Below are positions 1-64,000 of a DNA stretch of 64,000 nt, piece by piece. The translations under genes and the position numbers were made by a program. The stretch spans positions 1,862 through 65,861 of the IMG/VR virus record IMGVR_UViG_3300030060_008569; one strand, written 5' to 3'. Source of the stretch: a virus (taxonomy: Duplodnaviria > Caudoviricetes). The notes under the pieces are model-generated. The model worked only from the letters and a program-made list of their open reading frames with translations, did no database searches and was not told the origin of the DNA. Numbering within the stretch: position 1 is the first letter of the stretch; each line of letters starts with the position of its first letter.

Positions 1-637
1 TGGTTCCCTTGCTGGTGAGGTTTTGCAGGATGTTCAGCCCTTGCTCTTGGGTAACTTCGCGGGAAGCCATCAGAGTGAAAGGGTTGTCAGCCTTGCCCAA
101 ATCCTCAAAGGCTTGGAGCGCATCCTCAACAGCGCGAACAATATTCTTCACGTTGAACTTGTTAGAGTGCTTGCAGGAAATGCCATGCTCCTTGTCGAGC
201 GTAGTCATTCCGTTGGTGCAAACCAAGCGCAACGCGCCGCCCATTGCAATAATGCGCTTTGTGGCGTTGAACGAGTTGTCCAAATCCATACGGAAGCCCA
301 GAGTGTCGCCCACTTTGGGAATCTCCACCTGAGTGTCCTTGAACTCGAAACGAGCCTTGAAACGCGCCCCGTTGTTCATAACGTAGTGGCTGGTTTTGGT
401 AGGCTCAAGGCCGAGGTCAGACAAGACGTTCAGCACGGGTTCCATCAGGTCGCGATTCTGAACCACGTTGTAGTCCTTGGAAACGCCGTCCTTCAAGTAG
501 CCTTTGTTTATCCCTTGGCGGTCAACGCGGCGGGTGGAGTATCCTCCCGTCCAGTCGCCTTCGGGGCCGTAGGTTTTGACCTTTTCTACTTCGTAGTTCC
601 AGTCAGAGGAGATAGGGGTTTTTGCTGTTCTAGACAT
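1..637 (-). CDS. DUF932/DUF945-family phage protein, 3' end runs off the window
   Basis: Manual translation from ATG at 637 (MSRTAKTP...) is open to the window edge. It contains DNSFNATK...GGALRLVCTNGM, the NS..G...R.VC.NG signature of DUF932. Promoter at 679-707. Absent from the ORF track because there is no stop in the window. Confidence 0.8.
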   Translation of the reverse strand, partial: MSRTAKTPISSDWNYEVEKVKTYGPEGDWTGGYSTRRVDRQGINKGYLKDGVSKDYNVVQNRDLMEPVLNVLSDLGLEPTKTSHYVMNNGARFKARFEFKDTQVEIPKVGDTLGFRMDLDNSFNATKRIIAMGGALRLVCTNGMTTLDKEHGISCKHSNKFNVKNIVRAVEDALQAFEDLGKADNPFTLMASREVTQEQGLNILQNLTSKGT

Positions 638-678
638 AATGTTTTTTTTCTTTTCTTTTCGTTGTTAAGTTATACCTT

Positions 679-707
679 AATATAGCACAGTTTTGGTGGT
701 TTGTCAA
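679..707 (-). promoter_or_regulatory. sigma-70-type early promoter
   Basis: Minus strand reads TTGACA-17 nt (ending TGC)-TATATT. Confidence 0.85.
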
Positions 708-1288
708 TAGCGTAAGACGATTTAATTGCAATTTTTTTCGCGGTACTCATCCCAATGCTTTTGCATTTCCCACGCTCCAAAATTTTTCTTGCTTTGATTC
801 ATCTGTTCGCGGCGTTCGTCGCGTTCCTTCTTGCGCTTACCCCACTCGCGCCACTGCTCTTTAGTCCAATTCTTTTTCCCACTCACAACCCAATACTAGC
901 ACACTTTTTGCTTGAAGTCAAGAATAAAAAAACCTAAATATATCCTTGACAAATTTTTCGGGGGGCAGCCCCCCCCTTGCGCGAAAGTCAAGTTAAAAAA
1001 GTCAATATATATACTTATTTGTAGTTATTTGGGGTATTATTTGTTTGTTATTTGTATATTGTTTATTTGTCAATGGATAAAGTGTTATTTGGGTGTAAAT
1101 AAAAAAGAAGGCCGCTGTGTTCAAAACAGGCAGTGTAAAGCCCGTGAGAGGTTCTCCCTCCCCTCTAATCAGCGACCCCCTTTAGGGATGTGGTGTTCAA
1201 CGCCCGTACTAGACTTACGGTGTGCAAGGCTCTCCCTTGCCTCTATTCCACTAGATTTAATAATTATACAAAGAGCAAATTATTTATT

Positions 1289-2371
1289 CTAATTTTTTTT
1301 GGGTATGAAGCCGTCAGGCATTGGGGTAGGTTTTGATAAAGATTTTGGCAATTTTAATCTCATTACTTTTTTAATTGCTTTTGTCTTTGTCTCTTCTACC
1401 TTGGCTACCTCTTTTACTTTGTCAAGCTCATCAAGGTAATCTTTACCCTTCTTGGTGATGGCGCGACCCGCAGTAGTAATCTGCATCAAGTCCATCTTCT
1501 GAAGGTACATCTCAAAGTCACGTTGCACACACGCCTTGGTAAGACCTGTCTTAGCAGCGAGGTGAGTGAGCGAGCAGTCCTTGACCTTGCCCAACTCACC
1601 GAGAATCTGAATCTCGATAGGTGAAAGGCCCAGAGGAGCAATCCCAAGCTCATGCTGAATCTTTGACCAATCAGCACGACTGAACGCCTTGCGACCCTCT
1701 GCCTTGAGGTAGACTGCCATGTTGTTTGCCATCTTCTGAGCAGCGCGAGCATTGCCGCGAAGCACCGTAGCAATCTCGTCGAGCAAACCATTGTCGAACT
1801 TGACACTAGGCAAGGTCAGGTTAACAATCTTACCCAACTCACTGAACGTGTACTCCTCAAGGTCAACACGCTCGCACCTATCCATCAACGCATGGAATAC
1901 AGTCTGAGCCTCGGTAGTGGCAAACATAAATGTATGGCGAGTAAAATCAAAATCTAATACATAATCATCATAAGAAAATGTAGTTTTATTCTCAGGGTTG
2001 GGGTTGAGTATGGTCAATAGTGCCATAGTAATGTCACGCGGTAGCTCGCTACACTCATCAAATAAGATAGTAGCTTCTTTGTGCTGAACGTGCGGGATAA
2101 GCACTTGGTTAACGAGTTGCTTGACATTCTTGAGTGTCGAGCAGTTAATCTCTAGGAAAGGCTTGGGCTTGGACTCGTCCTCCTCAGAGGTGAGCAACTT
2201 GCCCATCGCTTTGGCAAGGGTGGTTTTGCCGCAGCCCTTGGGCGCAACAAACATTAGGTGAGGGCAGATGCCTGTGGCGTTGTAGCCCTTGAGGTAAAAG
2301 TTGAGTCGGCGTTTTGCTTTGTCTTGACCGATTAGACCGTCGAATGGAACACTTTTGTCGTTGTTTTGCAT
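1289..2371 (-). CDS. ruvB: RuvB-like Holliday junction branch-migration AAA+ ATPase
   Basis: LIGQ, Walker A APKGCGKTT, Walker B LFDE, FATT...ALMDR, RGNAR, C-terminal winged helix FEMYL...ITTAGRAIT. Confidence 0.85.
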   Translation of the reverse strand: MQNNDKSVPFDGLIGQDKAKRRLNFYLKGYNATGICPHLMFVAPKGCGKTTLAKAMGKLLTSEEDESKPKPFLEINCSTLKNVKQLVNQVLIPHVQHKEATILFDECSELPRDITMALLTILNPNPENKTTFSYDDYVLDFDFTRHTFMFATTEAQTVFHALMDRCERVDLEEYTFSELGKIVNLTLPSVKFDNGLLDEIATVLRGNARAAQKMANNMAVYLKAEGRKAFSRADWSKIQHELGIAPLGLSPIEIQILGELGKVKDCSLTHLAAKTGLTKACVQRDFEMYLQKMDLMQITTAGRAITKKGKDYLDELDKVKEVAKVEETKTKAIKKVMRLKLPKSLSKPTPMPDGFIPKKN

Positions 2372-2377
2372 GATTCT

Positions 2378-2406
2378 AATATAGCACGTTTTTGCTGTCT
2401 TGTCAA
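2378..2406 (-). promoter_or_regulatory. sigma-70-type promoter, leaderless (ATG 6 nt after the -10 box)
   Basis: TTGACA agacagcaaaaacgtgc TATATT agaatc ATG. Confidence 0.85.
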
Positions 2407-2423
2407 ATCTTTTCTTAAATAAC

Positions 2424-2744
2424 TTACCAGTCGATTACCTCCGGTTTGTCATCGTTTAAATCGTGTGACTTTATTCCTACGTCTCCTTCTGGCTCTTCTG
2501 CAAGGTTGCTTACTTGCACATCTACTTGGGCAGAGTCGGCCACTACGTTTTGGGTGGTGGCATACACGCGCTCACCCTCCATAGATACTGGCTCGAACTT
2601 GAACCCGACACCAACCTGTTCGGCCCACCGTTTGTTGACCATTACAGTAGCATCTTTAGATAATAATGACATTAATTCTTGTAAAGATACACGGATACAA
2701 CTTGTAGCACCTTTCTTACGTCCTGAATTTCCTTTGCGTGGCAT
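2424..2744 (-). CDS. hypothetical protein with basic N-terminus and acidic C-terminus
   Basis: ORF; start reassigned to MPRKGNSG at 2744 because a TTGACA-17-TATATT promoter lies at 2754-2782. Confidence 0.7.
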   Translation of the reverse strand: MPRKGNSGRKKGATSCIRVSLQELMSLLSKDATVMVNKRWAEQVGVGFKFEPVSMEGERVYATTQNVVADSAQVDVQVSNLAEEPEGDVGIKSHDLNDDKPEVIDW

Positions 2745-2799
2745 AATATATATAATATAGCATACTTTTGGTGGGTTGTCAAGTAGTTTAGGCAAATAA

Positions 2800-3540
2800 A
2801 AAAAATTAAATACCTTAATATATATTCTAATAAGATTAAATAAACCTAATATTAATTAAATAAAGGCAAAAGAAATCAAATAAATAGCCCTAAATATATA
2901 AAAAATAATCTAATATTATTCGGCGCATTATTCTTATTGAATTGCCGGTGGCTCTCAGGCTTATTTGCGGCGAATATGACAAACTTCAAGTCTTTTATAT
3001 TATATTTATTTGGCAAAATATATGGCAAACTTGATTGAGTATTATTCTTATATTATTTCGGCCCTATACCACAAACTTGGCGACCATTTGTTTTAAAGTC
3101 AAGTAATTATTTGCAAAAATATCTGGCAAACTTCGCCCCATATTAAGAACTAAATATATATTATATTAAGACCATAATATTTCGCGGCCCTCCATTTATT
3201 TGGTTTTATTTCAATTAAACTTTGCATATATTTATTAATATTTATGTAGTTTTTTCTTGACCCACTCCCAAATATATATTAATATACCTAGAATCCAATA
3301 TAGGGGTAATAGTAAACGGGACATAATACAAATATAAATAGGTTTTTTTAATTATTTATTTGACTAAATATAAAAACTGGGTACACCCTTTGCCACACTT
3401 CGCTCCACCAAGCCCCACTAGATTATATATTAAAATTTAAATATAATTTCTATATATGTTCTTTATATTTGCCGTATAGTATTTGGGTATTGTGTATTAG
3501 TAAATAAAAGAAAAAGCCCCCTAAAAGGGACTCTTTTTGT
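2800..3540. other. long AT-rich non-coding region with short repeats (candidate origin or control region)
   Basis: No ORF >=60 aa; CAAACTT at 2980, 3026, 3072, 3127; many TTATTTG copies. Confidence 0.45.
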
Positions 3541-3789
3541 TTATTCTTCGGGTTCTTTAACTAGGAACAATGTCATTCTGATTGCACCGTAGAGTATTAT
3601 CAACCCTAGTATTAGTTCTCCCATATTTACCTTTCTTCTGGTTAAAATACATGGGGTTTTTGTATATCATCAGTTCCTTTCTTTTATATATTAGCAGGTT
3701 CGGTTTTATATATAAATAGAGTTAAATAAGTGAGAGGCGCGGCAGAACCTATAAACAACCAACGCCTCCCACTTTGGGCCTCCACCCTT

Positions 3790-4659
3790 TTAATCGTCAT
3801 CGCCGTAGCCGAGGTCTTTCTTGGCTTGTTCGTAGCCTTCGTTGTACGCCTCGGATTCTTCGTCGTCAGAGTACGGGTCGTTGAACTCGTTATATTCTTC
3901 CTCCTCATCATACTCGCCGTAGATGCCTTCGTCGAGAGGAGTCTCGATAGTCTCATGGAGTGCCACTACCTTGTATTTGGCAGTACGCAACTTCTGGCAG
4001 TCGCAATCCTTGGGTACGCTCACCACATCGGATGGGTCGATTTCAACCCGTAGCAGATGTCCACCGCCGTGGCTATATCCCTTGGCATACTCGTAGCTGC
4101 CAGCGTGGAAACCATAGCTGCAACCAACGTCAGCATCGTCGCACACTTGGTTACGCCTCATGCTCAAGGTTTGCCCAACCGAGTTGTCAAACTTACCAGA
4201 GTAATGGTCTTTGAAGTCGTGCTTCACACCCTTGTAGGCAATGAAGTTGCCATCTGGAGTGATGGGCATACTTTTATGCTCTAGGAACGTGTATAGCTCG
4301 TCGATAGCGCGTCTGGAGGGGTTGTTAGCCAATTTGCCAACAAAACGCACCAGAGGCTTATATGGGAGCTTATTCCGCATGAAATGGAGTATCTTGTCAA
4401 CCACTACCCCGTGCAGGGCTTCACGTTGACCGTCAGTAGTATAAAATACCGCGCCATCTTCGACAGATACGCCCGATTCATGGTCAAAATAGTCCTCGAC
4501 AGCCTTGGATTCGTCGAAAAGGTTAGGCAATGCGTCCCAATCTTCATTGTTGAGGGCATCTAGCGTAGCTTGCCAGTTAGCATTGTCGTTACGCATGGTG
4601 AGAGCTTTACCGTCGATTACGATAGTGAGGGAGTCGTCCGTTAGTATGTATGGGTTCAT
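3790..4659 (-). CDS. rIIB: rIIB-like protein
   Basis: NPS...ELY.FL, ITPDG.F.AYK.V, DD...CS.G.H, V.IDP.DVVS.P.D...KLR...Y.V motifs; acidic tail; own promoter at 4699-4727. Confidence 0.85.
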   Translation of the reverse strand: MNPYILTDDSLTIVIDGKALTMRNDNANWQATLDALNNEDWDALPNLFDESKAVEDYFDHESGVSVEDGAVFYTTDGQREALHGVVVDKILHFMRNKLPYKPLVRFVGKLANNPSRRAIDELYTFLEHKSMPITPDGNFIAYKGVKHDFKDHYSGKFDNSVGQTLSMRRNQVCDDADVGCSYGFHAGSYEYAKGYSHGGGHLLRVEIDPSDVVSVPKDCDCQKLRTAKYKVVALHETIETPLDEGIYGEYDEEEEYNEFNDPYSDDEESEAYNEGYEQAKKDLGYGDDD

Positions 4660-4744
4660 AATTTAGTTCTTTCTTCAGAGTTTGCTTTCTATATTACTAA
4701 TATAGCACATTTTTGGCTCTCTGTCAAGGACTTAATTAAGTTTT

Positions 4745-5245
4745 TTATACTTCGGGCGCATCATAACCTTCATTCAATTTGGTTACATGAGTATATTTAT
4801 TGCGTTTTTTGGAAGCTACTCCTGCCATGTTATTAATATTGTCGGGGTTGTTTATATCTACCATGAACATTTGAAAGGCGTGGTCATCTACTTGTTCGAC
4901 GATTCCAAACGCTTCTTTTGCGAATTGTTTTATCCATTCACGCGCTTGAAGCTGCGTTACATCTGAAGCTCTAATAAGTTTAAGTCTTTTTGCTAACTCT
5001 TTCTTGAAAGCGTTGTCTAATTCCAATGGACAATTATCTAATAAACTCAGTTTATTGGGGTCTTTTGCAATTTCACTTAAAACCCACATTGCCTCTTGGT
5101 TTCCTAATACAATTTTGTTTAATTTTGTACTAAAACTAAAGCGAGGTTTTTCTGGAATTTTTGAATATGGATTACCAAATGAATCTTCATTTTTGGTTTT
5201 CATTTGGTCGATAATTTTATCGTGATTATCTAAATTGTCTTTCAT
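4745..5245 (-). CDS. hypothetical protein between rIIA and rIIB
   Basis: 166-aa ORF, visibly more AT-rich than the flanking rII genes. Confidence 0.7.
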   Translation of the reverse strand: MKDNLDNHDKIIDQMKTKNEDSFGNPYSKIPEKPRFSFSTKLNKIVLGNQEAMWVLSEIAKDPNKLSLLDNCPLELDNAFKKELAKRLKLIRASDVTQLQAREWIKQFAKEAFGIVEQVDDHAFQMFMVDINNPDNINNMAGVASKKRNKYTHVTKLNEGYDAPEV

Positions 5246-5507
5246 AATAATTTAAAAAACTACTTTCCGCAGGAAAGAAGTAATAAACTTATTCATTTAT
5301 ACCTCCGCGATGCCATGCGTTAATAGTTTCATAAGATTTTACAGGCTTCTTAACAGTTTTTACACCTTTTTTCGGATACGAACGCTTCTTGGATTTGGAC
5401 TTTTTCATTTTTAGGTCTAAATATATTTTGCAAAGTTAAAAGGTTGACCCCTCCTGAACTGAAAAAGGAGGAGCCAACCGTGGCAGACGCGCTTTCTCGA
5501 TAACCCC

Positions 5508-7727
5508 TTAACGAGATGCGTCACAAACATCTACTACATTTATGTAATTAATCAACACCTTGTGATTCTTTTCTCGGTCACTGTCACGGTAGCAGTAAGC
5601 ATCGTACCAATTAATAATGTTAAGCATCGAGTATTTTTCAAGAACCTTCGTGAACCAATCGCTCAAATCGTAGGACGGTTCAGCATTGAACTTGATTTCG
5701 ATTTGCAGTCGGTCATCAATTAGTTCTTTCATGGCGAGCAATTCCTCGCGTTGCTTTTCTGTACCGTACATACGCTTGAAGTTTTTCATGCCCTCCAGTA
5801 CGAGACTATCCTTTGAAGCAAAGTCAGAGTCTTTGATACTTTCACGAACTCGCTCATGCAGTAGGTTGCTGTTATGATTGCAAGCATGGCTGAAGTCTAC
5901 GAACTTCTGTTCGATGTTGTTGGCGGCGAGATGGTTCTTAACCTCCTGTTCCATCCAAACATTTAGCTCGACCCAGCCCTTTGCAGCTTCAGGCTTTTCA
6001 CGCTTGGCAACCTTCCAAGCATAAACATTCTTTGGGAACTTCAGTCCGAGCTTTTCAAACTGAGCCTTCAAGTTACCGATGCGACGAGGTTCGTTGTAAC
6101 CGTAACGACTGGACGTAAACATTGGCTTGAACTTGTCGAGGATGACATAAACTCCTTCACCGCTCTCCAAGTCTACGCTGGCAGCTTTCCAGTAGTCGGA
6201 TGCCTTGTGATTCCATGATGAACCCTTGCACTCCCAATCATACTCGAAAGCAGGACTCGCTAGTTTTTTAGCGTGTTTACGTTCTTCGGCAGTAGCATTG
6301 CCTTTGGTGGTCGTGCTGCTACCGTAGAAATCTGACAATGGGCGTTTGTCCAACTCGGAGAGTTTTAACATTTCGCCATCGTACTTCTTCCGCCACTCTT
6401 TGCGAGCTTGAGGCTTTTCAAATTGCAGAAGGTAAACTTCCTTATTCTCCTCCATTGCCATGCCAAGCAGTCGGCCCAAGATGCCGCGACGATGGCCAAG
6501 GTCGTTCTCTACAATTACTACCTTACTATCGGCAGTAATGTTGCTCCAACCTTCTTCGAGACGGTAACGAATAGCACCGTGCCGACTTGGCTTTTTGAGT
6601 ACCCGCATATCGACATCACTTGGAATTGATACGCCAATACCTTCAATCGGCTTGCCTTTCCATTTGACATTCTCTTCGATAACCTCACGCAACTCATACA
6701 AGCCACTAGCGAAATCACGAACATCACCGAGCAACTGCTTTGCCGCCCAGAGGGTTGGCTTTTCAGCAAACTGCTTTTCAGCTTGAGCTACGATTCCATC
6801 TTTTACTTCACGCAGTTTTGCGATGAGAGTTTTACGAGTCGCCTCAGTGAACTGCAATTTCTCACGGGATGCAGAGATGTCCAAGTCACCGATGTCACAC
6901 TTCAAATGAAGATTACCCTTGACCATATCACTGAGTCCTTCGATGCGTTCTTCGTCAGTGAAGTTGAGGTCTTTGGCAGAGAACGGATAAGCAATGTTAC
7001 CCATGACCGCTTTCGGTTCTTCGTAGCGACTGCTCCACCTATCCCCATCATTCTTGAACCAAGTCCAGTTATCACCCATGAACATTGCTTTCTTCTGAGT
7101 GTATTCAAACTGGTTAGTACCCTTAATGGTTGGGGTAACTTTAAAATACCTAAATAAACCTTCGGCTTTACTAACGAACTCCTCGGTATCTTCTTCTCGT
7201 ACCGGAATAACAATCTCAATACCGTTTTCTTCGTCGGTCTTTTGAGTGCCTATCTTGGAGATTTGACCAACCTGAGATGGGTCGATGAATGCGTTCCAAA
7301 TGTGTTTCTCACCGTCGATGTAAGAATTAATCACAAAGTTATCACCGTATGCAAACGCTGACTTGGAACCAATGCCAAGCATACCTGTTTGCTCATTGGT
7401 GTTACGCTTGGTGGACTCACCATAAAATGCGTAGACATCGTGAATCTCTTCGTCGTTTAGTGCTGGCCCAAAGTCCCGCACCTTAAACTCTAGTTTTAAT
7501 TTAGATGGAAGAGTAACTTCAATCGGACGGTCGCCAATTCCTGCTTCTACATGAGCGTCAACCGCATTACATGAATACTCACGCAGCACCGCAGTAATCT
7601 TGTCAGAGTAAAGCTGATTGCGTAGTACGTTAAAGATGTGAGCAAGTCCGGTACTCTTGATTCCAAACTTTACGGAATCTTGTACGCCTTTGCTTTCGAG
7701 AGAGGTTTGATTTACATTAGGTTTCAT
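5508..7727 (-). CDS. rIIA: rIIA-like protein with N-terminal GHKL ATPase domain
   Basis: LYSDK..AVLRE..CNA.DAH, VRDFG, YGESTK, G.LGIGSKS.FAY, SRE.L; 739 aa; upstream of rIIB; promoter at 7770-7798. Confidence 0.85.
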   Translation of the reverse strand: MKPNVNQTSLESKGVQDSVKFGIKSTGLAHIFNVLRNQLYSDKITAVLREYSCNAVDAHVEAGIGDRPIEVTLPSKLKLEFKVRDFGPALNDEEIHDVYAFYGESTKRNTNEQTGMLGIGSKSAFAYGDNFVINSYIDGEKHIWNAFIDPSQVGQISKIGTQKTDEENGIEIVIPVREEDTEEFVSKAEGLFRYFKVTPTIKGTNQFEYTQKKAMFMGDNWTWFKNDGDRWSSRYEEPKAVMGNIAYPFSAKDLNFTDEERIEGLSDMVKGNLHLKCDIGDLDISASREKLQFTEATRKTLIAKLREVKDGIVAQAEKQFAEKPTLWAAKQLLGDVRDFASGLYELREVIEENVKWKGKPIEGIGVSIPSDVDMRVLKKPSRHGAIRYRLEEGWSNITADSKVVIVENDLGHRRGILGRLLGMAMEENKEVYLLQFEKPQARKEWRKKYDGEMLKLSELDKRPLSDFYGSSTTTKGNATAEERKHAKKLASPAFEYDWECKGSSWNHKASDYWKAASVDLESGEGVYVILDKFKPMFTSSRYGYNEPRRIGNLKAQFEKLGLKFPKNVYAWKVAKREKPEAAKGWVELNVWMEQEVKNHLAANNIEQKFVDFSHACNHNSNLLHERVRESIKDSDFASKDSLVLEGMKNFKRMYGTEKQREELLAMKELIDDRLQIEIKFNAEPSYDLSDWFTKVLEKYSMLNIINWYDAYCYRDSDREKNHKVLINYINVVDVCDASR

Positions 7728-7827
7728 GTTCAGTTCTTTCTATTAGGGGTTTGTCTTAACTATGTTTCTAATATAGCATAATTTTGCCTCCTTGTCAAAT
7801 ACTTTCTTAAAAAAGTTTTAAAATCTT

Positions 7828-8730
7828 TTACCATTTTGGTAAAAAGAAGTTTTCTCCATACAATTTACCCATAACAGTTCTTAATTTTCTCATGGCTTTA
7901 TATTGAATCTGTCTTATTCTTTCTCTTGAAACTCCGTAGCTTTTGGCAATATCTTCTAAAGTTTCTGGAGCTTTCCCGCCAAGGCCAAACCTTCTTCTAA
8001 TAATTTGCTTTTCTCTACCTTTTAATTTGTTTATAAATAAAGTTAAATGTTTAACATTATCATGGAATCCAGTAGTCTTATCTGGAGTTGTCATTTGATT
8101 ATCTTCTAACACATCTCCAAAAGTATCAGAATCAGAATCATCACCAAGGGGGGCGTCAACTGATTTTAAATTTAAAACGCCCCCATTAACTAAATCATTT
8201 ATAGTTTTTTTTGAAACACTTTTTTTTAATTCTTTATATATCTCATCCACTGAAGGCTCATTCCCAAACTCGCTTTTGTATTCACCAATGAATGTTTTAA
8301 TTTTTCCAATTTTACCTTGAGCTAAATGGTCTGGTATCCTAATAGTCCTAGATTTATTAGAAAGACATCTTCTTATTTTTTGTTTAATCCAAAGGGAAGC
8401 GTAAGTAGAAAATCTAGCACCGTTATTAACATCATATCTATCTACGGCATCAAGTAGTCCCATCGCACCTTCATTAATTAAATCTTCTGGCTCCATTCCA
8501 GCAAACTTATATTGATGCGCTATTTTAACAACCAATTTTAAATTATGTAATACTATTAGGTCGTAAGCCTCTTTACCTTCACGGCGTTGCTTTGAGCTAC
8601 AATTTCTCTTGTTCTTATTCCACTTGTTATATTTAATAAAAAGCTCATTTAATTCTTTAGTCTTAAAAACTTTTAATTCTCCAATCCTTCCGTGAAGCTG
8701 GTCGATTGCGTTTGTATATGTAGTGTGCAT
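7828..8730 (-). CDS. RNA polymerase sigma-70 family factor (RpoD/RpoS-like regions 2-4)
   Basis: NLKLVVKIA, DLINEGAMGL, RFSTYASLWIKQKI, SRTIRIP, TLEDIA..GVSRERIRQI; start set at MHTTY. Confidence 0.92.
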   Translation of the reverse strand: MHTTYTNAIDQLHGRIGELKVFKTKELNELFIKYNKWNKNKRNCSSKQRREGKEAYDLIVLHNLKLVVKIAHQYKFAGMEPEDLINEGAMGLLDAVDRYDVNNGARFSTYASLWIKQKIRRCLSNKSRTIRIPDHLAQGKIGKIKTFIGEYKSEFGNEPSVDEIYKELKKSVSKKTINDLVNGGVLNLKSVDAPLGDDSDSDTFGDVLEDNQMTTPDKTTGFHDNVKHLTLFINKLKGREKQIIRRRFGLGGKAPETLEDIAKSYGVSRERIRQIQYKAMRKLRTVMGKLYGENFFLPKW

Positions 8731-8738
8731 AATAAATT

Positions 8739-9035
8739 TTATTTTAAATCGTCTATTCCTTCTACTTGGTATCCGTCCCAATACCAAGTGCCGTCATATT
8801 CTTCCGATACTTTTCCTTTCTTGTCCATTCGGATATAAGAAAAATCTCCCGATACACCTTGGAAGCAGCCAAAATCCTGCAATGGTAAAGTTGCGATTTT
8901 AGGACTACCGTTATCGTAAGTGGCGTTAATGCAAGTTAAACGCGCATGAGTAGCGTGTTTTGGAGGGCGGGGTATGTCTACCGCCCAATCTGCTCTGCCC
9001 ACTGTTACAACGGGCTTCTTTTGAAATCTTGACAT
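8739..9035 (-). CDS. hypothetical protein
   Basis: ORF in a co-oriented gene run. Confidence 0.6.
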   Translation of the reverse strand: MSRFQKKPVVTVGRADWAVDIPRPPKHATHARLTCINATYDNGSPKIATLPLQDFGCFQGVSGDFSYIRMDKKGKVSEEYDGTWYWDGYQVEGIDDLK

Positions 9036-9177
9036 TAGTTAAATAACTCCTGTTCCTTTTTAGACCTTTTTATATTTGACTCGCTTAACAACATTACAAT
9101 CTCATATACTAAATACGCAAATGCTAACGGTACAACAGCGAACACCATTAAATATAATGGCAATATTAATAAGTAAC

Positions 9178-9862
9178 TCATCCAATAAAAACTTTCCCCG
9201 TCATCTGTTGGTAAATGGTTTTGTAATCGTCTAATACTAATAGAGTTCCCGCTCCTTTTGACAACTGTATTCTAGTGTGATTTTTTCCATCGGGCGAAAA
9301 TTTAATAATATGATTTTTATTTACGGTAAGTGGAGACGAGCTTTTATGTTCACCAAATATTTTTACCTCATTTAATGTTATGAATTCATTTTCCATTATT
9401 TTAATTCCTTTACTGTTCCATCTTCGCCAATTTCTAATCCACGATGCCGTTCCATTTCTTGTACGTCTAAATGATGAAAAGAATGATTGTATTTGTCATC
9501 TTGTTTCATCCATTCTTGCTCGATAAAAGACTTGAGAGCGCGACCTGTGGTATTATTATTAGCCTCTAGCATATTACAAAGGCGGTTGTAAACCTCATCT
9601 AATATTTCTCGGTCAGTCATTTCTTTTTCTCTTTCTTTAATTTACTCTTATCCTCTTCGCCGTATTTTTTACAAATTTTTTCCCAATCGCTGTCTTTTTT
9701 CTCATACTTATAGGGATTGCTCATGGAAACCTGCTCTACTGGCCGAATAGTACCACGATAGCTGCCATGAGTATTGGTTTTGTGGAGCTTGCTCATATTT
9801 TTGATTAAAACATATTTTTGATTTCGAGTCAAGGACTTTCTTCGTTTTCGTCTAGCAGCCAT
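9178..9862 (-). CDS. three abutting small hypothetical proteins (9178-9396, 9396-9620, 9617-9862)
   Basis: Overlapping stop/start codons, same strand. Confidence 0.6.
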
Positions 9863-10105
9863 GCAACTGCAACCATAGCGGCGAAAATTACTGCAAGATA
9901 AATTAAAGTCTCCATTTTTATTTAGGTCTATTTATATCTTTGTTTACCATTAGCTTCAAACTCTTGAGCTATTGCTGGACGTTCTCGTTCAATCATTTCC
10001 CGAATGTCTTGGCATCGGTCAAAGCATTGGTCAAGCGTAACTTGATTGGTTGTGAAGTCGGGGCATCTATCGTAGATTGCTTTAATTAATTCGTAGTTTC
10101 TCATA

Positions 10106-10339
10106 TTATCCTAAATAATCATTTTCTTCGGCATCGCCTTCGTTTGTGTCGCCATCTAAATCCCAATCGTCCATTGCAACTTGGACTGCCATTTCCATTG
10201 GGTCGTTTGGGTAGGTTCTAATGTGTGTTGCCAAGCTCCACGCAAACTCCGCTTGTAACCCCCAAGGCTTCGCTTTCTCAAGTCCTTGAGCAATGAGTTG
10301 AATGTCGTGTGGTCGTGCGCTATTTGAATTAGTTTTCAT
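10106..10339 (-). CDS. hypothetical protein
   Basis: ORF in a small-gene array. Confidence 0.55.
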   Translation of the reverse strand: MKTNSNSARPHDIQLIAQGLEKAKPWGLQAEFAWSLATHIRTYPNDPMEMAVQVAMDDWDLDGDTNEGDAEENDYLG

Positions 10340-10948
10340 CGTTCTATTCTTTCAAAATGTTTGTCTACGATTGCATTGATTGAATCTACTAGCTCTTGAG
10401 CTTCGGCTTGATTCATTTGCTGTTGATTATCTTCATCACAATATTCGCCAATAATCCAATCACTTACATTATCTTTAATAGCTTCTTTAACATCTAGTAT
10501 CTTGTATCCCATAATTTAATTGTCCTTTCCTTTGCTTCTATCTAACCTTTTGGATTTATAATGTTCCACGCCATCAAATGAGTCTGTAAAGGTATTAACT
10601 CTTGTACGCTTTTGCCTTTTATGCTTATCTTGTAATATCTTTGCTTTTTTAAAACGGCTTTTAGTTTTTTTAAAAGGTGTTCTCATTTTTATCCTCCGTA
10701 TATTAATACTCTCATTTCTTTTGCTACGTTCACTATGATGAACCAATCAACACTAATTAATAACATTTCTACTGCTGTTTTCACTTAATCCACCTCCCCG
10801 TAGATTTCGTTGTATCGTTCTTCAATGTCTGCGTCAGTCATCTGGTTGAACCCCAAGACTCCATCCATCAGCATCTCACGAATGTCTCTGTCTCCAATCT
10901 GCTCAAATACAGATTCCATTAATTGTTCTCGCTTCTCGTTTGTTGTCA

Positions 10949-11626
10949 TTATATTCCTTCCCCGTAGGGTACTGCTTGTATTCTACGGATTTCATTTTGT
11001 AGGTTATCAATGTGGTATTCTTTTACCGCTTCATTCTTCTGCTCTACGGAGTCAAACTCTTTGTAGAGATAGATTGTCTCCAGATGCAAGTCATCTTGAG
11101 TAAGGTCTTGAGCCTTGATAATATCTAGCGGGGTTGTACGCCCACTCCATTTATCGGCTAAATTGTTGTATGGATTTGTGAGTTGCTTCCACACGCTTTC
11201 CTCCATCATTGCCTTGGCAGTCCACCATATATCAGAACGCTGCTCCCATGCGTTAGCTTCCCAAAGCATATACTTATCAGCACGTTGCCAGTAGGATTTA
11301 GAGTTGGGGTGAAAAGGGTAGTCGCCGTAGCTGTCGTCAAAGTAAAGACCATACCCGTCAAAGTCATAACGTGGACTCCACCAATCGTTACAATTAAAAT
11401 CACACTGTTCAGTAAGGCCGAGGTTGGCTCCAGAAAATTGTCGCTTCTTTCGTGCTGGGCCGAGAGTTCTCTCGTTGTCCCAATCGTATGTGTACCCCTC
11501 GAAAGATACAGCCCATGTGCCGAGCCTCATGTAAAGTAATTCGGACTCATCTATGCGGAAGGCTGGGATACCTGTCTCGACTACCTTTAGTGGGTCGCGT
11601 TCTCTTGTCGTTTCTTGCGCTATCAT
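10949..11626 (-). CDS. hypothetical Trp/Tyr-rich protein
   Basis: 225-aa ORF; leaderless promoter at 11633-11661. Confidence 0.75.
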   Translation of the reverse strand: MIAQETTRERDPLKVVETGIPAFRIDESELLYMRLGTWAVSFEGYTYDWDNERTLGPARKKRQFSGANLGLTEQCDFNCNDWWSPRYDFDGYGLYFDDSYGDYPFHPNSKSYWQRADKYMLWEANAWEQRSDIWWTAKAMMEESVWKQLTNPYNNLADKWSGRTTPLDIIKAQDLTQDDLHLETIYLYKEFDSVEQKNEAVKEYHIDNLQNEIRRIQAVPYGEGI

Positions 11627-11671
11627 GTTTTTAATATAGCACGTTTTTTAAGAAATGTCAAGAGTTAATTT

Positions 11672-12226
11672 TTACTTATAGTAATCGTCCTCATCTTCAT
11701 CCTCATCTTCGTCGATAAAGATGTCTTTTCCTTCTGGGTCGAAAGAGATGTTAGGTTCGTATCCCTTATCAATTTTACCCATTAAGTTCTTAATATATTC
11801 GTGACTATCTATACCGCGCAAGTTTCCTTCTTCATCTAATAAAGCTGATTTTAATGCGGGGTGACTGTAATGAAATATAGTCATATTATACATTTCATAA
11901 TCAACAGGTTTATTTTGAGTGCCTTCTTCTTTATTTATGATGTGCCAAGTTTCTAGCCACTCTTTCTCCCACTCTTGTCCTTTAATATCAGTAAAATAAG
12001 ATTCGTATTCTATTTCTGCAACTTTAAAACGCATTTTTTCTGATACGACATAGTATAGTTCTAATGTGCTTTGATTGAGTTCGTATTTGCTTTGGTCTTC
12101 GCCATAGCTACGGCAAACTAATTCATCTGCCCAATTAGAATCGTACTGCAAAACCTTCCTATCGTCTTTCCAACAAGGGAGAGGAAAGGTTTCTTCGTGT
12201 TTGAAGCTACCAGTTATTGTTCGCAT
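11672..12226 (-). CDS. hypothetical protein with acidic tail
   Basis: 184-aa ORF. Confidence 0.7.
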   Translation of the reverse strand: MRTITGSFKHEETFPLPCWKDDRKVLQYDSNWADELVCRSYGEDQSKYELNQSTLELYYVVSEKMRFKVAEIEYESYFTDIKGQEWEKEWLETWHIINKEEGTQNKPVDYEMYNMTIFHYSHPALKSALLDEEGNLRGIDSHEYIKNLMGKIDKGYEPNISFDPEGKDIFIDEDEDEDEDDYYK

Positions 12227-12231
12227 TGACT

Positions 12232-12483
12232 TTAGTATTTGCCTGTGAACATCGTGTAGATAATTGCGTCTGCATCTTTAGACGCTTGGTGAGCGGCCCA
12301 GTCGGCAATTTCAGCATCTTTTCTATTTGCATAAACGTGCCTACCATTCTCATCCACTTCAAAGTTTTCAGTAATAACTTTCTGCTTCCAAGGGGCCATT
12401 TTACTTACAACTTCATTCCAGCACTTTTCATAGACTAATGCTATTTTCTTTTTTGTGTTTCTGGGTGTCTTGCTCATAGTCAT
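12232..12483 (-). CDS. hypothetical protein
   Basis: ORF; leaderless promoter TTGACT-17-TATATT at 12490-12518. Confidence 0.7.
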   Translation of the reverse strand: MTMSKTPRNTKKKIALVYEKCWNEVVSKMAPWKQKVITENFEVDENGRHVYANRKDAEIADWAAHQASKDADAIIYTMFTGKY

Positions 12484-12558
12484 GCTCCTAATATATCATA
12501 CTTTTTGTATGAAGTCAAGTCTAAAATAGATTACACTAATTTTAATGAGCTTTTTTAA

Positions 12559-12756
12559 TCACTTTTTCATTTTAACGAGCTTTAAATCACCGTGAGATTT
12601 CTTATAGAATTTTATATACTCAAGAGCATCCGATTTGTCATTTCCCGTGTATAGGTGCATGGTTCCATCTCCATCTGGCCCACCTAAATGGACTTGGTAT
12701 TCGTAATCGGGTGTTGAACATCCCGCCAATATTAATAGAGCTAAATATTTTTTCAT
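12559..12756 (-). CDS. small putative lipoprotein
   Basis: MKKYLALLILAGC lipobox. Confidence 0.6.
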   Translation of the reverse strand: MKKYLALLILAGCSTPDYEYQVHLGGPDGDGTMHLYTGNDKSDALEYIKFYKKSHGDLKLVKMKK

Positions 12757-13944
12757 TATTTATTCTTTCGGTTTAATCTTTTTGCTTCTCTCGCTACTTC
12801 TCTTTTTCTTAATCGGCGCATAAATCTGGACTCATTCATCATCGGCTGCAAAAAGCCCCTGCTTGCGCCTTGGTGTCCAAGCCGATGTTTGCCATCACCG
12901 TTATCGCTTCTTAAAAAAGTTTCTTCTTTTGTTCCTTGACGAACTCCTCGTATTCCCTTGCTTGGCATCTTAACATTCCTCCTTTATTGTATAGTCTTTT
13001 ATTGTCGTGCTTTTGTAGGCGTAATTGTCATCTACAAAAAGTAAATCAATAGTTTCTTGGTCGCTTTTATTTGTCGAGCATCCAACAAATAGTCCAATAA
13101 TAATTAATATAATATATTTCATTTAATGTATCCAATCTAATACTTGCTCATGTACCCATTCAGAGTCAAGATTATCTAATTCATCCTTCGTTAAATCTCT
13201 GTATTTGCCATCTTCGTATTCGTATTTGGCAGCGACAACGTAAGCGTCTGTGAAACGCCATGCGTCATTGTAATTGACACCTTCAATTTCAAGGTCTGTT
13301 ATTTTACTATAATCTAATTTCATTTCAACTCCAATCCCATTTTAGATAATGCTTCTGTCCAGATTTTTTTCTGGGCTTCCATAATATCATCTGCAATTTG
13401 TTCTCTTGCAAAGTCAGAGGTTAGGTTTGCTTGTTTCAACCCATAGGATTGTAACACTTTCATTATGGCTTCTTTTTCTTTGGTCATTTTAATTCTCCAA
13501 TTTTAACTCAATTCGTGTTGAAAGCATTCTACTTCACCACTTCCGTCTTTCATCTTTAGAATGTAAATTTTATGCTTACCATTTCTCCCGTGCTTATCAA
13601 CTATCGTGCCGTAACCAGAGCAAACACCTTCGTCTGGGTCATTCCAATATGCTTCATCTCCAATTTTATACTTCATTTAGTCCTCCAATCCCTTTTCAAG
13701 TTCAATAACCGCTTCTACAAGTTGGTCATGTCTCAATAGTAATTTAGTTATTTCTTTTCGCATTAATTCTACTGCAACCCTTTTTGCTTCTGTCTCGTCC
13801 ATCATTTAGTCCTCCATTACATCGTTGCAATAATCTTGCATTTGCCAAACTGCTGCTAGGATTTTCTCTTTCCTATCGTTTTGGGGTGCAAGAATATCCG
13901 AACTGTGTTCTGCCGCCTCTAATACTATTTCCATTGCTTCTTTG

Positions 13945-14310
13945 TTAGTCATTCGCTGCCTCCAGTGTTTTCTTTACTTTAGTATATGCTTTGTGAACAT
14001 CTTCAAAGGTTAGTTCTTCGCTTAATTCACCGCTCAAGCTGGCTCCAGCTTTATAATCCAAGCCGAACGACGCTCGCATCGTAGTCGCCGCGAGGATGTC
14101 ATTCCCGCTCCAATCTTTTACGGTTTTACCCTTTCCTCGGATATGTACCGTGACCCAAGGACTAGGGTGGGCAACTTGTTGTAATCTTACCGTAGCAAAT
14201 CCCGCTGGGAATTTGTCTGTGGTTGTGCGCTTAATAACATCATTAGAATCAATGATACCATCTGCGGCCATTTGTTTTACTCTACTATTTGATTCCCATT
14301 TAACTTTCAT
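13945..14310 (-). CDS. hypothetical protein
   Basis: 121-aa ORF. Confidence 0.65.
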   Translation of the reverse strand: MKVKWESNSRVKQMAADGIIDSNDVIKRTTTDKFPAGFATVRLQQVAHPSPWVTVHIRGKGKTVKDWSGNDILAATTMRASFGLDYKAGASLSGELSEELTFEDVHKAYTKVKKTLEAAND

Positions 14311-14313
14311 AAT

Positions 14314-14490
14314 TTATCCTATTGCTAAACTTAATTCGCATTTGTCTTTGAGAAGGTCGGAGCCGTGAAGCTCGCAATCTTCTATTCTCGTTGGAAAGAG
14401 TTTCTTGAGTTCTTCAGAGGTCGCAAAGCATTCGTGACCATAAGAATCTTCAAACCAAACTCCATTGTCTGTTTCTTCGATTAACTTCAT
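14314..14490 (-). CDS. hypothetical 58-aa protein (MKLIEETDNG...)
   Basis: Manual translation; leaderless promoter TTGACA-17-TATAGT at 14497-14525. Confidence 0.6.
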   Translation of the reverse strand: MKLIEETDNGVWFEDSYGHECFATSEELKKLFPTRIEDCELHGSDLLKDKCELSLAIG

Positions 14491-14511
14491 GTTCTTACTA
14501 TACCACCTTTT

Positions 14512-15411
14512 TTAAGAAATGTCAAGTGCTAAAATTGCATCGTCTTTGGACTTGAGTTCGATGTCGTAGTCAACGGGGAAGGACATACCGTAGTCATCTG
14601 GCTTGGACACTGGCATATCTGCATGGCTACGGGGATTGGACTTGTCTGGATGCGACTCTGAATAATGGAACAGAGGCTTGAAATAACCCGTGCGATGCCA
14701 AGTCCGATAACACAACTTGAATGCTGATTCAGCAGTAAGGCCGTCAGGTAAACATTTGTGATGCAAATTGTCGTAAGTAATTGGAATATTGAAATGCTTT
14801 GCAAGTAACTTGGGAGTCCAAATACCCTTGTCCTCGTTCTCTACAACAAGGCGAGACTGAACTGATTCGTCACACTTGGCAAGGTTAGACATGAAACGTG
14901 CAGCAATGTCAGCAGGGTCGCCCTTGGTGTTGTTGACATGGATATTGATGGGCGCACGATAGTCGCGGGCCGCACCAAGCATATCCATGAGCCAACCGTG
15001 ATGATTGAGTTCTTTGATGGTTTTGGCGACATTGTGTTTGCCCTCGCTTGCAAGAACATTGAACTGGTCAGGATGACAAGAAACGCGAACGCCCTTGCTC
15101 TTGATGATGTAAGCGCAATCTGCAAGCGTAGCCATGATGTCAGCATAGTCGGGGTAATCCTCTAGCTTGAGTTCTGCTACATCGTATGTAAGCAATGGAA
15201 ACAAATTGGAGCTAACACGATAACCCCAGCCACTAAAATAACATTGCTCGATAATCTTACGGGTAACACGCAGGTTATTGAGGGTGCGCTCTGAAACGGT
15301 GGCAATAGCCTCTTCGCGAGGTAGCTTGGAAAACCGCGCCCAAGTCATTGTCTGAAACTTACTACCCTCGGCGGCAAGGGTATTTGAAATACAGCAGAGA
15401 TTGTACGACAT
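14512..15411 (-). CDS. uvsE: UV damage endonuclease (UvsE/UvdE family)
   Basis: YRVSSNLFP, RVSCHPDQFNVL, INIHV, RLVVENED, YDNLHH, HYSES, HAD, DIELKSKD; leaderless promoter at 15418-15446. Confidence 0.92.
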   Translation of the reverse strand: MSYNLCCISNTLAAEGSKFQTMTWARFSKLPREEAIATVSERTLNNLRVTRKIIEQCYFSGWGYRVSSNLFPLLTYDVAELKLEDYPDYADIMATLADCAYIIKSKGVRVSCHPDQFNVLASEGKHNVAKTIKELNHHGWLMDMLGAARDYRAPINIHVNNTKGDPADIAARFMSNLAKCDESVQSRLVVENEDKGIWTPKLLAKHFNIPITYDNLHHKCLPDGLTAESAFKLCYRTWHRTGYFKPLFHYSESHPDKSNPRSHADMPVSKPDDYGMSFPVDYDIELKSKDDAILALDIS

Positions 15412-15499
15412 GAAATAACACTAGCACGTTTTTTAAGAAATGTCAAGTGCTAATTTAATTCTTGACTTATTTTAAAAAATGTAGTAGTATTAATTCTTT

Positions 15500-15576
15500 G
15501 GGCGAGTAGCTCAGTTGGATAGAGCAACGGTCTTCTAAACCGTGGGTCGCGGGTTCAAGTCCCGCCTTGCCTACCA
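15500..15576 (+). tRNA. tRNA-Arg(UCU) with encoded CCA
   Basis: Acceptor stem GGGCGAG/CTTGCCT, D-arm AGCTCAGTTGGATAGAGC, anticodon loop CTTCTAA, T-loop GTTCAAGTCC, 3' ACCA; upstream TTGACT-17-TAGTAT promoter. Confidence 0.95.
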
Positions 15577-15585
15577 TGACATTTA

Positions 15586-15963
15586 TTAAGCCTCTAATAT
15601 TTCTTTTATGAAATCTTCCATATTTACTTCTTCATTCTGGCCATGCTCGTCCTCAGAGAAAAATTCAGAAGGTTGAAAGTCTAACTGTAATTCAGTCTCT
15701 TCTGTCAAAATATAAAAAACTAGCCCCTCATCTTGAATTTCGCTTTCTTTAACTACTTTATTTAAGTTGTCAAAAAAACACTCATGGCAGAGGACAGAGT
15801 AAGAGTATTCTACTTCGGTTGAATAAGTATTAAAGTAAATAAGTTTATGATTGTCAATTAATTTTTTGTAAGAGCCGTGGGAGTAGGAGAGGTCACAACA
15901 ATCACATTTAATTTTTGAACGTGGTTTTTTAACATCTGGATAGCTAACTTCACCGACAATCAT
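15586..15963 (-). CDS. hypothetical Zn-finger-like protein
   Basis: CDCC and CHEC Cys pairs; GTGTAA motif upstream. Confidence 0.6.
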   Translation of the reverse strand: MIVGEVSYPDVKKPRSKIKCDCCDLSYSHGSYKKLIDNHKLIYFNTYSTEVEYSYSVLCHECFFDNLNKVVKESEIQDEGLVFYILTEETELQLDFQPSEFFSEDEHGQNEEVNMEDFIKEILEA

Positions 15964-16161
15964 CAAAAATACTTACACTCTTATTTGGCCTTTTGGCATT
16001 AGTAAATCTTACTATCAAAACTCCAACGTGTATCGTCTTTATTTGCCTCTTTTTTATCCACTATTTCGTATTTAAGTATAGAATCTTTGCACATTGATTT
16101 AAATGTATTATCATCCATATAATAGACATTCTCATCGCCTCGGCTACCTGTGACTATAACT

Positions 16162-16389
16162 TTATATAGCATCCTGTTTTAATGCTTTATAATTCCTACG
16201 CAAAGAACCAAGCACATCTTCTGCTGCTGCTAGGTTTTCCATTTGTTTTGACATTTCCTCTACCACTTGAGGATGTTCGCCAATACCAACAGAGTCGCTT
16301 AAATAAACTTCTAATGTAGCTAATGCTTCAGCACGTTGGCCTTCGTATTTTTTTTCGAGGGCATCTAATAATAATAATCTTTTACTCAT
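16162..16389 (-). CDS. small conserved phage protein (GIGEHP motif)
   Basis: VYL...VGIGEHP motif recalled from marine T4-like phage hypothetical proteins. Confidence 0.65.
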   Translation of the reverse strand: MSKRLLLLDALEKKYEGQRAEALATLEVYLSDSVGIGEHPQVVEEMSKQMENLAAAEDVLGSLRRNYKALKQDAI

Positions 16390-16403
16390 TTCTTAAAAAA
16401 CTT

Positions 16404-16778
16404 TCAATTATTTTTTGGTTTCGGGGGGGGTTGTTTTTTTGTATGTTTTAAATCAAAAAGTTCATCGTTAACTTTAATAATCTCATTTTTATAGTAGTTG
16501 CTAATTACTTGTATTTGCTGTTCTAGTTGATAGTTAGATGTCTGGCTCCCTTCGTACATCGCTTTCCAATGGTCAACAGCCTGTTCTAATAGCGTAATCT
16601 TTTGTGCTAGTAACGCATTTAATTCGACGTATCTTACGGTTCTTTTATTGTGCATTTCAAGAACGCTGTCGATTTCTTTGTCATGCTGATAAAGAAAATA
16701 GAATTGGTAACAGTACGCACACATCATAGTGATAGCTGCGAACAAGAAGAATCTCTCTTGCATTGTATATTTAGTCAT
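16404..16778 (-). CDS. membrane-anchored coiled-coil protein
   Basis: N-terminal hydrophobic helix followed by heptad-like region. Confidence 0.6.
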   Translation of the reverse strand: MTKYTMQERFFLFAAITMMCAYCYQFYFLYQHDKEIDSVLEMHNKRTVRYVELNALLAQKITLLEQAVDHWKAMYEGSQTSNYQLEQQIQVISNYYKNEIIKVNDELFDLKHTKKQPPPKPKNN

Positions 16779-17054
16779 TTTTATTTTTGAGTTCTTTTTT
16801 AAGTTTAATTATTTCTCTTCGCAAATTCTTTTCACACATCAATGCCCTGTAATATCGCTTTGCAATATCTTCACTGTAAGGCAAGAAATCTTCTTCAAAG
16901 CTCACCATACCGTCGCTCTCAAGAGATTTAATAAACATCATACTTTGGTTGTAGTTACCTGTAAAGGCTACCTCGCCATCCACCTCGACACAATAATGTG
17001 AGGGTGGGCCGTCATGCTTCCAATACTTCTTCGTGACGCATTTATTTGGCATTT

Positions 17055-18167
17055 TTACATTCCTAATCCGTTGAGAAACCTATCGTCAATTCCCATTCCC
17101 CACAACTTGCGTTTGTCTACTTTTGATACAGATAACACTAAAAAGGTATCGTCACTTCGGTGCGCCCATTGCATCTTTTCTAAATCTAAATCATCCATAT
17201 TTGCTAAACCAGTATTACTTATCTCACTTTTTATTCTATTTATTATTGAGCTTCTAAATTGTTTAGCAGTTTGTGCTTTACCCACTGGTACTATCACGCG
17301 GGGTACTTTAAGTTGCTCTACATCTTCGTCTGTAAGAAAAGACTTAAATAAAACTACATATTTGTAAAAATTACCTCCATTTTTTAGAACAAATTCTCCT
17401 GAAATTAATTTTCCATCTATTTTATTGTTCTCTGTATTCCACCTCAGTAAGAGCGTCCTAGATAGATTTACATGGTCTTTTTCCCATTCCCACCAAAAAT
17501 AATGTTCATTATGAACGGAGTCTTCTGACAAATCCTCGCAAACAAGACTGTTGTATTCACATATAAGCTGCTGCGCCTCATACTCTAATTCGTCGTGTCG
17601 TTCGGGGTCTTCATGTAGAATTTGCGTGGAACACCATTCATCCTCCCCTTTTAAATCTATATTAGAGTATCGTGATTCAACATAGCCCTCAATGATGTCA
17701 TACCATTCAGGAGAGCCTTCTCCCCCACCTACAAAGCAAGTTGCATTAATGCCCATGTTTTCTAGCTCTTCGATTCTTTTGTGCTGGGCGTTTATATAAT
17801 CTGAAGATTTAGGGTTAAAATAAGCTGGTATTGCTTTACCGTCATTGCGTTTAAACTCGTATGTAGCTGTTTGGCATTTTTCACATACCGGATTCACAAC
17901 GTCTTCGCATACTGCATTACAGTAAACGCAATGAAGTTTATGCTCAAGTACCATTTTAAACTTCATTTTTACTTCCCTCGGCTTTAACCCGCCATGCGTG
18001 GGCTGACCGTTAGTCATATTGTGTGAATAAAAGGGGGCGCGAATCTGCTTATTTTCAGCAGTTTTAAGCGCATGGCTAGTAAAAATCAATGTTAGCTGCT
18101 TATTTTCAGCGCGAAAATTGGGCTTGCCGTCATTGATATTAAATCTGAGTTTATTTTCTTTCGACAT
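17055..18167 (-). CDS. hypothetical protein with Zn ribbon
   Basis: 370 aa; CVYC...CEKC. Confidence 0.7.
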   Translation of the reverse strand: MSKENKLRFNINDGKPNFRAENKQLTLIFTSHALKTAENKQIRAPFYSHNMTNGQPTHGGLKPREVKMKFKMVLEHKLHCVYCNAVCEDVVNPVCEKCQTATYEFKRNDGKAIPAYFNPKSSDYINAQHKRIEELENMGINATCFVGGGEGSPEWYDIIEGYVESRYSNIDLKGEDEWCSTQILHEDPERHDELEYEAQQLICEYNSLVCEDLSEDSVHNEHYFWWEWEKDHVNLSRTLLLRWNTENNKIDGKLISGEFVLKNGGNFYKYVVLFKSFLTDEDVEQLKVPRVIVPVGKAQTAKQFRSSIINRIKSEISNTGLANMDDLDLEKMQWAHRSDDTFLVLSVSKVDKRKLWGMGIDDRFLNGLGM

Positions 18168-18666
18168 TGGATTTTTCTTTCAGGTATTTTTTTCTACTAA
18201 TACCCAAACCTTTAAGAACTTTAGCTCTAATCTGGTCGGACGTTTTATTTGGCACAAATCGTTTCGCAATTTCTTTTGGACTTAACTTGCCACCATACTC
18301 TACCAACAGGTCTAATTCTTCATCAGTCCACATAGACTTGGTAATTCGCATTCTTCTGAGCTTGTCTTTTATCTGTGGTACAGACCTATTTGGTAAAAAG
18401 TCACTTGCAATTTGCTTTGCAGTATGATTTTTATATTTAGAAGTTAAAATTTTTGTTTCTTCTGGAGTCCAAAACCTCGGATGGGTTAAGGCTTTTTTAA
18501 TTTTGAGACTGAGGCGGCGATGTTGAACTGCGTATTCTGTCCTGCCTAATGCTTTAGCTATTTGTTTGTCTGTATTGGTTTTGTAATATTTCTTAATGAC
18601 ATCATCTTCCGATTTTTTCCAATCGTCATTTCTGCCAAACTTATTTCTCCATGATTTAGTAGCCAT
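18151..18666 (-). CDS. Myb/SANT-like tandem-repeat DNA-binding protein
   Basis: Three repeats WKKSEDDVI, WTPEETKIL, WTDEELDLL, each followed by IA...R/K(T/S); promoter at 18675-18703. Confidence 0.75.
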   Translation of the reverse strand: MATKSWRNKFGRNDDWKKSEDDVIKKYYKTNTDKQIAKALGRTEYAVQHRRLSLKIKKALTHPRFWTPEETKILTSKYKNHTAKQIASDFLPNRSVPQIKDKLRRMRITKSMWTDEELDLLVEYGGKLSPKEIAKRFVPNKTSDQIRAKVLKGLGISRKKYLKEKSNVERK

Positions 18667-18704
18667 CTACGAATATATTAGCACATTTTTTATTTAAAGT
18701 CAAG

Positions 18705-19154
18705 CTATTTCCCCACTTGCATTTTTTGGTAGCGGCGAATGATTCTCCGCACGGAATTTCTGCACCATTTCTTGCCCGTCTTGCTGGGAATATTTTTACT
18801 GTTTAGCATTTGCTTTATTGCTTCGTAAGTCCAACCTTGTTCCCGATAGTGAAGTAAACGGGATATTACCTCCTGTTCTTTCTTAACTTTGACTAGCTTT
18901 CCTGTGGCTTTGATAAGGCGAAAACCATAAGGTACTGTACCTCCGGTCTTAAAGCCATTAGCCTTTTTGAGAGCAAGGGCTTCACGAGTTAACTTACTAA
19001 TAGTTGTCTCTTTTCTATCGTGAACTTTTGAATGGCAAGATGAACATAAAGGGATTGTTCTGGTTCCGCCTAGAACCTGTGGTACAACATGGTGATGTTC
19101 TATATTTTTAGTGGAATCACATTCAAAGCATTTTATTTGCTTTTTATTTTTCAT
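18705..19154 (-). CDS. HNH endonuclease fused to a serine-recombinase-type DNA-binding segment
   Basis: CFEC..HHHVVP..LGG...LCSSCHSKVH, then GG.VPYGF...IK..LN......GKKW....VRRI. Confidence 0.75.
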   Translation of the reverse strand: MKNKKQIKCFECDSTKNIEHHHVVPQVLGGTRTIPLCSSCHSKVHDRKETTISKLTREALALKKANGFKTGGTVPYGFRLIKATGKLVKVKKEQEVISRLLHYREQGWTYEAIKQMLNSKNIPSKTGKKWCRNSVRRIIRRYQKMQVGK

Positions 19155-19566
19155 TCGTCAACCAACTGCTACTTTGTATCTTGTCTCCAAGACCGTAGAC
19201 AGACTTAATTCCTATTTTTTTACAAATCTTGTGTTCAGGCGTGTCGTCGCCGTTCGTTCTGTCTCCTCCATTACAGAAGAATAACTCATAATCATCTGAT
19301 GAAGCCTTTTTAAGTTTTTGTAAAGTCTTACAAACCGTTTGGTCTTTATCAATACAGGTAACAACTACATCAACTACGCGCAAACTTTTAACTATCTTTT
19401 TTCTTTCATCGAAAGGCATAAAGGGCTTACCCTTTTTATTTGTTAAAAATTCATCAGTATTTAAAATTACCCAAAGCTCATCTGAAATTTCTCTGGCTCT
19501 TTCAAAAAGTTCTATGTGACCAACGTGTATGGGGTCAAAGCCGCCGCTTACAATGCTTATTTTCAT
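19144..19566 (-). CDS. cytidylyltransferase (HIGH superfamily, TagD/RfaE-like)
   Basis: VSGGFDPIHVGH, KKGKPFM...ER, NGGDR, KIQSSS. Confidence 0.88.
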   Translation of the reverse strand: MKISIVSGGFDPIHVGHIELFERAREISDELWVILNTDEFLTNKKGKPFMPFDERKKIVKSLRVVDVVVTCIDKDQTVCKTLQKLKKASSDDYELFFCNGGDRTNGDDTPEHKICKKIGIKSVYGLGDKIQSSSWLTNEK

Positions 19567-19823
19567 GTAGACCAACTAATATATCCGTATATATTTAATA
19601 AAGCAATCCCAAATGATAACATCGCGGGTGGATAAGTTTTCTTCAAACAGCAATAAGTTCCCATTAAAATATTACCAAAAAACCAAACCGGAAAACAACT
19701 AATCATTTGGTTTGCATTGAGATAATAGCCGATGACAATGAAAACCATACTGCCCCAGCCAATAAACTCAGAGTAATCTTTGGCTTTCTGGGCTATCTGG
19801 GAAACATTTTTTTTCAACTTCAT
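19563..19823 (-). CDS. small three-TM membrane protein (PnuC/SemiSWEET-like half-module)
   Basis: Three hydrophobic segments ending LNIYGYISW. Confidence 0.5.
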   Translation of the reverse strand: MKLKKNVSQIAQKAKDYSEFIGWGSMVFIVIGYYLNANQMISCFPVWFFGNILMGTYCCLKKTYPPAMLSFGIALLNIYGYISWST

Positions 19824-20352
19824 AGCAATATTTTAAGAGCTTTTTATCTATGTCTAAAAGTTTTCTAACGTAATCTATTTTAAAATTTTTGAGTTTAAAG
19901 CAATCTGCTTTTGACAGGTCTGCCGAGCATTGACTACCAGCCATTACTCCCATATTAAAAACAAATCTTTCTTGTTCCCCAAAGCTATAACCTTCGGGAA
20001 ATAAATATTTAGCACAAAACATATAAAGATTACGCCGCCAACGCCACATCTTTTTTGTGCTTCCCATCGTGAAGCCTATGACAAACGCCTCATCTTTTAC
20101 TCTGAGTCCTCTACCAAGAAGCAAATGAATGCTGTCATGGTTATAAAGAGAAACATTACCAGCAAATAAACCAATATCATATTTAGGGTTCTCTACAAGT
20201 TTTATAATAAGCGGAACATCCTCCGCTTCTAACTTGAATCCCCCCATCGAATCCAAACCGTCTTTTAGTGTTAAGCCTGTTGTGCTTAACGGTATGTGCC
20301 ATTCGTTTATTTGGCGTTCAGTGTTAAGTTTATGGTCATAAGGCGTTGCCAT
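19768..20352 (-). CDS. Coq4-like protein
   Basis: HDSIH.LLG......EAFV resembles the Coq4 HDxxH-x11-E metal site. Confidence 0.45.
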   Translation of the reverse strand: MATPYDHKLNTERQINEWHIPLSTTGLTLKDGLDSMGGFKLEAEDVPLIIKLVENPKYDIGLFAGNVSLYNHDSIHLLLGRGLRVKDEAFVIGFTMGSTKKMWRWRRNLYMFCAKYLFPEGYSFGEQERFVFNMGVMAGSQCSADLSKADCFKLKNFKIDYVRKLLDIDKKLLKYCYEVEKKCFPDSPESQRLL

Positions 20353-21058
20353 TTTTAAGTTCCTCTTCTAAAGCCCCTGCATACATCTGCCACCAAATAG
20401 ATTCTGCGCGTGGATGTGGGTGAGGTGGATAAGAAAATTCTTTAGGGTATGGTTTCCAAGGTTGCCAATCCATTTGTGTGTAGTGCAGTAAACAAGTTTT
20501 TTCTCTATCGTAAGGTTCACAAACAAATTTATTTTTTTGGTCGCTTGCTATACCTCCATCATTGCAGCACCATTTGTGAGGTAATGGATGCCAATATTTT
20601 GAAAGCCTACCTGAGAAATGGCCTATATGCTCTCCATTCTCATTCTTTTTCATCTCTTCCAAAGAGGGCCAATGGGGTAAACTTTTAAACCTTTCGCATT
20701 CGTAAACAATAACATCTGTTCTTTTAGTGTCCAAAGAAGTCCAAACTTTTCCCTCTGGAATTTCTATATTAAATAAATCCTTCGGGTCTTTAAGAAATAT
20801 TTGGTCTACGTCTAAATATATGGCGCGACCTTTAAACCCGTGAACTTCTGGTATTGCAAACCTAAAGTGAGAAAACTTTGTGTACCAATCTTTTTTATTC
20901 CAGCCTTGCCAATTCTCAGCACCTCTGGCTGTATCCATCCACTCTATAACATAAGGAACTGAGCAGTATTTTTTAATGCTATACTCTAATGCTTTTTCCG
21001 CTTTGCTATTGGCCCCGCCATCAGTACCAACGTAAATGTAAACAGTTTCTTCGCTCAT
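20336..21058 (-). CDS. GT-A glycosyltransferase (GT8-like)
   Basis: IYVGTD, T.FS..RF.IP....FKGRAIYLDVD, LLHYT...QPW. Confidence 0.85.
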   Translation of the reverse strand: MSEETVYIYVGTDGGANSKAEKALEYSIKKYCSVPYVIEWMDTARGAENWQGWNKKDWYTKFSHFRFAIPEVHGFKGRAIYLDVDQIFLKDPKDLFNIEIPEGKVWTSLDTKRTDVIVYECERFKSLPHWPSLEEMKKNENGEHIGHFSGRLSKYWHPLPHKWCCNDGGIASDQKNKFVCEPYDREKTCLLHYTQMDWQPWKPYPKEFSYPPHPHPRAESIWWQMYAGALEEELKNGNAL

Positions 21059-21822
21059 AGAATATTATTTCTAATATGTATTCCTTTGTCGTGTTCTATA
21101 TATTCCGAAAGTTCAGAAAAAGGTATTATCTGATTATTTGTCGCATGACCATTTGAATTTGTATGTTTATTTGCACTTTTACCCTCGGCAAAATCATGAA
21201 ACCATTCTTCTGGGCAAGCCTCCGCCAACTTAGTCATCAAATAACCATCATCCCATCTAGTGTGAGTTTTAAAATTGCCAGACAAAAATAAATCCATAAA
21301 ATAGCCATAGAATTTTTGGGGTTTGAGGCTATTGGTATCTATCACGATAAAACCAGAATCAATCGCTGGCCTATCACCTCTCATAAATCCTATTGGTTTG
21401 CCACCCATAAGGCTACGCAACGTATCATCTCCAAAGGGTTTTTTTATTCTTATGTCGCTATCTACAAATATTAAATAGCCCCCAAACTGTTCGCCATACT
21501 CTTTTATGCAAATCGCATGGTGCGCCATTGCTACTTTTTTAAACCATCCAAACCAGCGTTTGTTCCAAAATTCCTCTCCTGATACTTTGTCTGCGTCACC
21601 TCCGAAAGATTTATGAATTACATCTTTATTGGCTTCAAAAACTTTTTTTACATTCATCAATGTGGCGGTGTTTATTGAAGAAACCCACTTGTCGCAGTCT
21701 TTACTAACAAAGTCAACGTAAGTTACAACGCCAGCAAAAGGTAGGTTTTTTCTAATGCTTTTTATTAAACCTCTACCTGAAAATTGGTACTGTTTATCAT
21801 TGAATGTGCTAAATATTGTCAT
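21055..21822 (-). CDS. GT-A glycosyltransferase-like protein
   Basis: KKVA, IFVDSD (DxD), DSGF, WDDGY, HDKG. Confidence 0.7.
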   Translation of the reverse strand: MTIFSTFNDKQYQFSGRGLIKSIRKNLPFAGVVTYVDFVSKDCDKWVSSINTATLMNVKKVFEANKDVIHKSFGGDADKVSGEEFWNKRWFGWFKKVAMAHHAICIKEYGEQFGGYLIFVDSDIRIKKPFGDDTLRSLMGGKPIGFMRGDRPAIDSGFIVIDTNSLKPQKFYGYFMDLFLSGNFKTHTRWDDGYLMTKLAEACPEEWFHDFAEGKSANKHTNSNGHATNNQIIPFSELSEYIEHDKGIHIRNNIL

Positions 21823-22649
21823 TTTAAGTGTTCCCAAGTTTTACCTGAGCGCATCTCCTTTAAAGTCCACTGACTATAAGCTAAATCATAAGCCCACTGT
21901 TGTCTATCATATAATTCTGGGTGTTCTAAATCAACAATTTTATTTGAAACAAACCAAGCCATTGACCCATTATTCCAAGCAAAGATAGGAATACCCTCAA
22001 TAATTGCCTCAACCAAGGAGTTAGAGTTATAACCCACTGCCGCCCAGCAATTTTCCAAATCTTCTTTCAGAGTTTTTTTATTTGAAATAGTCACCCCAGT
22101 TAACGATTCATAAAAGTTGTCTCCAGCAAGAGGGTGTGGTCTAAAAATGATAGGTCTTTCGCTGTACCTTTTAATTTCATTTACAATAAACTGACACCAC
22201 GTTTTGTAATCTATATGCTGAACTGATGTATCCCAAGGCACTTGCCCGCAAATTAATATGTGGTTGCCTTTAGTTCTATAATCTTTTAACTCTACCCCCA
22301 GTGCCTCCCACCTGTCTTTAGGCATACCCACATTCTTAAAGTCAGCCCAGCCATTTTGAGAACCATACCCAACTGAAAAATATTTATCTCTTTTTATATA
22401 ACCCTTTTCAATTACTATAGTTTTTTTATTTTTTAATTTTTGTTCAACGGCTAGTATGTCTCTTATTTTAGTCCATTTAAATTTCTTTTTATATATCCCC
22501 CAAGAAACCGCTATGTCACATTCTTTAAGTTTACAATCGTATTCAATAAAAGAATTTTCATATTTTGAAACACCCCTATACATAGCTTTTAAAGCTAGTC
22601 TATGTTCATCCTGTTGATTAGGAGTATAAAAGAATCCGACTGTTTTCAT
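21819..22649 (-). CDS. capsule polysaccharide biosynthesis (KpsS/KpsC-like) protein
   Basis: IE.GY, ICGQVPWDTS, FRPHP, YNSNSLVEAIIEGIP. Confidence 0.75.
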   Translation of the reverse strand: MKTVGFFYTPNQQDEHRLALKAMYRGVSKYENSFIEYDCKLKECDIAVSWGIYKKKFKWTKIRDILAVEQKLKNKKTIVIEKGYIKRDKYFSVGYGSQNGWADFKNVGMPKDRWEALGVELKDYRTKGNHILICGQVPWDTSVQHIDYKTWCQFIVNEIKRYSERPIIFRPHPLAGDNFYESLTGVTISNKKTLKEDLENCWAAVGYNSNSLVEAIIEGIPIFAWNNGSMAWFVSNKIVDLEHPELYDRQQWAYDLAYSQWTLKEMRSGKTWEHLK

Positions 22650-23227
22650 TAGTCGGTGGGCTTGCCTTGGAAGTCTGATGGGTTTAGCTCGTGAAATTGC
22701 CAATCTGTTTTTTGAGACTCGCTACCATCTCCATCTTTTTGGGAGTTTCCTTCTTCACCTTTCGGGCCGTTTTTCGGCTCCCCTCTTTTAAGTTTACCCA
22801 ATGTGGGCTGACCTTTCTTGAGTTTTGGTATTAAACTTTTTTCAAGTTTTTCGTGCAATTCCCTATTATAATCTAGTGAAAATAATCTAGGTTCTATACC
22901 TTCGTTTGCATAGCCAAAAAACCTACCAATAGTATTAGCTTTATGTTCCTCGGCAGTTTCTAAAAGAACGTAAATCTTTCCGTCAAATTCTTTTAACTTA
23001 TTTGGCTCTTTTATAATTACCCAATGAATCAACACCTTTTCAGGCATATCATCTTGAAGCGCGGGCCAACCTAAAAAGGTATGAATTGTAGTCCAGAATA
23101 TAACTGTAAAAGCGCAGAAAGTTGCGATACAGGCTGTCTTTATATACCACTTAACATTTGATTCGGTAAGTATCCAGAAGCTCAAGCCTCCAAATATTAA
23201 TAATAAAATTGGTAATGCTATATTCAT
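22649..23227 (-). CDS. two-TM membrane protein, putative partner of the MotA/ExbD-like pair
   Basis: Two N-terminal TM helices, LGWP, then soluble domain EPRLFSLDY. Confidence 0.65.
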   Translation of the reverse strand: MNIALPILLLIFGGLSFWILTESNVKWYIKTACIATFCAFTVIFWTTIHTFLGWPALQDDMPEKVLIHWVIIKEPNKLKEFDGKIYVLLETAEEHKANTIGRFFGYANEGIEPRLFSLDYNRELHEKLEKSLIPKLKKGQPTLGKLKRGEPKNGPKGEEGNSQKDGDGSESQKTDWQFHELNPSDFQGKPTD

Positions 23228-23470
23228 TTCTTGTTCTCCATTATCCAATGATACAAGGTGCTACTTCCATGTCCGTAACCATAAGGTAGCGGGCGATAAT
23301 CCTTTGTCTGCATCTCTGGCGGCTTTCCCCACTTGGCAGGGAAAGGTTTGCCACTTGGACTATAATATGTAGTTGGCTCGCAGTCTAAACAGCAGCACCC
23401 AACTAAATAAAAACTCATTATTAATATGGTATTTTTAAGCATCATCAGATTCAAATAATTTTTGCAATCT

Positions 23471-23938
23471 TCATCTTGCATGGTTGACCTTCATTCCCAA
23501 CCTAGAGACACTAATAAATGCCAGCAAACGCTCCCAACTTTTCTCTACATTATCATCCGTGTTCATATTTACGTCAGGATTCCCTATTTCAAAATTTTCA
23601 ACGTGATACTCTTTTCTTAACACCCTGTTAGACTGCAACAAAATTTCAATTACCTGACCCATGTTGTGTTGTTTTAGTTCCGCCCTTAAATGCTGATAAG
23701 GGTTTACTAAACTCATAATTACATGTCCATCGGGGTTAGTTTTTTTATTTAAATAGGTTGCAACGGCATTTGCATTTCTAATATTTAGCTCACGACCATC
23801 CTTGCCGTAATTCAAATTTGAAAACATTGCCCTAAACTCGTCGCCGTCTATAACAAAAGGGGTTTCAAAATGTTCTGCAAGCAAATTTCCTAAAGTAGTT
23901 TTGCCAGAAGCGGGCTGACCATATAAAACATAAATCAT
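23471..23938 (-). CDS. cysC: adenylylsulfate kinase-like P-loop kinase
   Basis: LYGQPASGKTT, IDGDEFR, Y..DGR..NI, SLVNPY...R. Confidence 0.75.
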   Translation of the reverse strand: MIYVLYGQPASGKTTLGNLLAEHFETPFVIDGDEFRAMFSNLNYGKDGRELNIRNANAVATYLNKKTNPDGHVIMSLVNPYQHLRAELKQHNMGQVIEILLQSNRVLRKEYHVENFEIGNPDVNMNTDDNVEKSWERLLAFISVSRLGMKVNHAR

Positions 23939-23941
23939 TTC

Positions 23942-24532
23942 TTATCTTAAGGAGTTTACTAATTTTGCGGGCAACTCATTAGTTTCTAAAACATTTCCAA
24001 GGTCATCTGTTTTAAATCTAAAAGCAGTCTTTTCCTGTCCGGTAGATTCAAACATTATTTCTTTTTTAACAATCTCTTTGTAGGGTTTTACTTTTATTAA
24101 AGTAATAGTAGCCTTAACAGGTGCGTCATCCATTTTTGAATAAACGTGGACAGTAACTATGTTTTCTCCTTGTATGACACCTCTAAAAGAAACAACCTCT
24201 TCATTGTAATTTACAACAGTTCCCGCCACGCCTTGTCCTAAACTGTTATTTCTACTTTTACCTAAAGCATCATGGTCTAAGCTAATTAAACTTCCATCTC
24301 CACCTTCCCTATTATTAAAGCTGACTATATGACCTGATGCAGCTTTAACATAAATATCTAAATCATCATTACTTTCCCCATCCCAAGTTAAGACAACCTC
24401 ATAAATAACATTGGGTGGCCTAGCCTTAGTCTTTTCCTCCTCGGTTTTTAAAAGAAATAAAATTGCCACCAACATCAGAAGGCAACAAAACAATACATCA
24501 ATAAACGGCCTAAATGAAAAGAACCTCCTCAT
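23942..24532 (-). CDS. ExbD/TolR/MotB-like single-TM protein with YfaP/DUF2135-like soluble domain
   Basis: PFIDVLF TM carrying the conserved Asp; V.LTW....DLDIYV and LDHD motifs. Confidence 0.65.
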   Translation of the reverse strand: MRRFFSFRPFIDVLFCCLLMLVAILFLLKTEEEKTKARPPNVIYEVVLTWDGESNDDLDIYVKAASGHIVSFNNREGGDGSLISLDHDALGKSRNNSLGQGVAGTVVNYNEEVVSFRGVIQGENIVTVHVYSKMDDAPVKATITLIKVKPYKEIVKKEIMFESTGQEKTAFRFKTDDLGNVLETNELPAKLVNSLR

Positions 24533-24756
24533 CCGTCATCACCTATCGCCTCTACTGGACAGTTTTCCAAAGCCTCTGCACAAAGGTCTGCTTCACCCTG
24601 CTCTTCAGGCTGCTTGTAAACGTAAGAATAGCCATCCTCATGGTTGGTGAAGTTGTCTGGTGCTAGTTCACGGCATAAATTACAATCAATACACTCAGTA
24701 TCGACATAGAACTTACCAGCTACATTATCTTCGTATTTATCTTCTTTAGCTGCCAT
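24529..24756 (-). CDS. ferredoxin (single Fe-S cluster)
   Basis: GKFYVDTECIDCNLC...APDNF...CPVEAI. Confidence 0.92.
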   Translation of the reverse strand: MAAKEDKYEDNVAGKFYVDTECIDCNLCRELAPDNFTNHEDGYSYVYKQPEEQGEADLCAEALENCPVEAIGDDG

Positions 24757-25231
24757 TTGAATTTTCCTCTAACTTAAACTTTAATATCATAAGTTGAACT
24801 TGCAAGGGTAAACTAAAAATAATGCCACAAATTGTTGTGTAAAAGGCGGTATTTAACCCCTCTTTCAGCCCCGCAACGATTTCAGAAGTAGGCATGGAAC
24901 TGTCCAAGCTACCTTTTGTTGCTATCACCAAACCAATAATTGTACCTAAAAGTCCCAAAGAAAAGAAATGCTCCGCCGTAAACCAGCCCATGTCTGCCCT
25001 TTTTGTTAAATAAGTTACAGCCTCTTTCTTCTTTCTTTTATTTATCTTATCTGATAAGAAACATAACCTTCCAACATATAAAGACATAATTACATATAAA
25101 GACATAATTAGAATTGAAAGATGAGAAAGGTCGTTTGTTATTATTTCGCTGATTATTTTATTTTGCTCTGCAAAGAATATAGCAGTAGCTACAATAGCAT
25201 TTAAAAGGAACCATTTGGTAAAAGTGTTCAT
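24746..25231 (-). CDS. MotA/TolQ/ExbB proton-channel family protein
   Basis: Four TMs; LGLLGTIIGL and GLNTAFYTTICG match the family's last two TM helices. Confidence 0.8.
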   Translation of the reverse strand: MNTFTKWFLLNAIVATAIFFAEQNKIISEIITNDLSHLSILIMSLYVIMSLYVGRLCFLSDKINKRKKKEAVTYLTKRADMGWFTAEHFFSLGLLGTIIGLVIATKGSLDSSMPTSEIVAGLKEGLNTAFYTTICGIIFSLPLQVQLMILKFKLEENSNGS

Positions 25232-25243
25232 GGTATTTCTTTA

Positions 25244-26083
25244 TTATTTACACCATTCTTTTACAATATTTTTAATTACAAAGGCTAAATTCTTCCATTC
25301 TTTAAGTCTCCGTAGAGTATAGGGGAGCCAATTTTCGCCAAAAGGCACATATATTCTAACTTTATGACCTTTATTTTTGTAATTTTCCTGCAAATCTCTT
25401 CTTATTCCGTATAAAAATTCGTAGTCAAAAAACTTGGGATTCGGGATTAGCTCCTCTATATCTTCTAACAACTCTTCGTCATGGGTAGCTATGGCTGGTT
25501 TATTTGCCTTATTTGCGTACAAACTTGCAGCATAGTTATAAAAACAGCCACTAATATCAAAATAGTGTTGGTAAGCTATTTTTTCACTCTCCTTGTACGC
25601 CCCTTTAACCAAGCGAACCGATATGTTACTTTTTATAAGTTTTTGCAGGTCAACTGCGGTTCTTAAAAGGTTGGCTTGAATGGCAACGCCAACATTTCCG
25701 AACCTTTTATTTAAAAGGATGGCTAAGTCTATGGTTATATCGGTCACACGCGAATCTTCCATATCTAAACGAATTGTATGGCCTTTTTTATTTGCAAGTT
25801 TTGCTATGAAGGCCATGAGGCCAATAGCCATTTTCGGATTTATATGTACGCCTAATTGTGAAGGCTTTATAGATATATCAATTTTTTCATTTGAAAAAGA
25901 ATTTATAATTCTTATGTATTGATGTTTCGCTTTGTAACAGTCTAACGAGTTTTTACTTTCTTCCCCCACATAATCAACAGACACTTCGTAACCATCTTCA
26001 ATCAGTTTATTTATTACTGGCTTGGCCGATTCAAGGGTGTGACCAGCAATAAACCTCTTTGCCAGTGGATACAAAAATCTCAT
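25244..26083 (-). CDS. monofunctional proline dehydrogenase
   Basis: RFIAG, D.VGE, SIKPSQLG, RLDMED, IQA.L.R, VRLVKGAY.E, IATHD, LYGIR, IYVPFG..W.PY..RRL.E. Confidence 0.93.
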   Translation of the reverse strand: MRFLYPLAKRFIAGHTLESAKPVINKLIEDGYEVSVDYVGEESKNSLDCYKAKHQYIRIINSFSNEKIDISIKPSQLGVHINPKMAIGLMAFIAKLANKKGHTIRLDMEDSRVTDITIDLAILLNKRFGNVGVAIQANLLRTAVDLQKLIKSNISVRLVKGAYKESEKIAYQHYFDISGCFYNYAASLYANKANKPAIATHDEELLEDIEELIPNPKFFDYEFLYGIRRDLQENYKNKGHKVRIYVPFGENWLPYTLRRLKEWKNLAFVIKNIVKEWCK

Positions 26084-27015
26084 TTTAATTGATTCCTCAA
26101 GTAAAGATTGTAAACTAAAATTCCAATAGCAATATCTTCTAGTGATACTCCAGTAGAATCAAAGACAGATACTCCCGCCTCTAAACTAATTTGCTTGTTG
26201 TTTTTAATAACGTGTCGCAAAGACCAAGTGTTCAAGTCTTGCCCAAATCTATATTGCAATTCTCCAGAATGAAACGCTTGAGCAGGGTCATCACATATTA
26301 TATTTGAAGCTCCAGCAATTACATTTTTCATAAGTTCCCTTTTTCCTACTGCATCTGCACCTACTGCATTAACATGACAGTTATCTTTTAGGTAATTAAA
26401 ATCTAAATATGGCTCTGTAGATGGAGTAAGTGTTGTTACCAAGTCTGCTTGCCTGACAGCTTCTTTTACGTTTGATGGGTATTTAATTACATTTAAACTT
26501 TTTGGAATCTTATCAGCAAGTTTTTGAATTGCTTCTTCGTTTTTATCGTAAAGAGAAACTGTTTTAATATCTGGGAAAACGCTCCTGTAAGCTAAAAAAT
26601 GATAGTAAGCCTGAAGGCCGCAGCCGACAAATGCAATTTCTCTTATATTATTTGGCAAACAATACTTAGCAGCTATGGCCGAGGTGGCCGCAGTTCTATA
26701 AGCAGTAAGGGTGGTGCAATCCATAGCCATTAATGGCTGACCCGTCTCTCTATCGTTAAGAAGAAGTGTTCCTAGTGTTGTTGGTAAAGAGTTAACTAAA
26801 TGATTGTTTGGATAAACCCCAATCCATTTTAAGCAAGCATAATCTCCTAAAGCCGCTGGCATTGCACGAAAATCTCCTTGTGTGTGAGTATCTAGGTAAA
26901 TCTTGGGAACCATCTTTGCAGACTCATCTAGGAAAGCGCTTTCGATAGAAGGTATTATTTTACCCCACTCTTTGTCGAGTAAGTGTGCAACTCCCAAGTC
27001 GTTTAATTGCTTCAC
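26080..27015 (-). CDS. ornithine cyclodeaminase / mu-crystallin family protein
   Basis: FRAMPA, KW.GV.P.N, LTAYRTAA.SA.AA, G.G.QA, HVNAVGAD..GKREL, FDSTG.SLED. Confidence 0.9.
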   Translation of the reverse strand: MKQLNDLGVAHLLDKEWGKIIPSIESAFLDESAKMVPKIYLDTHTQGDFRAMPAALGDYACLKWIGVYPNNHLVNSLPTTLGTLLLNDRETGQPLMAMDCTTLTAYRTAATSAIAAKYCLPNNIREIAFVGCGLQAYYHFLAYRSVFPDIKTVSLYDKNEEAIQKLADKIPKSLNVIKYPSNVKEAVRQADLVTTLTPSTEPYLDFNYLKDNCHVNAVGADAVGKRELMKNVIAGASNIICDDPAQAFHSGELQYRFGQDLNTWSLRHVIKNNKQISLEAGVSVFDSTGVSLEDIAIGILVYNLYLRNQLK

Positions 27016-27192
27016 GATTTGTACCTCTTATAGCCCCACCAACTATTTCTTAATTTAAATTCTAAATTGGTGGCTTCGGCCCACTTTCCCTCTGTTTTAA
27101 GTAATCTAACTTTATTTTCTGTAGCTCTAATTTTGCGCGTAAAATATTTTCGCAGCCAGTATGCGGGAACCCAAGGGGGTAAATAATTTTCT

Positions 27193-27630
27193 TCACTCAT
27201 TTTGCCAGTGCCTATTAATATTATTTACACTTGCATTTCCTAAATGCCACACCTGACAATTGAATTTCCCTAATTCGGGCCAATCCATTACATTTTGTAT
27301 TAAAAATACGTTATTTAACTTTTCATTATCGTATACATGAGTATAGATGCACTCCATTTTGCATTCGGAGTCTTCTAATACTTTAACAATAATTGAAGGC
27401 TCTATATTTAAAAAGCCACCGAAAACTCTTGCAACAAATTTATCAGAATATTTTGGGCCTTTAACGAATTTTATTTGCTGCAAATCAGAACCTTTAGCAG
27501 CGGTTCCATTACACACTAAGATAGGGGAAAATTTATTATGAAATGAATCAAACTTTTCAAAAAACAAATCAGTTACGTCACCGTTGAATATGTAAGTTTG
27601 TTTGTTCACGAATCCTTCTGGCTCTTTCAC
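27193..27630 (-). CDS. hypothetical protein
   Basis: 145-aa ORF. Confidence 0.6.
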   Translation of the reverse strand: MKEPEGFVNKQTYIFNGDVTDLFFEKFDSFHNKFSPILVCNGTAAKGSDLQQIKFVKGPKYSDKFVARVFGGFLNIEPSIIVKVLEDSECKMECIYTHVYDNEKLNNVFLIQNVMDWPELGKFNCQVWHLGNASVNNINRHWQNE

Positions 27631-27686
27631 AAGCGAGACTTTTTTTGAGTCTTTTATTTTCAGACTCTAAAGAATTTATTTTAGAC

Positions 27687-28222
27687 TTAATCTTTCTGTC
27701 CATTGTGGTACGCTTGCGCTTCATCATAGTCTGTATAGTCTCTTCTGGTTGTGTATGTTTTACCCCTGAGAGGCTTGCCTTTGTAATAAAGCTCTCTTTG
27801 CCTTGCACTACTTAACCATTCAAAAGTTTCTGTTCTTGGTCGTATGCAAGCATCCTTTTCTTTTTGCCTCTCTTGGCACTTGGTATAATTCTCCTCGGCT
27901 TCAATATGTTCTAGATAAATTTCAAATATTTTATCTACGCGATTTTTATTTGGAGCCAACCACCAAGTAAGTTTAAATAAAATTTTAAATAAAAAGACTC
28001 TCATACCCCACCACTTTCCCACTCTGATGAAACATCTTCTTCGTCGCTCCCCTCTCCATAAGCGTAATCTAAAAATTGCCTAGTAATTATTTCAACTGGA
28101 TACAACCCGCCCTCTATTTCTGTTCTAAATTCGGCGGCGCACCTTTCGGCAGCATCCCTTTCTTTAAAGAATCCTGCGCTACGTCCTCTATGGGTAATCT
28201 CATAAAATACTTCTTTTTTCAC
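27687..28222 (-). CDS. two small hypothetical proteins (27687-28022, 28001-28222)
   Basis: Co-oriented overlapping ORFs. Confidence 0.55.
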
Positions 28223-28223
28223 A

Positions 28224-28793
28224 TTATGCGCTTTCTATTTTATTAAAATCAGAATATGGCGGCTTGGCTTGCCATTGAACCTGCCTACCATTTTCATTAT
28301 ACCAATGGTGGGCAATGTGTATCTCCACTTCTTTTGTAGGCTTGAACCGATACGCTCCAGCGACAAGCTGGGGGCTGTCGTTTGTATCGTTTTCAGACCT
28401 AATTACATGATAGACATCATAAATAGAATCTATCACATCGGTGTCATCTCTATCTCTGATATGGGAATCAATAAAGTTTTCCGCCGCTTCCAAAGACGGA
28501 AAGTGCAATTTTCCGCCATCCATGAAGCCATGATAAACAGTCTCTTGCTCCTGTTCAAAAGTCATGTACTCTCTTTCGGGTGCGAAAGAATCAGAAGTGT
28601 TTTTACTAAAGACCCACTGGCCCTGCCCACGCTCGTAACAATAAACCCTGTAATTCCAATTAAAGCCAACCTCTCCGGTTTCCCCCTCGTGCCCCTTCGG
28701 GTCTTGCTCCCCCTCTTCGTATTGACAAGTCACCGTCCAAGTGGTTAAAGCTCCCATAACAGAGGCCCCTTTAATAAAATCCCTTCTATTCAT
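28224..28793 (-). CDS. hypothetical protein with twin-arginine (Tat)-like N-terminus
   Basis: MNRRDFIKGASVMGAL; promoter TTGACT-17-TATAAT at 28801-28829. Confidence 0.65.
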   Translation of the reverse strand: MNRRDFIKGASVMGALTTWTVTCQYEEGEQDPKGHEGETGEVGFNWNYRVYCYERGQGQWVFSKNTSDSFAPEREYMTFEQEQETVYHGFMDGGKLHFPSLEAAENFIDSHIRDRDDTDVIDSIYDVYHVIRSENDTNDSPQLVAGAYRFKPTKEVEIHIAHHWYNENGRQVQWQAKPPYSDFNKIESA

Positions 28794-29016
28794 TACTAAT
28801 ATTATATTTGGGTTTTTTTAGAAAGTCAAAATAAAAAAGCATCGTTAGTATCTGGAGGGAAGAAAACAATGAAAACCTCCTGAGAAATCTAACGATAACT
28901 TTTAGGTTTACTGAGTGTTCAATGCGGGTGGAAGACCTAATTACCCAGAGTATTGAAGCAATTAGGAAAAGTACCCTGTCCGTAGCTCTCTTACGGCTCT
29001 ATTCTCAGAAATTAAT

Positions 29017-29180
29017 GGGAAGGAGGGTTCTCATTTACCTCCATCGTTTTGGGGTCACAGCTTGAGTTTCAAGTCAAAACCCTACTTTGAGCCAACCCTC
29101 ATCAGCCCCCAGACTTGGTATGTCCTGCTAATGAGCATTGCACGTTAACTGCCGCGACAGCAGTTTATTCCGTCATTCCC
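29017..29180 (-). ncRNA. structured ncRNA, possibly related to the phage manA RNA motif
   Basis: Ends pair (GGGAA/TTCCC); 5' GGGAATGACGGAATAAAC; internal hairpins; 3' GGAGG-TAAATGAGAAC-CCTCC hairpin; no ORF. Confidence 0.5.
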
Positions 29181-29210
29181 TTTGCCGCTCCGTCGAGCAG
29201 CAAAATTATT

Positions 29211-29555
29211 TTAAAGAACAAAAATCTTAGAGTCTTCTAAGAAAAGTTTTAAATGATATTGCTTGGGGAGTGCTTTCTTAGTTCTTGAATCAAAGAACCT
29301 AAAGCCATTTTCCTTGCAATTATCTACATACACTTGCTGTTTCCATTTTGGTCTTGGAGTCTTCTTTTGCTCCAAGGCGTTGACCTCATCTAAGTCTACA
29401 GCCCCTTTTAGCCATCCGCCTTTTTCAAAGGAGCTGAAGGTCATACTAAAAGCGTGACTCTTCTTTAGTCTATGCTTGTTTCCGCGATAGCTTTCCTTAA
29501 AGCCCTTAATTTGTATGGACTTTTTCTTCGGGATGTATTTTGCTATTACGTTCAC
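29211..29555 (-). CDS. hypothetical basic protein
   Basis: GTG start; promoter at 29565-29593. Confidence 0.65.
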   Translation of the reverse strand: MNVIAKYIPKKKSIQIKGFKESYRGNKHRLKKSHAFSMTFSSFEKGGWLKGAVDLDEVNALEQKKTPRPKWKQQVYVDNCKENGFRFFDSRTKKALPKQYHLKLFLEDSKIFVL

Positions 29556-29820
29556 TGTACAATTACTATATCACATTTTTGATTCGGAGTCAAGCTTTAA
29601 TTGCTTCTGGTGTTCATTTTGTGAATGTTCCAGAAACCAAGAATACTTGGAACCCACAGGCCAACATAAATGCCCGCCTCTTTTGAACCGTTAAACCAGA
29701 GTAAAACACTGGCGGTTAAACTTGCAATACTTGCTACGAGATAAACTACATCTAATTTGTTCATGGTGATATTACTATATCAGAGTTTTGATTCGGTGTC
29801 AAGAACTTTTTAGTTATTAT

Positions 29821-30111
29821 TTATACTTTTGAAGTTTTGAAAGAGATATTATAATTATAGCGAGGGACATCTGGAAATCGGCCAGCCGAAGGGTCATCAG
29901 ACTTGAAGCCAGCAATTTCCGCAGCTTTTATAAAAGAATGTTCATGTATATAACTACCCATGCGACCATCGCGGCGGCTCCACCATTCTACTTGATGTTT
30001 TAAACCATAAGAGGTTATTTTACGATTGAATCCTTTTGTTTTTTTTGTCATTGATTCCATCCACTTCAAGCAGACTTCTACTTCTTTTTCTTTGTAATTT
30101 AATTTATTCAT
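29821..30111 (-). CDS. hypothetical phage protein (SYGLKH motif)
   Basis: ORF from MNKLNYK; promoter at 30122-30150. Confidence 0.6.
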   Translation of the reverse strand: MNKLNYKEKEVEVCLKWMESMTKKTKGFNRKITSYGLKHQVEWWSRRDGRMGSYIHEHSFIKAAEIAGFKSDDPSAGRFPDVPRYNYNISFKTSKV

Positions 30112-30326
30112 TCTAAGATTTAGAATAACAGGATTTTGATTCGGGGTCAAGAACTTTTTTTTACCAAAATGGGCCATACTCACCCCAAAAAGAATCCCCC
30201 GTTAGAACGCACCATATCATCCGCCCCCCTAAATAAACAATAGCACCTATAACGGGTAAGGCTGGTATTAAGATGCTAATACCAATGACAACGAGAGTAA
30301 TAATAAGAATTGCTGATAGAATATCT

Positions 30327-30713
30327 TTAAGCATGAAGTTTAACAACCTCGTCAATATTTTTAGCTCTATTTAAAACTATAAACTTATAGTCATCAAAAT
30401 CAAATTTTGAATTTAACATTTCAACGGCTTTATCAATATCTAATTCTCCGCAAGTGTAAAAATCAAACTGTATTAGCGCGGGGTCTTGCTCGTCCCATAT
30501 ATGAAATGCCATGTGGCTTGTTTTAAGTAAGCAACAGGCAGTCACGCCTTTATTTCCCTCGTCCTCTACATAAGAAACTACAGGCTTGGATGCAAGCTGC
30601 ATGCCATTGCCCATAATAAAATCTTCTATCCAAAGACTGGTTTCAACAAGGTCATCAGCGGTGGGAACTTTTTTAATCGTTCCTTTTAGTATTAGGTGAT
30701 TATGTTGTAGCAT
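30327..30713 (-). CDS. speD: pyruvoyl-dependent S-adenosylmethionine decarboxylase family proenzyme
   Basis: H.HLI, G.T..CLLKTSHMAFHIWDE, QFDFYTCG; 128 aa. Confidence 0.85.
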   Translation of the reverse strand: MLQHNHLILKGTIKKVPTADDLVETSLWIEDFIMGNGMQLASKPVVSYVEDEGNKGVTACCLLKTSHMAFHIWDEQDPALIQFDFYTCGELDIDKAVEMLNSKFDFDDYKFIVLNRAKNIDEVVKLHA

Positions 30714-30716
30714 ATT

Positions 30717-31070
30717 TCACCTGTCGTCAGGAGACTTCCATAAAACCTCCAGCTTCGCAAGCTGGGCCTTTGCCACCTCTGGGTGTTGACACATGAGCCA
30801 AGCAGCGGTCCAACGCCTTTCAAACTCTTTTACCTTTTCCTCTGTGGGAAAAACCTCTGAGTTGCGTTTATCAAACTGCGTCCTATCGTCCACTACTGGC
30901 TCAAAGTCAGGGTGAACAATATGCTGCGCTCTTGAAGGAGAGCATCTAATGCACCTACGCTTGGCGAAAAGCCCAACGTATGGCTCGTCCCATGCAATCG
31001 CGTGCATGGTTACCGAACAGTTTTCAGTGGTGACTTCGCAGTCACATTTATCGCAAATTTCTTTGGTCAT
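30717..31070 (-). CDS. hypothetical Zn-binding protein
   Basis: CDKC and CIRC. Confidence 0.6.
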   Translation of the reverse strand: MTKEICDKCDCEVTTENCSVTMHAIAWDEPYVGLFAKRRCIRCSPSRAQHIVHPDFEPVVDDRTQFDKRNSEVFPTEEKVKEFERRWTAAWLMCQHPEVAKAQLAKLEVLWKSPDDR

Positions 31071-31094
31071 ACTTATTTCTTAAAAAACTCTAAT

Positions 31095-32690
31095 TTATTT
31101 TTCAGTTTCGGGGAAAGTTTTGTTTTTTTCAAGTTCAGAAATGAAATCTTCTACCATTTCTGATTTAGGGTTTACGTTGTAAATTATCTTTTGGTGTTGT
31201 TGCGCGCCGCCATTAACTTTTATTCCGTCTTCGCTACCTACCATTACAGTTTTACCTTGTAGCCCGCTTGCTGCGTATTTTTCATGCCTGTATGTCCTTG
31301 AGTATTGGTTCCTATCGTGACCTTTCGGAGATGCATGTGTACCTCCTTTGCCTGTTGTTCTCATAGAATTAAAATACTCTTTTCTAGGTATATCTATGAT
31401 TTTTTCACTAGTCAATTCTTTATAGGATGCTTTTTCTTTTTTAAGCGGAAGCCCCTTGGCTGCTTTCCTTTGGTTTATCGTAAGTGATTTATTATTTGTC
31501 ACAAACTCTCTTTTGTGAGAAAAATTCAAAAGAGACAAGCACATAAGTAATTTATTTAAAATCGACCCCTCAATTCTTGAGTCCTCTCTTTTACCGCGAT
31601 TTATCAAAACTTCAAAGTCTTCGTAACTATTAAAATAAAGCCAGCCTATCATTCCGCCTCGCTCTTTATATTTGCTATCAGGAATCTTTTCTTCATATAA
31701 AAAATGCAAACTTGAAGAAAACTTTGACCTTAATTGTTGCATAGCAAATCTATTAAAACCCTCTCGTTTTTCTTTTGGTATTTTACTGTACGCCACAGCC
31801 CCCTCTGACTGAGGGTTCGAATCAGCCGCCTTTGAATATAAATCAATGGCATCCAAAACCAACTTCCTTAAAAATTTATAATTAATATTGAAGTAATCTG
31901 ACTCTTTGGGAGAGGAAAAGGTTAGCAAGAAAGAATATTTGTTTCCAAATTCAATTGTATATGCATCTGATAAATGAAAAAACTGCTTCTTCCAATCTTG
32001 TTTAGCTATTTTAGGGTCTATTGACACCTCATCCATTCTTCTTGCATGACTCTCATCTATTCGCACTGTTACATTTCTTTCTTCTGCTTTCAAGGCCGCC
32101 CAGTATTTAAGTAACTCTAGGCTTTCGTGGGTTGTTACTCTAGCATGGCCATCTGTCTCGTTGTTAAGTCCAGTCTGCCTCATCCAGTCTTCGTGCGCTT
32201 CAAAATCAGGAACACTACAGTAAGCTTTAACTAGAGAGTCAACGTATGGGATTATGTAATTTTGATTTAATATGGACAAAGAGTATTTGTTGGCGACATT
32301 CGTTCCAGAGATGCCTAATTTTTCAAAATTTCTTGGGAATGTTTTAAATTTATCTAACTCAATTAAAGCATCATCGAAAATAAATTGACTATGACATGTC
32401 CTTTTCTCTTGTCCGCTGGCAAGGGCAGATGCTGGGGATTTAGTGTTAAACTTACCTTCGGTAGCTTCATGAGCTTTTATCTCGTTTTCTTTGAACCACT
32501 GTTCAGTGGCAACCGAGCCGACTAGTTCAACAGCCGCAGCACGCTGCTGGTCTTTCGTTAAATTCTCGTTACCAATCGCGTGCATTATTACATTTGTCAC
32601 ATCCCCTTTACCGGACAAAGCTTTTTGAACATTTCGTAGTTTTGAAACTACCTCTCTAACCCTTTCGTCATGTTGGCTTTTATCTTTCAT
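31095..32690 (-). CDS. large hypothetical protein
   Basis: 531-aa ORF; basic C-terminal HASPKGHDR motif. Confidence 0.75.
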   Translation of the reverse strand: MKDKSQHDERVREVVSKLRNVQKALSGKGDVTNVIMHAIGNENLTKDQQRAAAVELVGSVATEQWFKENEIKAHEATEGKFNTKSPASALASGQEKRTCHSQFIFDDALIELDKFKTFPRNFEKLGISGTNVANKYSLSILNQNYIIPYVDSLVKAYCSVPDFEAHEDWMRQTGLNNETDGHARVTTHESLELLKYWAALKAEERNVTVRIDESHARRMDEVSIDPKIAKQDWKKQFFHLSDAYTIEFGNKYSFLLTFSSPKESDYFNINYKFLRKLVLDAIDLYSKAADSNPQSEGAVAYSKIPKEKREGFNRFAMQQLRSKFSSSLHFLYEEKIPDSKYKERGGMIGWLYFNSYEDFEVLINRGKREDSRIEGSILNKLLMCLSLLNFSHKREFVTNNKSLTINQRKAAKGLPLKKEKASYKELTSEKIIDIPRKEYFNSMRTTGKGGTHASPKGHDRNQYSRTYRHEKYAASGLQGKTVMVGSEDGIKVNGGAQQHQKIIYNVNPKSEMVEDFISELEKNKTFPETEK

Positions 32691-32893
32691 ATTCTTTTCT
32701 CTTTCCCATTAAGTAGTGATGATGTAATACTTTATAAGGTGGGCAATCAGGACATTTTCCGTCAATCAATTTGTATCCACAAACAATGCATTCTTCATCT
32801 TCGGTTTTTGGTTTGGCTCCTAGAACTTGCTGTTCTAATTCTAGAATAACTTTTTGGCGTTCTTCTTCAGTCATACTTGCCTTGCCCCCAAAG

Positions 32894-33433
32894 TTATCTT
32901 AATTCCTTTCTTAGTAATCTCCACCTGTCACTATCAATAGCCTTTTTGCCATCATTTATTTGGTGAATCATTTCTAATACTTCTTCTATATTGTTATAAA
33001 TGTAATGGTGTGGGAGCATTCCCATAATCCATAAAGGGGTTTGACTCTTACCCCCTTCCATAGACACAAATACGGGTTTCTTCGCTCGAACTGCGGTAAC
33101 AAGTTCCTCTGCGCTACCCCAGCTTGCTATATCTGGCAAAATGTGAGCAATAATGAAGTCAGACCTATCAACAAGATTAAGGTCATAGTTGCGAACAGTT
33201 CTCATCCTTTCGGCTACGTCATTGTAGTAACCGCTGGCCATATCTTCGGCCATCTTTTGGCGAGCACCCTCGTCCTCTTCTACGTCTTTTACGAAAGGCT
33301 TACGATAAGGGTTGAAAGTGATAATGTTGAGCTTTTCTAGCTCATCTTCAACATATTTTCTCCAATCACGGCCACTTGCATATTGCATATGGCCCACTAG
33401 ATATGTCCTTGTCTTCTCTAATACGTTTGACAT
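32894..33433 (-). CDS. nucleoside 2-deoxyribosyltransferase-like protein
   Basis: TYLVG.M, DWR, FNP, DL..V.RSD.IIA, SWGSAEEL; leaderless promoter at 33440-33468. Confidence 0.75.
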   Translation of the reverse strand: MSNVLEKTRTYLVGHMQYASGRDWRKYVEDELEKLNIITFNPYRKPFVKDVEEDEGARQKMAEDMASGYYNDVAERMRTVRNYDLNLVDRSDFIIAHILPDIASWGSAEELVTAVRAKKPVFVSMEGGKSQTPLWIMGMLPHHYIYNNIEEVLEMIHQINDGKKAIDSDRWRLLRKELR

Positions 33434-33464
33434 GCTATGAATATAGCACGTTTTTGATGGGTTG

Positions 33465-33668
33465 TCAACCCCAATATTCGCGTTCTTGCTTGGACTTTAG
33501 TTTTTGGATATATTTAGCTTTTCTTTCTTTCTTATATTTCTTTCGGGTGGGCTTTTCGTAGTATCTTTTTTCTCTAGCGTAATCTAGAGTTTTCTCTTTC
33601 AATAGTTTTCTCTTGAGCTTTTTGATGCCCTTCTCTACATTTTCCCCTTTTTTTAGTTTTATTTCCAT
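33465..33668 (-). CDS. rpsU: 30S ribosomal protein bS21
   Basis: GENVEK.IKKLKRK, R.KRYYEKPT; 67 aa, highly basic. Confidence 0.88.
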   Translation of the reverse strand: MEIKLKKGENVEKGIKKLKRKLLKEKTLDYAREKRYYEKPTRKKYKKERKAKYIQKLKSKQEREYWG

Positions 33669-33669
33669 T

Positions 33670-34818
33670 TTAAAATTGAATCCCTAATTCTTTCATGTTC
33701 TCATTAAATTTATCAAAAGGTACATCCGAATAGTTTAATACTATTGGCAGCGAAATATCACCCCCTCGGTTCTGAACCTTCCTTTCGTCAAAGAATCCCT
33801 CTGCCATTAATTTAGCCACTGAAGATATGGAAAATGCGGTTGACTTTTGCATGGCGGTAAATTGCAAGTCGTAGCCTACAATGATTTCTTTTTTCCAAGT
33901 AACATTGCCACCACTCACCTCTACCTTTAACAGCACGACATCTCCAGTGTGATTTTCGCAGTTGTTAAAAATATCTTGTAAGCATTCTTTAGACAGTTTG
34001 GTATTTCTAATTAAAAGCCTAACCATATCTCTGTGGCCTTTATATCTTATAGTTTTATAAGAACAATTAGACACATCTCTTTTTGCCATGCTGGCGATTG
34101 AATGGGAAGCTCCTCCACTTGTGTAAAAGGCCTCTAGCTCTTCATCCCCCAGTAAATCAAAAGTCACTGGCTCTAGCCCATCCATGCCCTTTACCTTTTC
34201 TATGAGTCCGTTATTTAAAACCTCACAGTCGTCTTCATATTCATTTATAAGCCCATCTACAGACCAAGTACAAGCATAATTTAAAGGTGGGTTTATTTTT
34301 ATAGCAGGGATGCCACCGACCATCATCTTAACATTTTCAACCTCGTGATGTAACTCTGAATAACCTTGCTCTGCTAAAATATTTACCCAACCGGGGGCCA
34401 ATCCCAAGTCTGTAAAGATAGGTTTAGTTGCGTTCTCTTTAGCGTAGTCATTTATGTTTTGAGAAACGTCAACTCTACCCCCCAAGTCACAGTAGCGAAT
34501 GCCGTTGTCTATACAATACTTTGCTACAGTTTCAGTTTGATAATAAGGTAAACTACTGATAACAATATCTGGTTTTACTTGAGCCTCTAAACCTTTACAA
34601 ATATCTTCTGAGTTACTAACAATAAAAAACTCATTGCGAGGTGCTCCCACGATGTTATTACCCTCTTCGTCTTGCGTCTGTTCGTAATTGACTTTTTTAG
34701 GAATGTTCTCTGCCGCATCTGGATTAGTGTCCATTCCAACCACATGAAATCCGAATTTGTCCATTGCATAAGCAATGGCGGTTCCCATTCTTCCAACACC
34801 TAATACTATAGCTTTCAT
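33670..34818 (-). CDS. saccharopine dehydrogenase / lysine 6-dehydrogenase family oxidoreductase
   Basis: GVGRMG, SSLPY, YCDLGG, GLAPG, VGGIP, PPLNY..TWS..GL.NEY, LEAF.TSGG, YKT.RY.GH. Confidence 0.88.
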   Translation of the reverse strand: MKAIVLGVGRMGTAIAYAMDKFGFHVVGMDTNPDAAENIPKKVNYEQTQDEEGNNIVGAPRNEFFIVSNSEDICKGLEAQVKPDIVISSLPYYQTETVAKYCIDNGIRYCDLGGRVDVSQNINDYAKENATKPIFTDLGLAPGWVNILAEQGYSELHHEVENVKMMVGGIPAIKINPPLNYACTWSVDGLINEYEDDCEVLNNGLIEKVKGMDGLEPVTFDLLGDEELEAFYTSGGASHSIASMAKRDVSNCSYKTIRYKGHRDMVRLLIRNTKLSKECLQDIFNNCENHTGDVVLLKVEVSGGNVTWKKEIIVGYDLQFTAMQKSTAFSISSVAKLMAEGFFDERKVQNRGGDISLPIVLNYSDVPFDKFNENMKELGIQF

Positions 34819-35228
34819 ATTTCTTCTATCCTTTTTGACTTATCATCAATCACCAAATCGCAAGCTGGTTTAATATACTTACCTTTGGAGCCGGTAGACA
34901 AGTCATTAAACTTGCACCCCCAACCTTCTAGCTGGTTCCAAGTAAAATCATAGTAACATCTGCCAGCCGCTTTAGATTTTTCAGAGCCTCCGCGAGCTGT
35001 CCAATAAATAATGTACCAACCTTCGTCGTACATTTTGTTTATTTTAGCTATGTTTTCTTGATGAGGTTTCGCTAAATCATAACGCCTCTTACCTTCTTCG
35101 TAAAAACATACCGTTTCATCTATGTCTACCAACGCCACTTGTTGGTCATCCGCAGCAAACTGCTTCGAATCGTGAAATTCCATTTTATTATTTGTAAACT
35201 TTACGAGTTCTTGGTCCGGATTCATCAT
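34815..35228 (-). CDS. capless HAD-superfamily phosphatase
   Basis: VDIDET, WTARG, KP..D..IDDK. Confidence 0.8.
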   Translation of the reverse strand: MMNPDQELVKFTNNKMEFHDSKQFAADDQQVALVDIDETVCFYEEGKRRYDLAKPHQENIAKINKMYDEGWYIIYWTARGGSEKSKAAGRCYYDFTWNQLEGWGCKFNDLSTGSKGKYIKPACDLVIDDKSKRIEEI

Positions 35229-35390
35229 CAGCTTCAGCAGACTCTTGTGAATCTCTGTATTGGTGAATTTCAGAAACCCTAGCCATTAAAAACTCCCTAT
35301 CCTCTTGGGATAATTCTTTGGTATCTGACCAAGGCATACCTAAAGTAGTCATAATATGCCAATTTTCTTCTTGTGTACTCATTTTACTCA

Positions 35391-36926
35391 TTATTTCATT
35401 CCTTGTGGAAAAGTTAATTTGTCTGCGTGGTTAACAGTCCAGCTAATTTCATGGGTAACAGCCCTGAATGTTCTTGCTGCACTAGGAAATCCATTGCCAG
35501 ATTTTTTAACACCGCCGAAAGCTAAGTGCGATTCAGCAGCGATTGAACCTCCGTTCCAGTATATCATGCCAGCATCGCATTCGTCTCTCATTACTCTTGC
35601 TTTTCTAAAGTCATTTGTCAACACTCCAACAGCTAAACCATATTCAGTATCATTGTAAATTCTAATAGCATCCTCGACTGTATCAAAGGGAATTATTGCT
35701 ACATGAGGCCCGAACACTTCATTCCTTAGAAAACCTGCATCGCAGTTAGTCCATTCTCTTTTATAAACCATTGGAGTGCTGTAGTATGCTCCGTTTTCAC
35801 CAGTGTAAACAGGGTCAAGTAACACTTCAGCTTTTGGGTCTGAGTGTACCAGTTTATTCATGAATCTTATCTTACTAAACCCTTGCTCATTAATAATTGG
35901 GCCATAGTATATATCTTCGTTTGGTACTAGCTCTTCCCAAACCATTCCATCTGGACAACCAGATGAGCCAAGCATAGATTTGAATGGGTTCCCTGTTTTT
36001 ATTTGTTTAGCTTTTGCAGCAAATTTCTCGGAAAACTCATGGTATATACTTCGCTGTACAATCATTCTACCAGATGATACGCAACGCTGACCAGACAGCT
36101 TAAATGCACTAGCAATAGAAGCCTCAATGGCTAAATCAATTTCAACGTCATCAAAAACAATGCAAGCGGATTTACTACCTAATTCGCATGAGGTAGTTTT
36201 GTGCCATGATTCAGCAGCAACTTTACGAATGTGTTGTCCGACATCAGCACTACCAGTAAAACAGATGTGGTCGCAATTACCCCTAACCAAAAAATCGCCA
36301 GTAGCACCATCGCCATGCACCAAGTTAATGACCCCACGAGGGATGCCAGCCTCCTCATAAATTTGAACAGCGGCTTGAGTTGACATTGGTGCGTCTTCAC
36401 TTGGTTTAATTACAATAGTATTCCCCTCTACTAAAGCTGGGGCAGCGTTCCAAAACATGCCTATTGCCAGCGGAAAGTTAAATGGAGTTACAATAGCTAT
36501 TACACCTTTAGGCTTTCGTAGCATATACGCATCTTTTTCAGCAATTTCTGAAGAAACAGCTTCGCCATGACTATAACGGCCAGAACCAAAAGCAAACTGT
36601 GCCATGTGCAAGGCTTCATTAACCTCTGCGATACTTTCGTTGTAGTTTTTCCCTGTTTCAAGTGAAATAATCGTAGCTAATTTATTTTTATCCCTTTCAA
36701 TTATTTGAGCAACCTTATTTAAATAATCTGAACGGGTAAATCTACTAACCTTTTTCCAAGTTTTAAAAGCCTCTCTAGCAGAAAGTAGCGCCTTGCCAAC
36801 CTCATCCTTGCAACTTAAGGGGAACGCACCTTGCGCCTTTCCGGTTGCAGGGTTAATTTTAGTATACATGTCGGCGGTAGCTCGCCACACGCCATTGATA
36901 TAGTTCCTACCTTCGAAATCCCTCAT
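35391..36926 (-). CDS. NAD(P)+-dependent aldehyde dehydrogenase
   Basis: PFNFP, KPSE, FTGS..VG, ELGSKS (catalytic Glu), GQRC (catalytic Cys), EVFGP, FGGVKKSG; start MRDFEG overlaps the upstream stop (ATGA). Confidence 0.95.
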   Translation of the reverse strand: MRDFEGRNYINGVWRATADMYTKINPATGKAQGAFPLSCKDEVGKALLSAREAFKTWKKVSRFTRSDYLNKVAQIIERDKNKLATIISLETGKNYNESIAEVNEALHMAQFAFGSGRYSHGEAVSSEIAEKDAYMLRKPKGVIAIVTPFNFPLAIGMFWNAAPALVEGNTIVIKPSEDAPMSTQAAVQIYEEAGIPRGVINLVHGDGATGDFLVRGNCDHICFTGSADVGQHIRKVAAESWHKTTSCELGSKSACIVFDDVEIDLAIEASIASAFKLSGQRCVSSGRMIVQRSIYHEFSEKFAAKAKQIKTGNPFKSMLGSSGCPDGMVWEELVPNEDIYYGPIINEQGFSKIRFMNKLVHSDPKAEVLLDPVYTGENGAYYSTPMVYKREWTNCDAGFLRNEVFGPHVAIIPFDTVEDAIRIYNDTEYGLAVGVLTNDFRKARVMRDECDAGMIYWNGGSIAAESHLAFGGVKKSGNGFPSAARTFRAVTHEISWTVNHADKLTFPQGMK

Positions 36927-37480
36927 TTTCTTGTACTTTCCATTAATCCTTTTACGTTGTCCTTGCAAAACCCATCTCCAGTTCTATTTATAAGCTCATA
37001 AATGACTCCCGTCAACTCAGAAGGCTTTGTAAATACCTGAACTAAACCTTCGCACCTCAAGGGTGCGCTCGAATAAAATTCAGCATAACCAGCATTAAGC
37101 CACATTTTCATTGTAGCATCAACATCTTCTACTTGATAAGCTATATGATGAACTCCGGGTCCATTTTCCTCAACCCAGTCACCCACAATAGAGCCTTTGG
37201 GTCCGTCACTAACGAATATTTCAGGGGGAGAGTGGTAGGGGTGGAATTGAGCCTCAACTTTTTGACCTTTAGAGTCTGGAGCGTCAGCTAAAAGCACCTC
37301 CCATTCTGAGATTTCAGGATGCCTCTCTTCTGGTGGGAGTAAAGCTAGGCACTCCGCCTTAGTCCCATCACTGAAATCTATTTCAAATTCTGTGCCAAGC
37401 GTATACCCCAAGCACCTTTTAAGAAATTTGGCTGTTTTTTTCCTGTTTTTTACTCTGTAGGCTATATGGTCTAACCTCAT
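36923..37480 (-). CDS. VOC-family enzyme resembling the catalytic domain of 4-hydroxyphenylpyruvate dioxygenase
   Basis: LDHIA, GPGVHHIAY, LVQVFTKP, YELINR..GF...N; His/His/Glu triad. Confidence 0.75.
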   Translation of the reverse strand: MRLDHIAYRVKNRKKTAKFLKRCLGYTLGTEFEIDFSDGTKAECLALLPPEERHPEISEWEVLLADAPDSKGQKVEAQFHPYHSPPEIFVSDGPKGSIVGDWVEENGPGVHHIAYQVEDVDATMKMWLNAGYAEFYSSAPLRCEGLVQVFTKPSELTGVIYELINRTGDGFCKDNVKGLMESTRK

Positions 37481-37548
37481 TTTAAATATTATATCATATA
37501 AGAAATGTTTTTTCAATTTTCTTTAAAAAGGGTGTAATATATATTGAG

Positions 37549-37899
37549 ATGAATTTGATTATTTCGTCTACTTTATCTTCCGACCCTCCCTCCGAGGGCT
37601 TGTATTTTAGATTTCTTACGATGGTGGCGGCAAAAGACTTAGATTATTGCGTAATTGTAGAATCTGAAAAAGAGAAAATAGACCCACTTTACAGGTTTTT
37701 AAAACAAAAAGGGTGGTACGACTTTGTGAGTGATATAGTTGTTCCAGAATGGAAAATAGAAGGGGTTAGAATTGATACTAGGAACCAATACCCGCTGACA
37801 ATTAAGACCGATTATATTAGGTGTGAAAATACGCCAAACCTACTAGGACAAATCAAAACAATGAGGTCAATAAATGCAACGCTTGACGAAATCAGATAA
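37549..37899 (+). CDS. hypothetical protein
   Basis: ORF preceded by GTGTAA motif at 37532. Confidence 0.65.
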   Translation: MNLIISSTLSSDPPSEGLYFRFLTMVAAKDLDYCVIVESEKEKIDPLYRFLKQKGWYDFVSDIVVPEWKIEGVRIDTRNQYPLTIKTDYIRCENTPNLLGQIKTMRSINATLDEIR

Positions 37900-38060
37900 A
37901 GAGTGGTTTATAAATTATCTAAAAGGACAATTACAAATAGAAGAAACAAACGCATGGAGATACAAAACAAAAGATTGTTACGAAAGGGTTGCCCAGCTTA
38001 AAAGAATTTATAATATATTAACCTATGAAAACCCCGAAGCAACCGCTGGAAAAGATAGGT

Positions 38061-38645
38061 TTAAAATCTAAATGTTCCGCCTGTTAACCATCTTTCAAGC
38101 TTCCAAGTAAGTTTAACAATAAGGCCCAAGACCCATCTTAGCACAAATAGCGGAAGTCTCACCAAGGAGCACCAAAACTTAAACGATTTCCACCACCATT
38201 TATTTTGTTTAATCTTAGTATTTTCGGCAGCTTCTTTAAATTTTTCCTGAGTTTCTAGCCTCGCTTTACTATCTTTTTTATGAAAATCAAAAACTTCTAT
38301 TTGTTTTAAATCACCTTTCCAAACCAATGCTTTAAACTCTATCCAGTAGTCATACTCTTCTGTAAAAAAATCAAAGTAAAAGTTTAATTGCCCTGTCCAA
38401 TCAATTTTTTCTATCCCCAATTCTTTTTCTTGCATTTGCCCTTTTTCATCTATAAACCTGTCTTTTCTTTCTGCGTATATTTGACCGTCATCTTCTATGG
38501 TATAAGTTTCTAGGTAACAATCTAAAGACTTTGTTTGAAAGTTTATTTCTGCCCAGTTTTCATCTGGGAACTGCTCCTTTATCTCATCTGTCAGGGGCAG
38601 GGGGTATTCACATTTTAAATAATCAAACATTACATTGAGTACCAT
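38061..38645 (-). CDS. hypothetical phage protein
   Basis: MFDY..C, FQTKSLD motifs; C-terminal amphipathic helix. Confidence 0.7.
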   Translation of the reverse strand: MVLNVMFDYLKCEYPLPLTDEIKEQFPDENWAEINFQTKSLDCYLETYTIEDDGQIYAERKDRFIDEKGQMQEKELGIEKIDWTGQLNFYFDFFTEEYDYWIEFKALVWKGDLKQIEVFDFHKKDSKARLETQEKFKEAAENTKIKQNKWWWKSFKFWCSLVRLPLFVLRWVLGLIVKLTWKLERWLTGGTFRF

Positions 38646-38813
38646 TCATCGCCGTTTTCTATAAGACACCGTAAAGCCTTGAGGTGATGAACCATAAAAC
38701 TTTCCCCGACAGCCTGTTCAGCTTTATTTCTAGCTATTGCGTTAGCTTTGTGAGCCTCGTCATCTTTTTTGGCTTGCTCAATGCAATCGTCTAACAATCT
38801 CAATGCAGCTTGC

Positions 38814-39176
38814 TTATTTGTCATCTGTTCCCCCGCAATTCTCTCTGATTATATCCTTTTCGTTTAATTCTACCCAATAAATCTCGTAAGCTATAGTATC
38901 TTCCAAGGCTTCAAACTTGTGGTACTCTTTGGGTGGGCAGGTAGTTATTTGACCTGTTTTGACGAAAGTTTCATCAACTAAATTATAATCATTTTTCCAA
39001 GCTGTAATTTTTAAACAGCCGGACTCAACAAAAAAGGCATTATACTTGTACTCGTGCTTGTGTTTTGAGCAGAATCCGCCTTTATTTACTTCTATTCTGT
39101 GTATTTCTACGTTATTTTTGCAGAATAATGGCTGAGTTTCTCCCCAAACTTTACCCTGTACGTTATTCATCACCAC
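38814..39176 (-). CDS. cupin-domain protein (mannose-6-phosphate isomerase C-terminal-like)
   Basis: GKVWG, CSKHKH..K...F.V.SG, P..YH.F. Confidence 0.8.
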   Translation of the reverse strand: MVMNNVQGKVWGETQPLFCKNNVEIHRIEVNKGGFCSKHKHEYKYNAFFVESGCLKITAWKNDYNLVDETFVKTGQITTCPPKEYHKFEALEDTIAYEIYWVELNEKDIIRENCGGTDDK

Positions 39177-39498
39177 TAAGGTAGGTGGGAATGTATTTTA
39201 AGTCAACGCTAGAAAAAATTTCACTACCTAACTTCTCAACCATTTGGCTTCTAGTAAAGCCTTCTGCTTCGGCCCACTTCCACTTTCTTACGTTTATTGT
39301 AAAGCTGGTCATTACGTCCGTGCCGTTTACATCTACGCACCCTACAAGCACAGCTAATTCCTTTTCCAAATCTGCATTGGCTAGTATGCAAGAGTCGTTG
39401 TCTTCTGTTTGGCTTACTGCTATATTATATCCAAGTTTTTTGGCCTTTCTTTTAATAGCAGTGACCTCTTTATTTAGTTTAGTTTGGCGTGAACTCAC
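39163..39498 (-). CDS. hypothetical protein
   Basis: ORF from GTG at 39498; GTGTAA motif 8 nt upstream. Confidence 0.55.
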   Translation of the reverse strand: MSSRQTKLNKEVTAIKRKAKKLGYNIAVSQTEDNDSCILANADLEKELAVLVGCVDVNGTDVMTSFTINVRKWKWAEAEGFTRSQMVEKLGSEIFSSVDLKYIPTYLSGDE

Positions 39499-39542
39499 AC
39501 ATATAATTACACAAAAAAATAGTGTAATATTATTTAACAAAT

Positions 39543-40304
39543 ATGGAAATATACTACGAACATTATTTTGGGAGTATGACGCAACATGATATGATTGTAT
39601 GTTGGGTTCTCGCTAAGAATGTTTTGCCTCAAGAGGAGAAGTTCGCCTTAGAAAACGGCTGGCGAGAAGTTTATGAGACAGAACAAGGCGTATGGGTTCA
39701 AGCAAGAAGCGTAAGATTGAAGACTTCTTCGTTTAGAACTAATAAAAAAGTTAGAAAAATGCTCAATCCAGCTACTGGTATTGAAAGTAATTTTAAACCC
39801 GCTTCTCAGTGTAATTTAGAGGAGCTTAATGAGGTATATCACAAATATGCAAAATACAAAAATTTTCCAATAGAAAAAAACTACATAGAAGATTGTCTTG
39901 TGGATATAGACTCAAAAATAATAGGAGAGTATAGAGAAGATGGACTGCTTAGAGCTTACGTAATATGTAGAATGCATGATGAGTCAGCAAAGGCTATGAC
40001 ATCGCTACAGTTTTGTTGGGACTACGATAAACCCCAGATGTTTTTGGGCAAATTCAGCATGGTCAAAGAGCTACAATTCGCAATAGAAAATAAGCTAGAC
40101 TGGGTTTACATAGGGGATGGGTATCAAAAAATTTGCGAGTACAAATGTAGTTTTCCGGGGTTTCAATTTTGGACGGGACGAAAGTGGATAAGTGATATAA
40201 ACTTATACAAAGAACTTATAAAAAATGACGACAAAGTAAAAACAGTTCAAGAATTAGACAAGTTATCAAAAGATTATATGGAAAACAAAACATTTGAAAA
40301 GTAA
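39543..40304 (+). CDS. aminoacyl(Arg/Leu)-tRNA-protein transferase (ATE1/Bpt family)
   Basis: L..GW, SVR....F...K..RK, Y.KY, WDY.....LG.FS...E...A......VY.G, YK..F. Confidence 0.7.
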   Translation: MEIYYEHYFGSMTQHDMIVCWVLAKNVLPQEEKFALENGWREVYETEQGVWVQARSVRLKTSSFRTNKKVRKMLNPATGIESNFKPASQCNLEELNEVYHKYAKYKNFPIEKNYIEDCLVDIDSKIIGEYREDGLLRAYVICRMHDESAKAMTSLQFCWDYDKPQMFLGKFSMVKELQFAIENKLDWVYIGDGYQKICEYKCSFPGFQFWTGRKWISDINLYKELIKNDDKVKTVQELDKLSKDYMENKTFEK

Positions 40305-40312
40305 AATATAAA

Positions 40313-41008
40313 ATGGACTCAGACATCAACATAGATTTCACCGACAAAATAAAAGCCAACGAAGCGGATAAGTTAACTTATCGTGGGCCAGATGGATTTC
40401 CGGGAGAAGACAAAAGAGAATTTAAATATTTAGATTTAGATATTAAAAAACTTTTAGACTTTCCGCCTCCCGCTAATTCAAGTAAACAAACTTTAGAAGA
40501 ACTTGCTGAGGTTAAAGAAATAACAGAATTAGAGCACCCCGAAAGCTTTACGTCTAAATTAAAAGAAATGGACAAAGAGCCGTATGCATTTGTATATGAC
40601 TATTACGAAAAAATATCCGGAAAAAAAATACCCAAGAAAGCTTTTGAAATTATAAATAGCGGAGACATTGAAACATTCGTTATGAAGTTGAAGCTTCATT
40701 ACAATAGACCAAGGCCGCACGAATTGGCTTTACATTACAAAACATATTTAAGGTATAATAAAAAAATAGCGAGTAAAAGCGGAACTGCCGCTTCGCCATC
40801 TTACCCTAGTGGACATACAATGGCAGCATACTTTGCAGCGCATATTGCCGCGCATATTAGACCAGACCTTAAAGAGCAGCTAATCAAAAGAGCAGATTTT
40901 GTAGCTTACTCAAGATTATACGAAGGACTTCACTTTCGTAGCGACAACGACTTTTCTGTTTATTTGGTTGAGAATGTTTTAATGCCAGCCTTTTTAAAGG
41001 CTATTTAA
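40313..41008 (+). CDS. PAP2 / vanadium haloperoxidase superfamily phosphatase
   Basis: K.HYNRPRP, PSYPSGH, SR...G.HF.SD. Confidence 0.88.
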   Translation: MDSDINIDFTDKIKANEADKLTYRGPDGFPGEDKREFKYLDLDIKKLLDFPPPANSSKQTLEELAEVKEITELEHPESFTSKLKEMDKEPYAFVYDYYEKISGKKIPKKAFEIINSGDIETFVMKLKLHYNRPRPHELALHYKTYLRYNKKIASKSGTAASPSYPSGHTMAAYFAAHIAAHIRPDLKEQLIKRADFVAYSRLYEGLHFRSDNDFSVYLVENVLMPAFLKAI

Positions 41009-41010
41009 AT

Positions 41011-41413
41011 TGGTGGAGGCGAGGGGAGTCGAACCCCTGTCTTTGGAGCCTATCGGCTCAGACTTCTACAAGCTTAGTCGGTGTTAAATACTCGCTTGGC
41101 ATGTCACCGACAAACGGCCTACACGAGTTTTGAGCAACCTTTTATCCTAGTGCTGCTCGGCCCTAGTTTTTTGCCCGCTATCGACGCCCTAGCTCCTTAA
41201 CGAGCATCCAGAGTAGGACGGGTAACTTACGCAGTTACAGCAGCTTCTTCAGCCCAGCCGAACTTAGCGAGAATCGCATCAGCTTCAGCAAGTGAAGGAG
41301 CCATATCAACATTATTGGCAGTTGAATTACCTTGATAGATGATTTAAGAGGCCGACTATCATCCTCTGCTTGCTATCTGGCGTAAGAACCCAAATCGAAT
41401 CCAGTACGCCCCC
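41011..41413 (-). ncRNA. ssrA: tmRNA
   Basis: 5' GGGGGCGTACTGGATTCGA; 3' GACAGGGGTTCGACTCCCCTCGCCTCCACCA; internal tag reading frame 41319-41227. Confidence 0.93.
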
Positions 41414-41420
41414 AAAATTG

Positions 41421-42128
41421 TTACACATTTTGATTATAGTTTTTAATGTTTTTACAAAGTTTCTGCGCTTTCTTCCTAGCGTAAAATAATCTAGACATAA
41501 CTGTTCCTAGCGCACATTTTTGCATCTTTGCTATCTCTTCGTAAGAAAGGCCTTCCGCTACAGCCACTAAGCACTCTTTATGTTCAGGGGAAAGACTGCT
41601 TAAAACTTGCTCCAACTCTTTAGAAAGCTCTTCGTTGTTGTCGATTATCTCTAAAAGCTTATCTGGCTGCTCTGTTTTTTCAACAACCATTTCAAAAAGA
41701 GTTTTACCCCAGTCGTTAGACTTTGGCGTTTTTCGTATGTCCAAGCTGTTTTTCGCCGAGGGTATTTTCGTGTCGTCTGCTTGATTTTGGGGGCCATTGT
41801 TACCGTAGTGGCCAATGTACGCTTCAAAAGAAACTTCAGCTTTCCTTTTTTTCCAAGAGTTATAATCGAATGCCGCGCTCCTCATTACCCTGTATATCCA
41901 AGTTTTAAAATGGCAATCAAGTCTAAATTTAGGGAAAGCTTTCCAAGCTTTTAAGCAGCCTTTCTGAAAGATGTCTTGAGCTTCATGGTAGGTGTCGGTA
42001 TACCTATGAGATATTGCCATCATATATTCACCATGCCTTTCTACAAGAATATCAAATGCTTTTTTGTTGTGTTCCGAGGCTAGAACAGATAATTCTTTAT
42101 CAGACTTTTCACCCAAAGACGCGCTCAT
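41421..42128 (-). CDS. ECF-type sigma factor
   Basis: AFD.LV.RH, AQDIFQ...LKAW, FKTWIYRV, GLSYEEIA......GTVMSRLFYAR. Confidence 0.9.
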   Translation of the reverse strand: MSASLGEKSDKELSVLASEHNKKAFDILVERHGEYMMAISHRYTDTYHEAQDIFQKGCLKAWKAFPKFRLDCHFKTWIYRVMRSAAFDYNSWKKRKAEVSFEAYIGHYGNNGPQNQADDTKIPSAKNSLDIRKTPKSNDWGKTLFEMVVEKTEQPDKLLEIIDNNEELSKELEQVLSSLSPEHKECLVAVAEGLSYEEIAKMQKCALGTVMSRLFYARKKAQKLCKNIKNYNQNV

Positions 42129-43042
42129 TTCTCTACTACTAAGTATTCACCGCCTTGTTTTTTCAAGGCCCTTGCATACTTCTTGGCTTCTTTTTCACCT
42201 TCTGGTGAAAACTTAAATGCTCCATGCACATATTTTTTATCTGCCGAAACAACCACATAACACTTTTCTTTTTTAGCCATCGTTTTTCTTTCTGCGAGAC
42301 TCTGAAAAGTCTCCGTTAAAAGCTGCGTTTGCACATGCTTCATTAATTTCAGATTCAATCTTAGCCATTTCCACCTTCTCCATCTCCGCTCTTCTTAGTA
42401 AAGTTTTGATTTCGAGTGTTAGCTCGTCCATCTTTTCTTTATCATCTTTTCCTGTAGCGGATTCATACTGGTCTAAGGTTTCGGTAAGTTTAGACTCCCA
42501 CCAAACAACACTTTTTTCAACTGCTTTTGCGCGAGACTCTAACTCTTTTAATATGTCTTTCATTGTAGTTTAATTATTGCATACTTTTGAAGAAATGTCA
42601 AGAGATTTCATGCTCTTGTTGGTTTTGAAATGACCTGAAAGTATGGTGCATGGTAGGGTAATTGGGATAAGTAAAACGTACCATTTACATATAAAGACCA
42701 TAAAATAAACTAACCAAGGAATTACGGTCCAATAAACCCAAGGAGTTGAAAATATACCCCAGTCATATTGAAAATGACTCCACAGAAAAGCGAAATATTC
42801 TTCTAATGCTTTCACATTAAAAGTCTATCAAATTAAACTCTTTTTACAAGCTCGACTTTAGGAGCAGGCTTAAATAAAAACCCCTCTTCGTACAGGTAAT
42901 TCACTATCCTAATAAGCTGGTAATCAGAAATATCGTCGTATCTGTCAACGATTAATAAACGCTCTAGACCAACACTATAAGTGATGACTTTAACTTCAAA
43001 TCCATTGACAGTTACTTCGACTGATTCGTAACTGTCGTTCAC
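42125..43042 (-). CDS. four small hypothetical proteins (42125-42358, 42273-42563, 42570-42815 membrane, 42833-43042)
   Basis: Co-oriented ORFs. Confidence 0.55.
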
Positions 43043-43114
43043 ATAATATATTACAGTTCAGCATGTGAAAAATACATAAAAAGATTGCCTTAAAAATTTA
43101 ATTATGAAATTGAC

Positions 43115-44203
43115 TTAATTAGGTGTATTACAACAATCGCTGTCCGTCTGGAGATGTTTGTTGAACTCTGAATTGTATTTTTCCACAGCCTCTGGGCTTA
43201 ATGGCCCTCTTGATTTAGACATAGGAGCACCACACATGGGGCATGGCATCTTTTGGTAAAGGTCGCAATCCATTTTTTTAAATTGTTTTACTTTCCTTTT
43301 TTTTGATGAATCTTTCATATAAGATTCATATACAAAGTCCCAACTATGCCCTAGAAAGTGGGGCCTACACATGTAGTAACAATCGTCTGTTTTGGGTTCT
43401 AACTGATACCCCATGCACAAAAATGCGCTATCAAGAACAAGTATTTTTTTTGCATTGAGCATTAACTTCTTGTAGCTCAGAACATTAGGTACATTTATAA
43501 ATTGACTCGCTACATTGTGCCATTTATGACTTGGTTCGTAATGATTAAAATTGGGGTCAATAAATAAAACTTTATTTTTATCTTCTTGTATAAAGTCATT
43601 TATAAAAGACTCTTCCATGCAGTTGTTCCCGCCATAAATGCCATAAGAGTTATGTAAAAAAACATAATCTTCTGACACATCTACTGCTTTTTTAAATAGA
43701 TTTTCAGAAACTTCGGTGTCACGCACAAGAGCGTAATCCCAAAACGCAGACCTTGGTACTCCTACCGCATCATAATTTGATAAAGGTATTTCCATCTGGC
43801 TAACCGAGCCAAAAATAAGTCGGCTACTGTCGTGCAGCTTTCCAAAATTGGGAGATATAGGAAACTCATAAAGAACGTGGGACGCAGTTAAATGCCAATC
43901 ACAATTTATAATATTTTTAGCAACCTCATGGTTCTTGACATCCCAAGCCCCCGCACCTCCCCATGCAGCAAGTTTTTGTTCCCCTCGCGGGCAAAGCAAT
44001 ACCTCTATATTTTTCTCCCCCTCAAACCAAGACGCGGCGTGAGGGTTGTGAGATTCCCAAGCAAAGAAATAAACCTTTTCATATTTAGTAGCAAGATACC
44101 TAACCATTCCTATGTGGTTAAAACTATCACCTACGCCAAAATTAGGTAAAACAGCCGCTATCTTGTTGTCAGGGTCTGGCGGTCTGGGTAAGGGATTTCG
44201 CAT
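43115..44203 (-). CDS. putative glycosyltransferase-like protein
   Basis: N-terminal GVGD....GMVRYL and C-terminal AK.I.VLDSAF. Confidence 0.55.
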   Translation of the reverse strand: MRNPLPRPPDPDNKIAAVLPNFGVGDSFNHIGMVRYLATKYEKVYFFAWESHNPHAASWFEGEKNIEVLLCPRGEQKLAAWGGAGAWDVKNHEVAKNIINCDWHLTASHVLYEFPISPNFGKLHDSSRLIFGSVSQMEIPLSNYDAVGVPRSAFWDYALVRDTEVSENLFKKAVDVSEDYVFLHNSYGIYGGNNCMEESFINDFIQEDKNKVLFIDPNFNHYEPSHKWHNVASQFINVPNVLSYKKLMLNAKKILVLDSAFLCMGYQLEPKTDDCYYMCRPHFLGHSWDFVYESYMKDSSKKRKVKQFKKMDCDLYQKMPCPMCGAPMSKSRGPLSPEAVEKYNSEFNKHLQTDSDCCNTPN

Positions 44204-45169
44204 TTATTTTTTGGGCATTGTCTCTATCTGAAGAGATGGCTCGACAATTTTCTTCGGATAAATTCTAATCATGAAAGGGAAGTTTTTAGCAGAGTCCTCT
44301 TCATCAGCAGCCTCTTCAATATCACTCTTTTCCGTCTTAGATTCTTTAGGCTCGTTTTCTATGGGCATTTTTTTAAGCTCTGCTTCGGTGGGCATCTTTT
44401 CAGCAGGGTCCATCGCCCACATAATTTTATGCTCTTCACAGTAATCCCTCATTCTTCTAACAGGAACAATTAGATTAAAACCTTCGCCAGCGCCACGAAC
44501 AAGCATACCAATATATTTTGCGTCCGATTTTAAATATACACCTCCTCCCGAACTGCCGGGGAACGCCGTGCATGTTGTTTGGTCGAAAATAAACTTATTA
44601 ATACTCTTCAGTATTCTGCCGTGTTGAGAATAAATTCCATCAGTCATACTGTTCGCACCTGCTTGACCCAGTAAAGAGCCTACATGGAGCAGGTCTGTGC
44701 CTAGTTTTGGGATTTCATCCCCCAAGTAAAAAGTTGTAGTATCGCTTACGAAGTTAAATTTTCGAACCCTTAGTAAGGCCAAGTCGTGCCCGTCGTCAGC
44801 ATCGCTATATTTTAAAACTTCCGCATCCATTTGGAGCCTACCTACAGTGCGGCCACCTTGTCGAATTTCTTTTACAACCATTGGGTCTTTAAATTCAACT
44901 AGCGTTTTAGGAACTCCACCCTTAATTACTTTTCTTTCTTTTCTCAAGTTATCTATAACGTGAGCGGCGGTCCAAACAAAGTTCACTAAATTACCATCAG
45001 CGTCTTTTCTACTAAAAATAACGCCAGAACCCTCCCCGTTAGAGAATTGCCCTTCGGCTCTGATTGTAACAGAAACATCTTGAAGATGGTCTGCTGTAGT
45101 TTTTTTCTCTGCTTTCGCGGGCAAAACCGAGAAAACCAGCGCCGTAAGTATTAGTGCAGCATTTTTCAT
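44204..45169 (-). CDS. secreted trypsin-like serine protease
   Basis: Signal peptide; GSG, TAAHV, DLALL, PGSSGG catalytic triad motifs. Confidence 0.9.
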   Translation of the reverse strand: MKNAALILTALVFSVLPAKAEKKTTADHLQDVSVTIRAEGQFSNGEGSGVIFSRKDADGNLVNFVWTAAHVIDNLRKERKVIKGGVPKTLVEFKDPMVVKEIRQGGRTVGRLQMDAEVLKYSDADDGHDLALLRVRKFNFVSDTTTFYLGDEIPKLGTDLLHVGSLLGQAGANSMTDGIYSQHGRILKSINKFIFDQTTCTAFPGSSGGGVYLKSDAKYIGMLVRGAGEGFNLIVPVRRMRDYCEEHKIMWAMDPAEKMPTEAELKKMPIENEPKESKTEKSDIEEAADEEDSAKNFPFMIRIYPKKIVEPSLQIETMPKK

Positions 45170-45220
45170 AATTAGAACTTAATATATTATAACACATTAA
45201 TTTAAATAATTAAAATCTTT

Positions 45221-45946
45221 TTAATAGTTATTTAATAATACTCTTATAGTTTCTTGGGGCTCAGTTACCGGCCAGTAAAGGCCATCTCCATTTTTTCGTA
45301 TGTCCTCACATATCTCGTAATCATTCCCGCCAGCATAACACTTGTCTCCAAAGAAAATAATTTCTGAGTCTTTGTTGTTTTCCCTTATCCACTGAGAAGC
45401 TTGAGATTTGTCGCTCCCCCTTGGGTTTATGTCTATACTTATTTGGCCTCCTATAGAAACATCTATATCGGGGAATTGAGACCTTACAAATGAACTTATG
45501 GCGGCCCTTTCTTTATTAGCCTTGTCCCAATCAAAATACCTTTGTCTTTCTGGTTTATCTGCATTTCTGCCTACAATAGAAAAGTTAAGCATTCCAGAGC
45601 GATGCTCTATGTGGTTCCCTGTTTTAGTGTCGTAATTGGTTTCTAATAAAAAATCATTTAATATATTCAATAGTTTAGCTGGAACGTCCCATTTGTTTTT
45701 GTAAACGTAAGAATCTCTACTGCAATCGTAAAATTCGTTAGCCATAGAAGGAAATATACCGGCGCACCTAGACAAAATGCTATTGGGTAGTTGCTCTTTT
45801 ATTTTTTTCATATCACTACCAGAAACTAAATAAACCTTTTTACCTGACATCCAAGTAACAAACTGCATTGTGAACGAAGTGCCTGCTTTACCTCTGGGTG
45901 GGGTTAAAGTTCCATCCACATCAAATAAAAAAAATCTAGAATTCAT
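45221..45946 (-). CDS. phosphomannomutase, eukaryote-like HAD-IIB type
   Basis: LFDVDGTLT, VSGSD, IE.R.GM.NFS..GR, IGGQISID, FFGDK...GGNDYEI. Confidence 0.88.
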   Translation of the reverse strand: MNSRFFLFDVDGTLTPPRGKAGTSFTMQFVTWMSGKKVYLVSGSDMKKIKEQLPNSILSRCAGIFPSMANEFYDCSRDSYVYKNKWDVPAKLLNILNDFLLETNYDTKTGNHIEHRSGMLNFSIVGRNADKPERQRYFDWDKANKERAAISSFVRSQFPDIDVSIGGQISIDINPRGSDKSQASQWIRENNKDSEIIFFGDKCYAGGNDYEICEDIRKNGDGLYWPVTEPQETIRVLLNNY

Positions 45947-46713
45947 TTGCTTGCCTTTTCATCAAAATTTAAAGTATGTTGCAGCTCGCCGCCCGTGGGG
46001 ATACCTCTTTCAGAATTTGCGATAGCATTTTCAATGTCAATATATTCCATAAAATTATTTATTTGAGAGTCTTTAGAGCAAGATTTTATTTGTATCCCGT
46101 ATTTACTTGCAGTTTTGGTAAGCCACTTTATCCATCCGTACAGTTCTTTGTATAGGCTTCTGTTCCATTCTTTTTCTTTCTCAGAAAGGCTTTGCTCGTG
46201 ATGATAGTCGCTTTGAGTATTATCTAAATCGCAGCCTAAAAAGTATATATTCTTCGCACCCATCCAAATTAAAATGTGAAGGGCTGTTGCCATTACATTA
46301 TTCTTCCATATGAAGTGAGTGTTGTCATTGTTATTTGTAAAGATGTGCTCATGGTTTTCATATTTTTTAACATCCGCATAAAATAAATTAAAATTATTTT
46401 TTATCTCCCTGTCAGAGCAAGCTCTGTTTTCGTAGCCACCCCTCATTACTTTTATAAAAGGCTCCCAAAAAACCTGTCTAGAGTAGCAGTTGGGGTCGTC
46501 CATCCCAAACCAAATGTCGGGCTTTACAAAGGGGTAAGAGTTATTGACCGCTGCGACCAGCCTGCCAACGCCATTTAATTTTTGAGGTTCTATTTGTTTT
46601 AAGGAAGGGCCGGGACAGCAAAAGTAAACGTCTAGATTACTGTTTAATTGATTAAAAGATACAGCCTTAAATCCTGAATTTGTGTTGTACCATAAGGGCA
46701 TGCTTTTATTCAA
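45943..46713 (-). CDS. Maf/MptE-like (DUF115) glycosyltransferase-fold protein
   Basis: GPSL, AVN, PD.W..MD, A.....WMG.K.IYFLGCD. Confidence 0.7.
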   Translation of the reverse strand: MNKSMPLWYNTNSGFKAVSFNQLNSNLDVYFCCPGPSLKQIEPQKLNGVGRLVAAVNNSYPFVKPDIWFGMDDPNCYSRQVFWEPFIKVMRGGYENRACSDREIKNNFNLFYADVKKYENHEHIFTNNNDNTHFIWKNNVMATALHILIWMGAKNIYFLGCDLDNTQSDYHHEQSLSEKEKEWNRSLYKELYGWIKWLTKTASKYGIQIKSCSKDSQINNFMEYIDIENAIANSERGIPTGGELQHTLNFDEKASK

Positions 46714-47049
46714 ATGGAAAGGTTCGGGTGTGGTCTTTCATCCATAAGGCCATACTTACACCAATGTTTTTAGGGTCTACATATTTCATTTGAAGCATCT
46801 GATTTCCCCACATAACTAATTTTAAGAGATTACGTTTACCCACTCTGCTTTTGTTATTTAAATCTTTTTTCTGAATCTCCAGTAGAATATCAGTAAAATT
46901 ATTAAAACAACGATGGAAGTCTGCTTCTGGATTGCAGATGTTTTCTTCAAAAACGCAAATTAACTCCTCCACTGGGTCCATCGCCTTATTTAAATAATAA
47001 TGTTTTTTTTGTAAAAAGTCAAAAATTTAATGTAATAATTATTAGTCAG

Positions 47050-48093
47050 ATGAAAAAAGTCCTCTTATTGCAAAATGGCGAAGCACGCAAAAGCCAACAA
47101 GAAATAATTAAAAAGAGAGTAGAAGAGTCTGGCTATTCTTTTAGGGTTTTGGATATCAAAAAGGAAAAGGACTCCCCCACGCTTTTACAACAGATTGAAG
47201 CGTGGATTGCGGAAAATCAAAAGCCCATTGCGACTATAAGGTGGGATGAGCATTCAAATGTTTTTGGCAAAAGCCCGAGAATACGAGAGGTGTCTACTTG
47301 GGGCTGGAATAATGATGTTGCTCCTATAGCTATTGATTTTAGTTATTTCAATCATTACAGCGGATTCATTTTTGATTTACTCGACTCTCAGGGGCAGTCT
47401 TCTATAAAGAGAGAGTGGGATGAGGTTGAAAACGATTTGATTCCTTTGGTTGATTTTGGTGGACCTCTTGGGGATTACATAAGGCTAATCAAAAGAATAT
47501 ATCAAAAGCATGATTACTTTAAGTCTTTAAGGCACACTACCGCCAATTATGATGTACTTGCTTGGACTCAGTGTTTAGTGAATAACTGTAGAATACTTAA
47601 GACGAACAAGCCAGATGTTTGGATTGAGAAGCTACATGAAATTTTTGGAGCTAGTATTTTATTTAAAATTCAACCCTCACCTTTTAACGATAAAGAAATA
47701 AAATTAGATAAATATAGAACTTTATATTCTAACGCAGGTTCAAGAAAAATAATGAATCATAGTGTAGAATTAAACGCCTCTTTGGCTTGTAACGCTAGAG
47801 TTAACATAACCAACACCTCGGGAATAACTAGCGAACTTTTGATTGCTCAAAAACCTGTGATAACCACAGGGGAATCTTGGTTTACAGATTTAGGAGTTTT
47901 CTATGAAGCTAAAAGCTGGGGTCATCTCAAAGACTTATCTGATAACCATATTGAAGAAGAGATACCTGAGAGTCAAACTTTCAATAGACTAAAGTTAGCA
48001 AACTGGTGGAGAAAGCATCAAGTTTTACATAACGAAAAAAGCCGAATCATATCAGACTGCATCAAAGAATTTAAAGATAAAAAAATAACTTAA
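47050..48093 (+). CDS. capsule-polysaccharide-synthesis-like protein
   Basis: FK.QP, NTSG...E.LI..KPVITTG.SWF resemble the KpsS/KpsC C-terminus. Confidence 0.55.
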   Translation: MKKVLLLQNGEARKSQQEIIKKRVEESGYSFRVLDIKKEKDSPTLLQQIEAWIAENQKPIATIRWDEHSNVFGKSPRIREVSTWGWNNDVAPIAIDFSYFNHYSGFIFDLLDSQGQSSIKREWDEVENDLIPLVDFGGPLGDYIRLIKRIYQKHDYFKSLRHTTANYDVLAWTQCLVNNCRILKTNKPDVWIEKLHEIFGASILFKIQPSPFNDKEIKLDKYRTLYSNAGSRKIMNHSVELNASLACNARVNITNTSGITSELLIAQKPVITTGESWFTDLGVFYEAKSWGHLKDLSDNHIEEEIPESQTFNRLKLANWWRKHQVLHNEKSRIISDCIKEFKDKKIT

Positions 48094-48327
48094 TCTTTTT
48101 TATTTTCTACTTGAATCAAAAAATTTTCAGCCTCTTCCGGCCCAATTCCAATAATTTCTATTAGTTTTATGTATGCCTTTTTATAGTTAAATAAATCGTC
48201 TACGTAAGAAGATTGAGTTTTCAGGTTATTTAATAGGCTTATATTTAGAAATAAACTTATTACAAATAAAATAACGAAAATTAATTTTAATAGTTTATGC
48301 ATGTGCGTACTAGTATTTACACGCATT

Positions 48328-48819
48328 TTACAAGAAAAATAATAAAGTTCTCCTTTCCCCTTCCCTTTTCTTATCGGAAGATTCAATCCCCCACCTTAGT
48401 CTATGCTCAACATCGCTACTATGCATGGTTAAGCCTAGGTAGTGCTTTTCTTTTGTAATTATGGTTCCGTCTCTATATTCTAATTCTGCACCTTTAAATG
48501 TTGTTGGCTCGCTAAGTAAAATTGAAATGCCATACTTGCACCAACTCATATGATTTTTACTCCCAGTGTCTACGTGCCAAGGGTGGGTGCGTACACTCCC
48601 TTCGGTAGAGCTTTCGAGTCTAAAGTAGCTTTTATCGCTCCTATTCGGAACATCAACAATATTTAAAATTTTAATTATAATATTTGTAATATCATTTGTA
48701 TTAGAAAGGTTAATATCTTTAAGTAGATGACTTCTATTCCATTTTATACTATTTTGGGTAGAATTTAATAAAAAAAGACTTTCTTCTCTTGATATTACGT
48801 TTGGAATAAATTTTTTCAT
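48328..48819 (-). CDS. 2OG-Fe(II) oxygenase
   Basis: WHVD, F.GAEL, H...VEHR, R.TL. Confidence 0.7.
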   Translation of the reverse strand: MKKFIPNVISREESLFLLNSTQNSIKWNRSHLLKDINLSNTNDITNIIIKILNIVDVPNRSDKSYFRLESSTEGSVRTHPWHVDTGSKNHMSWCKYGISILLSEPTTFKGAELEYRDGTIITKEKHYLGLTMHSSDVEHRLRWGIESSDKKREGERRTLLFFL

Positions 48820-48871
48820 TCGCTTTTAGTGTTTACACATAAAAGGAAAATATCTCAGTGTAACTACAAGC

Positions 48872-49078
48872 GTGATGACTACGCGCATAGAACTAAACAA
48901 AAGAATAGTGGAGGTTTATACTAGCCCGGAATCTTGGACAAAAGACAAAGTTTATATATATGACCCGCAACTTAAAGTGTCAGAAAAAGAGGCGACTCAG
49001 ATAATCGAATACTTATACTCTGAGGGGTTTATCGAAGACCGACGAACCCAAAAAGAATTAGTACGAATCGAGTATTAG
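48872..49078 (+). CDS. hypothetical protein, paralog of 42833-43042
   Basis: IIEYLYSEGFI versus IVNYLYEEGFL. Confidence 0.6.
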   Translation: MMTTRIELNKRIVEVYTSPESWTKDKVYIYDPQLKVSEKEATQIIEYLYSEGFIEDRRTQKELVRIEY

Positions 49079-49224
49079 TCGTTGCACTTGCAATCGCAAT
49101 CGGCTACTAGGCATTTGTCGGACGAACAGCAATCTGCGCCACAGGCACAGTCGCAACATCCGGAATTTCCCCAGTTACAGCCGATTACGAGCATCGATGC
49201 TAAAGCTAGTAAATATTTTTTCAT
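49075..49224 (-). CDS. Cys-rich small lipoprotein (metallothionein-like)
   Basis: Manual translation MKKYLLALASMLVIGCNWGNSGCCDCACGADCCSSDKCLVADCDCKCND*; 11 Cys in 49 aa. Confidence 0.65.
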   Translation of the reverse strand: MKKYLLALASMLVIGCNWGNSGCCDCACGADCCSSDKCLVADCDCKCND

Positions 49225-49370
49225 TTATTTTTTCCTTTTACATTTTTTAAGCAAGGCTTTTGATATTAAATAAGCACCCGCTATTGCTGGTAGAATCCAA
49301 ACGAAAGCATTTACTGTATGCTCTGGATGTTCACATAATCCGTTTACGCATTGTATTGTTTCGTTCATTT

Positions 49371-50567
49371 TTAAATATCACCATCTGCGGCTCTGTAGCT
49401 TTTCTTGACTTTTCCGCCGCGTTTCATTTTTAAAAACATATTAACTCTTGCCATTGCCCAGCCACCACGAGACATTCCCGGCCTGTGGCTTTGAGAAAAC
49501 GCTCCGGCTCCTCGTCGGTAGACTTTCTTTAGTTGGGACAGGGTAACTTTCTTTTTGTGTTTTGCATTGTGTTCTTTAATCTTGTTTTTCAAAGAACTCA
49601 AAACCTTGGCTGAAAAGGTTATCTTGCCTCCGCCCTTTCCGGCAGACCCTTTTTTATTTTTATCAGAGCCCTTTTTTCTTTCACTTGGTTTGGCTGGTGT
49701 CTGAGCGCCTGACTTACGTCCGGGCCTTTTCTTTGCAGCTTCAGCCTCTTCTTTGTAAAGGTTGATATCTTCAAGACTCATAACTTCATCGTATTCTTCT
49801 TGAGTCATTTCGTATGAAGCGTCGGCAGTTTTCTTTTGCCTTATGTATGGAAGAATTACAGGCTCTTCATCTTCGGCTTTTGATTTATTTTTGGCTTTTT
49901 TCAGTTGCTCTGGGGTAGGTGCACCTTTGTCACCCTTCTTCCTCATTTTTTCTCCAGAACCTTTTTTAATTCTCTCTCTTTTCTTGTGGATGTTTTCCCA
50001 AAGACTAGCCTCTGAATCCTCTTCTTTTTCTTCTTTGCCCTTATCTTTTTCTTCAGACTCACCTTCTTTTTTCTTGCCCTTCTTTTTCAAAATTTGTTTT
50101 TGAAGGGCAGGGGGGAGTTCTTTTTGCTTTTTTGTTAAAGCGGCCTCACTAGGCTCGCACTGACAATCATCATCTTCTGTAACTTCTTCTTCTACGAATG
50201 CTAAAGAGGGGTTTTGCTCCAAAAGCTTGTCATGGTCAAAGAAGGTTTCGCCGTCCCACTCGTAGTCAAGAACTTCGGAGCCTTCCACTTTTTTACCGGC
50301 CCTCCATTGGCGACACGACCAGTAGCGAGCTTTAGTTTTTGGGCCGGGATTGTCGCAGTTATGTCTGGCTCTGAAATTTTTTCTACGAGCTGGGTCATCC
50401 CTTTTGATTTCCATGTTAGGGTCGCCAAAGTTCACCTTAACCACGTTGCCCTTCTCGTTCTTAACGTAAACAGAGAATTTTTTGGGGCCGCCGGGAGTTC
50501 TAAAGGGCTTGTTTAAAGTCTTCTTTTCCTTGGCCTCAATAATTTTTTGAGTAAAATCAATTTCCAT
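49371..50567 (-). CDS. multidomain basic phage protein (DUF6321-like N-terminus, DUF5824-like C-terminus)
   Basis: KKF.VYV...V.FGDP.M....DP.RR..FRARH.C and LKKVYRRG.GA....HRPG.....WA.ARVN; family names recalled, not searched. Confidence 0.6.
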   Translation of the reverse strand: MEIDFTQKIIEAKEKKTLNKPFRTPGGPKKFSVYVKNEKGNVVKVNFGDPNMEIKRDDPARRKNFRARHNCDNPGPKTKARYWSCRQWRAGKKVEGSEVLDYEWDGETFFDHDKLLEQNPSLAFVEEEVTEDDDCQCEPSEAALTKKQKELPPALQKQILKKKGKKKEGESEEKDKGKEEKEEDSEASLWENIHKKRERIKKGSGEKMRKKGDKGAPTPEQLKKAKNKSKAEDEEPVILPYIRQKKTADASYEMTQEEYDEVMSLEDINLYKEEAEAAKKRPGRKSGAQTPAKPSERKKGSDKNKKGSAGKGGGKITFSAKVLSSLKNKIKEHNAKHKKKVTLSQLKKVYRRGAGAFSQSHRPGMSRGGWAMARVNMFLKMKRGGKVKKSYRAADGDI

Positions 50568-50736
50568 GCTATTTCCTTCTATTTGTAAATATACTAGCTT
50601 CCCAATAATCTCTAAAGAATTTTTTAATATTTTTTAGCCTTCTTCTACGCCACTGGCGACTAAATAAGTGTCTAAATAAATTTTTAATTCTTCGCCACAT
50701 GCTTTTATCTCCACACCCGCATACAGCTAATTACAC

Positions 50737-50769
50737 AAAAAAGGCCCACAGGTGAAAGCCTGTGAGCTT
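50737..50769 (-). terminator. intrinsic terminator
   Basis: CACAGG/CCTGTG stem, followed by a U-tract on the minus strand. Confidence 0.6.
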
Positions 50770-51012
50770 GATAGTATTAAAATAATGTTTTTTAAATTAT
50801 TCTGTGACTTCGGTGCTCTCCGAGGTTTCCTCTGTAGGAGTCGTTGAGTCGATGTTGACTAGCCTAGTGATGGCATAGCCTGTGAATACGAAGTTTAGAG
50901 CGAGAAGAATAATAGCAATTCTCGCGTATGTAGTGCTGATAGTTGTCATTTTTTCCATAATAGTATTATTTAATTAATACCCCAGCTAAAACTAGGGAAT
51001 AGTAGGACTGTA

Positions 51013-51366
51013 CTAAGTGATTTCTAATTCAATTGATTTATGCCTTTCTTGTTTTTTAAGTGTTAAATATAACATGCCGTTTTTATATTCAACGGACGCA
51101 TTGCTCGGGTTTGATTTTTTTGGAATGTAAGCTGTGCTGCTATATTTGTGACCGTCCTGCTCGGCTGTGACCTTTAACAGCCCACCGTCTATTGACACGT
51201 TTATATTCTCCTTTTCAATTCCAGCCATATTAATCTGGCAAGAGTAAGAAGATTCATCTTCGCTCCAGTAGCTGTCTGGCTTTTTGTACCTGCCGTTAGT
51301 AACAAGTAGGTCGTTCCATGAGTCCATTACGTCCCACATTCCATTGTCTAATAGTGATAATTTCAT
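51013..51366 (-). CDS. small heat shock protein (Hsp20)
   Basis: MAGI.KENINVSI.GG.L.V.A, A.VEYKNGMLYLTL.K. Confidence 0.88.
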   Translation of the reverse strand: MKLSLLDNGMWDVMDSWNDLLVTNGRYKKPDSYWSEDESSYSCQINMAGIEKENINVSIDGGLLKVTAEQDGHKYSSTAYIPKKSNPSNASVEYKNGMLYLTLKKQERHKSIELEIT

Positions 51367-51395
51367 ATTGCCTTATAAAAGCACCTGTCATGCCA

Positions 51396-51421
51396 ACAAA
51401 AAACCCCCAAAAAATGGGGGT
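51396..51421 (-). terminator. intrinsic terminator
   Basis: ACCCCC/GGGGGT stem, followed by a U-tract on the minus strand. Confidence 0.55.
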
Positions 51422-51463
51422 ATTACCTCAATGGTGAGACCAGTTGACCCTTATCTAGATGAG

Positions 51464-51904
51464 TCAAAACTTCTCTTTGTTTACTTTTTCTTGCTCCTTG
51501 TGCCAGTCTACACCTTTAGGAAGCAGCTCGTAAAACGCATCCCAGCATCTCCAAGGCCCTTTAGAGCCAATGGGCTTGCTAAAGTCGGCCTGAAAGTGCC
51601 AAACCATTCTGCCATCTAAAATCCACCTTTTGTCTACAATGACCCATGTATATTTAGCTAAATACTCTTTTCCATTTGCGCTTGTTCTGAAAGTCCACAG
51701 CGGTAGTCCCGCTTCGTTTTTTTCATGGAAGTTTACTTTTTTCTTAAATTTCCTTAGAATAAAATCTGGAGTTTTATTTTCAAAGGCTTCTACAACTAAA
51801 TGCTTATTGAAATTTCCATCACCTTTAAATCGAGGCTTTGCTAGCTCCGCCGAGCTGGCTAGAAATGTTAAAGTTAGTGTTGTTAGGATTATCTTCTTTA
51901 TCAT
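51464..51904 (-). CDS. secreted hypothetical protein
   Basis: Signal-peptide-like N-terminus; leaderless promoter at 51911-51939. Confidence 0.65.
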   Translation of the reverse strand: MIKKIILTTLTLTFLASSAELAKPRFKGDGNFNKHLVVEAFENKTPDFILRKFKKKVNFHEKNEAGLPLWTFRTSANGKEYLAKYTWVIVDKRWILDGRMVWHFQADFSKPIGSKGPWRCWDAFYELLPKGVDWHKEQEKVNKEKF

Positions 51905-52056
51905 GCATACACTATAGCATGTTTTTTAAGAAATGTCAAGAACCTTTTTTCTTTTTACCCCAATCAATACTATCGTAATTATCTTTAAAATCTTTAGAGT
52001 AGCAGTTTCTTGGAGAATCCCCTTTACCGTTCAAAGGCTTCTTTTGTTTTGGCTTT

Positions 52057-52923
52057 TTAGGTTTTCTTTTTTTCATCACTTCCAGAGGACCGCACATCGT
52101 ATATGCTTACCTTAAACGTGTCTCCAGTTTTGGGATTCGAAACTAAAAAAGTATCTTCATCTAACACAGAAACTACTTTGCCCTTCCATTGGCTTTCTTT
52201 TCCGCTCTCCACTAAAACGCTCTTACCAACCATTTTTTTATTGTAGTCGATTTTGTTCATTGTTAAATCTCCAATAAATTTTCTTCGTCCTCTTCTGCGT
52301 ATTTGAATATCAATTTGGCGGAGTCAAATTCTTTTTTTAGTATGCCCGCTGTATTGGGATTCTTCGCCACGATATTCTGAACAGCGTCTAAGTAAACCGC
52401 TCTTACATTAGCTAGTTTTTGCTTGTGCTTGCATTTACAACCTTTACCAACGGCCTCTTGGTGAGACAAGATGTTCATAACCCAAGGCAAGCTATACTGA
52501 ATTGTTGGATTTGCTTTGAACCAGTCGGTTAAACTTTTGATAGTTATTACCTTCTCTTCACTCATACGATTCCCTCATAAATTTTTTAAATTTAAAATAA
52601 AAGGATAGCGATAAATAAAATATTAAGAAAAATACTAATAAATTTTCTAGATAAAAAGCAGCACCCGCAGATAGCCAAGTTGTTAGACATATAGGGCAAG
52701 AGATTAATTTAACTAAAAAGTTGTCGGCATATTTAACCTCTAAAAAATCAGAGTAATTTATGCCTACACTTTCTTGAATTTTGTAATCTTCAAATTTTGC
52801 ACCCAAAAATGTGCGAGCATACTCAACAAAAGCGTTGGTGTCGTTCCATATAATGAGAATAAAACAAATTATAAGGGAGGCGATAGATGAGTCTAGTATC
52901 AAAATTGTTAAGTCAGTTGTCAT
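52057..52923 (-). CDS. three hypothetical proteins (52057-52260; 52263-52565 with GCKC; 52558-52923 membrane protein with CPIC..W, DUF1360-like)
   Basis: Abutting co-oriented ORFs. Confidence 0.6.
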
Positions 52924-53339
52924 ACTTTTATTAGTTCAATGTCATAAAATTTAAAAATATCGTGAGCGAGCGAATCTTTGTCGTACTCTTCCGCGTAAAT
53001 AACTGTTGGGATTTTATAAGCCGCTATTAAGGTGGCGCAATAAGAGCAGGGAAGAAGGGTTGATGCTAATATATTGCACTCATCTATTTTCACCATAGAT
53101 AGACAATTTGCTTCAGCATGAATCATAAATGGCCTCCTTTTGTCCCTGTCGCCCCAGAAAGACGCCTTGTTCCAAGGATTTATTGTTTTTCCTGACGCTA
53201 GCCCATTGTACCCTAAAGCTAAAACTCTCCCATTTTTATCTAAAGCGCAAGCGCCAACTTTTTTGTAGGGGTCTTCGCTTCTTAAGCTAGCTGTTTTGGC
53301 AAGCTCAAGAGCATACTCCTTCCAAGTTACTCGGCTCAT
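52920..53339 (-). CDS. dCMP deaminase
   Basis: RSED...KVGA, GYNG, HAEAN, PCSYC. Confidence 0.92.
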   Translation of the reverse strand: MSRVTWKEYALELAKTASLRSEDPYKKVGACALDKNGRVLALGYNGLASGKTINPWNKASFWGDRDKRRPFMIHAEANCLSMVKIDECNILASTLLPCSYCATLIAAYKIPTVIYAEEYDKDSLAHDIFKFYDIELIKV

Positions 53340-53348
53340 TTGACTTGT

Positions 53349-53642
53349 TTAAGAATCGCAGGAATCTGAACCGCAGCAAGTTTCATTTTGGCACGGTAAG
53401 TCAGCTCTCCTGTAAACTGTTTTAGGTCGTCCAGTGCGAGGCTTAATTTTACCAACCGAAACTAAATCCCCATTTTTTACAGCCTTATTTATCTTGGCGT
53501 GGATAGAAACTCTAGACAGCTTCTTCTCTAAGCTATTGTATATCTCTTCTGCGGTAAATTCATTTGTTGGCCACTCAACCAAGAATGACGGCCTTCCCCT
53601 CTTACTTTGAGTTTTTTCTGTACTATTGCTATTTTCGTTCAT
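53349..53642 (-). CDS. winged-helix DNA-binding protein
   Basis: RGRP, FTAEEI...LSRVSI, GRPKTVY; promoter at 53652-53680. Confidence 0.65.
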   Translation of the reverse strand: MNENSNSTEKTQSKRGRPSFLVEWPTNEFTAEEIYNSLEKKLSRVSIHAKINKAVKNGDLVSVGKIKPRTGRPKTVYRRADLPCQNETCCGSDSCDS

Positions 53643-53725
53643 AACAAATATATCATAACCTATTTTTTAAGAATTGTCAAAAACTTTTTTTAGAAAATAA
53701 CAGTAAATTCAATTTACAATACATA

Positions 53726-54148
53726 ATGACAGTAACAGACTGTACAAATAGTCTATTCGTATGGTTCCAGAACAACGATTCATTTGAAATAAATGAGGAC
53801 TTCAATAAAGTAATACTTTTATCGGAGGATAAAGGTAGAGATTCCGCAGCCTTAGAGCTGGCCCTAGAGCGCCTAGAAACCGCTGAACTAATCAAGTCGA
53901 AAGAAATGGGTGAAAAAAAATATTGGATACTCAATAAATCTTTTAACAATTTTGAGTCTACCGTTTCGATAGACGCAACTCTTTCATCTGAAATAGCAGA
54001 AGATATAAACCAATTTTGCGAAATTATTGGTGACGATACCGACAAATGCGACTCGTCAAATATCACCTCTAAAGATATACAGAATTTACTTTTTATGTAT
54101 AGGCAAGCTAAAAATATAGTTGGCAAGCAAGCTGCGGATGAAAATTAA
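53726..54148 (+). CDS. hypothetical protein
   Basis: First gene of the plus-strand block. Confidence 0.65.
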   Translation: MTVTDCTNSLFVWFQNNDSFEINEDFNKVILLSEDKGRDSAALELALERLETAELIKSKEMGEKKYWILNKSFNNFESTVSIDATLSSEIAEDINQFCEIIGDDTDKCDSSNITSKDIQNLLFMYRQAKNIVGKQAADEN

Positions 54149-54185
54149 TTTTGACTTTGAATCAAAAATAGTATAAGGTCATAAA

Positions 54186-54545
54186 AAATTTTTAAGCTCG
54201 CTGGGAACCATCAGTGGAGTTTACCTAAGATAGCTGAAGTAAAGTAAGCGTGGCAGTTGGCCTACTGCCGAATCAAGGGATGGCTGGTTACAGACTGCAT
54301 GTAGCCAAAAGACACTCGGTTAGTTACCGAGGTTTACCCCATCGTTAGCGAAAGCTAGGTGGCCTAACGTAAGAGGAGTTTTCTGTGGTACGGTCTCTCC
54401 CGCCATTACGGTAGTTAGGTTCAGTTTTAAACTGATTTGCAGCGTGTGTGGAATATCCCATCCATTTAAAAAACATTGGGCTTCAAAGAAAAAGCAGCAC
54501 ACGTTACACAGCATCTCCCCCTTCATGGGGGGTGTTGTGTCTTTG
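54186..54545 (+). ncRNA. candidate large structured ncRNA (~350 nt)
   Basis: Own TTGACT-17-TAAGGT promoter at 54151-54179; at least 8 helices including a GAAA tetraloop; closing long hairpin; next gene has its own promoter. Confidence 0.55.
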
Positions 54546-54614
54546 CTTAAAGAAAAATTAACACACGCATATTAAAACATTGAAATACTACCAAAAAAGT
54601 GATACTATCAAAAA

Positions 54615-55184
54615 ATGGTTATTGGTTTAGCTGGAGTTGCCGGTAGTGGAAAGGATACCTTCTATTCTGTCCTATCTTCTAAGATTAAAGCTAATAGGTT
54701 CTCGCTGGCCGATAAGCTCAAGGAAGAAGTTAGACCTTGGTGTTGGAAGCATTACGGTATAGACCCTCTTAATTGTCACCGCCATGAGAAAGAACTCATT
54801 CGTGATTTTTTAGTATTTCATGCTAAACACATGAGAGAGAAAACCAATGGTCGATATTGGGTAGACAAGATAGATGATGAGGTTAGAAGTAGTACGGAAA
54901 AATATAAGATTATTACAGACATTCGTTATGATGATTACGATAATGATGAGGTTAGCTGGCTGAAGAATGAGTTAGGGGGTGTCCTTGTGCATATATCAAT
55001 GGTAAAGGGCGACGGCTCTCTTGTGCAACCTGCGAATTCGGAAGAGGCTAGGAACAACCCGAAGTTAATAGAAAAGGCAGATTATAAGATTAAATGGCCT
55101 TATAAGAGTGGTTATGATGATATTAATGTAGAGCTTTCCCCGTATGTTGAAGAATTCATGTTTCAGTCTCAGGTAGGGTATTAA
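54615..55184 (+). CDS. deoxynucleoside monophosphate kinase
   Basis: IGLAGVAGSGKDT, SLAD.LK, R......YW, ITDIRY..E, SE; leaderless promoter at 54580-54608. Confidence 0.85.
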   Translation: MVIGLAGVAGSGKDTFYSVLSSKIKANRFSLADKLKEEVRPWCWKHYGIDPLNCHRHEKELIRDFLVFHAKHMREKTNGRYWVDKIDDEVRSSTEKYKIITDIRYDDYDNDEVSWLKNELGGVLVHISMVKGDGSLVQPANSEEARNNPKLIEKADYKIKWPYKSGYDDINVELSPYVEEFMFQSQVGY

Positions 55185-55238
55185 TAAAATAATTTAAATA
55201 TAATATTTAATTAACCGTCTTTATATTTAGACCTAAAT

Positions 55239-55841
55239 ATGAACGACGAAGAACTAGTCCTCAAGGTAAAAGAGCACAAATGTAACGAAAGTTTAAAGAA
55301 ATTAATAATAAAGCATTCCCCGCTTTGTTTTAATATTTACAAAAGGTATTCGTCTACATTATCTAAATTCTCGGGCGGACTAAGCTCTTCTGAGATGAGA
55401 AACGAAAAAGACTTCATAATCTATAAATCTTGCATTTCATACAATCCTGAAAAAAAGGTTAAATTCTCAACGTGGCTAGGTAATTTTGCTAGATACTATT
55501 GTCTCAACCAGATAAATAAAAATAAGAATTTAATCAGCATGGAGGACTCTGATTTACAGTTCTACGTGGACAAGAAGAATGGGGAAGAGTCGATTAATTT
55601 ACTTCAAGAAACACCCGAGGTATTCCGCGAGTATGTGTTGAATATTTTACTACAGATAAAAGACAAGAGGATTGTGGAGGTATTTAAACTTAGATATTTC
55701 AGCGGAGACTCTAAGAAAACTTGGAACTCAGTTAGCAGAAAGCTTGACATCAGCATACAAACAGCTATAAATTTGCACCAGAAAGGAATAGGAATCTTAA
55801 GAAATAAAATTAAATCAAAAGATTTATTAGATTCTATTTGA
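55239..55841 (+). CDS. sigma-70-like phage sigma factor
   Basis: YNPEKKVKFSTWL (region 2) and FKLRYF...TW..VS..L.IS (region 4 HTH). Confidence 0.75.
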   Translation: MNDEELVLKVKEHKCNESLKKLIIKHSPLCFNIYKRYSSTLSKFSGGLSSSEMRNEKDFIIYKSCISYNPEKKVKFSTWLGNFARYYCLNQINKNKNLISMEDSDLQFYVDKKNGEESINLLQETPEVFREYVLNILLQIKDKRIVEVFKLRYFSGDSKKTWNSVSRKLDISIQTAINLHQKGIGILRNKIKSKDLLDSI

Positions 55842-55874
55842 CTTTAAACCAAAAACTAAGTAATATAAACACCT

Positions 55875-56180
55875 ATGAATAACGACTCAAGTAATACATC
55901 ACAAGAGAACTCCACAAAGCAACAGAACGAAGAGTTGGGCGCGCTCTGGAAGCGTACATCAAGGAACAACATGACATATCTGGCTGGGCATATCAAAGTC
56001 ACACAGCCCGATGGTACAGAGAAGACTGAAAAAGTTGTCGTGTTTAGTAATCAGCACAAGAAGGCTGATAATCAACCAGACTATAGGGTGTACATCTCTA
56101 ACTCTAACCCGCGTCAGGATAGCGGAGTATCTCAACCAAGTCAGCAGCAGACTCAAGTCTCTGATGAAGAGTTAATGTAG
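55875..56180 (+). CDS. DUF736-like putative ssDNA-binding protein
   Basis: LGALWKR.S....YL.G, N..K....PDYRV, acidic tail; promoter at 55838-55866. Confidence 0.65.
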   Translation: MNNDSSNTSQENSTKQQNEELGALWKRTSRNNMTYLAGHIKVTQPDGTEKTEKVVVFSNQHKKADNQPDYRVYISNSNPRQDSGVSQPSQQQTQVSDEELM

Positions 56181-57272
56181 ATGAGTAAACTCTGCATAAA
56201 CGCACAAGTAAATCCACTCTCTATGGGGCAAATCACAATTGCCCTCATTAGAGAGGTTTTACGTCAAAAACTAGACATCTCTTTATTTTTAAGGGGAGAG
56301 CAAAACCCTGAAACGGAAGGGGATGCCGAAGCCATTAAGAGGGCTATAGGTGAGCTGGCCGTACATTCCGAGCTAAACCATTCTTACAAAGACTCCTTTG
56401 AGTTAGATATATGGCATCTTAACACAACCGCGCTCTCTCGACTTTCAGAGCGAAAGTCTTTACTTTCTTTCTACGAGCTTGACAGTCCAACGAAAATGGA
56501 GCTTAATGTAGCGAAGAATCAAGATATATTATATTTTTCCAGTCAATACTCTTGCGATGTTTTTGAAAACGCTGGAGCAGATAACGTAAAGTACCTCCCT
56601 TTATTTTTTGACAGCGTTAACTTTAAAACGCTCAATAAGAAATACTTTTCAGACGATAGGGTATCTTTCAACCTAGCCGGTAAATTTGAAAACAGAAAGC
56701 ATCACAAAAAAATTATACAAGCTTGGGCTAAGAAGTACGGAAACAATAAGAAATATTACCTGAATTGCGCTCTGTATAACACTTTCCTGAGTAATGATGA
56801 TAATAGAAAATCTATAGTAGAAGCTCTAAACGGAGAGTCTTATTTTAATATTAACTTTCTCTCCAGAATGCCAACAAACGCCATCTACAACGACTATTTA
56901 AACTCATCTAATATTATGATTGGAATGTCAGGTGGCGAGGGGTGGGGTCTTCCGGAGTTTCAGTCAGTAGCATTAGGCAAACACTCGGTCATACTAAACG
57001 CTCATGGCTATAAGGGTTGGGCTACTAACGAGAACTCAGTCCTAGTAGAGCCTTGGGGTAAAACATCATCGGAAGATGGGGTGTTCTTTGCGCCCAATCG
57101 ACCTACGAACCAAGGCCAACTTTTCGATTGGAAAGAAGATGATTTCATAGATGGGTGCGAGGAGGCAATTAAAAGGGTGGAAAGCGACCCAGTAAACCAT
57201 GAAGGACTTAAATTACAACAAGAGTTTACTACGGAAAAAACGCTCTCAATCATAATGAAAGACATGTCATAA
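56181..57272 (+). CDS. GT-B glycosyltransferase (GT4)
   Basis: GKFE.RK, S.GEGWGLP.F...A.GK. Confidence 0.85.
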   Translation: MSKLCINAQVNPLSMGQITIALIREVLRQKLDISLFLRGEQNPETEGDAEAIKRAIGELAVHSELNHSYKDSFELDIWHLNTTALSRLSERKSLLSFYELDSPTKMELNVAKNQDILYFSSQYSCDVFENAGADNVKYLPLFFDSVNFKTLNKKYFSDDRVSFNLAGKFENRKHHKKIIQAWAKKYGNNKKYYLNCALYNTFLSNDDNRKSIVEALNGESYFNINFLSRMPTNAIYNDYLNSSNIMIGMSGGEGWGLPEFQSVALGKHSVILNAHGYKGWATNENSVLVEPWGKTSSEDGVFFAPNRPTNQGQLFDWKEDDFIDGCEEAIKRVESDPVNHEGLKLQQEFTTEKTLSIIMKDMS

Positions 57273-57991
57273 TGACTGAAGAAGAATCTAAAAACAATAT
57301 AGAAATTCAGTCTCTCATCAAGGAATTGAATCCTGAGACTTTGTTTTCACCGGAATGGAATAATAGGGTTTTTCAAAGCATCGTTCCAACAGGCGGAGAG
57401 AAGTATGATAGCGAGAAGATTAACATGTTTAAGATAGAAAACTTCTTAAGCAAGGCTGAATGCGAAGATATAATCTCTACATATAAAACTAAAACTGAAG
57501 TTGCTGAAACAACATCCGAGGACGAGGAGTACCGAACTAGTAAAACCTGCATGATTAACTCATTCACTGAGCATGAGCTACTCAAAAAGTCCATTTCACT
57601 TGACATCAAAATTAGCAACACATTGAACCTTCACCCATCAATGTCAGAAGGTATAGAGTTTGAATATTTCAAAAGCGGCGACTTCTTTAAACCTCACGTA
57701 GATTTTTTTGCCATAGAACCGCAAGGGCAAGCAGGGGCCGAAGAATTAATTTCTAGAGGCCAGCGCACTTGGACGGTTGCGATTTATCTTAACTCCCCAG
57801 CTAAAGGTGGAGATACTGTTTTCAGTAATTTAGATTTAAGAATCACCCCAAAGATGGGTACATTAGTATGCTGGAACAACCTAAATAATGATGGCGAGAT
57901 AACATCCGATTACATACACGAAGAGGAGATGGTCGCTAAGGGTTATAAGGCTATACTAACTAAATATTACAGAGATAAAAGGTGTCAATAA
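57272..57991 (+). CDS. prolyl 4-hydroxylase-like 2OG-Fe(II) oxygenase
   Basis: ENFLS..EC, RTS, F.PHVD, QR.WT..IYLN....GG.T.F, P..G....W.N, H......G.K. Confidence 0.85.
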   Translation: MTEEESKNNIEIQSLIKELNPETLFSPEWNNRVFQSIVPTGGEKYDSEKINMFKIENFLSKAECEDIISTYKTKTEVAETTSEDEEYRTSKTCMINSFTEHELLKKSISLDIKISNTLNLHPSMSEGIEFEYFKSGDFFKPHVDFFAIEPQGQAGAEELISRGQRTWTVAIYLNSPAKGGDTVFSNLDLRITPKMGTLVCWNNLNNDGEITSDYIHEEEMVAKGYKAILTKYYRDKRCQ

Positions 57992-57992
57992 T

Positions 57993-58364
57993 ATGCCTAT
58001 ATACCTTTTCAAATCCCCAAAAACACAAGAGGTTATAGAGGTTGTTCAGAAAATGTCTGAGCCTCATGTGTATGTAGACGATGACGGCTTAGAGTGGCAA
58101 AGGATATTTCTAAACCCAAATATGTCTGTGGATTCAGAGAACGACGGCACTGAAGAGGGGTTCTTAAGGTATACAAGTAACAGAAAAGGAACGCTAGGGG
58201 ATATCTGGGACGCTTCTCGCGAAGCAAGCGAAAAGAGGAAGCAAGCCACTGGCCACGACGCTGTTCAAGAAAAATACCACGAAGATTTTTCTAAAAAACG
58301 AAAAGGTAAACTGGCTCCAGAAGACAAAAAAAATCAAGCCGGTGGTCTCGACATTACACTGTAA
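57993..58364 (+). CDS. FmdB-like regulatory protein (Cys-less)
   Basis: MPIY.F......E.IEV.QKMS.......W.RIF. Confidence 0.5.
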   Translation: MPIYLFKSPKTQEVIEVVQKMSEPHVYVDDDGLEWQRIFLNPNMSVDSENDGTEEGFLRYTSNRKGTLGDIWDASREASEKRKQATGHDAVQEKYHEDFSKKRKGKLAPEDKKNQAGGLDITL

Positions 58365-58460
58365 TTAGGTGTTTCGATTTTAATTTCTTCTCTGAGTATT
58401 TTTTTCTTCCATCCAAATCAAAAATGATGTAATATAACTTTACATCGGGAATGGATTAGA

Positions 58461-60935
58461 ATGAGCTCCACACAAATAAATATCAAAAAACGCAACGGCA
58501 AACTTGAGAAGTTAAACATTAATAAAATAAATCTACGCGCAGAAATAGCGTGCGAGGGCTTAGAAGAGACATCCGCCAGTGAGATAGTGTTGGACGCACA
58601 CGTTCAATTCTACGACAAAATCACTACTCAGGAAATAGACAAGGCTCTCATTATGTCTGCCCGTCAGAAAATTGAAAAAGAGCCTAATTATGCGTATGCT
58701 GCTGGTAGACTTTTAGTTTCGAACATACATAAAGAAGTCTTCGGTGAAAGCCATGATAAAGATATTTTTCAAGCTCAATATAAAAACGCCTTTGTAAGAA
58801 ATTTAAAGAAGTTAATTAAGTTCGGAACGCTCAGAAAAGAGCTTTTAGACTTCGACCTGAAAGCTCTGGCAGAAGCTATAGACCCAGACAGGGATTTAAA
58901 ATTTAAATACCTTGGGGCACAAATAATCTACGACAGATACCTTCTTCACATAGATGGAAAACGACTAGAGACACCTCAAGCATTTTGGATGAGAGTGGCA
59001 ATGGGTCTGGCCATAAATGAAAAAGATAAAAATAATAAAGCTATCGAATTTTATAACGCGCTATCGCAGTTCCATCTTTGTTGCTCCACTCCTACCCTTT
59101 TTAATAGCGGGAGTGTTCGTAGTCAACTGTCTAGTTGTTATCTCAATACTTTTGATGACTCTATTGACGGTATTTTCGAAGGGGCTTGGCAGGAAGCTAG
59201 GAAATCTAAATACGCGGGAGGGCTAGGGTTTGACGTTACCAATTTTCGTTCGTCTGGCGCGTACATTAAGGGAACCAACGGAACATCAAGCGGTTTAGTT
59301 CCTTGGCTTAAAATTTACAACGACCTTTTAGTAGCAGTTAATCAAGGCGGAAAAAGGCCGGGAGCGGGTTGCGCTTATATTGAGCCTTGGCACTTGGATA
59401 TTGAAGAGTTCCTTGACCTCAAGAAAAACACAGGAGACGAACGCAGAAGGTGTCACGATTTAAACACGGCTAACTGGCTACCAGACCTTTTCTTGAAAAA
59501 AATCAACAATGACGAGGATTGGTATCTATTCTCTCCCTCGGATGTCAGGGACTTGCACGAATCTTTTGGCTCTGACTTCGATAAGAAGTACAAGAAGTAC
59601 TGCAAGCAAGCTGATGACGGGACCATAAAGAACTTCAAGGTAATTAAAGCCAAAGACCTATGGAAAAGAATGCTAAGAGTACTCTTTGAAACAGGTCACC
59701 CTTGGATGACCTTTAAAGACAATGCTAACATGCGTTACTCAAACTCTCATGAAGGGGTTGTCCACAGTTCCAATTTATGTACGGAAATCTTCCTACACAC
59801 AAAGCCCTCTCAATTCGACAAGGGGGTGAAGACGGAGGTTGGAGAAACAGCGGTTTGCAATTTAAGCTCTGTGAACCTAAAAGAACACCTAAAAGATAAT
59901 GGAGAATTAGACTTCAAGCTCCTATCAAAGACTATAGCAACGCAGATGCGCATGCTGGACAATGTTATTGATTTAAACTTTTACCCAACCAAGGAAGCAG
60001 AAAACTCAAACCTAAAACACCGCCCAGTAGGAGCTGGTTCGATGGGGTGGGCCGATGTGTTTAACTCTTACGAGGTAAACTTTTCTAGCGATGAAGCTGT
60101 AAAGTTCTCAGACGAATTGTATGAGTTTATTTCTTATCATTGCATCCTTAATTCTACTAAAATAGCAAAAGAAAAGGGAACCTACTCCACCTATGAAGGC
60201 TCCCTATGGAGTCAGGACACTCTGCCTATTGACACATACAAAAATTTGATAGATTATTTAGGTGAGAAGCAAATGATTCACAGGGGTAAAAAATATTGCC
60301 CTGAATTAGATTGGAAAAAAGTAAGGAGTCATATAAAAGAACATGGAATGCGTAATAGTAATACTATGGCAATTGCTCCAACCGCAACCATATCTTATAT
60401 CCAAGGTTGCTCTCCTTGCATTGAACCAGACTTTTCTGTATTTTTCGTTTACGAGAATAAAAGCGGGAATCTGACCATTATTAATGAGTGGTTCGTGAAG
60501 AAGTGCAAAGAGCTAAACATTTGGACTCCCAGCTTGATAGAAGCAATTAAAGCTGTTGATGGAGACCTGTCTAGTATCAGCGACGAGGTTATTCCTAAAG
60601 ACGTTAAAGAGCAGTTTAAGACCGCCTTTGACCACGACCAGTTTAAGCTAATTGAAGGTGCAGCCGCTAGACAGAAATGGATTGATATGGGGCAGTCCCT
60701 TAACCTATTCAACGACAATACGAGCTTGAAGTACCTCAATGACTTGTATATGTTCGCTAGAGCAAAGGGCTTAAAATCTACATACTATTTAAGGAATAAA
60801 AGTGCGAGCAAAATTGAGAAATCGACTGCGAATAGCGGTAACATTAATAATAGTGAGTCAAGTGGTGTTGATGGTGATAACATTACTGCTGAGGCTTGCT
60901 CAATCTTAGACCCAGAATGTGAAAGTTGTCAATAA
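58461..60935 (+). CDS. nrdA: class I ribonucleotide reductase alpha subunit with ATP cone
   Basis: IKKRNG ATP cone, TPTLFNSG, QLSSC, QGGKRPGA, SNLCTEI, VCNL.S, AIAPTA, YYLR, C-terminal CESCQ. Confidence 0.97.
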   Translation: MSSTQINIKKRNGKLEKLNINKINLRAEIACEGLEETSASEIVLDAHVQFYDKITTQEIDKALIMSARQKIEKEPNYAYAAGRLLVSNIHKEVFGESHDKDIFQAQYKNAFVRNLKKLIKFGTLRKELLDFDLKALAEAIDPDRDLKFKYLGAQIIYDRYLLHIDGKRLETPQAFWMRVAMGLAINEKDKNNKAIEFYNALSQFHLCCSTPTLFNSGSVRSQLSSCYLNTFDDSIDGIFEGAWQEARKSKYAGGLGFDVTNFRSSGAYIKGTNGTSSGLVPWLKIYNDLLVAVNQGGKRPGAGCAYIEPWHLDIEEFLDLKKNTGDERRRCHDLNTANWLPDLFLKKINNDEDWYLFSPSDVRDLHESFGSDFDKKYKKYCKQADDGTIKNFKVIKAKDLWKRMLRVLFETGHPWMTFKDNANMRYSNSHEGVVHSSNLCTEIFLHTKPSQFDKGVKTEVGETAVCNLSSVNLKEHLKDNGELDFKLLSKTIATQMRMLDNVIDLNFYPTKEAENSNLKHRPVGAGSMGWADVFNSYEVNFSSDEAVKFSDELYEFISYHCILNSTKIAKEKGTYSTYEGSLWSQDTLPIDTYKNLIDYLGEKQMIHRGKKYCPELDWKKVRSHIKEHGMRNSNTMAIAPTATISYIQGCSPCIEPDFSVFFVYENKSGNLTIINEWFVKKCKELNIWTPSLIEAIKAVDGDLSSISDEVIPKDVKEQFKTAFDHDQFKLIEGAAARQKWIDMGQSLNLFNDNTSLKYLNDLYMFARAKGLKSTYYLRNKSASKIEKSTANSGNINNSESSGVDGDNITAEACSILDPECESCQ

Positions 60936-61942
60936 TGAAGGATGGATTACTACTCGGAGAAGAAATAGCAGGGGTAAATCAAATATTACCCCACAAACAT
61001 GAATTTGCTTGGGACCTGTTCCTTAAAGGCGTAGCCAACAACTGGTCTCCCTCTGAAATTAATATGGGAGATGATGTTAATCAATGGAAAGGTGGCGAAT
61101 TATCTAATGATGAAAAATTACTCGTTAAAAGATGTCTTGGCTTTTTTGCTGGAAGTGAGTCCTTGGTTGGCAATAATCTATTACTTACTGTCGCGAGGTG
61201 GGTAACAGACCCAGAGTGCCGCCAATACATTCTTAGGCAAGCCTACGAAGAGTCTCTACACAACTGGACCGTGGTTACATGTTGCGACTCTTACTCCCTT
61301 AAAGTTGCTGATGTGTACGAGGCTTACGTTAATATCTCATCAATCAAAGCTAAAGATGATTTTTTGATGGAAATTACAACAGATGTAAACAGGCCCGACT
61401 TCTCCACCAGAACAATAGAAGGTAAAAGAGAATTCTTAAGGAACTTAATTAGCTACTACATTGTTTGTGAAGGTACATTTTTCTTCAGCGGATTTGCCAT
61501 GCTACTTGCGCTTGGTAGACAAAATAAGCTGCCCGGACTTTCTGACCAAATTAGGTATACCCTCAGAGATGAGAGCTTACACATTCAATTTGGAACGTAT
61601 CTAATAAATACTATCAAAGAACAGTATCCATCGGTGTGGACGAAGAAGTTTGAGCAGGAAACTACTGAGCACATCAAAAAAGCTGTAGAGCTTGAGATAC
61701 AATATGCTCATGACGTTCTCCCAAGAGGAATCTTGGGTCTTAATGCTGATATGTTTGTAGATTATATGCAATACATAGGCAACAGGAGGCTTGAAGGCAT
61801 TGGCATCGACTTCCGTTTCGACAGCGACCAGAATCCATTCCCGTGGCTTGCTGAAGTTGTTGATACGGGAGCGATGACCAATTTCTTTGAAAGGAAGGTT
61901 AAAGATTACCAGAACTCTGGAGTGCTGGAGGATGATTTTTAA
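60935..61942 (+). CDS. nrdB: class I ribonucleotide reductase beta subunit, class Ic (R2c)-like
   Basis: FFAGSESLVGNN, EESLHNWTV, EG.FF.SGF, RDESLH, NFFE..V..Y; TAATG overlap with nrdA. Confidence 0.95.
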   Translation: MKDGLLLGEEIAGVNQILPHKHEFAWDLFLKGVANNWSPSEINMGDDVNQWKGGELSNDEKLLVKRCLGFFAGSESLVGNNLLLTVARWVTDPECRQYILRQAYEESLHNWTVVTCCDSYSLKVADVYEAYVNISSIKAKDDFLMEITTDVNRPDFSTRTIEGKREFLRNLISYYIVCEGTFFFSGFAMLLALGRQNKLPGLSDQIRYTLRDESLHIQFGTYLINTIKEQYPSVWTKKFEQETTEHIKKAVELEIQYAHDVLPRGILGLNADMFVDYMQYIGNRRLEGIGIDFRFDSDQNPFPWLAEVVDTGAMTNFFERKVKDYQNSGVLEDDF

Positions 61943-62404
61943 TCATTCTTTCATTTTTCCTATGATTGAATCCTCGTGAACAACACCGCACCAAGTCTCA
62001 TCACGGTTGTCTCCGATTACCCAATACTCTTTTTCCTCTAACGTCCAAGGGTACATGGATACCCCTTCGGTGACATTTATGTGACTAAATTCATCAAGAT
62101 ACAAGTCTCCATTTACAAATATCCAACCCTCTATAATTTCTATAGTATCCCTCGGTAAACCTAAAACCCTCTTAATCATAAAATCATCATCTTGGTAATC
62201 ATAAAAGAGTATTACATCACCCCTCTTAGGAAGCTCAAACTCGTAAGATAGTTTATCAACCAGTATTAAGTCTAAATTCTTGTTAGATGGATTCATAGAG
62301 TCACCAATTACGACCACTGGCTCATAACCAAACGAATAAACAAAAACGAGAATACAACCTAAAATTAATAATCTTATGTCTTTTTTTTGCTCTTTTGAAA
62401 GCAT
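61943..62404 (-). CDS. lepB: signal peptidase I
   Basis: N-terminal TM, GDSMNP (Ser), RGDVI, IKRVLGLP.D (Lys), GDNR. Confidence 0.88.
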   Translation of the reverse strand: MLSKEQKKDIRLLILGCILVFVYSFGYEPVVVIGDSMNPSNKNLDLILVDKLSYEFELPKRGDVILFYDYQDDDFMIKRVLGLPRDTIEIIEGWIFVNGDLYLDEFSHINVTEGVSMYPWTLEEKEYWVIGDNRDETWCGVVHEDSIIGKMKE

Positions 62405-62482
62405 TTATATATATTTACACCTATTTATTTTTCTAAAAAACAGTTTTCCCTAGTATTAGTTTGACGTGTAATATAGACTAGA

Positions 62483-62767
62483 ATGGACGCACAATTACTT
62501 TTTAACATAGTGTTAGGGTGTACCAGTGCATTGGCTGGATGGCTTTTCAAGGTTCTCTACGACCAACTCAAGGACGCTCAAGAGGAGATAAACGACCTAG
62601 AAGATAAGGTGGAGAGTGACCATCGCCTGATGCAAGAAAAAATTAATAATCTAGCCTTATCCCTTCCCGAGAAATACGTAAATAAAGGCGACTTCACAGA
62701 ACTTCAAAAAGTAATGCACCACAGATTCGACAAGCTTGAAGAAAAGCTCGACGCCCTTAAAAAATAA
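62483..62767 (+). CDS. single-TM coiled-coil protein
   Basis: N-terminal TM, then YV.K.DF......RFDKLE.KLD. Confidence 0.6.
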   Translation: MDAQLLFNIVLGCTSALAGWLFKVLYDQLKDAQEEINDLEDKVESDHRLMQEKINNLALSLPEKYVNKGDFTELQKVMHHRFDKLEEKLDALKK

Positions 62768-62809
62768 TATCTTTACAAATTAGCTCTCGATGCATACAAT
62801 ATAATCAGT

Positions 62810-64000
62810 ATGCCGTTACCAAGTTTTGGTTTTTCACATTCTGAAAATAAGAAAGGGCTAGAGGGTGAACCTGATTCGCCATTGTTGAGTTCTGCTCGCA
62901 GGTCGAACAGGGTTAAATTATCATACCGCTACATACCAGAGCATTACCCAAGCAACCAAAGAGTAAACTTAAATAGAGTAAACAGAATAGTTTTTGAAAA
63001 TGCGTATGGGCTAGGAGACGTTTTTGTTAGCAGGTCTTTAGTAGATAGAATAGTCAGAGAGTTCCCAGATAAAGATTTTTTCTATATTCACGATTACTCT
63101 AATCACCTATTTAAAGATTTAAATTTAGAAGAGATTTCTCATGAAGATTTCTACAAAAAATTCAACACTCGCAGCCAGTTTTATATATCCGAAGAAATTA
63201 AAGGCTACTTTAAAGACCCCTCTTCGGCTCCAGAAGGTTACAAATTAAAGCAAAGGCAAGATAAGAATTGGTACTTAGACGGAGAGACAGAGCCAGCGGT
63301 AAATGATGTAAATCTTCAGTTAGCTTTCGTTAAAGACACTATGCACGTTAATACTTGGTATCACGCTCCACTTAACGCAATCAATGAGTATGGAGGGAGC
63401 TGCTGGCCGGTGCTGGTTTATAACTTCAATGAACTTTTCAGGGTGCTCGGTATAGAAGAAAGCATAAATGAAAACCCCAACAACTACCTACCTCAAGTAG
63501 ACTACGCGACTTATGAACTTGAACCATACAAGTCCAGAATAAACTCTATAAGCTCTAAATTTGACAGGGTAGTATTGGTTTGCAATGAAATACCATCTAC
63601 AGCCCCTATAGTTAGAAAATTTGACTTCGACTCGCTAATTAAACCTTATACGGCTAAAAATCAAAACACCGCTTTTATATTTACCACAAAAACCAACTAC
63701 AAAGACAAAAATATATTTTTTACAGACGATGTGCTTGAGGGCGCGCCTCGCCCCGATTTAATATACATGGGGTATATTGCTAGACACTGTGATTTAATTA
63801 TAGGTAGGAACTCCGGCCCGTTCACGTACTGCATGACTAAAGAAAATTTGATTGATAGCCCTAAAAAATTCCTATCAACCACAGACCACCCCATGCTATG
63901 CGAGTTTTTACCTGACAGGGATGAAAAATCTCTTGAGTTTGTTTCGCCCTACAATGAGCCTGATTTTCTCAAAATGCTAGACAGCAACCTCAACAAGTGA
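62810..64000 (+). CDS. putative glycosyltransferase (GT9-like)
   Basis: GLGDVF, CDLIIGRNSGP; TGA at the window end. Confidence 0.55.
   Translation: MPLPSFGFSHSENKKGLEGEPDSPLLSSARRSNRVKLSYRYIPEHYPSNQRVNLNRVNRIVFENAYGLGDVFVSRSLVDRIVREFPDKDFFYIHDYSNHLFKDLNLEEISHEDFYKKFNTRSQFYISEEIKGYFKDPSSAPEGYKLKQRQDKNWYLDGETEPAVNDVNLQLAFVKDTMHVNTWYHAPLNAINEYGGSCWPVLVYNFNELFRVLGIEESINENPNNYLPQVDYATYELEPYKSRINSISSKFDRVVLVCNEIPSTAPIVRKFDFDSLIKPYTAKNQNTAFIFTTKTNYKDKNIFFTDDVLEGAPRPDLIYMGYIARHCDLIIGRNSGPFTYCMTKENLIDSPKKFLSTTDHPMLCEFLPDRDEKSLEFVSPYNEPDFLKMLDSNLNK

What the first reader, a model, noticed from the sequence alone, without database searches (positions are those of the whole stretch)
22649..27015. Phage operon coupling ornithine/proline oxidation to a ferredoxin and a MotA/ExbD-like ion-channel complex
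Seen: a tight minus-strand run, mostly with overlapping stop/start codons. The order is ornithine cyclodeaminase-family > proline dehydrogenase > 4-TM MotA/TolQ/ExbB-like > ferredoxin > single-TM protein with PFIDVLF (the essential Asp of ExbD/TolR/MotB) > APS-kinase-like > small ORF > 2-TM protein. Known: OCD converts ornithine to proline; ProDH passes electrons from proline to membrane quinones; MotA/B-type 5:2 complexes are ion-driven rotary motors (flagellar stator, Ton/Tol, ZorAB). The B-like subunit here carries a YfaP/DUF2135-like domain instead of a peptidoglycan-binding domain, and the ferredoxin sits between the A and B genes. Inference: a phage-encoded module that burns amino acids to sustain or sense membrane potential and drive an uncharacterised motor (uptake, superinfection exclusion or lysis timing).
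Basis: partly seen in the sequence, partly recalled or inferred. Interest (0 to 1): 0.85.

Follow-up and report, generated by a model that had tools for sequence, protein, structure and literature searches.

The report
Tol-like membrane motor trio in phage
Three genes in this marine phage belong to a widespread, unstudied relative of the bacterial Tol/Ton/flagellar-stator ion motors, while the proline-metabolism and ferredoxin genes packed around them are unrelated neighbours that shuffle freely in related phages.

Summary
The proposed coupling of amino-acid oxidation, ferredoxin and motor is not supported.

Three genes form a conserved module:
- A: MotA/ExbB-like, 24746-25231.
- B: ExbD-like TM helix with an invariant Asp, plus a DUF2135/PPC-like beta-sandwich, 23942-24532.
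- C: TM hairpin plus an OB-like domain, 22649-23227.

The order A-B-C is found in 74 of 80 bacterial loci and in all 3 Rhizobium-phage loci inspected. In 34 related marine viral contigs A-B is adjacent in 34/34. C lies downstream in 19 of the 20 contigs with enough flank.

The other genes are separate cassettes:
- Ferredoxin sits between A and B in 0/34 contigs.
- OCD is within 6 kb in 6/34 and ProDH in 10/34.
- A 91%-complete relative has neither OCD nor ProDH.
- None of the 80 bacterial loci has OCD, ProDH, ferredoxin or the kinase nearby.

B and C match no curated family, and no paper on the trio was found.

Most likely this is an ion-driven, Tol/Ton-like envelope motor of unknown output. 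I rate it a new variant of a known kind.

The parts
24746..25231 (-). Subunit A: minimal MotA/ExbB/TolQ-type channel protein of 161 aa. By inspection it has four hydrophobic helices and only a ~23-residue basic loop where bacterial homologues carry ~60-110 more residues.
   Evidence: Pfam MotA_ExbB scores 28.2 bits against a cut-off of 22.9. ZorA TM-core hits are weak and far below their cut-offs. In 48 aligned A proteins G93, G96, G100, G125, A129, T133, G136 and Q146 are invariant, and T132 is T in 46 of 48 (S in 2). A lies directly upstream of B in 34/34 viral contigs.
23942..24532 (-). Subunit B: ExbD/TolR/MotB-like N-terminal TM helix with an invariant Asp12 (RPFIDVLF), followed by a beta-sandwich predicted to be periplasmic (DUF2135/PPC-like) in place of a peptidoglycan-binding or ExbD-type domain.
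   Evidence: D12 is invariant. No Pfam family reaches its cut-off: ExbD hits 5/68 with best E 0.018, MotB_plug hits 2/68. hhalign to E. coli YfaP gives 87.6% probability, E 3.5e-6. The model has one helix (8-34) followed by beta strands, mean pLDDT 66. Fold matches are generic beta-sandwiches only, best Z 5.8. The family has 1163 representative clusters at E<=1e-3.
22649..23227 (-). Subunit C: TM hairpin, then a small beta1-beta2-beta3-helix-beta4-beta5 (OB-like) domain, a charged low-complexity linker and a conserved C-terminal motif. It is the third gene of the module.
   Evidence: tblastn with this protein hits the gene after B in 63 of 80 bacterial loci. Profile hits put it in 76/80 loci. 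Shared motifs are GWP, EP, PR(A/L)(Y/F) and LH. hhalign to the Rhizobium-phage third gene gives 74.6% probability, E 2.6e-5 over 37 columns. The model has mean pLDDT 78.9. Pfam DUF4131 hits 11 of 41 members weakly, best E 9.6e-5, but not this member.
24529..24756 (-). Single-cluster 4Fe-4S ferredoxin of 75 aa. It is a variable cassette inserted at the A|B junction in this phage lineage.
   Evidence: Pfam Fer4_13, 3e-19. It is between A and B in 0/34 relatives, directly after B in 2, 2-5.3 kb away in 4, and absent from the locus in 28. Other relatives carry unrelated inserts at the same junction. The arrangement is bridged by a contig from an independent run.
26080..27015 (-). OCD/mu-crystallin-family NAD(P) enzyme of unresolved specificity (cyclodeaminase, pyrroline-2-carboxylate reductase or alanine dehydrogenase type). 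It is a metabolic cassette and not part of the motor module.
   Evidence: Pfam PF02423, 5e-67. No NCBIfam equivalog reaches its cut-off: archaeal AlaDH 197.5 against 409, Pyr2C/Pip2C reductase 148.8 against 322, OCD 146.5 against 350. It is within the locus in 6/34 relatives.
25244..26083 (-). Monofunctional (Thermus-type) proline dehydrogenase. It is a metabolic cassette that often, but not always, sits next to the OCD-family gene, in either order.
   Evidence: Pfam Pro_dh scores 98.2 bits against a cut-off of 27. NCBIfam ProDh_Thermus scores 169 bits, below its cut-off of 500. It is within the locus in 10/34 relatives. It is adjacent to OCD in the window, L009, L013 and G001.
23471..23938 (-). 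Small P-loop kinase (APS-kinase/adenylate-kinase-like) of unknown substrate. It is a common but mobile neighbour.
   Evidence: Pfam APS_kinase, 7e-9, covers only profile positions 6-108 of 152. NCBIfam apsK scores 34 against 138.7. It is in 25/34 relatives, upstream or downstream of A-B, and in 0/80 bacterial loci.
23224..23481 (-). 85-aa ORF with a lipoprotein-like signal (hydrophobic stretch ending LVGC). It is a mobile neighbour.
   Evidence: No family hit. It is in 18/34 relatives at varying positions. The lipobox is my reading of the translation.

Best explanation
The 4.4-kb run is not one integrated machine. It is a string of independently shuffling cassettes in the plastic early region of an uncultured marine T4-like phage.

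Three of its genes, A (24746-25231), B (23942-24532) and C (22649-23227), are the phage copy of a conserved, uncharacterised three-gene module built like TolQ-TolR-TolA or ExbB-ExbD-TonB.

Proposed mechanism (inferred by homology, not shown):
- A forms the MotA/ExbB-type ring in the inner membrane.
- B's single TM helix, with its invariant Asp12, sits in the ring and carries protons (or Na+) past A's conserved Thr132/Thr133.
- Ion flow turns or switches the complex.
- The work is delivered in the periplasm through B's beta-sandwich and through C. B's domain is probably a polymer- or Ca2+-binding anchor that replaces the peptidoglycan-binding domain of MotB/TolR. C is a TM-hairpin protein whose OB-like domain and conserved C-terminal tail would face the periplasm.

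The phage version is minimal: A has almost no cytoplasmic loop. I think it most likely acts on the envelope during infection. It could stabilise or remodel the envelope, or shut the periplasm to a second infection. It is unlikely to act on metabolism.

The OCD-family enzyme and ProDH are a separate proline-catabolism pair of auxiliary metabolic genes. The ferredoxin, kinase and small lipoprotein-like ORF are further separate cassettes.
For: Module conservation (shown):
- Profiles of A, B and C find all three in 76 of 80 bacterial loci. After start-codon refinement, 74 of 80 have them on one strand in the order A, B, C, mostly abutting. The A profile included one of those loci (L133).
- The window's own C hits the post-B gene in 63/80 loci by tblastn.
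- The three Rhizobium-phage loci inspected, out of 23 matching records, all show MotA_ExbB-like, then B, then a 2-TM third gene.
- In 34 distinct IMG/VR contigs the order A then B holds in 34/34, with a gap of <=44 nt in 27/34. C lies downstream on the same strand in 21/34, and in 19 of the 20 contigs with >=5.4 kb of flank. Some of these contigs are near-duplicates of each other.

Motor homology:
- A passes the Pfam MotA_ExbB cut-off.
- The GLLGT..G and TAL.TT..G motifs are conserved across 48 sequences.
- B's D12 is invariant in 68 diverse members.
- Weak ExbD and MotB_plug hits appear in some members.

Independence of the other genes:
- Ferredoxin lies between A and B in 0/34 contigs. OCD is in 6/34, ProDH in 10/34 and ferredoxin in 6/34 loci, at varying places.
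- Five relatives have unrelated inserts at the A|B junction: small TM ORFs, a 170-aa protein and a 371-aa protein.
- The 158-kb, 91%-complete relative G002 has A, B, C and ferredoxin (L032) but no ProDH or OCD in the whole record.
- OCD, ProDH, ferredoxin, kinase and the 85-aa ORF gave no hit in any of the 80 bacterial loci.

Chromosomal, vertically inherited bacterial form:
- Neighbours in three inspected loci are ordinary cell genes such as Suf, TilS, TctC and ABC transporters.
- The long-A clade of the B tree follows taxonomy.
Against: - No structure or complex supports the 5:2 assembly. It could not be tested here.
- B fails the Pfam ExbD model, and C fails every TonB/TolA test tried.
- A is so short that it lacks the cytoplasmic domain of all studied family members, so it may not work as a motor.
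- The output and the phage benefit are guesses.
- In the window the genes are translationally tight (4- and 11-nt overlaps), and the ferredoxin abuts B in two other contigs (L013, L032). That is 3 of 7 ferredoxin-bearing loci, somewhat more than random placement would give, so a loose ferredoxin-motor link is not excluded.
- OCD/ProDH do recur within ~10 kb of the trio in several relatives.
- The promoter/terminator scan shows nothing above chance, so the whole run may well be co-transcribed.
Confidence: 0.62

Rival explanations
1. One reading: one phage operon in which OCD makes proline, ProDH oxidises it, the ferredoxin carries electrons, and the MotA/ExbD-like complex uses or senses the resulting membrane potential.
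For: - The window has tight overlapping junctions, and the ferredoxin is translationally nested between A and B.
- An independent sample confirms that order.
- Ferredoxin lies directly after B in L013 and L032.
- OCD and/or ProDH lie within 6-10 kb of the trio in 11 of 34 relatives and in G001.
Against: - Ferredoxin is between A and B in 0/34 relatives, and 28/34 have no ferredoxin in the locus.
- The junction accepts unrelated inserts.
- The near-complete relative G002 lacks OCD and ProDH altogether.
- The trio occurs without any of these genes in 80/80 bacterial loci and in the three Rhizobium-phage loci inspected.
- From established knowledge, recalled: ProDH is an FAD enzyme that hands electrons to quinones, not to ferredoxin. 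Any respiring host already supplies the motor's ion gradient.
Confidence: 0.07
2. The trio is not a force-generating motor. It is a gated ion leak or membrane-potential device: the minimal A ring plus B acts as a regulated proton channel that the phage uses for lysis timing, host shut-down or superinfection exclusion by depolarisation, with C as its gate or sensor.
For: - Phage A lacks nearly the whole cytoplasmic domain found in bacterial homologues.
- RIIA, a protein tied to membrane and lysis control, is encoded in the same window.
- B's periplasmic domain is not a known anchoring domain.
Against: - The same three genes are vertically inherited chromosomal genes in many Proteobacteria, where a leak would be costly.
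- The conserved periplasmic domains of B and C argue for a periplasmic output rather than a bare channel.
Confidence: 0.15
3. The phage trio is a counter-measure or mimic aimed at host MotAB-type systems. It could poison or replace host TolQRA/ExbBD, which other phages and colicins exploit, or interfere with Zorya-type defence, whose ZorA core it weakly resembles.
For: A's only defence-library hits are to ZorA TM cores: E 6e-7 to 6e-3 in PADLOC and 1.3e-5 in NCBIfam.
Against: - The ZorA scores are far below cut-offs (24 bits against 500) and reflect the shared MotA/ExbB core.
- B and C hit no defence model.
- The bacterial copies sit among housekeeping genes, not in obvious defence islands.
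Confidence: 0.05

Closest known systems
TolQ-TolR-TolA and ExbB-ExbD-TonB (proton-driven envelope motors of Gram-negative bacteria)
   Same: - Three adjacent genes in the same order: channel ring, single-TM Asp subunit, membrane-anchored periplasmic partner. The tolQRA gene order is recalled, not tested.
- A is a Pfam MotA_ExbB member.
- B has the ExbD/TolR-style N-terminal TM helix with the P-[FL]-[IL]-D-V motif and an invariant Asp.
- A's paired Thr in the last helix is conserved.
   Different: - By inspection A has four helices and, in phages, almost no cytoplasmic domain.
- B's periplasmic part is a beta-sandwich, not the ExbD/TolR fold, and the Pfam ExbD model is not passed.
- C has two TM helices and an OB-like domain. 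It gave no Pfam TonB or TolA family hit in 41 members, and no fold resemblance to TonB/TolA was found.
MotA-MotB / PomA-PomB flagellar stator
   Same: - A likely has a four-helix topology.
- The ion-binding Asp lies near the cytoplasmic end of B's helix.
- Weak MotB_plug hits appear in 2 of 68 B members.
   Different: - B has no OmpA-like peptidoglycan-binding domain.
- A has no large cytoplasmic torque interface.
- There is a third subunit.
- No flagellar genes are nearby.
ZorA-ZorB (Zorya anti-phage system)
   Same: Both are non-flagellar MotAB-like pairs tied to phage-host conflict. A's TM core gives weak ZorA hits.
   Different: - A lacks ZorA's long tail (161 aa against profiles of 380-700).
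- Scores are far below cut-offs.
- B and C hit no Zorya model, and there are no ZorC/D-like genes.
- Here the genes are carried by the phage.
YfaP / DUF2135 and PPC-type beta-sandwich domains
   Same: - The B profile aligns to E. coli YfaP 138-226 at 87.6% probability.
- It shares the W-D..s.D-[LV]-D-L..V..P.G motif with subtilisin-like protease C-domains.
- An Atlas neighbour cluster is auto-named YfaP/DUF2135.
   Different: - The Pfam DUF2135 model does not hit the window's B, any of 68 members, or the whole viral record.
- YfaP is not fused to an ExbD-like helix and sits in the alpha-2-macroglobulin operon.
DUF4131, the N-terminal module of ComEC (two TM helices plus a periplasmic OB fold)
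   Same: - C has the same architecture: a TM hairpin followed by beta1-3, a helix, then beta4-5.
- 11 of 41 C members hit Pfam DUF4131, best E 9.6e-5.
- Baker et al. 2016 describe DUF4131 as a TM pair plus an OB fold and note that stand-alone forms exist (PMC5031224, passages read).
   Different: - The window's own C does not hit the model.
- hhalign to the N-terminus of the E. coli ComEC homologue YcaI is negative, at 1.2% probability.
- Foldseek OB-fold matches are all E>0.4.
- There is no competence or nuclease domain.

Membership tests
MotA/TolQ/ExbB channel family (Pfam PF01618), for A | Score above Pfam's gathering cut-off | tested here: met
   28.2 bits against a cut-off of 22.9, residues 91-156. 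Rhizobium-phage and bacterial A proteins also hit, some below the cut-off.
MotA/TolQ/ExbB channel family, for A | Conserved small or polar residues of the last two TM helices lining the ion path (paired Thr) | tested here: met
   T133 is invariant, T132 is T in 46/48, and G93/G96/G100/G125/G136 are invariant in 48 sequences. The equivalence to the ExbB/TolQ Thr residues is recalled, not aligned here.
5:2 ion-driven rotary motors (MotAB, ExbBD, TolQR, GldLM, ZorAB) | A5B2 stoichiometry with the B helices inside the A ring | not testable with these tools
   Complex prediction allows at most 6 polymer chains, so a 5:2 assembly could not be submitted.
ExbD/TolR (Pfam PF02472), for B | Match to the family model | tested here: not met
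   No hit for the window's B at E<=1. 5 of 68 family members hit at E<0.1, best 0.018.
ExbD/TolR/MotB-type B subunits | Single N-terminal TM helix with a conserved ion-binding Asp | tested here: met
   D12 is invariant in 11 sequences and in 68. The model has one helix at 8-34.
MotB | C-terminal OmpA-like peptidoglycan-binding domain | tested here: not met
   No OmpA-family hit in the window's B or among the top families of 68 members. The modelled domain is an all-beta sandwich.
DUF2135 (Pfam PF09906), for B's C-terminal domain | Match to the family model | tested here: not met
   No hit in the window's B. It is not among the families listed for the 68 members, and the whole viral record gave no hit. 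The resemblance remains: hhalign to YfaP gives 87.6% probability, E 3.5e-6.
TonB / TolA force transducers, for C | Single N-terminal TM anchor and a TonB_C/TolA_C-type C-terminal domain | tested here: not met
   The model has two TM helices. None of 41 C members gave a TonB or TolA Pfam hit at E<=0.1. The fold comparison is inconclusive.
DUF4131 (ComEC N-terminal TM pair plus OB fold), for C | Match to the family model, and an OB fold after a TM hairpin | tested here: inconclusive
   11 of 41 members hit weakly, best E 9.6e-5, but the window's C does not. The model has OB-like strand-helix order. hhalign to YcaI is negative. Foldseek OB hits are all E>0.4.
Zorya ZorA | Score above the NCBIfam cut-off, and a long C-terminal tail | tested here: not met
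   24.3 bits against a cut-off of 500. A is 161 aa.
Ornithine cyclodeaminase (enzyme, not just the family) | Equivalog-level match | tested here: not met
   The Pfam OCD_Mu_crystall family is met at 226.5 bits. No NCBIfam equivalog reaches its cut-off, and the best hit is archaeal alanine dehydrogenase at 197.5 against 409. Enzyme specificity is therefore open.
Proline dehydrogenase (Pfam PF01619) | Score above the gathering cut-off | tested here: met
   98.2 bits against a cut-off of 27. The Thermus-type equivalog scores 169 bits, below its cut-off of 500.
Adenylyl-sulfate kinase | Equivalog-level match over the full domain | tested here: not met
   Pfam gives 36.3 bits, but only over profile positions 6-108 of 152. 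NCBIfam apsK scores 34 against 138.7. It is a P-loop kinase of unknown substrate.

The most novel reading that the evidence does not exclude
A-B-C is a previously unrecognised class of MotAB-type ion motor. Its output is a periplasmic OB-fold subunit (ComEC-N-terminus-like) working with a Ca2+- or polymer-binding beta-sandwich. In other words, it is a PMF-driven machine that grips or moves a periplasmic polymer, such as incoming DNA, glycan strands or a secreted polysaccharide. Phages as different as marine T4-likes and 68-kb Rhizobium phages would have captured a minimal version. They might use it to handle DNA or the wall in the periplasm during infection, for example to exclude superinfecting genomes or to assist their own entry or exit.
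Probability: 0.15. Interest if true: 0.85.

Novelty: new variant of a known kind. Interest (0 to 1): 0.6.

Why it matters
MotAB-type 5:2 motors drive flagella, Ton uptake, Tol-Pal envelope maintenance, gliding and Zorya defence, and each newly understood member has revealed a new use of the proton gradient outside the cytoplasm.

This trio is a large family. B alone has 1163 representative clusters at 50% identity and at least 584 hits in species-representative genomes. Two of its three proteins are in no curated family.

It is carried both by chromosomes and by unrelated phage lineages, and the phage form is stripped to a minimum that would suit structural work.

Cultured Rhizobium phages with the trio and cultured hosts such as Piscinibacter sakaiensis and Pelomonas make it directly testable.

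There is also a caution for genome scanning. Tight, overlapping gene strings in T4-like plastic regions can look like operons of one pathway when they are mosaics of independent cassettes.

Tried and rejected
Searches for close relatives:
- DNA search of the region against cultured phages gave no match.
- tblastn with A against cultured phages gave no match at 1e-3, although B found 23 Rhizobium-phage records whose upstream gene is MotA_ExbB-like.

Complex prediction:
- The A+B+C job with C as partner returned 'no answer' (score 0.01 against a mark of 0.32, controls not run). This is no evidence either way.
- A 5:2 job was not possible, because the limit is 6 chains.

Fold searches:
- Foldseek on the B model found nothing at E<=0.001. 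The best consistent hit was DUF4425.
- VIA-wide on the B model gave only generic beta-sandwiches, with Z<=5.8.
- Foldseek on the C model gave only weak OB-fold rows, all E>0.4.
- VIA-wide on the C model was filled by helical hairpins, and the OB-like part was barely tested. No TonB/TolA row was seen in either list.
- The B model used only 8 close sequences (mean pLDDT 66).

Other sequence tests:
- PDB sequence search with the B profile found nothing below E 0.09.
- hhalign of C against the E. coli YcaI N-terminus was negative.
- PHROGs had no family for OCD, A, Fd, B, the 85-aa ORF or C.

An idea I dropped:
- I first guessed that the short-A copies on small MAG contigs were mis-binned phage.
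- L059 is flanked by SufBCD, aspartate dehydrogenase and an ABC transporter, so at least that one is chromosomal.

Other checks:
- The promoter/terminator scan showed nothing above shuffles.
- Sequencing runs: no RNA holder is listed, so there is no information on expression.

Literature:
- No paper was found that describes the trio, a phage MotA/ExbB-ExbD pair, or phage OCD plus ProDH.
- The searches were ('DUF2135': 0 papers).
- Only this open-access library was searched.
- Supplements were not consulted, so a mention in supplementary tables, for example those of PMC12505986, cannot be excluded.

Papers seen:
- PMC12505986: passages.
- PMC5031224: passages.
- All other papers: search listings only.

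Full report
**1. What is there**

The window is part of a 65.9-kb viral record. It has T4-like early genes: RIIA at 5508-7727, a clamp-loader-like gene at 1289-2371 and RNR at 58461-60935. It is only distantly related to cultured phages; RIIA is at most 34% identical.

The eight minus-strand ORFs of the finding are at the stated coordinates and are packed with 4- and 11-nt overlaps or gaps of 2-12 nt.

Pfam results:
- OCD/mu-crystallin family, 5e-67
- Pro_dh, 8e-28
- MotA_ExbB, 28.2 bits against a cut-off of 22.9
- Fer4_13, 3e-19
- a partial APS-kinase-like P-loop match, 7e-9
- nothing for the ExbD-like protein (B), the 85-aa ORF or the 2-TM protein (C)

Near-identical DNA occurs in marine metagenome runs from several studies. 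A contig about 2% divergent, from a study other than the possible sources, bridges 23456-25830. That span runs kinase, B, ferredoxin, A, ProDH, so the order is not an assembly artefact.

**2. The conserved core is three genes, and it is not phage-specific**

- B has 818 close marine relatives.
- As a profile, B has 1163 representative clusters at E<=1e-3 in a 1.84-billion-protein library. Almost all are about 200 aa and match end to end.
The best 80 loci were kept.

Profiles of A, B and C were searched against stop-to-stop ORFs of those 80 loci.
- All three were found in 76 loci.
- With start codons refined, 74 loci have them on one strand in the order A, B, C, usually abutting.
- The A profile contained one of these loci (L133). 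The C profile contained only phage sequences.
- Independently, tblastn with the window's own C hits the gene after B in 63 of 80 loci.

23 Rhizobium-phage records match B. The three loci I inspected come from a 171-kb, a 69-kb and a 159-kb phage. Each has a MotA_ExbB-like gene, then B, then a 146-154-aa protein with two N-terminal hydrophobic helices. That third protein aligns with C through the shared G[WY]P and PRL motifs. The hhalign probability is 74.6%, E 2.6e-5, but over only 37 columns.

Neighbours of the bacterial copies are ordinary chromosomal genes in the three loci examined. In a maximum-likelihood tree of 93 B proteins, the clade with long A subunits (70 rows, support 97/90) broadly follows taxonomy. 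The marine-phage and Rhizobium-phage copies sit on separate long branches (midpoint rooting only, with long-branch caveats).

**3. The other genes shuffle**

I mapped the window's proteins by tblastn onto 34 distinct related IMG/VR contigs at +-6 kb. Some of these contigs are near-duplicates, for example L005/L006, L023/L026 and L041/L043.

| Feature | Count among 34 contigs |
|---|---|
| A directly precedes B | 34 |
| A-B gap <=44 nt | 27 |
| Ferredoxin between A and B | 0 |
| Ferredoxin right after B | 2 (L013, L032) |
| Ferredoxin 2-5.3 kb downstream | 4 |
| Ferredoxin not in the locus | 28 |
| OCD in the locus | 6 |
| ProDH in the locus | 10 |
| Kinase in the locus | 25 |
| 85-aa ORF in the locus | 18 |
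| C downstream, same strand | 21 |

- OCD, ProDH, the kinase and the 85-aa ORF lie on either side of A-B and in varying order.
- C is found in 19 of the 20 loci with at least 5.4 kb of downstream sequence, 0.6-6.1 kb from the start of B.
- In the five relatives with larger A-B gaps the junction holds unrelated inserts: 53-, 68- and 87-aa one-TM ORFs, an 89-aa ORF, a 170-aa protein and a 371-aa protein. The ferredoxin in the window is one more such insert.

Whole-record searches of three relatives gave the following:
- G002 is 158 kb and 91% complete. It carries A, B, C, ferredoxin and kinase but has no ProDH or OCD.
- G001 is 69% complete. It has ProDH then OCD as an overlapping pair about 10 kb from B.
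- G003 is 66% complete and has neither.

OCD and ProDH are adjacent in the window, L009, L013 and G001, in both orders. They are apart in L025, L031 and L033. They look like a loosely linked metabolic pair of their own.

None of OCD, ProDH, ferredoxin, kinase or the 85-aa ORF gave any tblastn hit in the 80 bacterial loci.

**4. What the three proteins look like**

*Subunit A*
- It has the family's GLLGT..G and TAL.TT..G helices. G93, G96, G100, G125, A129, T133, G136 and Q146 are invariant, and T132 is T in 46/48.
- By inspection it has four hydrophobic helices.
- The loop after helix 2 is about 23 basic residues in phages. It is some 60-110 residues longer in most bacterial copies.

*Subunit B*
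- It starts with an ExbD/TolR-style helix. The consensus across the family is F[LI]D[LV]LFN, and Asp12 is invariant in 68 diverse members.
- Pfam ExbD and MotB_plug appear only as weak hits in 5 and 2 of the 68 members.
- The rest of B is modelled as an all-beta domain (mean pLDDT 66 from a shallow alignment).
- Its conserved acidic motifs are W..S.DD.D and LD.DD.G.
- It aligns to E. coli YfaP, the DUF2135 protein, at 87.6% probability, and weakly to the beta-jelly-roll of subtilisin-like proteases.
- The Pfam DUF2135 model itself never hits. I therefore call the domain DUF2135/PPC-like, not a member.

*Subunit C*
- The model (mean pLDDT 78.9) has a helical hairpin at 4-22 and 27-51.
- Strands follow at 64-73, 84-91 and 114-119, then a helix at 122-137, then strands at 142-148 and 176-180. 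This is the OB-fold order.
- After that come a charged linker and a conserved C-terminal motif.
- 11 of 41 C members weakly hit Pfam DUF4131, best E 9.6e-5. This is the ComEC N-terminal module, described as a TM pair plus a DNA-binding OB fold (PMC5031224, passages).
- The window's own C does not hit DUF4131.
- A comparison with E. coli YcaI is negative, and structural matches to OB proteins are all weak. The link is therefore a lead only.
- From the positive-inside rule (my inference), B's sandwich and C's domain face the periplasm.

**5. How it most likely works**

By homology, A and B form a MotAB/ExbBD-type ion-conducting complex. The gene order and the membrane-anchored third protein parallel TolQ-TolR-TolA and ExbB-ExbD-TonB (gene orders recalled).

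I therefore read the trio as an ion-driven envelope machine whose work is delivered in the periplasm by B's sandwich and by C.

- Shown: the conservation of the trio, the family membership of A, the invariant Asp and Thr residues, and the independence from the metabolic genes.
- Inferred: the 5:2 assembly, the topology, the periplasmic output and the benefit to the phage.

I put them at about 0.15, 0.05 and 0.07.

**6. Comparison with what is known**

- A is a member of the MotA/ExbB family.
- B and C are in no Pfam, NCBIfam, PHROG or PADLOC family.
- The module differs from Tol/Ton in B's domain and in C's two helices and OB-like fold.
- It differs from MotAB in having no OmpA-like domain and no torque interface.
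- It differs from Zorya in having no ZorA tail and no ZorC/D.
- I found no description of it in the open literature searched. A 2025 survey of MotAB homologues speaks of many generic ion transporters of unknown function with DUF appendages, and in the passages I saw it names DUF3450 and DUF2341 as examples (PMC12505986).

**7. Verdict**

- The headline interpretation is not supported.
- The locus does hold a real, conserved and apparently unstudied variant of the 5:2-motor theme, shared by bacteria and at least two unrelated phage groups.
- Interest is moderate to high for that reason, not for the proposed metabolic coupling.

**Tools unavailable**

Noticed in passing
window 41011-41413 (-): The phage record carries a full-length tmRNA gene. 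ARAGORN gives the tag peptide AEADAILAKFGWAEEAAVTA. The Rfam RF00023 match scores 138.6 bits against a cut-off of 47, E 3.7e-54, and covers model positions 1-374 of 374.
   Followed up: partly
window 15500-15576 (+): A tRNA-Arg(TCT) gene lies on the strand opposite to most genes around it (ARAGORN, Rfam).
   Followed up: no
window 23224-23481 (-): The 85-aa ORF has a lipoprotein-like signal: a hydrophobic stretch ending in L-V-G-C. It could be a small phage lipoprotein. It is present in 18 of 34 related contigs at varying positions.
   Followed up: partly
L004 5840-6001, L012 5780-5986, L022 5362-5985, L024 4327-5442, L030 5486-5998: The junction between the A and B genes is a recurrent insertion site in related phages. 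It holds small one-TM ORFs, a 170-aa protein or a 371-aa protein. In this window it holds the ferredoxin.
   Followed up: yes
window 23452-23456: A ~2%-divergent strain in run X4 has 263 extra letters here, near the kinase/85-aa ORF junction, on a contig that is otherwise collinear (table 5).
   Followed up: no
L081, L085, L106, L107, L113, L116, L117, L131-L133 (upstream, same strand); L054, L055, L059 (divergent): In 12-13 of 80 bacterial loci the trio sits next to a four-gene set: ABC ATPase, YNCE-like beta-propeller, Peripla_BP_6-like protein and ABC-2 permease. In Sphaerotilaceae/Comamonadaceae all seven genes are on one strand. From memory this set resembles the transporter cluster associated with quinoprotein dehydrogenases; that was not tested.
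   Followed up: partly
L063 6334-7929 and 16 further bacterial loci: A VWA plus FHA domain protein follows the trio in 17 of 80 loci, mostly gammaproteobacterial. A YkuD L,D-transpeptidase and a DUF302 protein precede it in about 20. Rhizobium phage RHph_I1_18 also has a VWA protein about 2 kb downstream of its trio.
   Followed up: partly
window 35391-36968 (-): This 525-aa protein (phrog_15577, unknown function) has ~31%-identical homologues in two of the bacterial loci fetched for another reason: L103 46-1059 and L109 8809-10200.
   Followed up: no
window 19768-22703 (-): The four ORFs just downstream of C (294, 260, 240 and 194 aa) hit no NCBIfam family. Only the 294-aa ORF was also scanned against Pfam and PHROGs, with no family there either. 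Only the 194-aa ORF was mapped across relatives, where it recurs.
   Followed up: no
G000 (whole record): IMG/VR classes the record's ends as 'provirus', and CheckV rates it 42% complete. The gene content seen here is that of a lytic T4-like phage, so the label may reflect host-like metabolic genes.
   Followed up: no
L090 and L129: A contig binned as Sphaerisporangium (Actinomycetota) carries a B gene almost identical to one from a Hyphomicrobiales MAG of the same sample series (end branches 0.006 and 0). This is probably a binning error.
   Followed up: no

What the first reader, a model, noticed from the sequence alone, without database searches (positions are those of the whole stretch)
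33670..37480. Lysine-catabolism-like operon: HPPD-like dioxygenase + aldehyde dehydrogenase + lysine-6-dehydrogenase-family enzyme
Seen: behind a TTGAAA/TATAAT leaderless promoter (~37488-37516) lie a single-domain VOC protein with HPPD-type motifs, an intact ALDH, a small ORF, a HAD phosphatase and a saccharopine/lysine 6-dehydrogenase homolog, followed by bS21. Known: LysDH makes aminoadipate semialdehyde, an ALDH oxidises it to 2-aminoadipate, and the 2-oxoadipate dioxygenase HglS uses HPPD-like chemistry. Inference: a phage-borne lysine-degradation route yielding NADH and 2-hydroxyglutarate. The aminotransferase step is absent from this window. The ALDH could also act as the P5C dehydrogenase completing the Orn>Pro>Glu route 9 kb away. 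Multi-step amino-acid catabolism is unusual phage cargo.
Basis: partly seen in the sequence, partly recalled or inferred. Interest (0 to 1): 0.8.

Follow-up and report, generated by a model that had tools for sequence, protein, structure and literature searches.

The report
Marine phage lysine-dehydrogenase/aldehyde-dehydrogenase gene module

Summary
They are a single-domain VOC protein (36923-37480), an intact ALDH (35391-36926), a 67-aa ORF, a small HAD-like protein, a saccharopine-DH-fold enzyme (33670-34818) and bS21. They are tightly packed, with two ATGA overlaps, behind a near-consensus leaderless-type promoter.

The dehydrogenase family matches solved P. horikoshii lysine 6-dehydrogenase far better than saccharopine or carboxyspermidine enzymes (175 vs 91 and 33 bits). 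ALDH lies upstream of it in 67 of 80 related IMG/VR loci, across several gene orders, and in 5 Ureibacillus/Lysinibacillus loci. An adjacent lysDH/aasadh pair is verified in Ruegeria pomeroyi. Some divergent phages insert a lysine-6-transaminase-family gene and an ArgZ-like arginine dihydrolase between the two.

Best reading (about 0.5): lysine (or a close analogue) goes to its semialdehyde and then to the dicarboxylic amino acid, giving NADH and ammonium.

The VOC is not an HglS-family member. Its core resembles MMCE/glyoxalase, only its tail resembles HPPD, and it often occurs without the other genes, so the 2-hydroxyglutarate step is unsupported. bS21 was found in no related locus. ProDH and the OCD-like gene are not obligatory partners.

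All three enzymes belong to abundant subfamilies not found in 400 sampled bacterial genomes.

The parts
37488..37516 (-). Sigma-70-like promoter (TTGAAA, 17 nt with TG, TATAAT). Its -10 element ends 7 nt before the VOC ATG, a leaderless-type arrangement.
   Evidence: One of 13 such sites in the window vs 0.1 in shuffles. A -10-like element 4-11 nt before the VOC ATG occurs in 16 of 41 distinct related loci vs 177 of 1325 other ORF starts.
36923..37480 (-). Single-domain VOC metalloenzyme, 185 aa. H5, H112 and E162 sit at the usual ligand positions. R9, R13, E87 and R166 are invariant. The C-terminal tail is HPPD/HMS-like. Chemistry unresolved.
35391..36926 (-). Aldehyde dehydrogenase, 511 aa. 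Catalytic motifs are intact. It has an ~18-aa insertion and belongs to a subfamily not found in the sampled bacterial genomes. Its start overlaps the VOC stop (ATGA).
35188..35391 (-). 67-aa ORF of unknown function, probably a passenger.
   Evidence: No family found. tblastn match in 4 of 80 related loci, at other positions.
34815..35228 (-). Small HAD-like protein (DIDET motif). A paralogue lies at 30327-30713. Probably nucleotide- or phosphate-related rather than part of the pathway.
   Evidence: PHROG 1238 and 415. Present in 31 of 80 loci by tblastn. Paralogue from clustering.
33670..34818 (-). NAD-type lysine-6-dehydrogenase-family enzyme, 382 aa. GVGRMG and D30 are read from the sequence. 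Its start overlaps the HAD stop (ATGA).
33465..33668 (-). Ribosomal protein bS21, last gene of the unit.
   Evidence: Not found beside the module in 80 related loci.
33440..33468 (-). Next leaderless-type promoter (TTGACA, 17 nt, TATATT), 6 nt before ATG 33433 of the nucleoside-deoxyribosyltransferase-like gene. It marks the end of the unit.
25244..27015 (-). Overlapping OCD/mu-crystallin-family gene (26080-27015) and monofunctional proline dehydrogenase (25244-26083). A possible second feeder for the ALDH, in a separate transcription unit.

Best explanation
This is one leaderless-type transcription unit of an uncultured marine phage (relatives are 160-180 kb). Its conserved core is two enzymes.

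Step 1: the saccharopine-DH-fold protein is a lysine-6-dehydrogenase-family, NAD-type amine dehydrogenase. It oxidatively deaminates the side-chain amine of L-lysine, or of a close analogue such as ornithine. The product is the omega-semialdehyde and its cyclic imine, plus NADH and ammonium.

Step 2: the partner ALDH oxidises that semialdehyde to the dicarboxylic amino acid (2-aminoadipate, or glutamate from ornithine), giving a second NAD(P)H.

The phage would thereby turn host basic amino acids into reducing power and assimilable nitrogen during infection.

The VOC protein is a frequent add-on that is translationally coupled to the ALDH but can be separated from it. Its chemistry is unresolved: either an HPPD-like 2-oxo-acid oxygenase or an MMCE/glyoxalase-like proton-transfer enzyme. 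The HAD-like protein, the 67-aa ORF and bS21 are passengers of the operon.

Shown: gene content, operon structure, family placement and conservation of the pair. Inferred: the substrate, the direction of the reaction and the benefit to the phage.
For: Family placement of the dehydrogenase:
- A profile of 59 family members hits the solved LysDH 3abi at 175 bits (E 1.6e-50). The human AASS saccharopine-DH domain scores 91, saccharopine reductase 77, and carboxy(nor)spermidine DH 33 and 29.5. The single sequence gives the same order.
- 3abi is named as L-lysine 6-dehydrogenase in PMC10413350 (passages).
- hhalign against an Agrobacterium plasmid homologue gives probability 100% and E 3e-55, with shared TWS.DGLINEY, EAF.TSGG and RY.GH motifs.

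Conservation of the pair:
- In 80 IMG/VR loci holding a homologue, ALDH lies upstream on the same strand in 67. Of the 13 without it, 8 have less than 1.6 kb of upstream sequence.
- The pair persists in at least six different gene orders.
- The viral dehydrogenases form one clade (SH-aLRT 97), and 53 of its 63 rows are ALDH-linked.
- Five Ureibacillus/Lysinibacillus loci have an ALDH immediately upstream of a 32-34% identical homologue. That homologue hits 3abi at E 2e-40.
- R. pomeroyi SPO0234 (lysdh) and SPO0235 (aasadh) are adjacent and listed as experimentally verified (PMC4334477, passages).

Related genes and operon structure:
- In 7 divergent loci the genes between ALDH and the dehydrogenase are a LAT-family transaminase (TIGR03251, 484 bits against a 520.8 cut-off) and an ArgZ-like arginine dihydrolase (254 bits).
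- ATGA overlaps and flanking promoters define one operon.
- ALDH catalytic motifs are intact, and the protein is 74-90% identical across the 120 best clusters.
Against: - No assay exists. Identity to any characterised LysDH is only about 28-33%.
- The ALDH reaches no curated cut-off. It scores alike for GucD (311 bits), aminobutyraldehyde DH (295), BADH (294), SSADH (290), P5CDH (286) and P6CDH (258).
- Where a LAT-family gene is present, a LysDH would be redundant. The dehydrogenase may therefore take another amine or run in the condensing direction.
- The 80 loci are related phages and include near-duplicate pairs, so synteny is not fully independent evidence.
- In about 20 or more loci the module sits among glycosyltransferase, epimerase, UDP-Glc-DH-like and UGM genes.
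- Three plasmid-borne alphaproteobacterial homologues that were inspected have no adjacent ALDH.
- The role of the VOC is unexplained.
Confidence: 0.5

Rival explanations
1. LysDH and ALDH make 2-aminoadipate, a host aminotransferase makes 2-oxoadipate, and the VOC acts as a single-domain, HPPD-like 2-oxoadipate dioxygenase/decarboxylase. It would be an analogue of HglS and would yield 2-hydroxyglutarate.
For: - The VOC has His, His and Glu at the usual VOC ligand positions, and an invariant Arg four residues after the first His (H5, R9; 29 of 29 sequences). HglS has the same spacing, H70 and R74, where R74 binds the distal carboxylate (PMC7286885, passages).
- Its C-terminal tail matches HPPD and HMS.
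- An HGLS-family viral cluster appeared at rank 11, score 0.92, in the language-model search made with homologue P0328. That is a lead only.
- The VOC stop overlaps the ALDH start, and the VOC lies just upstream of ALDH in 47 of 80 loci.
Against: - No PF07063 hit. hhalign against E. coli YdcJ gave probability 1.6%.
- The best full-length matches are MMCE and glyoxalase.
- The same H..R spacing occurs in E. coli glyoxalase I.
- An invariant E87 could be a fourth metal ligand of the glyoxalase/MMCE type. This is an untested inference.
- The VOC stands alone in 25 of 80 VOC-centred loci, and about 20 ALDH-dehydrogenase loci lack it.
- No aminotransferase was seen among the 38 window ORFs scanned.
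Confidence: 0.1
2. The ALDH is mainly a P5C (glutamate-semialdehyde) dehydrogenase. It would complete an arginine/ornithine to proline to glutamate route together with the phage OCD-like enzyme and ProDH (and with ArgZ-like enzymes in other phages), as in the cyanobacterial ArgZ/AgrE plus PutA route. The dehydrogenase would be a side entry, for example an ornithine 5-dehydrogenase.
For: - An OCD-like gene and a ProDH lie 7.6-9.4 kb away in the window. The complete relative G406 also has both, 10-14 kb from its module.
- An OCD homologue lies within 8 kb in 7 of 80 loci.
- An ArgZ-like arginine dihydrolase lies inside the module in divergent loci.
- The ALDH scores 286 bits on the P5CDH model PRK03137.
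Against: - Of 3 relatives at least 96% complete that carry the module, 2 have neither ProDH nor OCD.
- The P5CDH score is far below its 648-bit cut-off and no better than other ALDH families.
- The window's OCD-like protein scores best on archaeal alanine DH and on Pyr2C/Pip2C reductase models.
- ProDH and OCD are in another transcription unit.
Confidence: 0.12
3. The module is biosynthetic. The dehydrogenase would condense an aldehyde or keto compound with an amine (saccharopine-, opine- or polyamine-type chemistry). Its product would be a precursor for a glycan, a nucleotide sugar or a DNA modification made by neighbouring genes.
For: - In L013, L081, L082, L087 and L090 the pair is embedded between GT1 genes and a 4,6-dehydratase/epimerase.
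- Other loci place UDP-Glc-DH-like, UGM, GT2, DegT aminotransferase and FkbM methyltransferase genes beside or inside the module.
- The module lies inside the replication and nucleotide-metabolism block of these phages.
- Members of this fold do catalyse reductive condensations (PMC10413350, passages).
Against: - The family is far closer to LysDH than to any condensing member.
- The sugar genes are absent from many loci, including the window's unit, so co-location may only reflect a shared variable island.
- No known glycan pathway uses this enzyme pair. This statement is from recall and was not searched.
Confidence: 0.12
4. The VOC and the ALDH form a reactive-carbonyl detoxification pair (glyoxalase-like plus aldehyde oxidation), or a meta-cleavage-type pair. 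The dehydrogenase would be functionally unrelated.
For: - The N-terminal 29 residues of the VOC align with E. coli glyoxalase I.
- MMCE and glyoxalase are the VOC's best PDB matches.
- The ALDH scores 268-275 bits on hydroxymuconic-semialdehyde DH models.
- The VOC occurs on its own in huge-phage contigs.
Against: - The glyoxalase I model scores only 17 bits against a 120-bit cut-off, and the extradiol dioxygenase models match only 35-50 residues.
- The ALDH-dehydrogenase link is more widespread than the VOC-ALDH link (67 vs 47 of 80 loci).
Confidence: 0.08

Closest known systems
Adjacent lysdh (SPO0234) and aasadh (SPO0235) genes of Ruegeria pomeroyi DSS-3, the lysine dehydrogenase pathway to 2-aminoadipate
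   Same: A saccharopine-DH-fold lysine dehydrogenase sits next to an aldehyde dehydrogenase in a marine organism, giving a two-step route from lysine to 2-aminoadipate (PMC4334477, passages, citing Neshich 2013, which is not held).
   Different: The phage proteins belong to subfamilies not found in the sampled bacterial genomes. The gene order is ALDH first. A VOC gene is usually coupled upstream. I could not fetch the Ruegeria sequences, so similarity to them is untested.
Pyrococcus horikoshii L-lysine 6-dehydrogenase PH1688 (PDB 3abi)
   Same: It is by far the best solved relative (175 bits with the family profile). It shares the GLAPG, VGGLP, TWS, EY, EAF and R.xGH motifs.
   Different: Identity is only about a quarter to a third. 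The phage protein has an insertion of about 25 residues in the NAD-binding domain. Substrate specificity is untested.
Lysine 6-transaminase (LAT) plus piperideine-6-carboxylate dehydrogenase route to 2-aminoadipate in actinomycetes and flavobacteria (recalled knowledge)
   Same: In 7 divergent phage loci a LAT-family gene (484 bits against a 520.8 cut-off) lies directly beside the same ALDH.
   Different: The window itself has no LAT-family gene. The ALDH fails the P6C-dehydrogenase model, at 258 bits against a 730 cut-off.
HglS (DUF1338, PF07063), HPPD and hydroxymandelate synthase: VOC-fold 2-oxo-acid oxygenases
   Same: VOC fold. His, His and Glu at the usual ligand positions. An Arg four residues after the first His, as in HglS. 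An HPPD/HMS-like C-terminal tail (PMC7286885, passages).
   Different: No sequence membership in the HglS or HPPD families. It has one domain of 185 aa, against two domains in HPPD. Its core is closer to MMCE and glyoxalase.
Cyanobacterial arginine dihydrolase/ornithine cyclodeaminase (ArgZ/AgrE) plus PutA route from arginine to glutamate
   Same: Across the related phages there are ArgZ-like, OCD-family, ProDH and ALDH genes.
   Different: These genes are never all present in one phage locus examined. The ArgZ-like score (254 bits) is below its 450 cut-off. ProDH and OCD are missing from 2 of 3 near-complete relatives.

Membership tests
L-lysine 6-dehydrogenase (EC 1.4.1.18) within the saccharopine-DH fold | Two-domain Sacchrp_dh architecture (NAD(P)-binding domain plus C-terminal domain) | tested here: met
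   PF16653 89.8 bits and PF03435 35.1 bits, both above their cut-offs.
L-lysine 6-dehydrogenase (EC 1.4.1.18) within the saccharopine-DH fold | Closer to a characterised LysDH than to saccharopine reductase/DH, carboxy(nor)spermidine DH or homospermidine synthase | tested here: met
   Family profile: 3abi 175 bits; AASS 91; saccharopine reductase 77; 4ina 33; 8deb 29.5.
L-lysine 6-dehydrogenase (EC 1.4.1.18) within the saccharopine-DH fold | NAD+-dependent oxidative deamination of the epsilon-amine of L-lysine | not testable with these tools
   Needs an enzyme assay. The GxGxxG motif and an Asp at the end of strand 2 (GVGRMG, D30) are read from the sequence only.
Carboxy(nor)spermidine dehydrogenase | Match to the curated model NF043000, or to the solved CASDH | tested here: not met
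   No NF043000 hit at E <= 0.01. 8deb scores 29.5 bits over the N-terminal Rossmann part only.
Aldehyde dehydrogenase superfamily | Aldedh domain with the catalytic Cys, the general-base Glu and the oxyanion Asn | tested here: met
   PF00171 404.7 bits. GQRC, ELGSK and FNFP motifs.
Piperideine-6-carboxylate / AASA dehydrogenase | Reaches the curated equivalog score of NF050084 | tested here: not met
   258 bits against a 730 cut-off.
P5C (glutamate-semialdehyde) dehydrogenase | Reaches the curated score of PRK03137 or TIGR01237 | tested here: not met
   286.5 against 648, and 255.9 against 659.65.
HglS / DUF1338 2-oxoadipate dioxygenase-decarboxylase | Sequence membership in PF07063 | tested here: not met
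   No Pfam hit at E <= 0.01. hhalign of the family alignment against E. coli YdcJ gave probability 1.6%.
HglS / DUF1338 2-oxoadipate dioxygenase-decarboxylase | HHE metal triad plus an Arg near the first His that binds the distal carboxylate | tested here: inconclusive
   H5, H112, E162 and R9 are conserved. E. coli glyoxalase I has the same H5..R9. No structure could be obtained.
4-hydroxyphenylpyruvate dioxygenase | Two-domain protein of about 350-400 aa that reaches TIGR01263 | tested here: not met
   32 bits against a 277 cut-off. The protein has a single 185-aa domain. Only residues 158-194 and about 103-143 align.
Methylmalonyl-CoA epimerase | Reaches TIGR03081 | tested here: not met
   42.6 bits against a 114.95 cut-off, although the match spans the full length. 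MMCE is the best PDB match at 45.6 bits.
Glyoxalase I | Reaches TIGR00068 | tested here: not met
   17.4 bits against a 120 cut-off. hhalign against E. coli GloA aligns only 29 N-terminal residues.
Ribosomal protein bS21 | Reaches TIGR00030 / PF01165 | tested here: met
   44.6 against 28.95, and 43.9 against 27.

The most novel reading that the evidence does not exclude
Ocean phages carry an ancient metabolic module built from enzyme subfamilies that have no close bacterial counterparts in the genomes sampled. A diverged lysine-6-dehydrogenase and its own ALDH are joined to a new single-domain, HPPD-tailed VOC oxygenase. That oxygenase would do HglS-type (or another) oxidative decarboxylation of a 2-oxo acid derived from a basic amino acid. 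The phage alone could then drive lysine or ornithine carbon and nitrogen into central metabolism during infection. The module would be expressed from leaderless mRNAs, together with a phage bS21.
Probability: 0.12. Interest if true: 0.85.

Novelty: new variant of a known kind. Interest (0 to 1): 0.6.

Why it matters
Phage auxiliary metabolic genes are known mainly for photosynthesis, nucleotide, phosphate and sulfur metabolism. This would be a widespread module for catabolising basic amino acids.

Its spread:
- 142 IMG/VR stretches encode a relative of the dehydrogenase.
- The dehydrogenase has 260 relatives at E <= 1e-30 among representatives clustered at 50% identity.
- The VOC has 1838 relatives at E <= 0.001 among clusters at 90% identity.

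If confirmed, it would add a new way in which marine viruses redirect host nitrogen and reducing power. It also offers three diverged enzyme subfamilies with no characterised member, including a compact VOC enzyme of unknown chemistry. The enzymes can be tested directly in vitro, because each is a soluble single protein.

Tried and rejected
Structure and look-alike searches
- The single-sequence AlphaFold model of the dehydrogenase was useless (mean pLDDT 36.5) and was not used.
No fold search was possible for the dehydrogenase or the VOC.
- The ESM Atlas does not hold the window's VOC. The homologue P0328 gave mostly viral VOC clusters, with an HGLS cluster at rank 11. I treat that as a lead only.

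Searches that gave little
- Cultured-phage collection: no close relative of the region. The dehydrogenase gave one weak hit in a 636-kb uncultured phage. The VOC and the ALDH matched only two huge uncultured phages, where they are not adjacent.
- The names that sources give the homologues are generic: 'aldehyde dehydrogenase (NAD+)', 'saccharopine dehydrogenase-like', and twice 'lysine 6-dehydrogenase'. They carry no weight.
- Searching TIGR01263 in two genomes gave no usable HPPD reference sequence, so no HPPD hhalign was done.
- Rfam found only the tmRNA and a tRNA, and no riboswitch near the module.

Empty answers
- The LAT-like and ArgZ-like genes and six other neighbour families were not found in the 65.9-kb contig by tblastn.
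- The LAT-like query and the bS21 query found nothing in G406-G409. The tool warns that such empty answers show nothing on their own.

Sequencing runs
- No RNA holder is listed, so nothing can be said on expression.
- Holders with at least half of the sampled words are labelled as marine metagenomes or carry a coded organism name.

Literature
- Four searches for phage reports of these genes found nothing relevant. Searches returned 0 papers. Searches returned 7 and 2 papers, none about phage AMGs of this kind (judged from listings and abstract starts only).
- This covers only the held open-access library.
- Yoneda 2010 (PMC2832993) and Neshich 2013 (PMC3834855) are not held. I know them only through passages and reference lists of PMC10413350 and PMC4334477.

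Ideas considered and dropped
- The module is bacterial rather than viral. Rejected: the record is a virus record, and it has rIIA-like, RNR and sigma-factor genes and IMG/VR relatives.
- The MAG contigs L005, L013 and L011 are cellular evidence. Dropped: their gene content looks viral.

Full report
WHAT IS THERE

The window is 64 kb of a 65.9-kb virus record, estimated 42% complete and classed by IMG/VR as a provirus. It carries the following phage and accessory genes:
- an rIIA-like gene
- class I ribonucleotide reductase, a sigma-70-type factor, UvdE and a RuvB-like ATPase
- a second, ECF-like sigma factor
- a tmRNA and a tRNA-Arg

On the minus strand between 37516 and 33465 lie six tightly packed ORFs:

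| Gene | Coordinates | Evidence |
|---|---|---|
| VOC protein | 36923-37480 | Glyoxalase_4 |
| ALDH | 35391-36926 | Aldedh, 404.7 bits |
| 67-aa ORF | 35188-35391 | no family hit |
| 137-aa HAD-like protein | 34815-35228 | PHROG 1238/415 |
| Saccharopine-DH-fold enzyme, 382 aa | 33670-34818 | |
| bS21 | 33465-33668 | |

The relatives start at MRLDH and MRDFEG, which fixes the VOC ATG at 37480 and the ALDH ATG at 36926. The junctions are ATGA, TAATG, ATGA and a one-base spacer.

PROMOTER

- TTGAAA, 17 nt (with TG), TATAAT at 37516-37488 matches 11 of 12 positions. Its -10 element ends 7 nt before the ATG, with no Shine-Dalgarno sequence.
- The same arrangement, with a 17-nt spacer and the -10 element 5-9 nt from an ATG that opens at least 50 codons, occurs 13 times in the window. 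Twenty mononucleotide shuffles gave a mean of 0.1.
- One of those sites is at 33468-33440, just after bS21. The six genes therefore form one unit bounded by two promoters.
- In related loci, a -10-like hexamer 4-11 nt before the VOC ATG is present in 16 of 41 distinct upstream regions. Crudely called ORF starts elsewhere show it in 177 of 1325 cases.

THE DEHYDROGENASE

- By single sequence the best solved relative is PH1688 (3abi), E 2.9e-17.
- With a profile of 59 diverse family members (alignment A1) the scores are:

| Target | Bits |
|---|---|
| 3abi | 175 |
| human AASS saccharopine-DH domain | 91 |
| saccharopine reductase | 77 |
| carboxy(nor)spermidine dehydrogenases 4ina / 8deb | 33 / 29.5 |

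- PMC10413350 (passages) names 3abi as L-lysine 6-dehydrogenase, citing Yoneda 2010. It also re-assigns 4ina and 4rl6 to carboxyspermidine DH.
The enzyme groups with LysDH.
- A Ureibacillus homologue (32% identical) hits 3abi at E 2e-40.
- An Agrobacterium plasmid homologue aligns to the family profile with probability 100% and shares its signature motifs.
- The family is large: 725 clusters at 90% identity, and 2137 representatives at 50% identity, 260 of them at E <= 1e-30.
- In a quick maximum-likelihood tree of 75 rows (98 rows before I removed those at least 85% identical), all viral rows form one group (SH-aLRT 97). Planctomycetota come next, and Ureibacillus plus Asgard archaea lie on the far side. 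The tool warned that long branches join there.

LINKAGE

Seen from the dehydrogenase (80 IMG/VR loci kept out of 142 matches):

| Gene within 8 kb | Loci (of 80) |
|---|---|
| ALDH, upstream on the same strand | 67 |
| VOC, directly upstream of ALDH | 47 |
| HAD-like | 31 |
| OCD homologue | 7 |
| ProDH | 1 |
| bS21 | 0 |

- Eight of the 13 loci without ALDH have less than 1.6 kb of upstream sequence.
- Several loci are near-duplicates, for example L003/L004 and L088/L089.
- The pair survives in at least six different gene orders. The commonest flanks are replication genes: RecA-like, DnaB, primase, PD-(D/E)XK nuclease, Pol III alpha and an exonuclease.
- Among 24 loci from species genomes, ALDH is immediately upstream in five Ureibacillus/Lysinibacillus loci, and in L005 and L013, which look viral. 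It is absent in the Planctomycetota and Asgard loci.
- Three alphaproteobacterial plasmid homologues have no adjacent ALDH. Two of them have a divergent Lrp/AsnC regulator.
- R. pomeroyi SPO0234 (lysdh) and SPO0235 (aasadh) are adjacent and listed as functionally verified. The pathway is said to lead to the osmolyte aminoadipate under high salt (PMC4334477, passages).

Seen from the VOC (80 loci kept out of 110 matches):
- 52 have ALDH next to the VOC and 44 have the dehydrogenase.
- 25 loci with at least 2 kb of downstream sequence have neither.
- Those 25 mostly hold VOCs at or below 59% identity, on contigs of up to 533 kb. By eye their neighbours are ClpX-like, GT2-like and PRPP-synthase-like genes.

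EXTRA GENES IN RELATIVES

- In L080, L081, L083, L088, L089, L092 and L094, two genes lie between ALDH and the dehydrogenase. One is DDAH/ArgZ-like: arginine dihydrolase model 254 bits against a 450 cut-off. The other is a class-III aminotransferase that scores 484 bits on the L-lysine 6-transaminase model (cut-off 520.8), against 228 bits for the next family.
- Five of these loci also have a truncated nucleotide-sugar-dehydrogenase-like gene there.
- This ties the ALDH to an enzyme whose family makes the same semialdehyde from lysine. That is the strongest independent hint for the substrate class.
- Other loci place GT1, GT2, epimerase/dehydratase, UGM, DegT and methyltransferase genes around or inside the module. 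This keeps a biosynthetic reading alive.

THE ALDH

- Catalytic motifs are intact.
- It is the most conserved gene of the set, at 74-90% identity over the 120 best clusters.
- It reaches no curated NCBIfam cut-off and scores similarly on many models: GucD 311, aminobutyraldehyde DH 295, BADH 294, SSADH 290, P5CDH 286, P6CDH 258.
- Its best solved relative is an ALDH deposited as 6fku/6fkv, at 263 bits.
- No relative at E <= 1e-90 was found in 400 sampled genomes of one phylum. The only hit was the viral-looking contig of G001, the genome the sample was centred on.

THE VOC

- Conserved residues include H5 (at least 90% of sequences), Y8, R9, R13, H83, E87, H111/H112, Q148, E162 and R166, plus a GFC..NVK.LMEST tail.
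- The family profile hits MMCE best (45.6 bits), then glyoxalases. HPPD follows (33 bits) in two pieces: the region of the second His and the C-terminal tail. Hydroxymandelate synthase 2r5v matches the tail.
- It is not an HglS-family member.
- Its H5..R9 spacing equals the H70..R74 of HglS (PMC7286885, passages), but also the H5..R9 of E. coli glyoxalase I.
- No relative at E <= 1e-15 was found in the same 400 genomes.
- Its chemistry stays open.

THE P5C IDEA

- The window's ProDH is of the Thermus type (169 bits).
- The OCD-family protein scores best on archaeal alanine DH (197 bits), then Pyr2C/Pip2C reductase (149) and OCD (146).
- Of four larger relatives that carry the module (one further record was not held), only G406 has ProDH and OCD. 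Among those at least 90% complete, that is 1 of 3.
- The ALDH therefore does not depend on ProDH.

VERDICT

- The conserved core is a LysDH-family enzyme with its own ALDH. It most likely oxidises lysine or a close analogue to the dicarboxylic amino acid, giving NAD(P)H and ammonium (confidence about 0.5).
- The HglS-like step is unsupported (about 0.1).
- The module is a new, widespread variant of a known two-gene pathway, built from subfamilies not found in the bacterial genomes sampled.
- I found no report of it in the held literature.

Noticed in passing
window, ATGs at 2371, 2744, 11626, 12483, 14490, 28793, 29764, 33433, 37480, 42563, 51904, 53642 (minus strand) and 62810 (plus strand): Thirteen ORFs start 5-9 nt (mostly 6-7) after a TTGACA-like, 17-nt, TATAxT-like promoter, against a mean of 0.1 in 20 shuffles. 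The phage seems to use leaderless or near-leaderless mRNAs for many transcription units, and it also encodes bS21.
   Followed up: partly
window 33465-33668: bS21 is the last gene of a metabolic operon. It was not found beside the module in 80 related loci. A query of four larger relatives also found none, but the tool says that empty answer shows nothing on its own.
   Followed up: partly
window 41011-41413 and 15500-15576: A phage-borne tmRNA (Rfam 138.6 bits; tag AEADAILAKFGWAEEAAVTA) and a tRNA-Arg(TCT).
   Followed up: no
window 39543-40304 and 40313-41008: A weak arginyltransferase-like protein (36.6 bits against a 252 cut-off) lies next to a weak PhoC/PAP2-like acid phosphatase.
   Followed up: no
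window 7828-8787 and 41421-42128: Two sigma factors: one with sigma-70 regions 2, 3 and 4, and one ECF-like.
   Followed up: no
window 24746-25231: Weak similarity to the anti-phage ZorA N-terminal region (24 bits against a 500 cut-off). The gene and its neighbour 23942-24532 recur as a pair in about 15 related loci (clusters 16 and 15).
   Followed up: no
L094:5181-7168, and the same genes in L080, L081, L083, L088, L089, L092: Phage-encoded ArgZ-like arginine dihydrolase and LAT-family aminotransferase lie between the ALDH and the dehydrogenase.
   Followed up: partly
L104:6775-7992 and L101:6845-7828: A Volactin-family actin-like protein (250 bits) and a class I fructose-bisphosphate aldolase (320 bits) are encoded next to the module in some phages.
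   Followed up: no
L005, L013, L011 (contigs binned into Pseudomonadales, SAR202 and Bacteriovoracaceae MAGs): These MAG contigs carry the phage-type module or phage-like small genes, and they share gene clusters with IMG/VR contigs. They may be viral contigs that were binned with cells. The Bacteriovoracaceae one is 546 kb and holds the VOC and the dehydrogenase about 300 kb apart.
   Followed up: partly
window 45221-46713, 20336-21058, 57272-57991, 38814-39176: Other accessory genes: a phosphomannomutase, an MptE-like protein, a GT8 glycosyltransferase, a 2OG-Fe(II) oxygenase and a small cupin.
   Followed up: no
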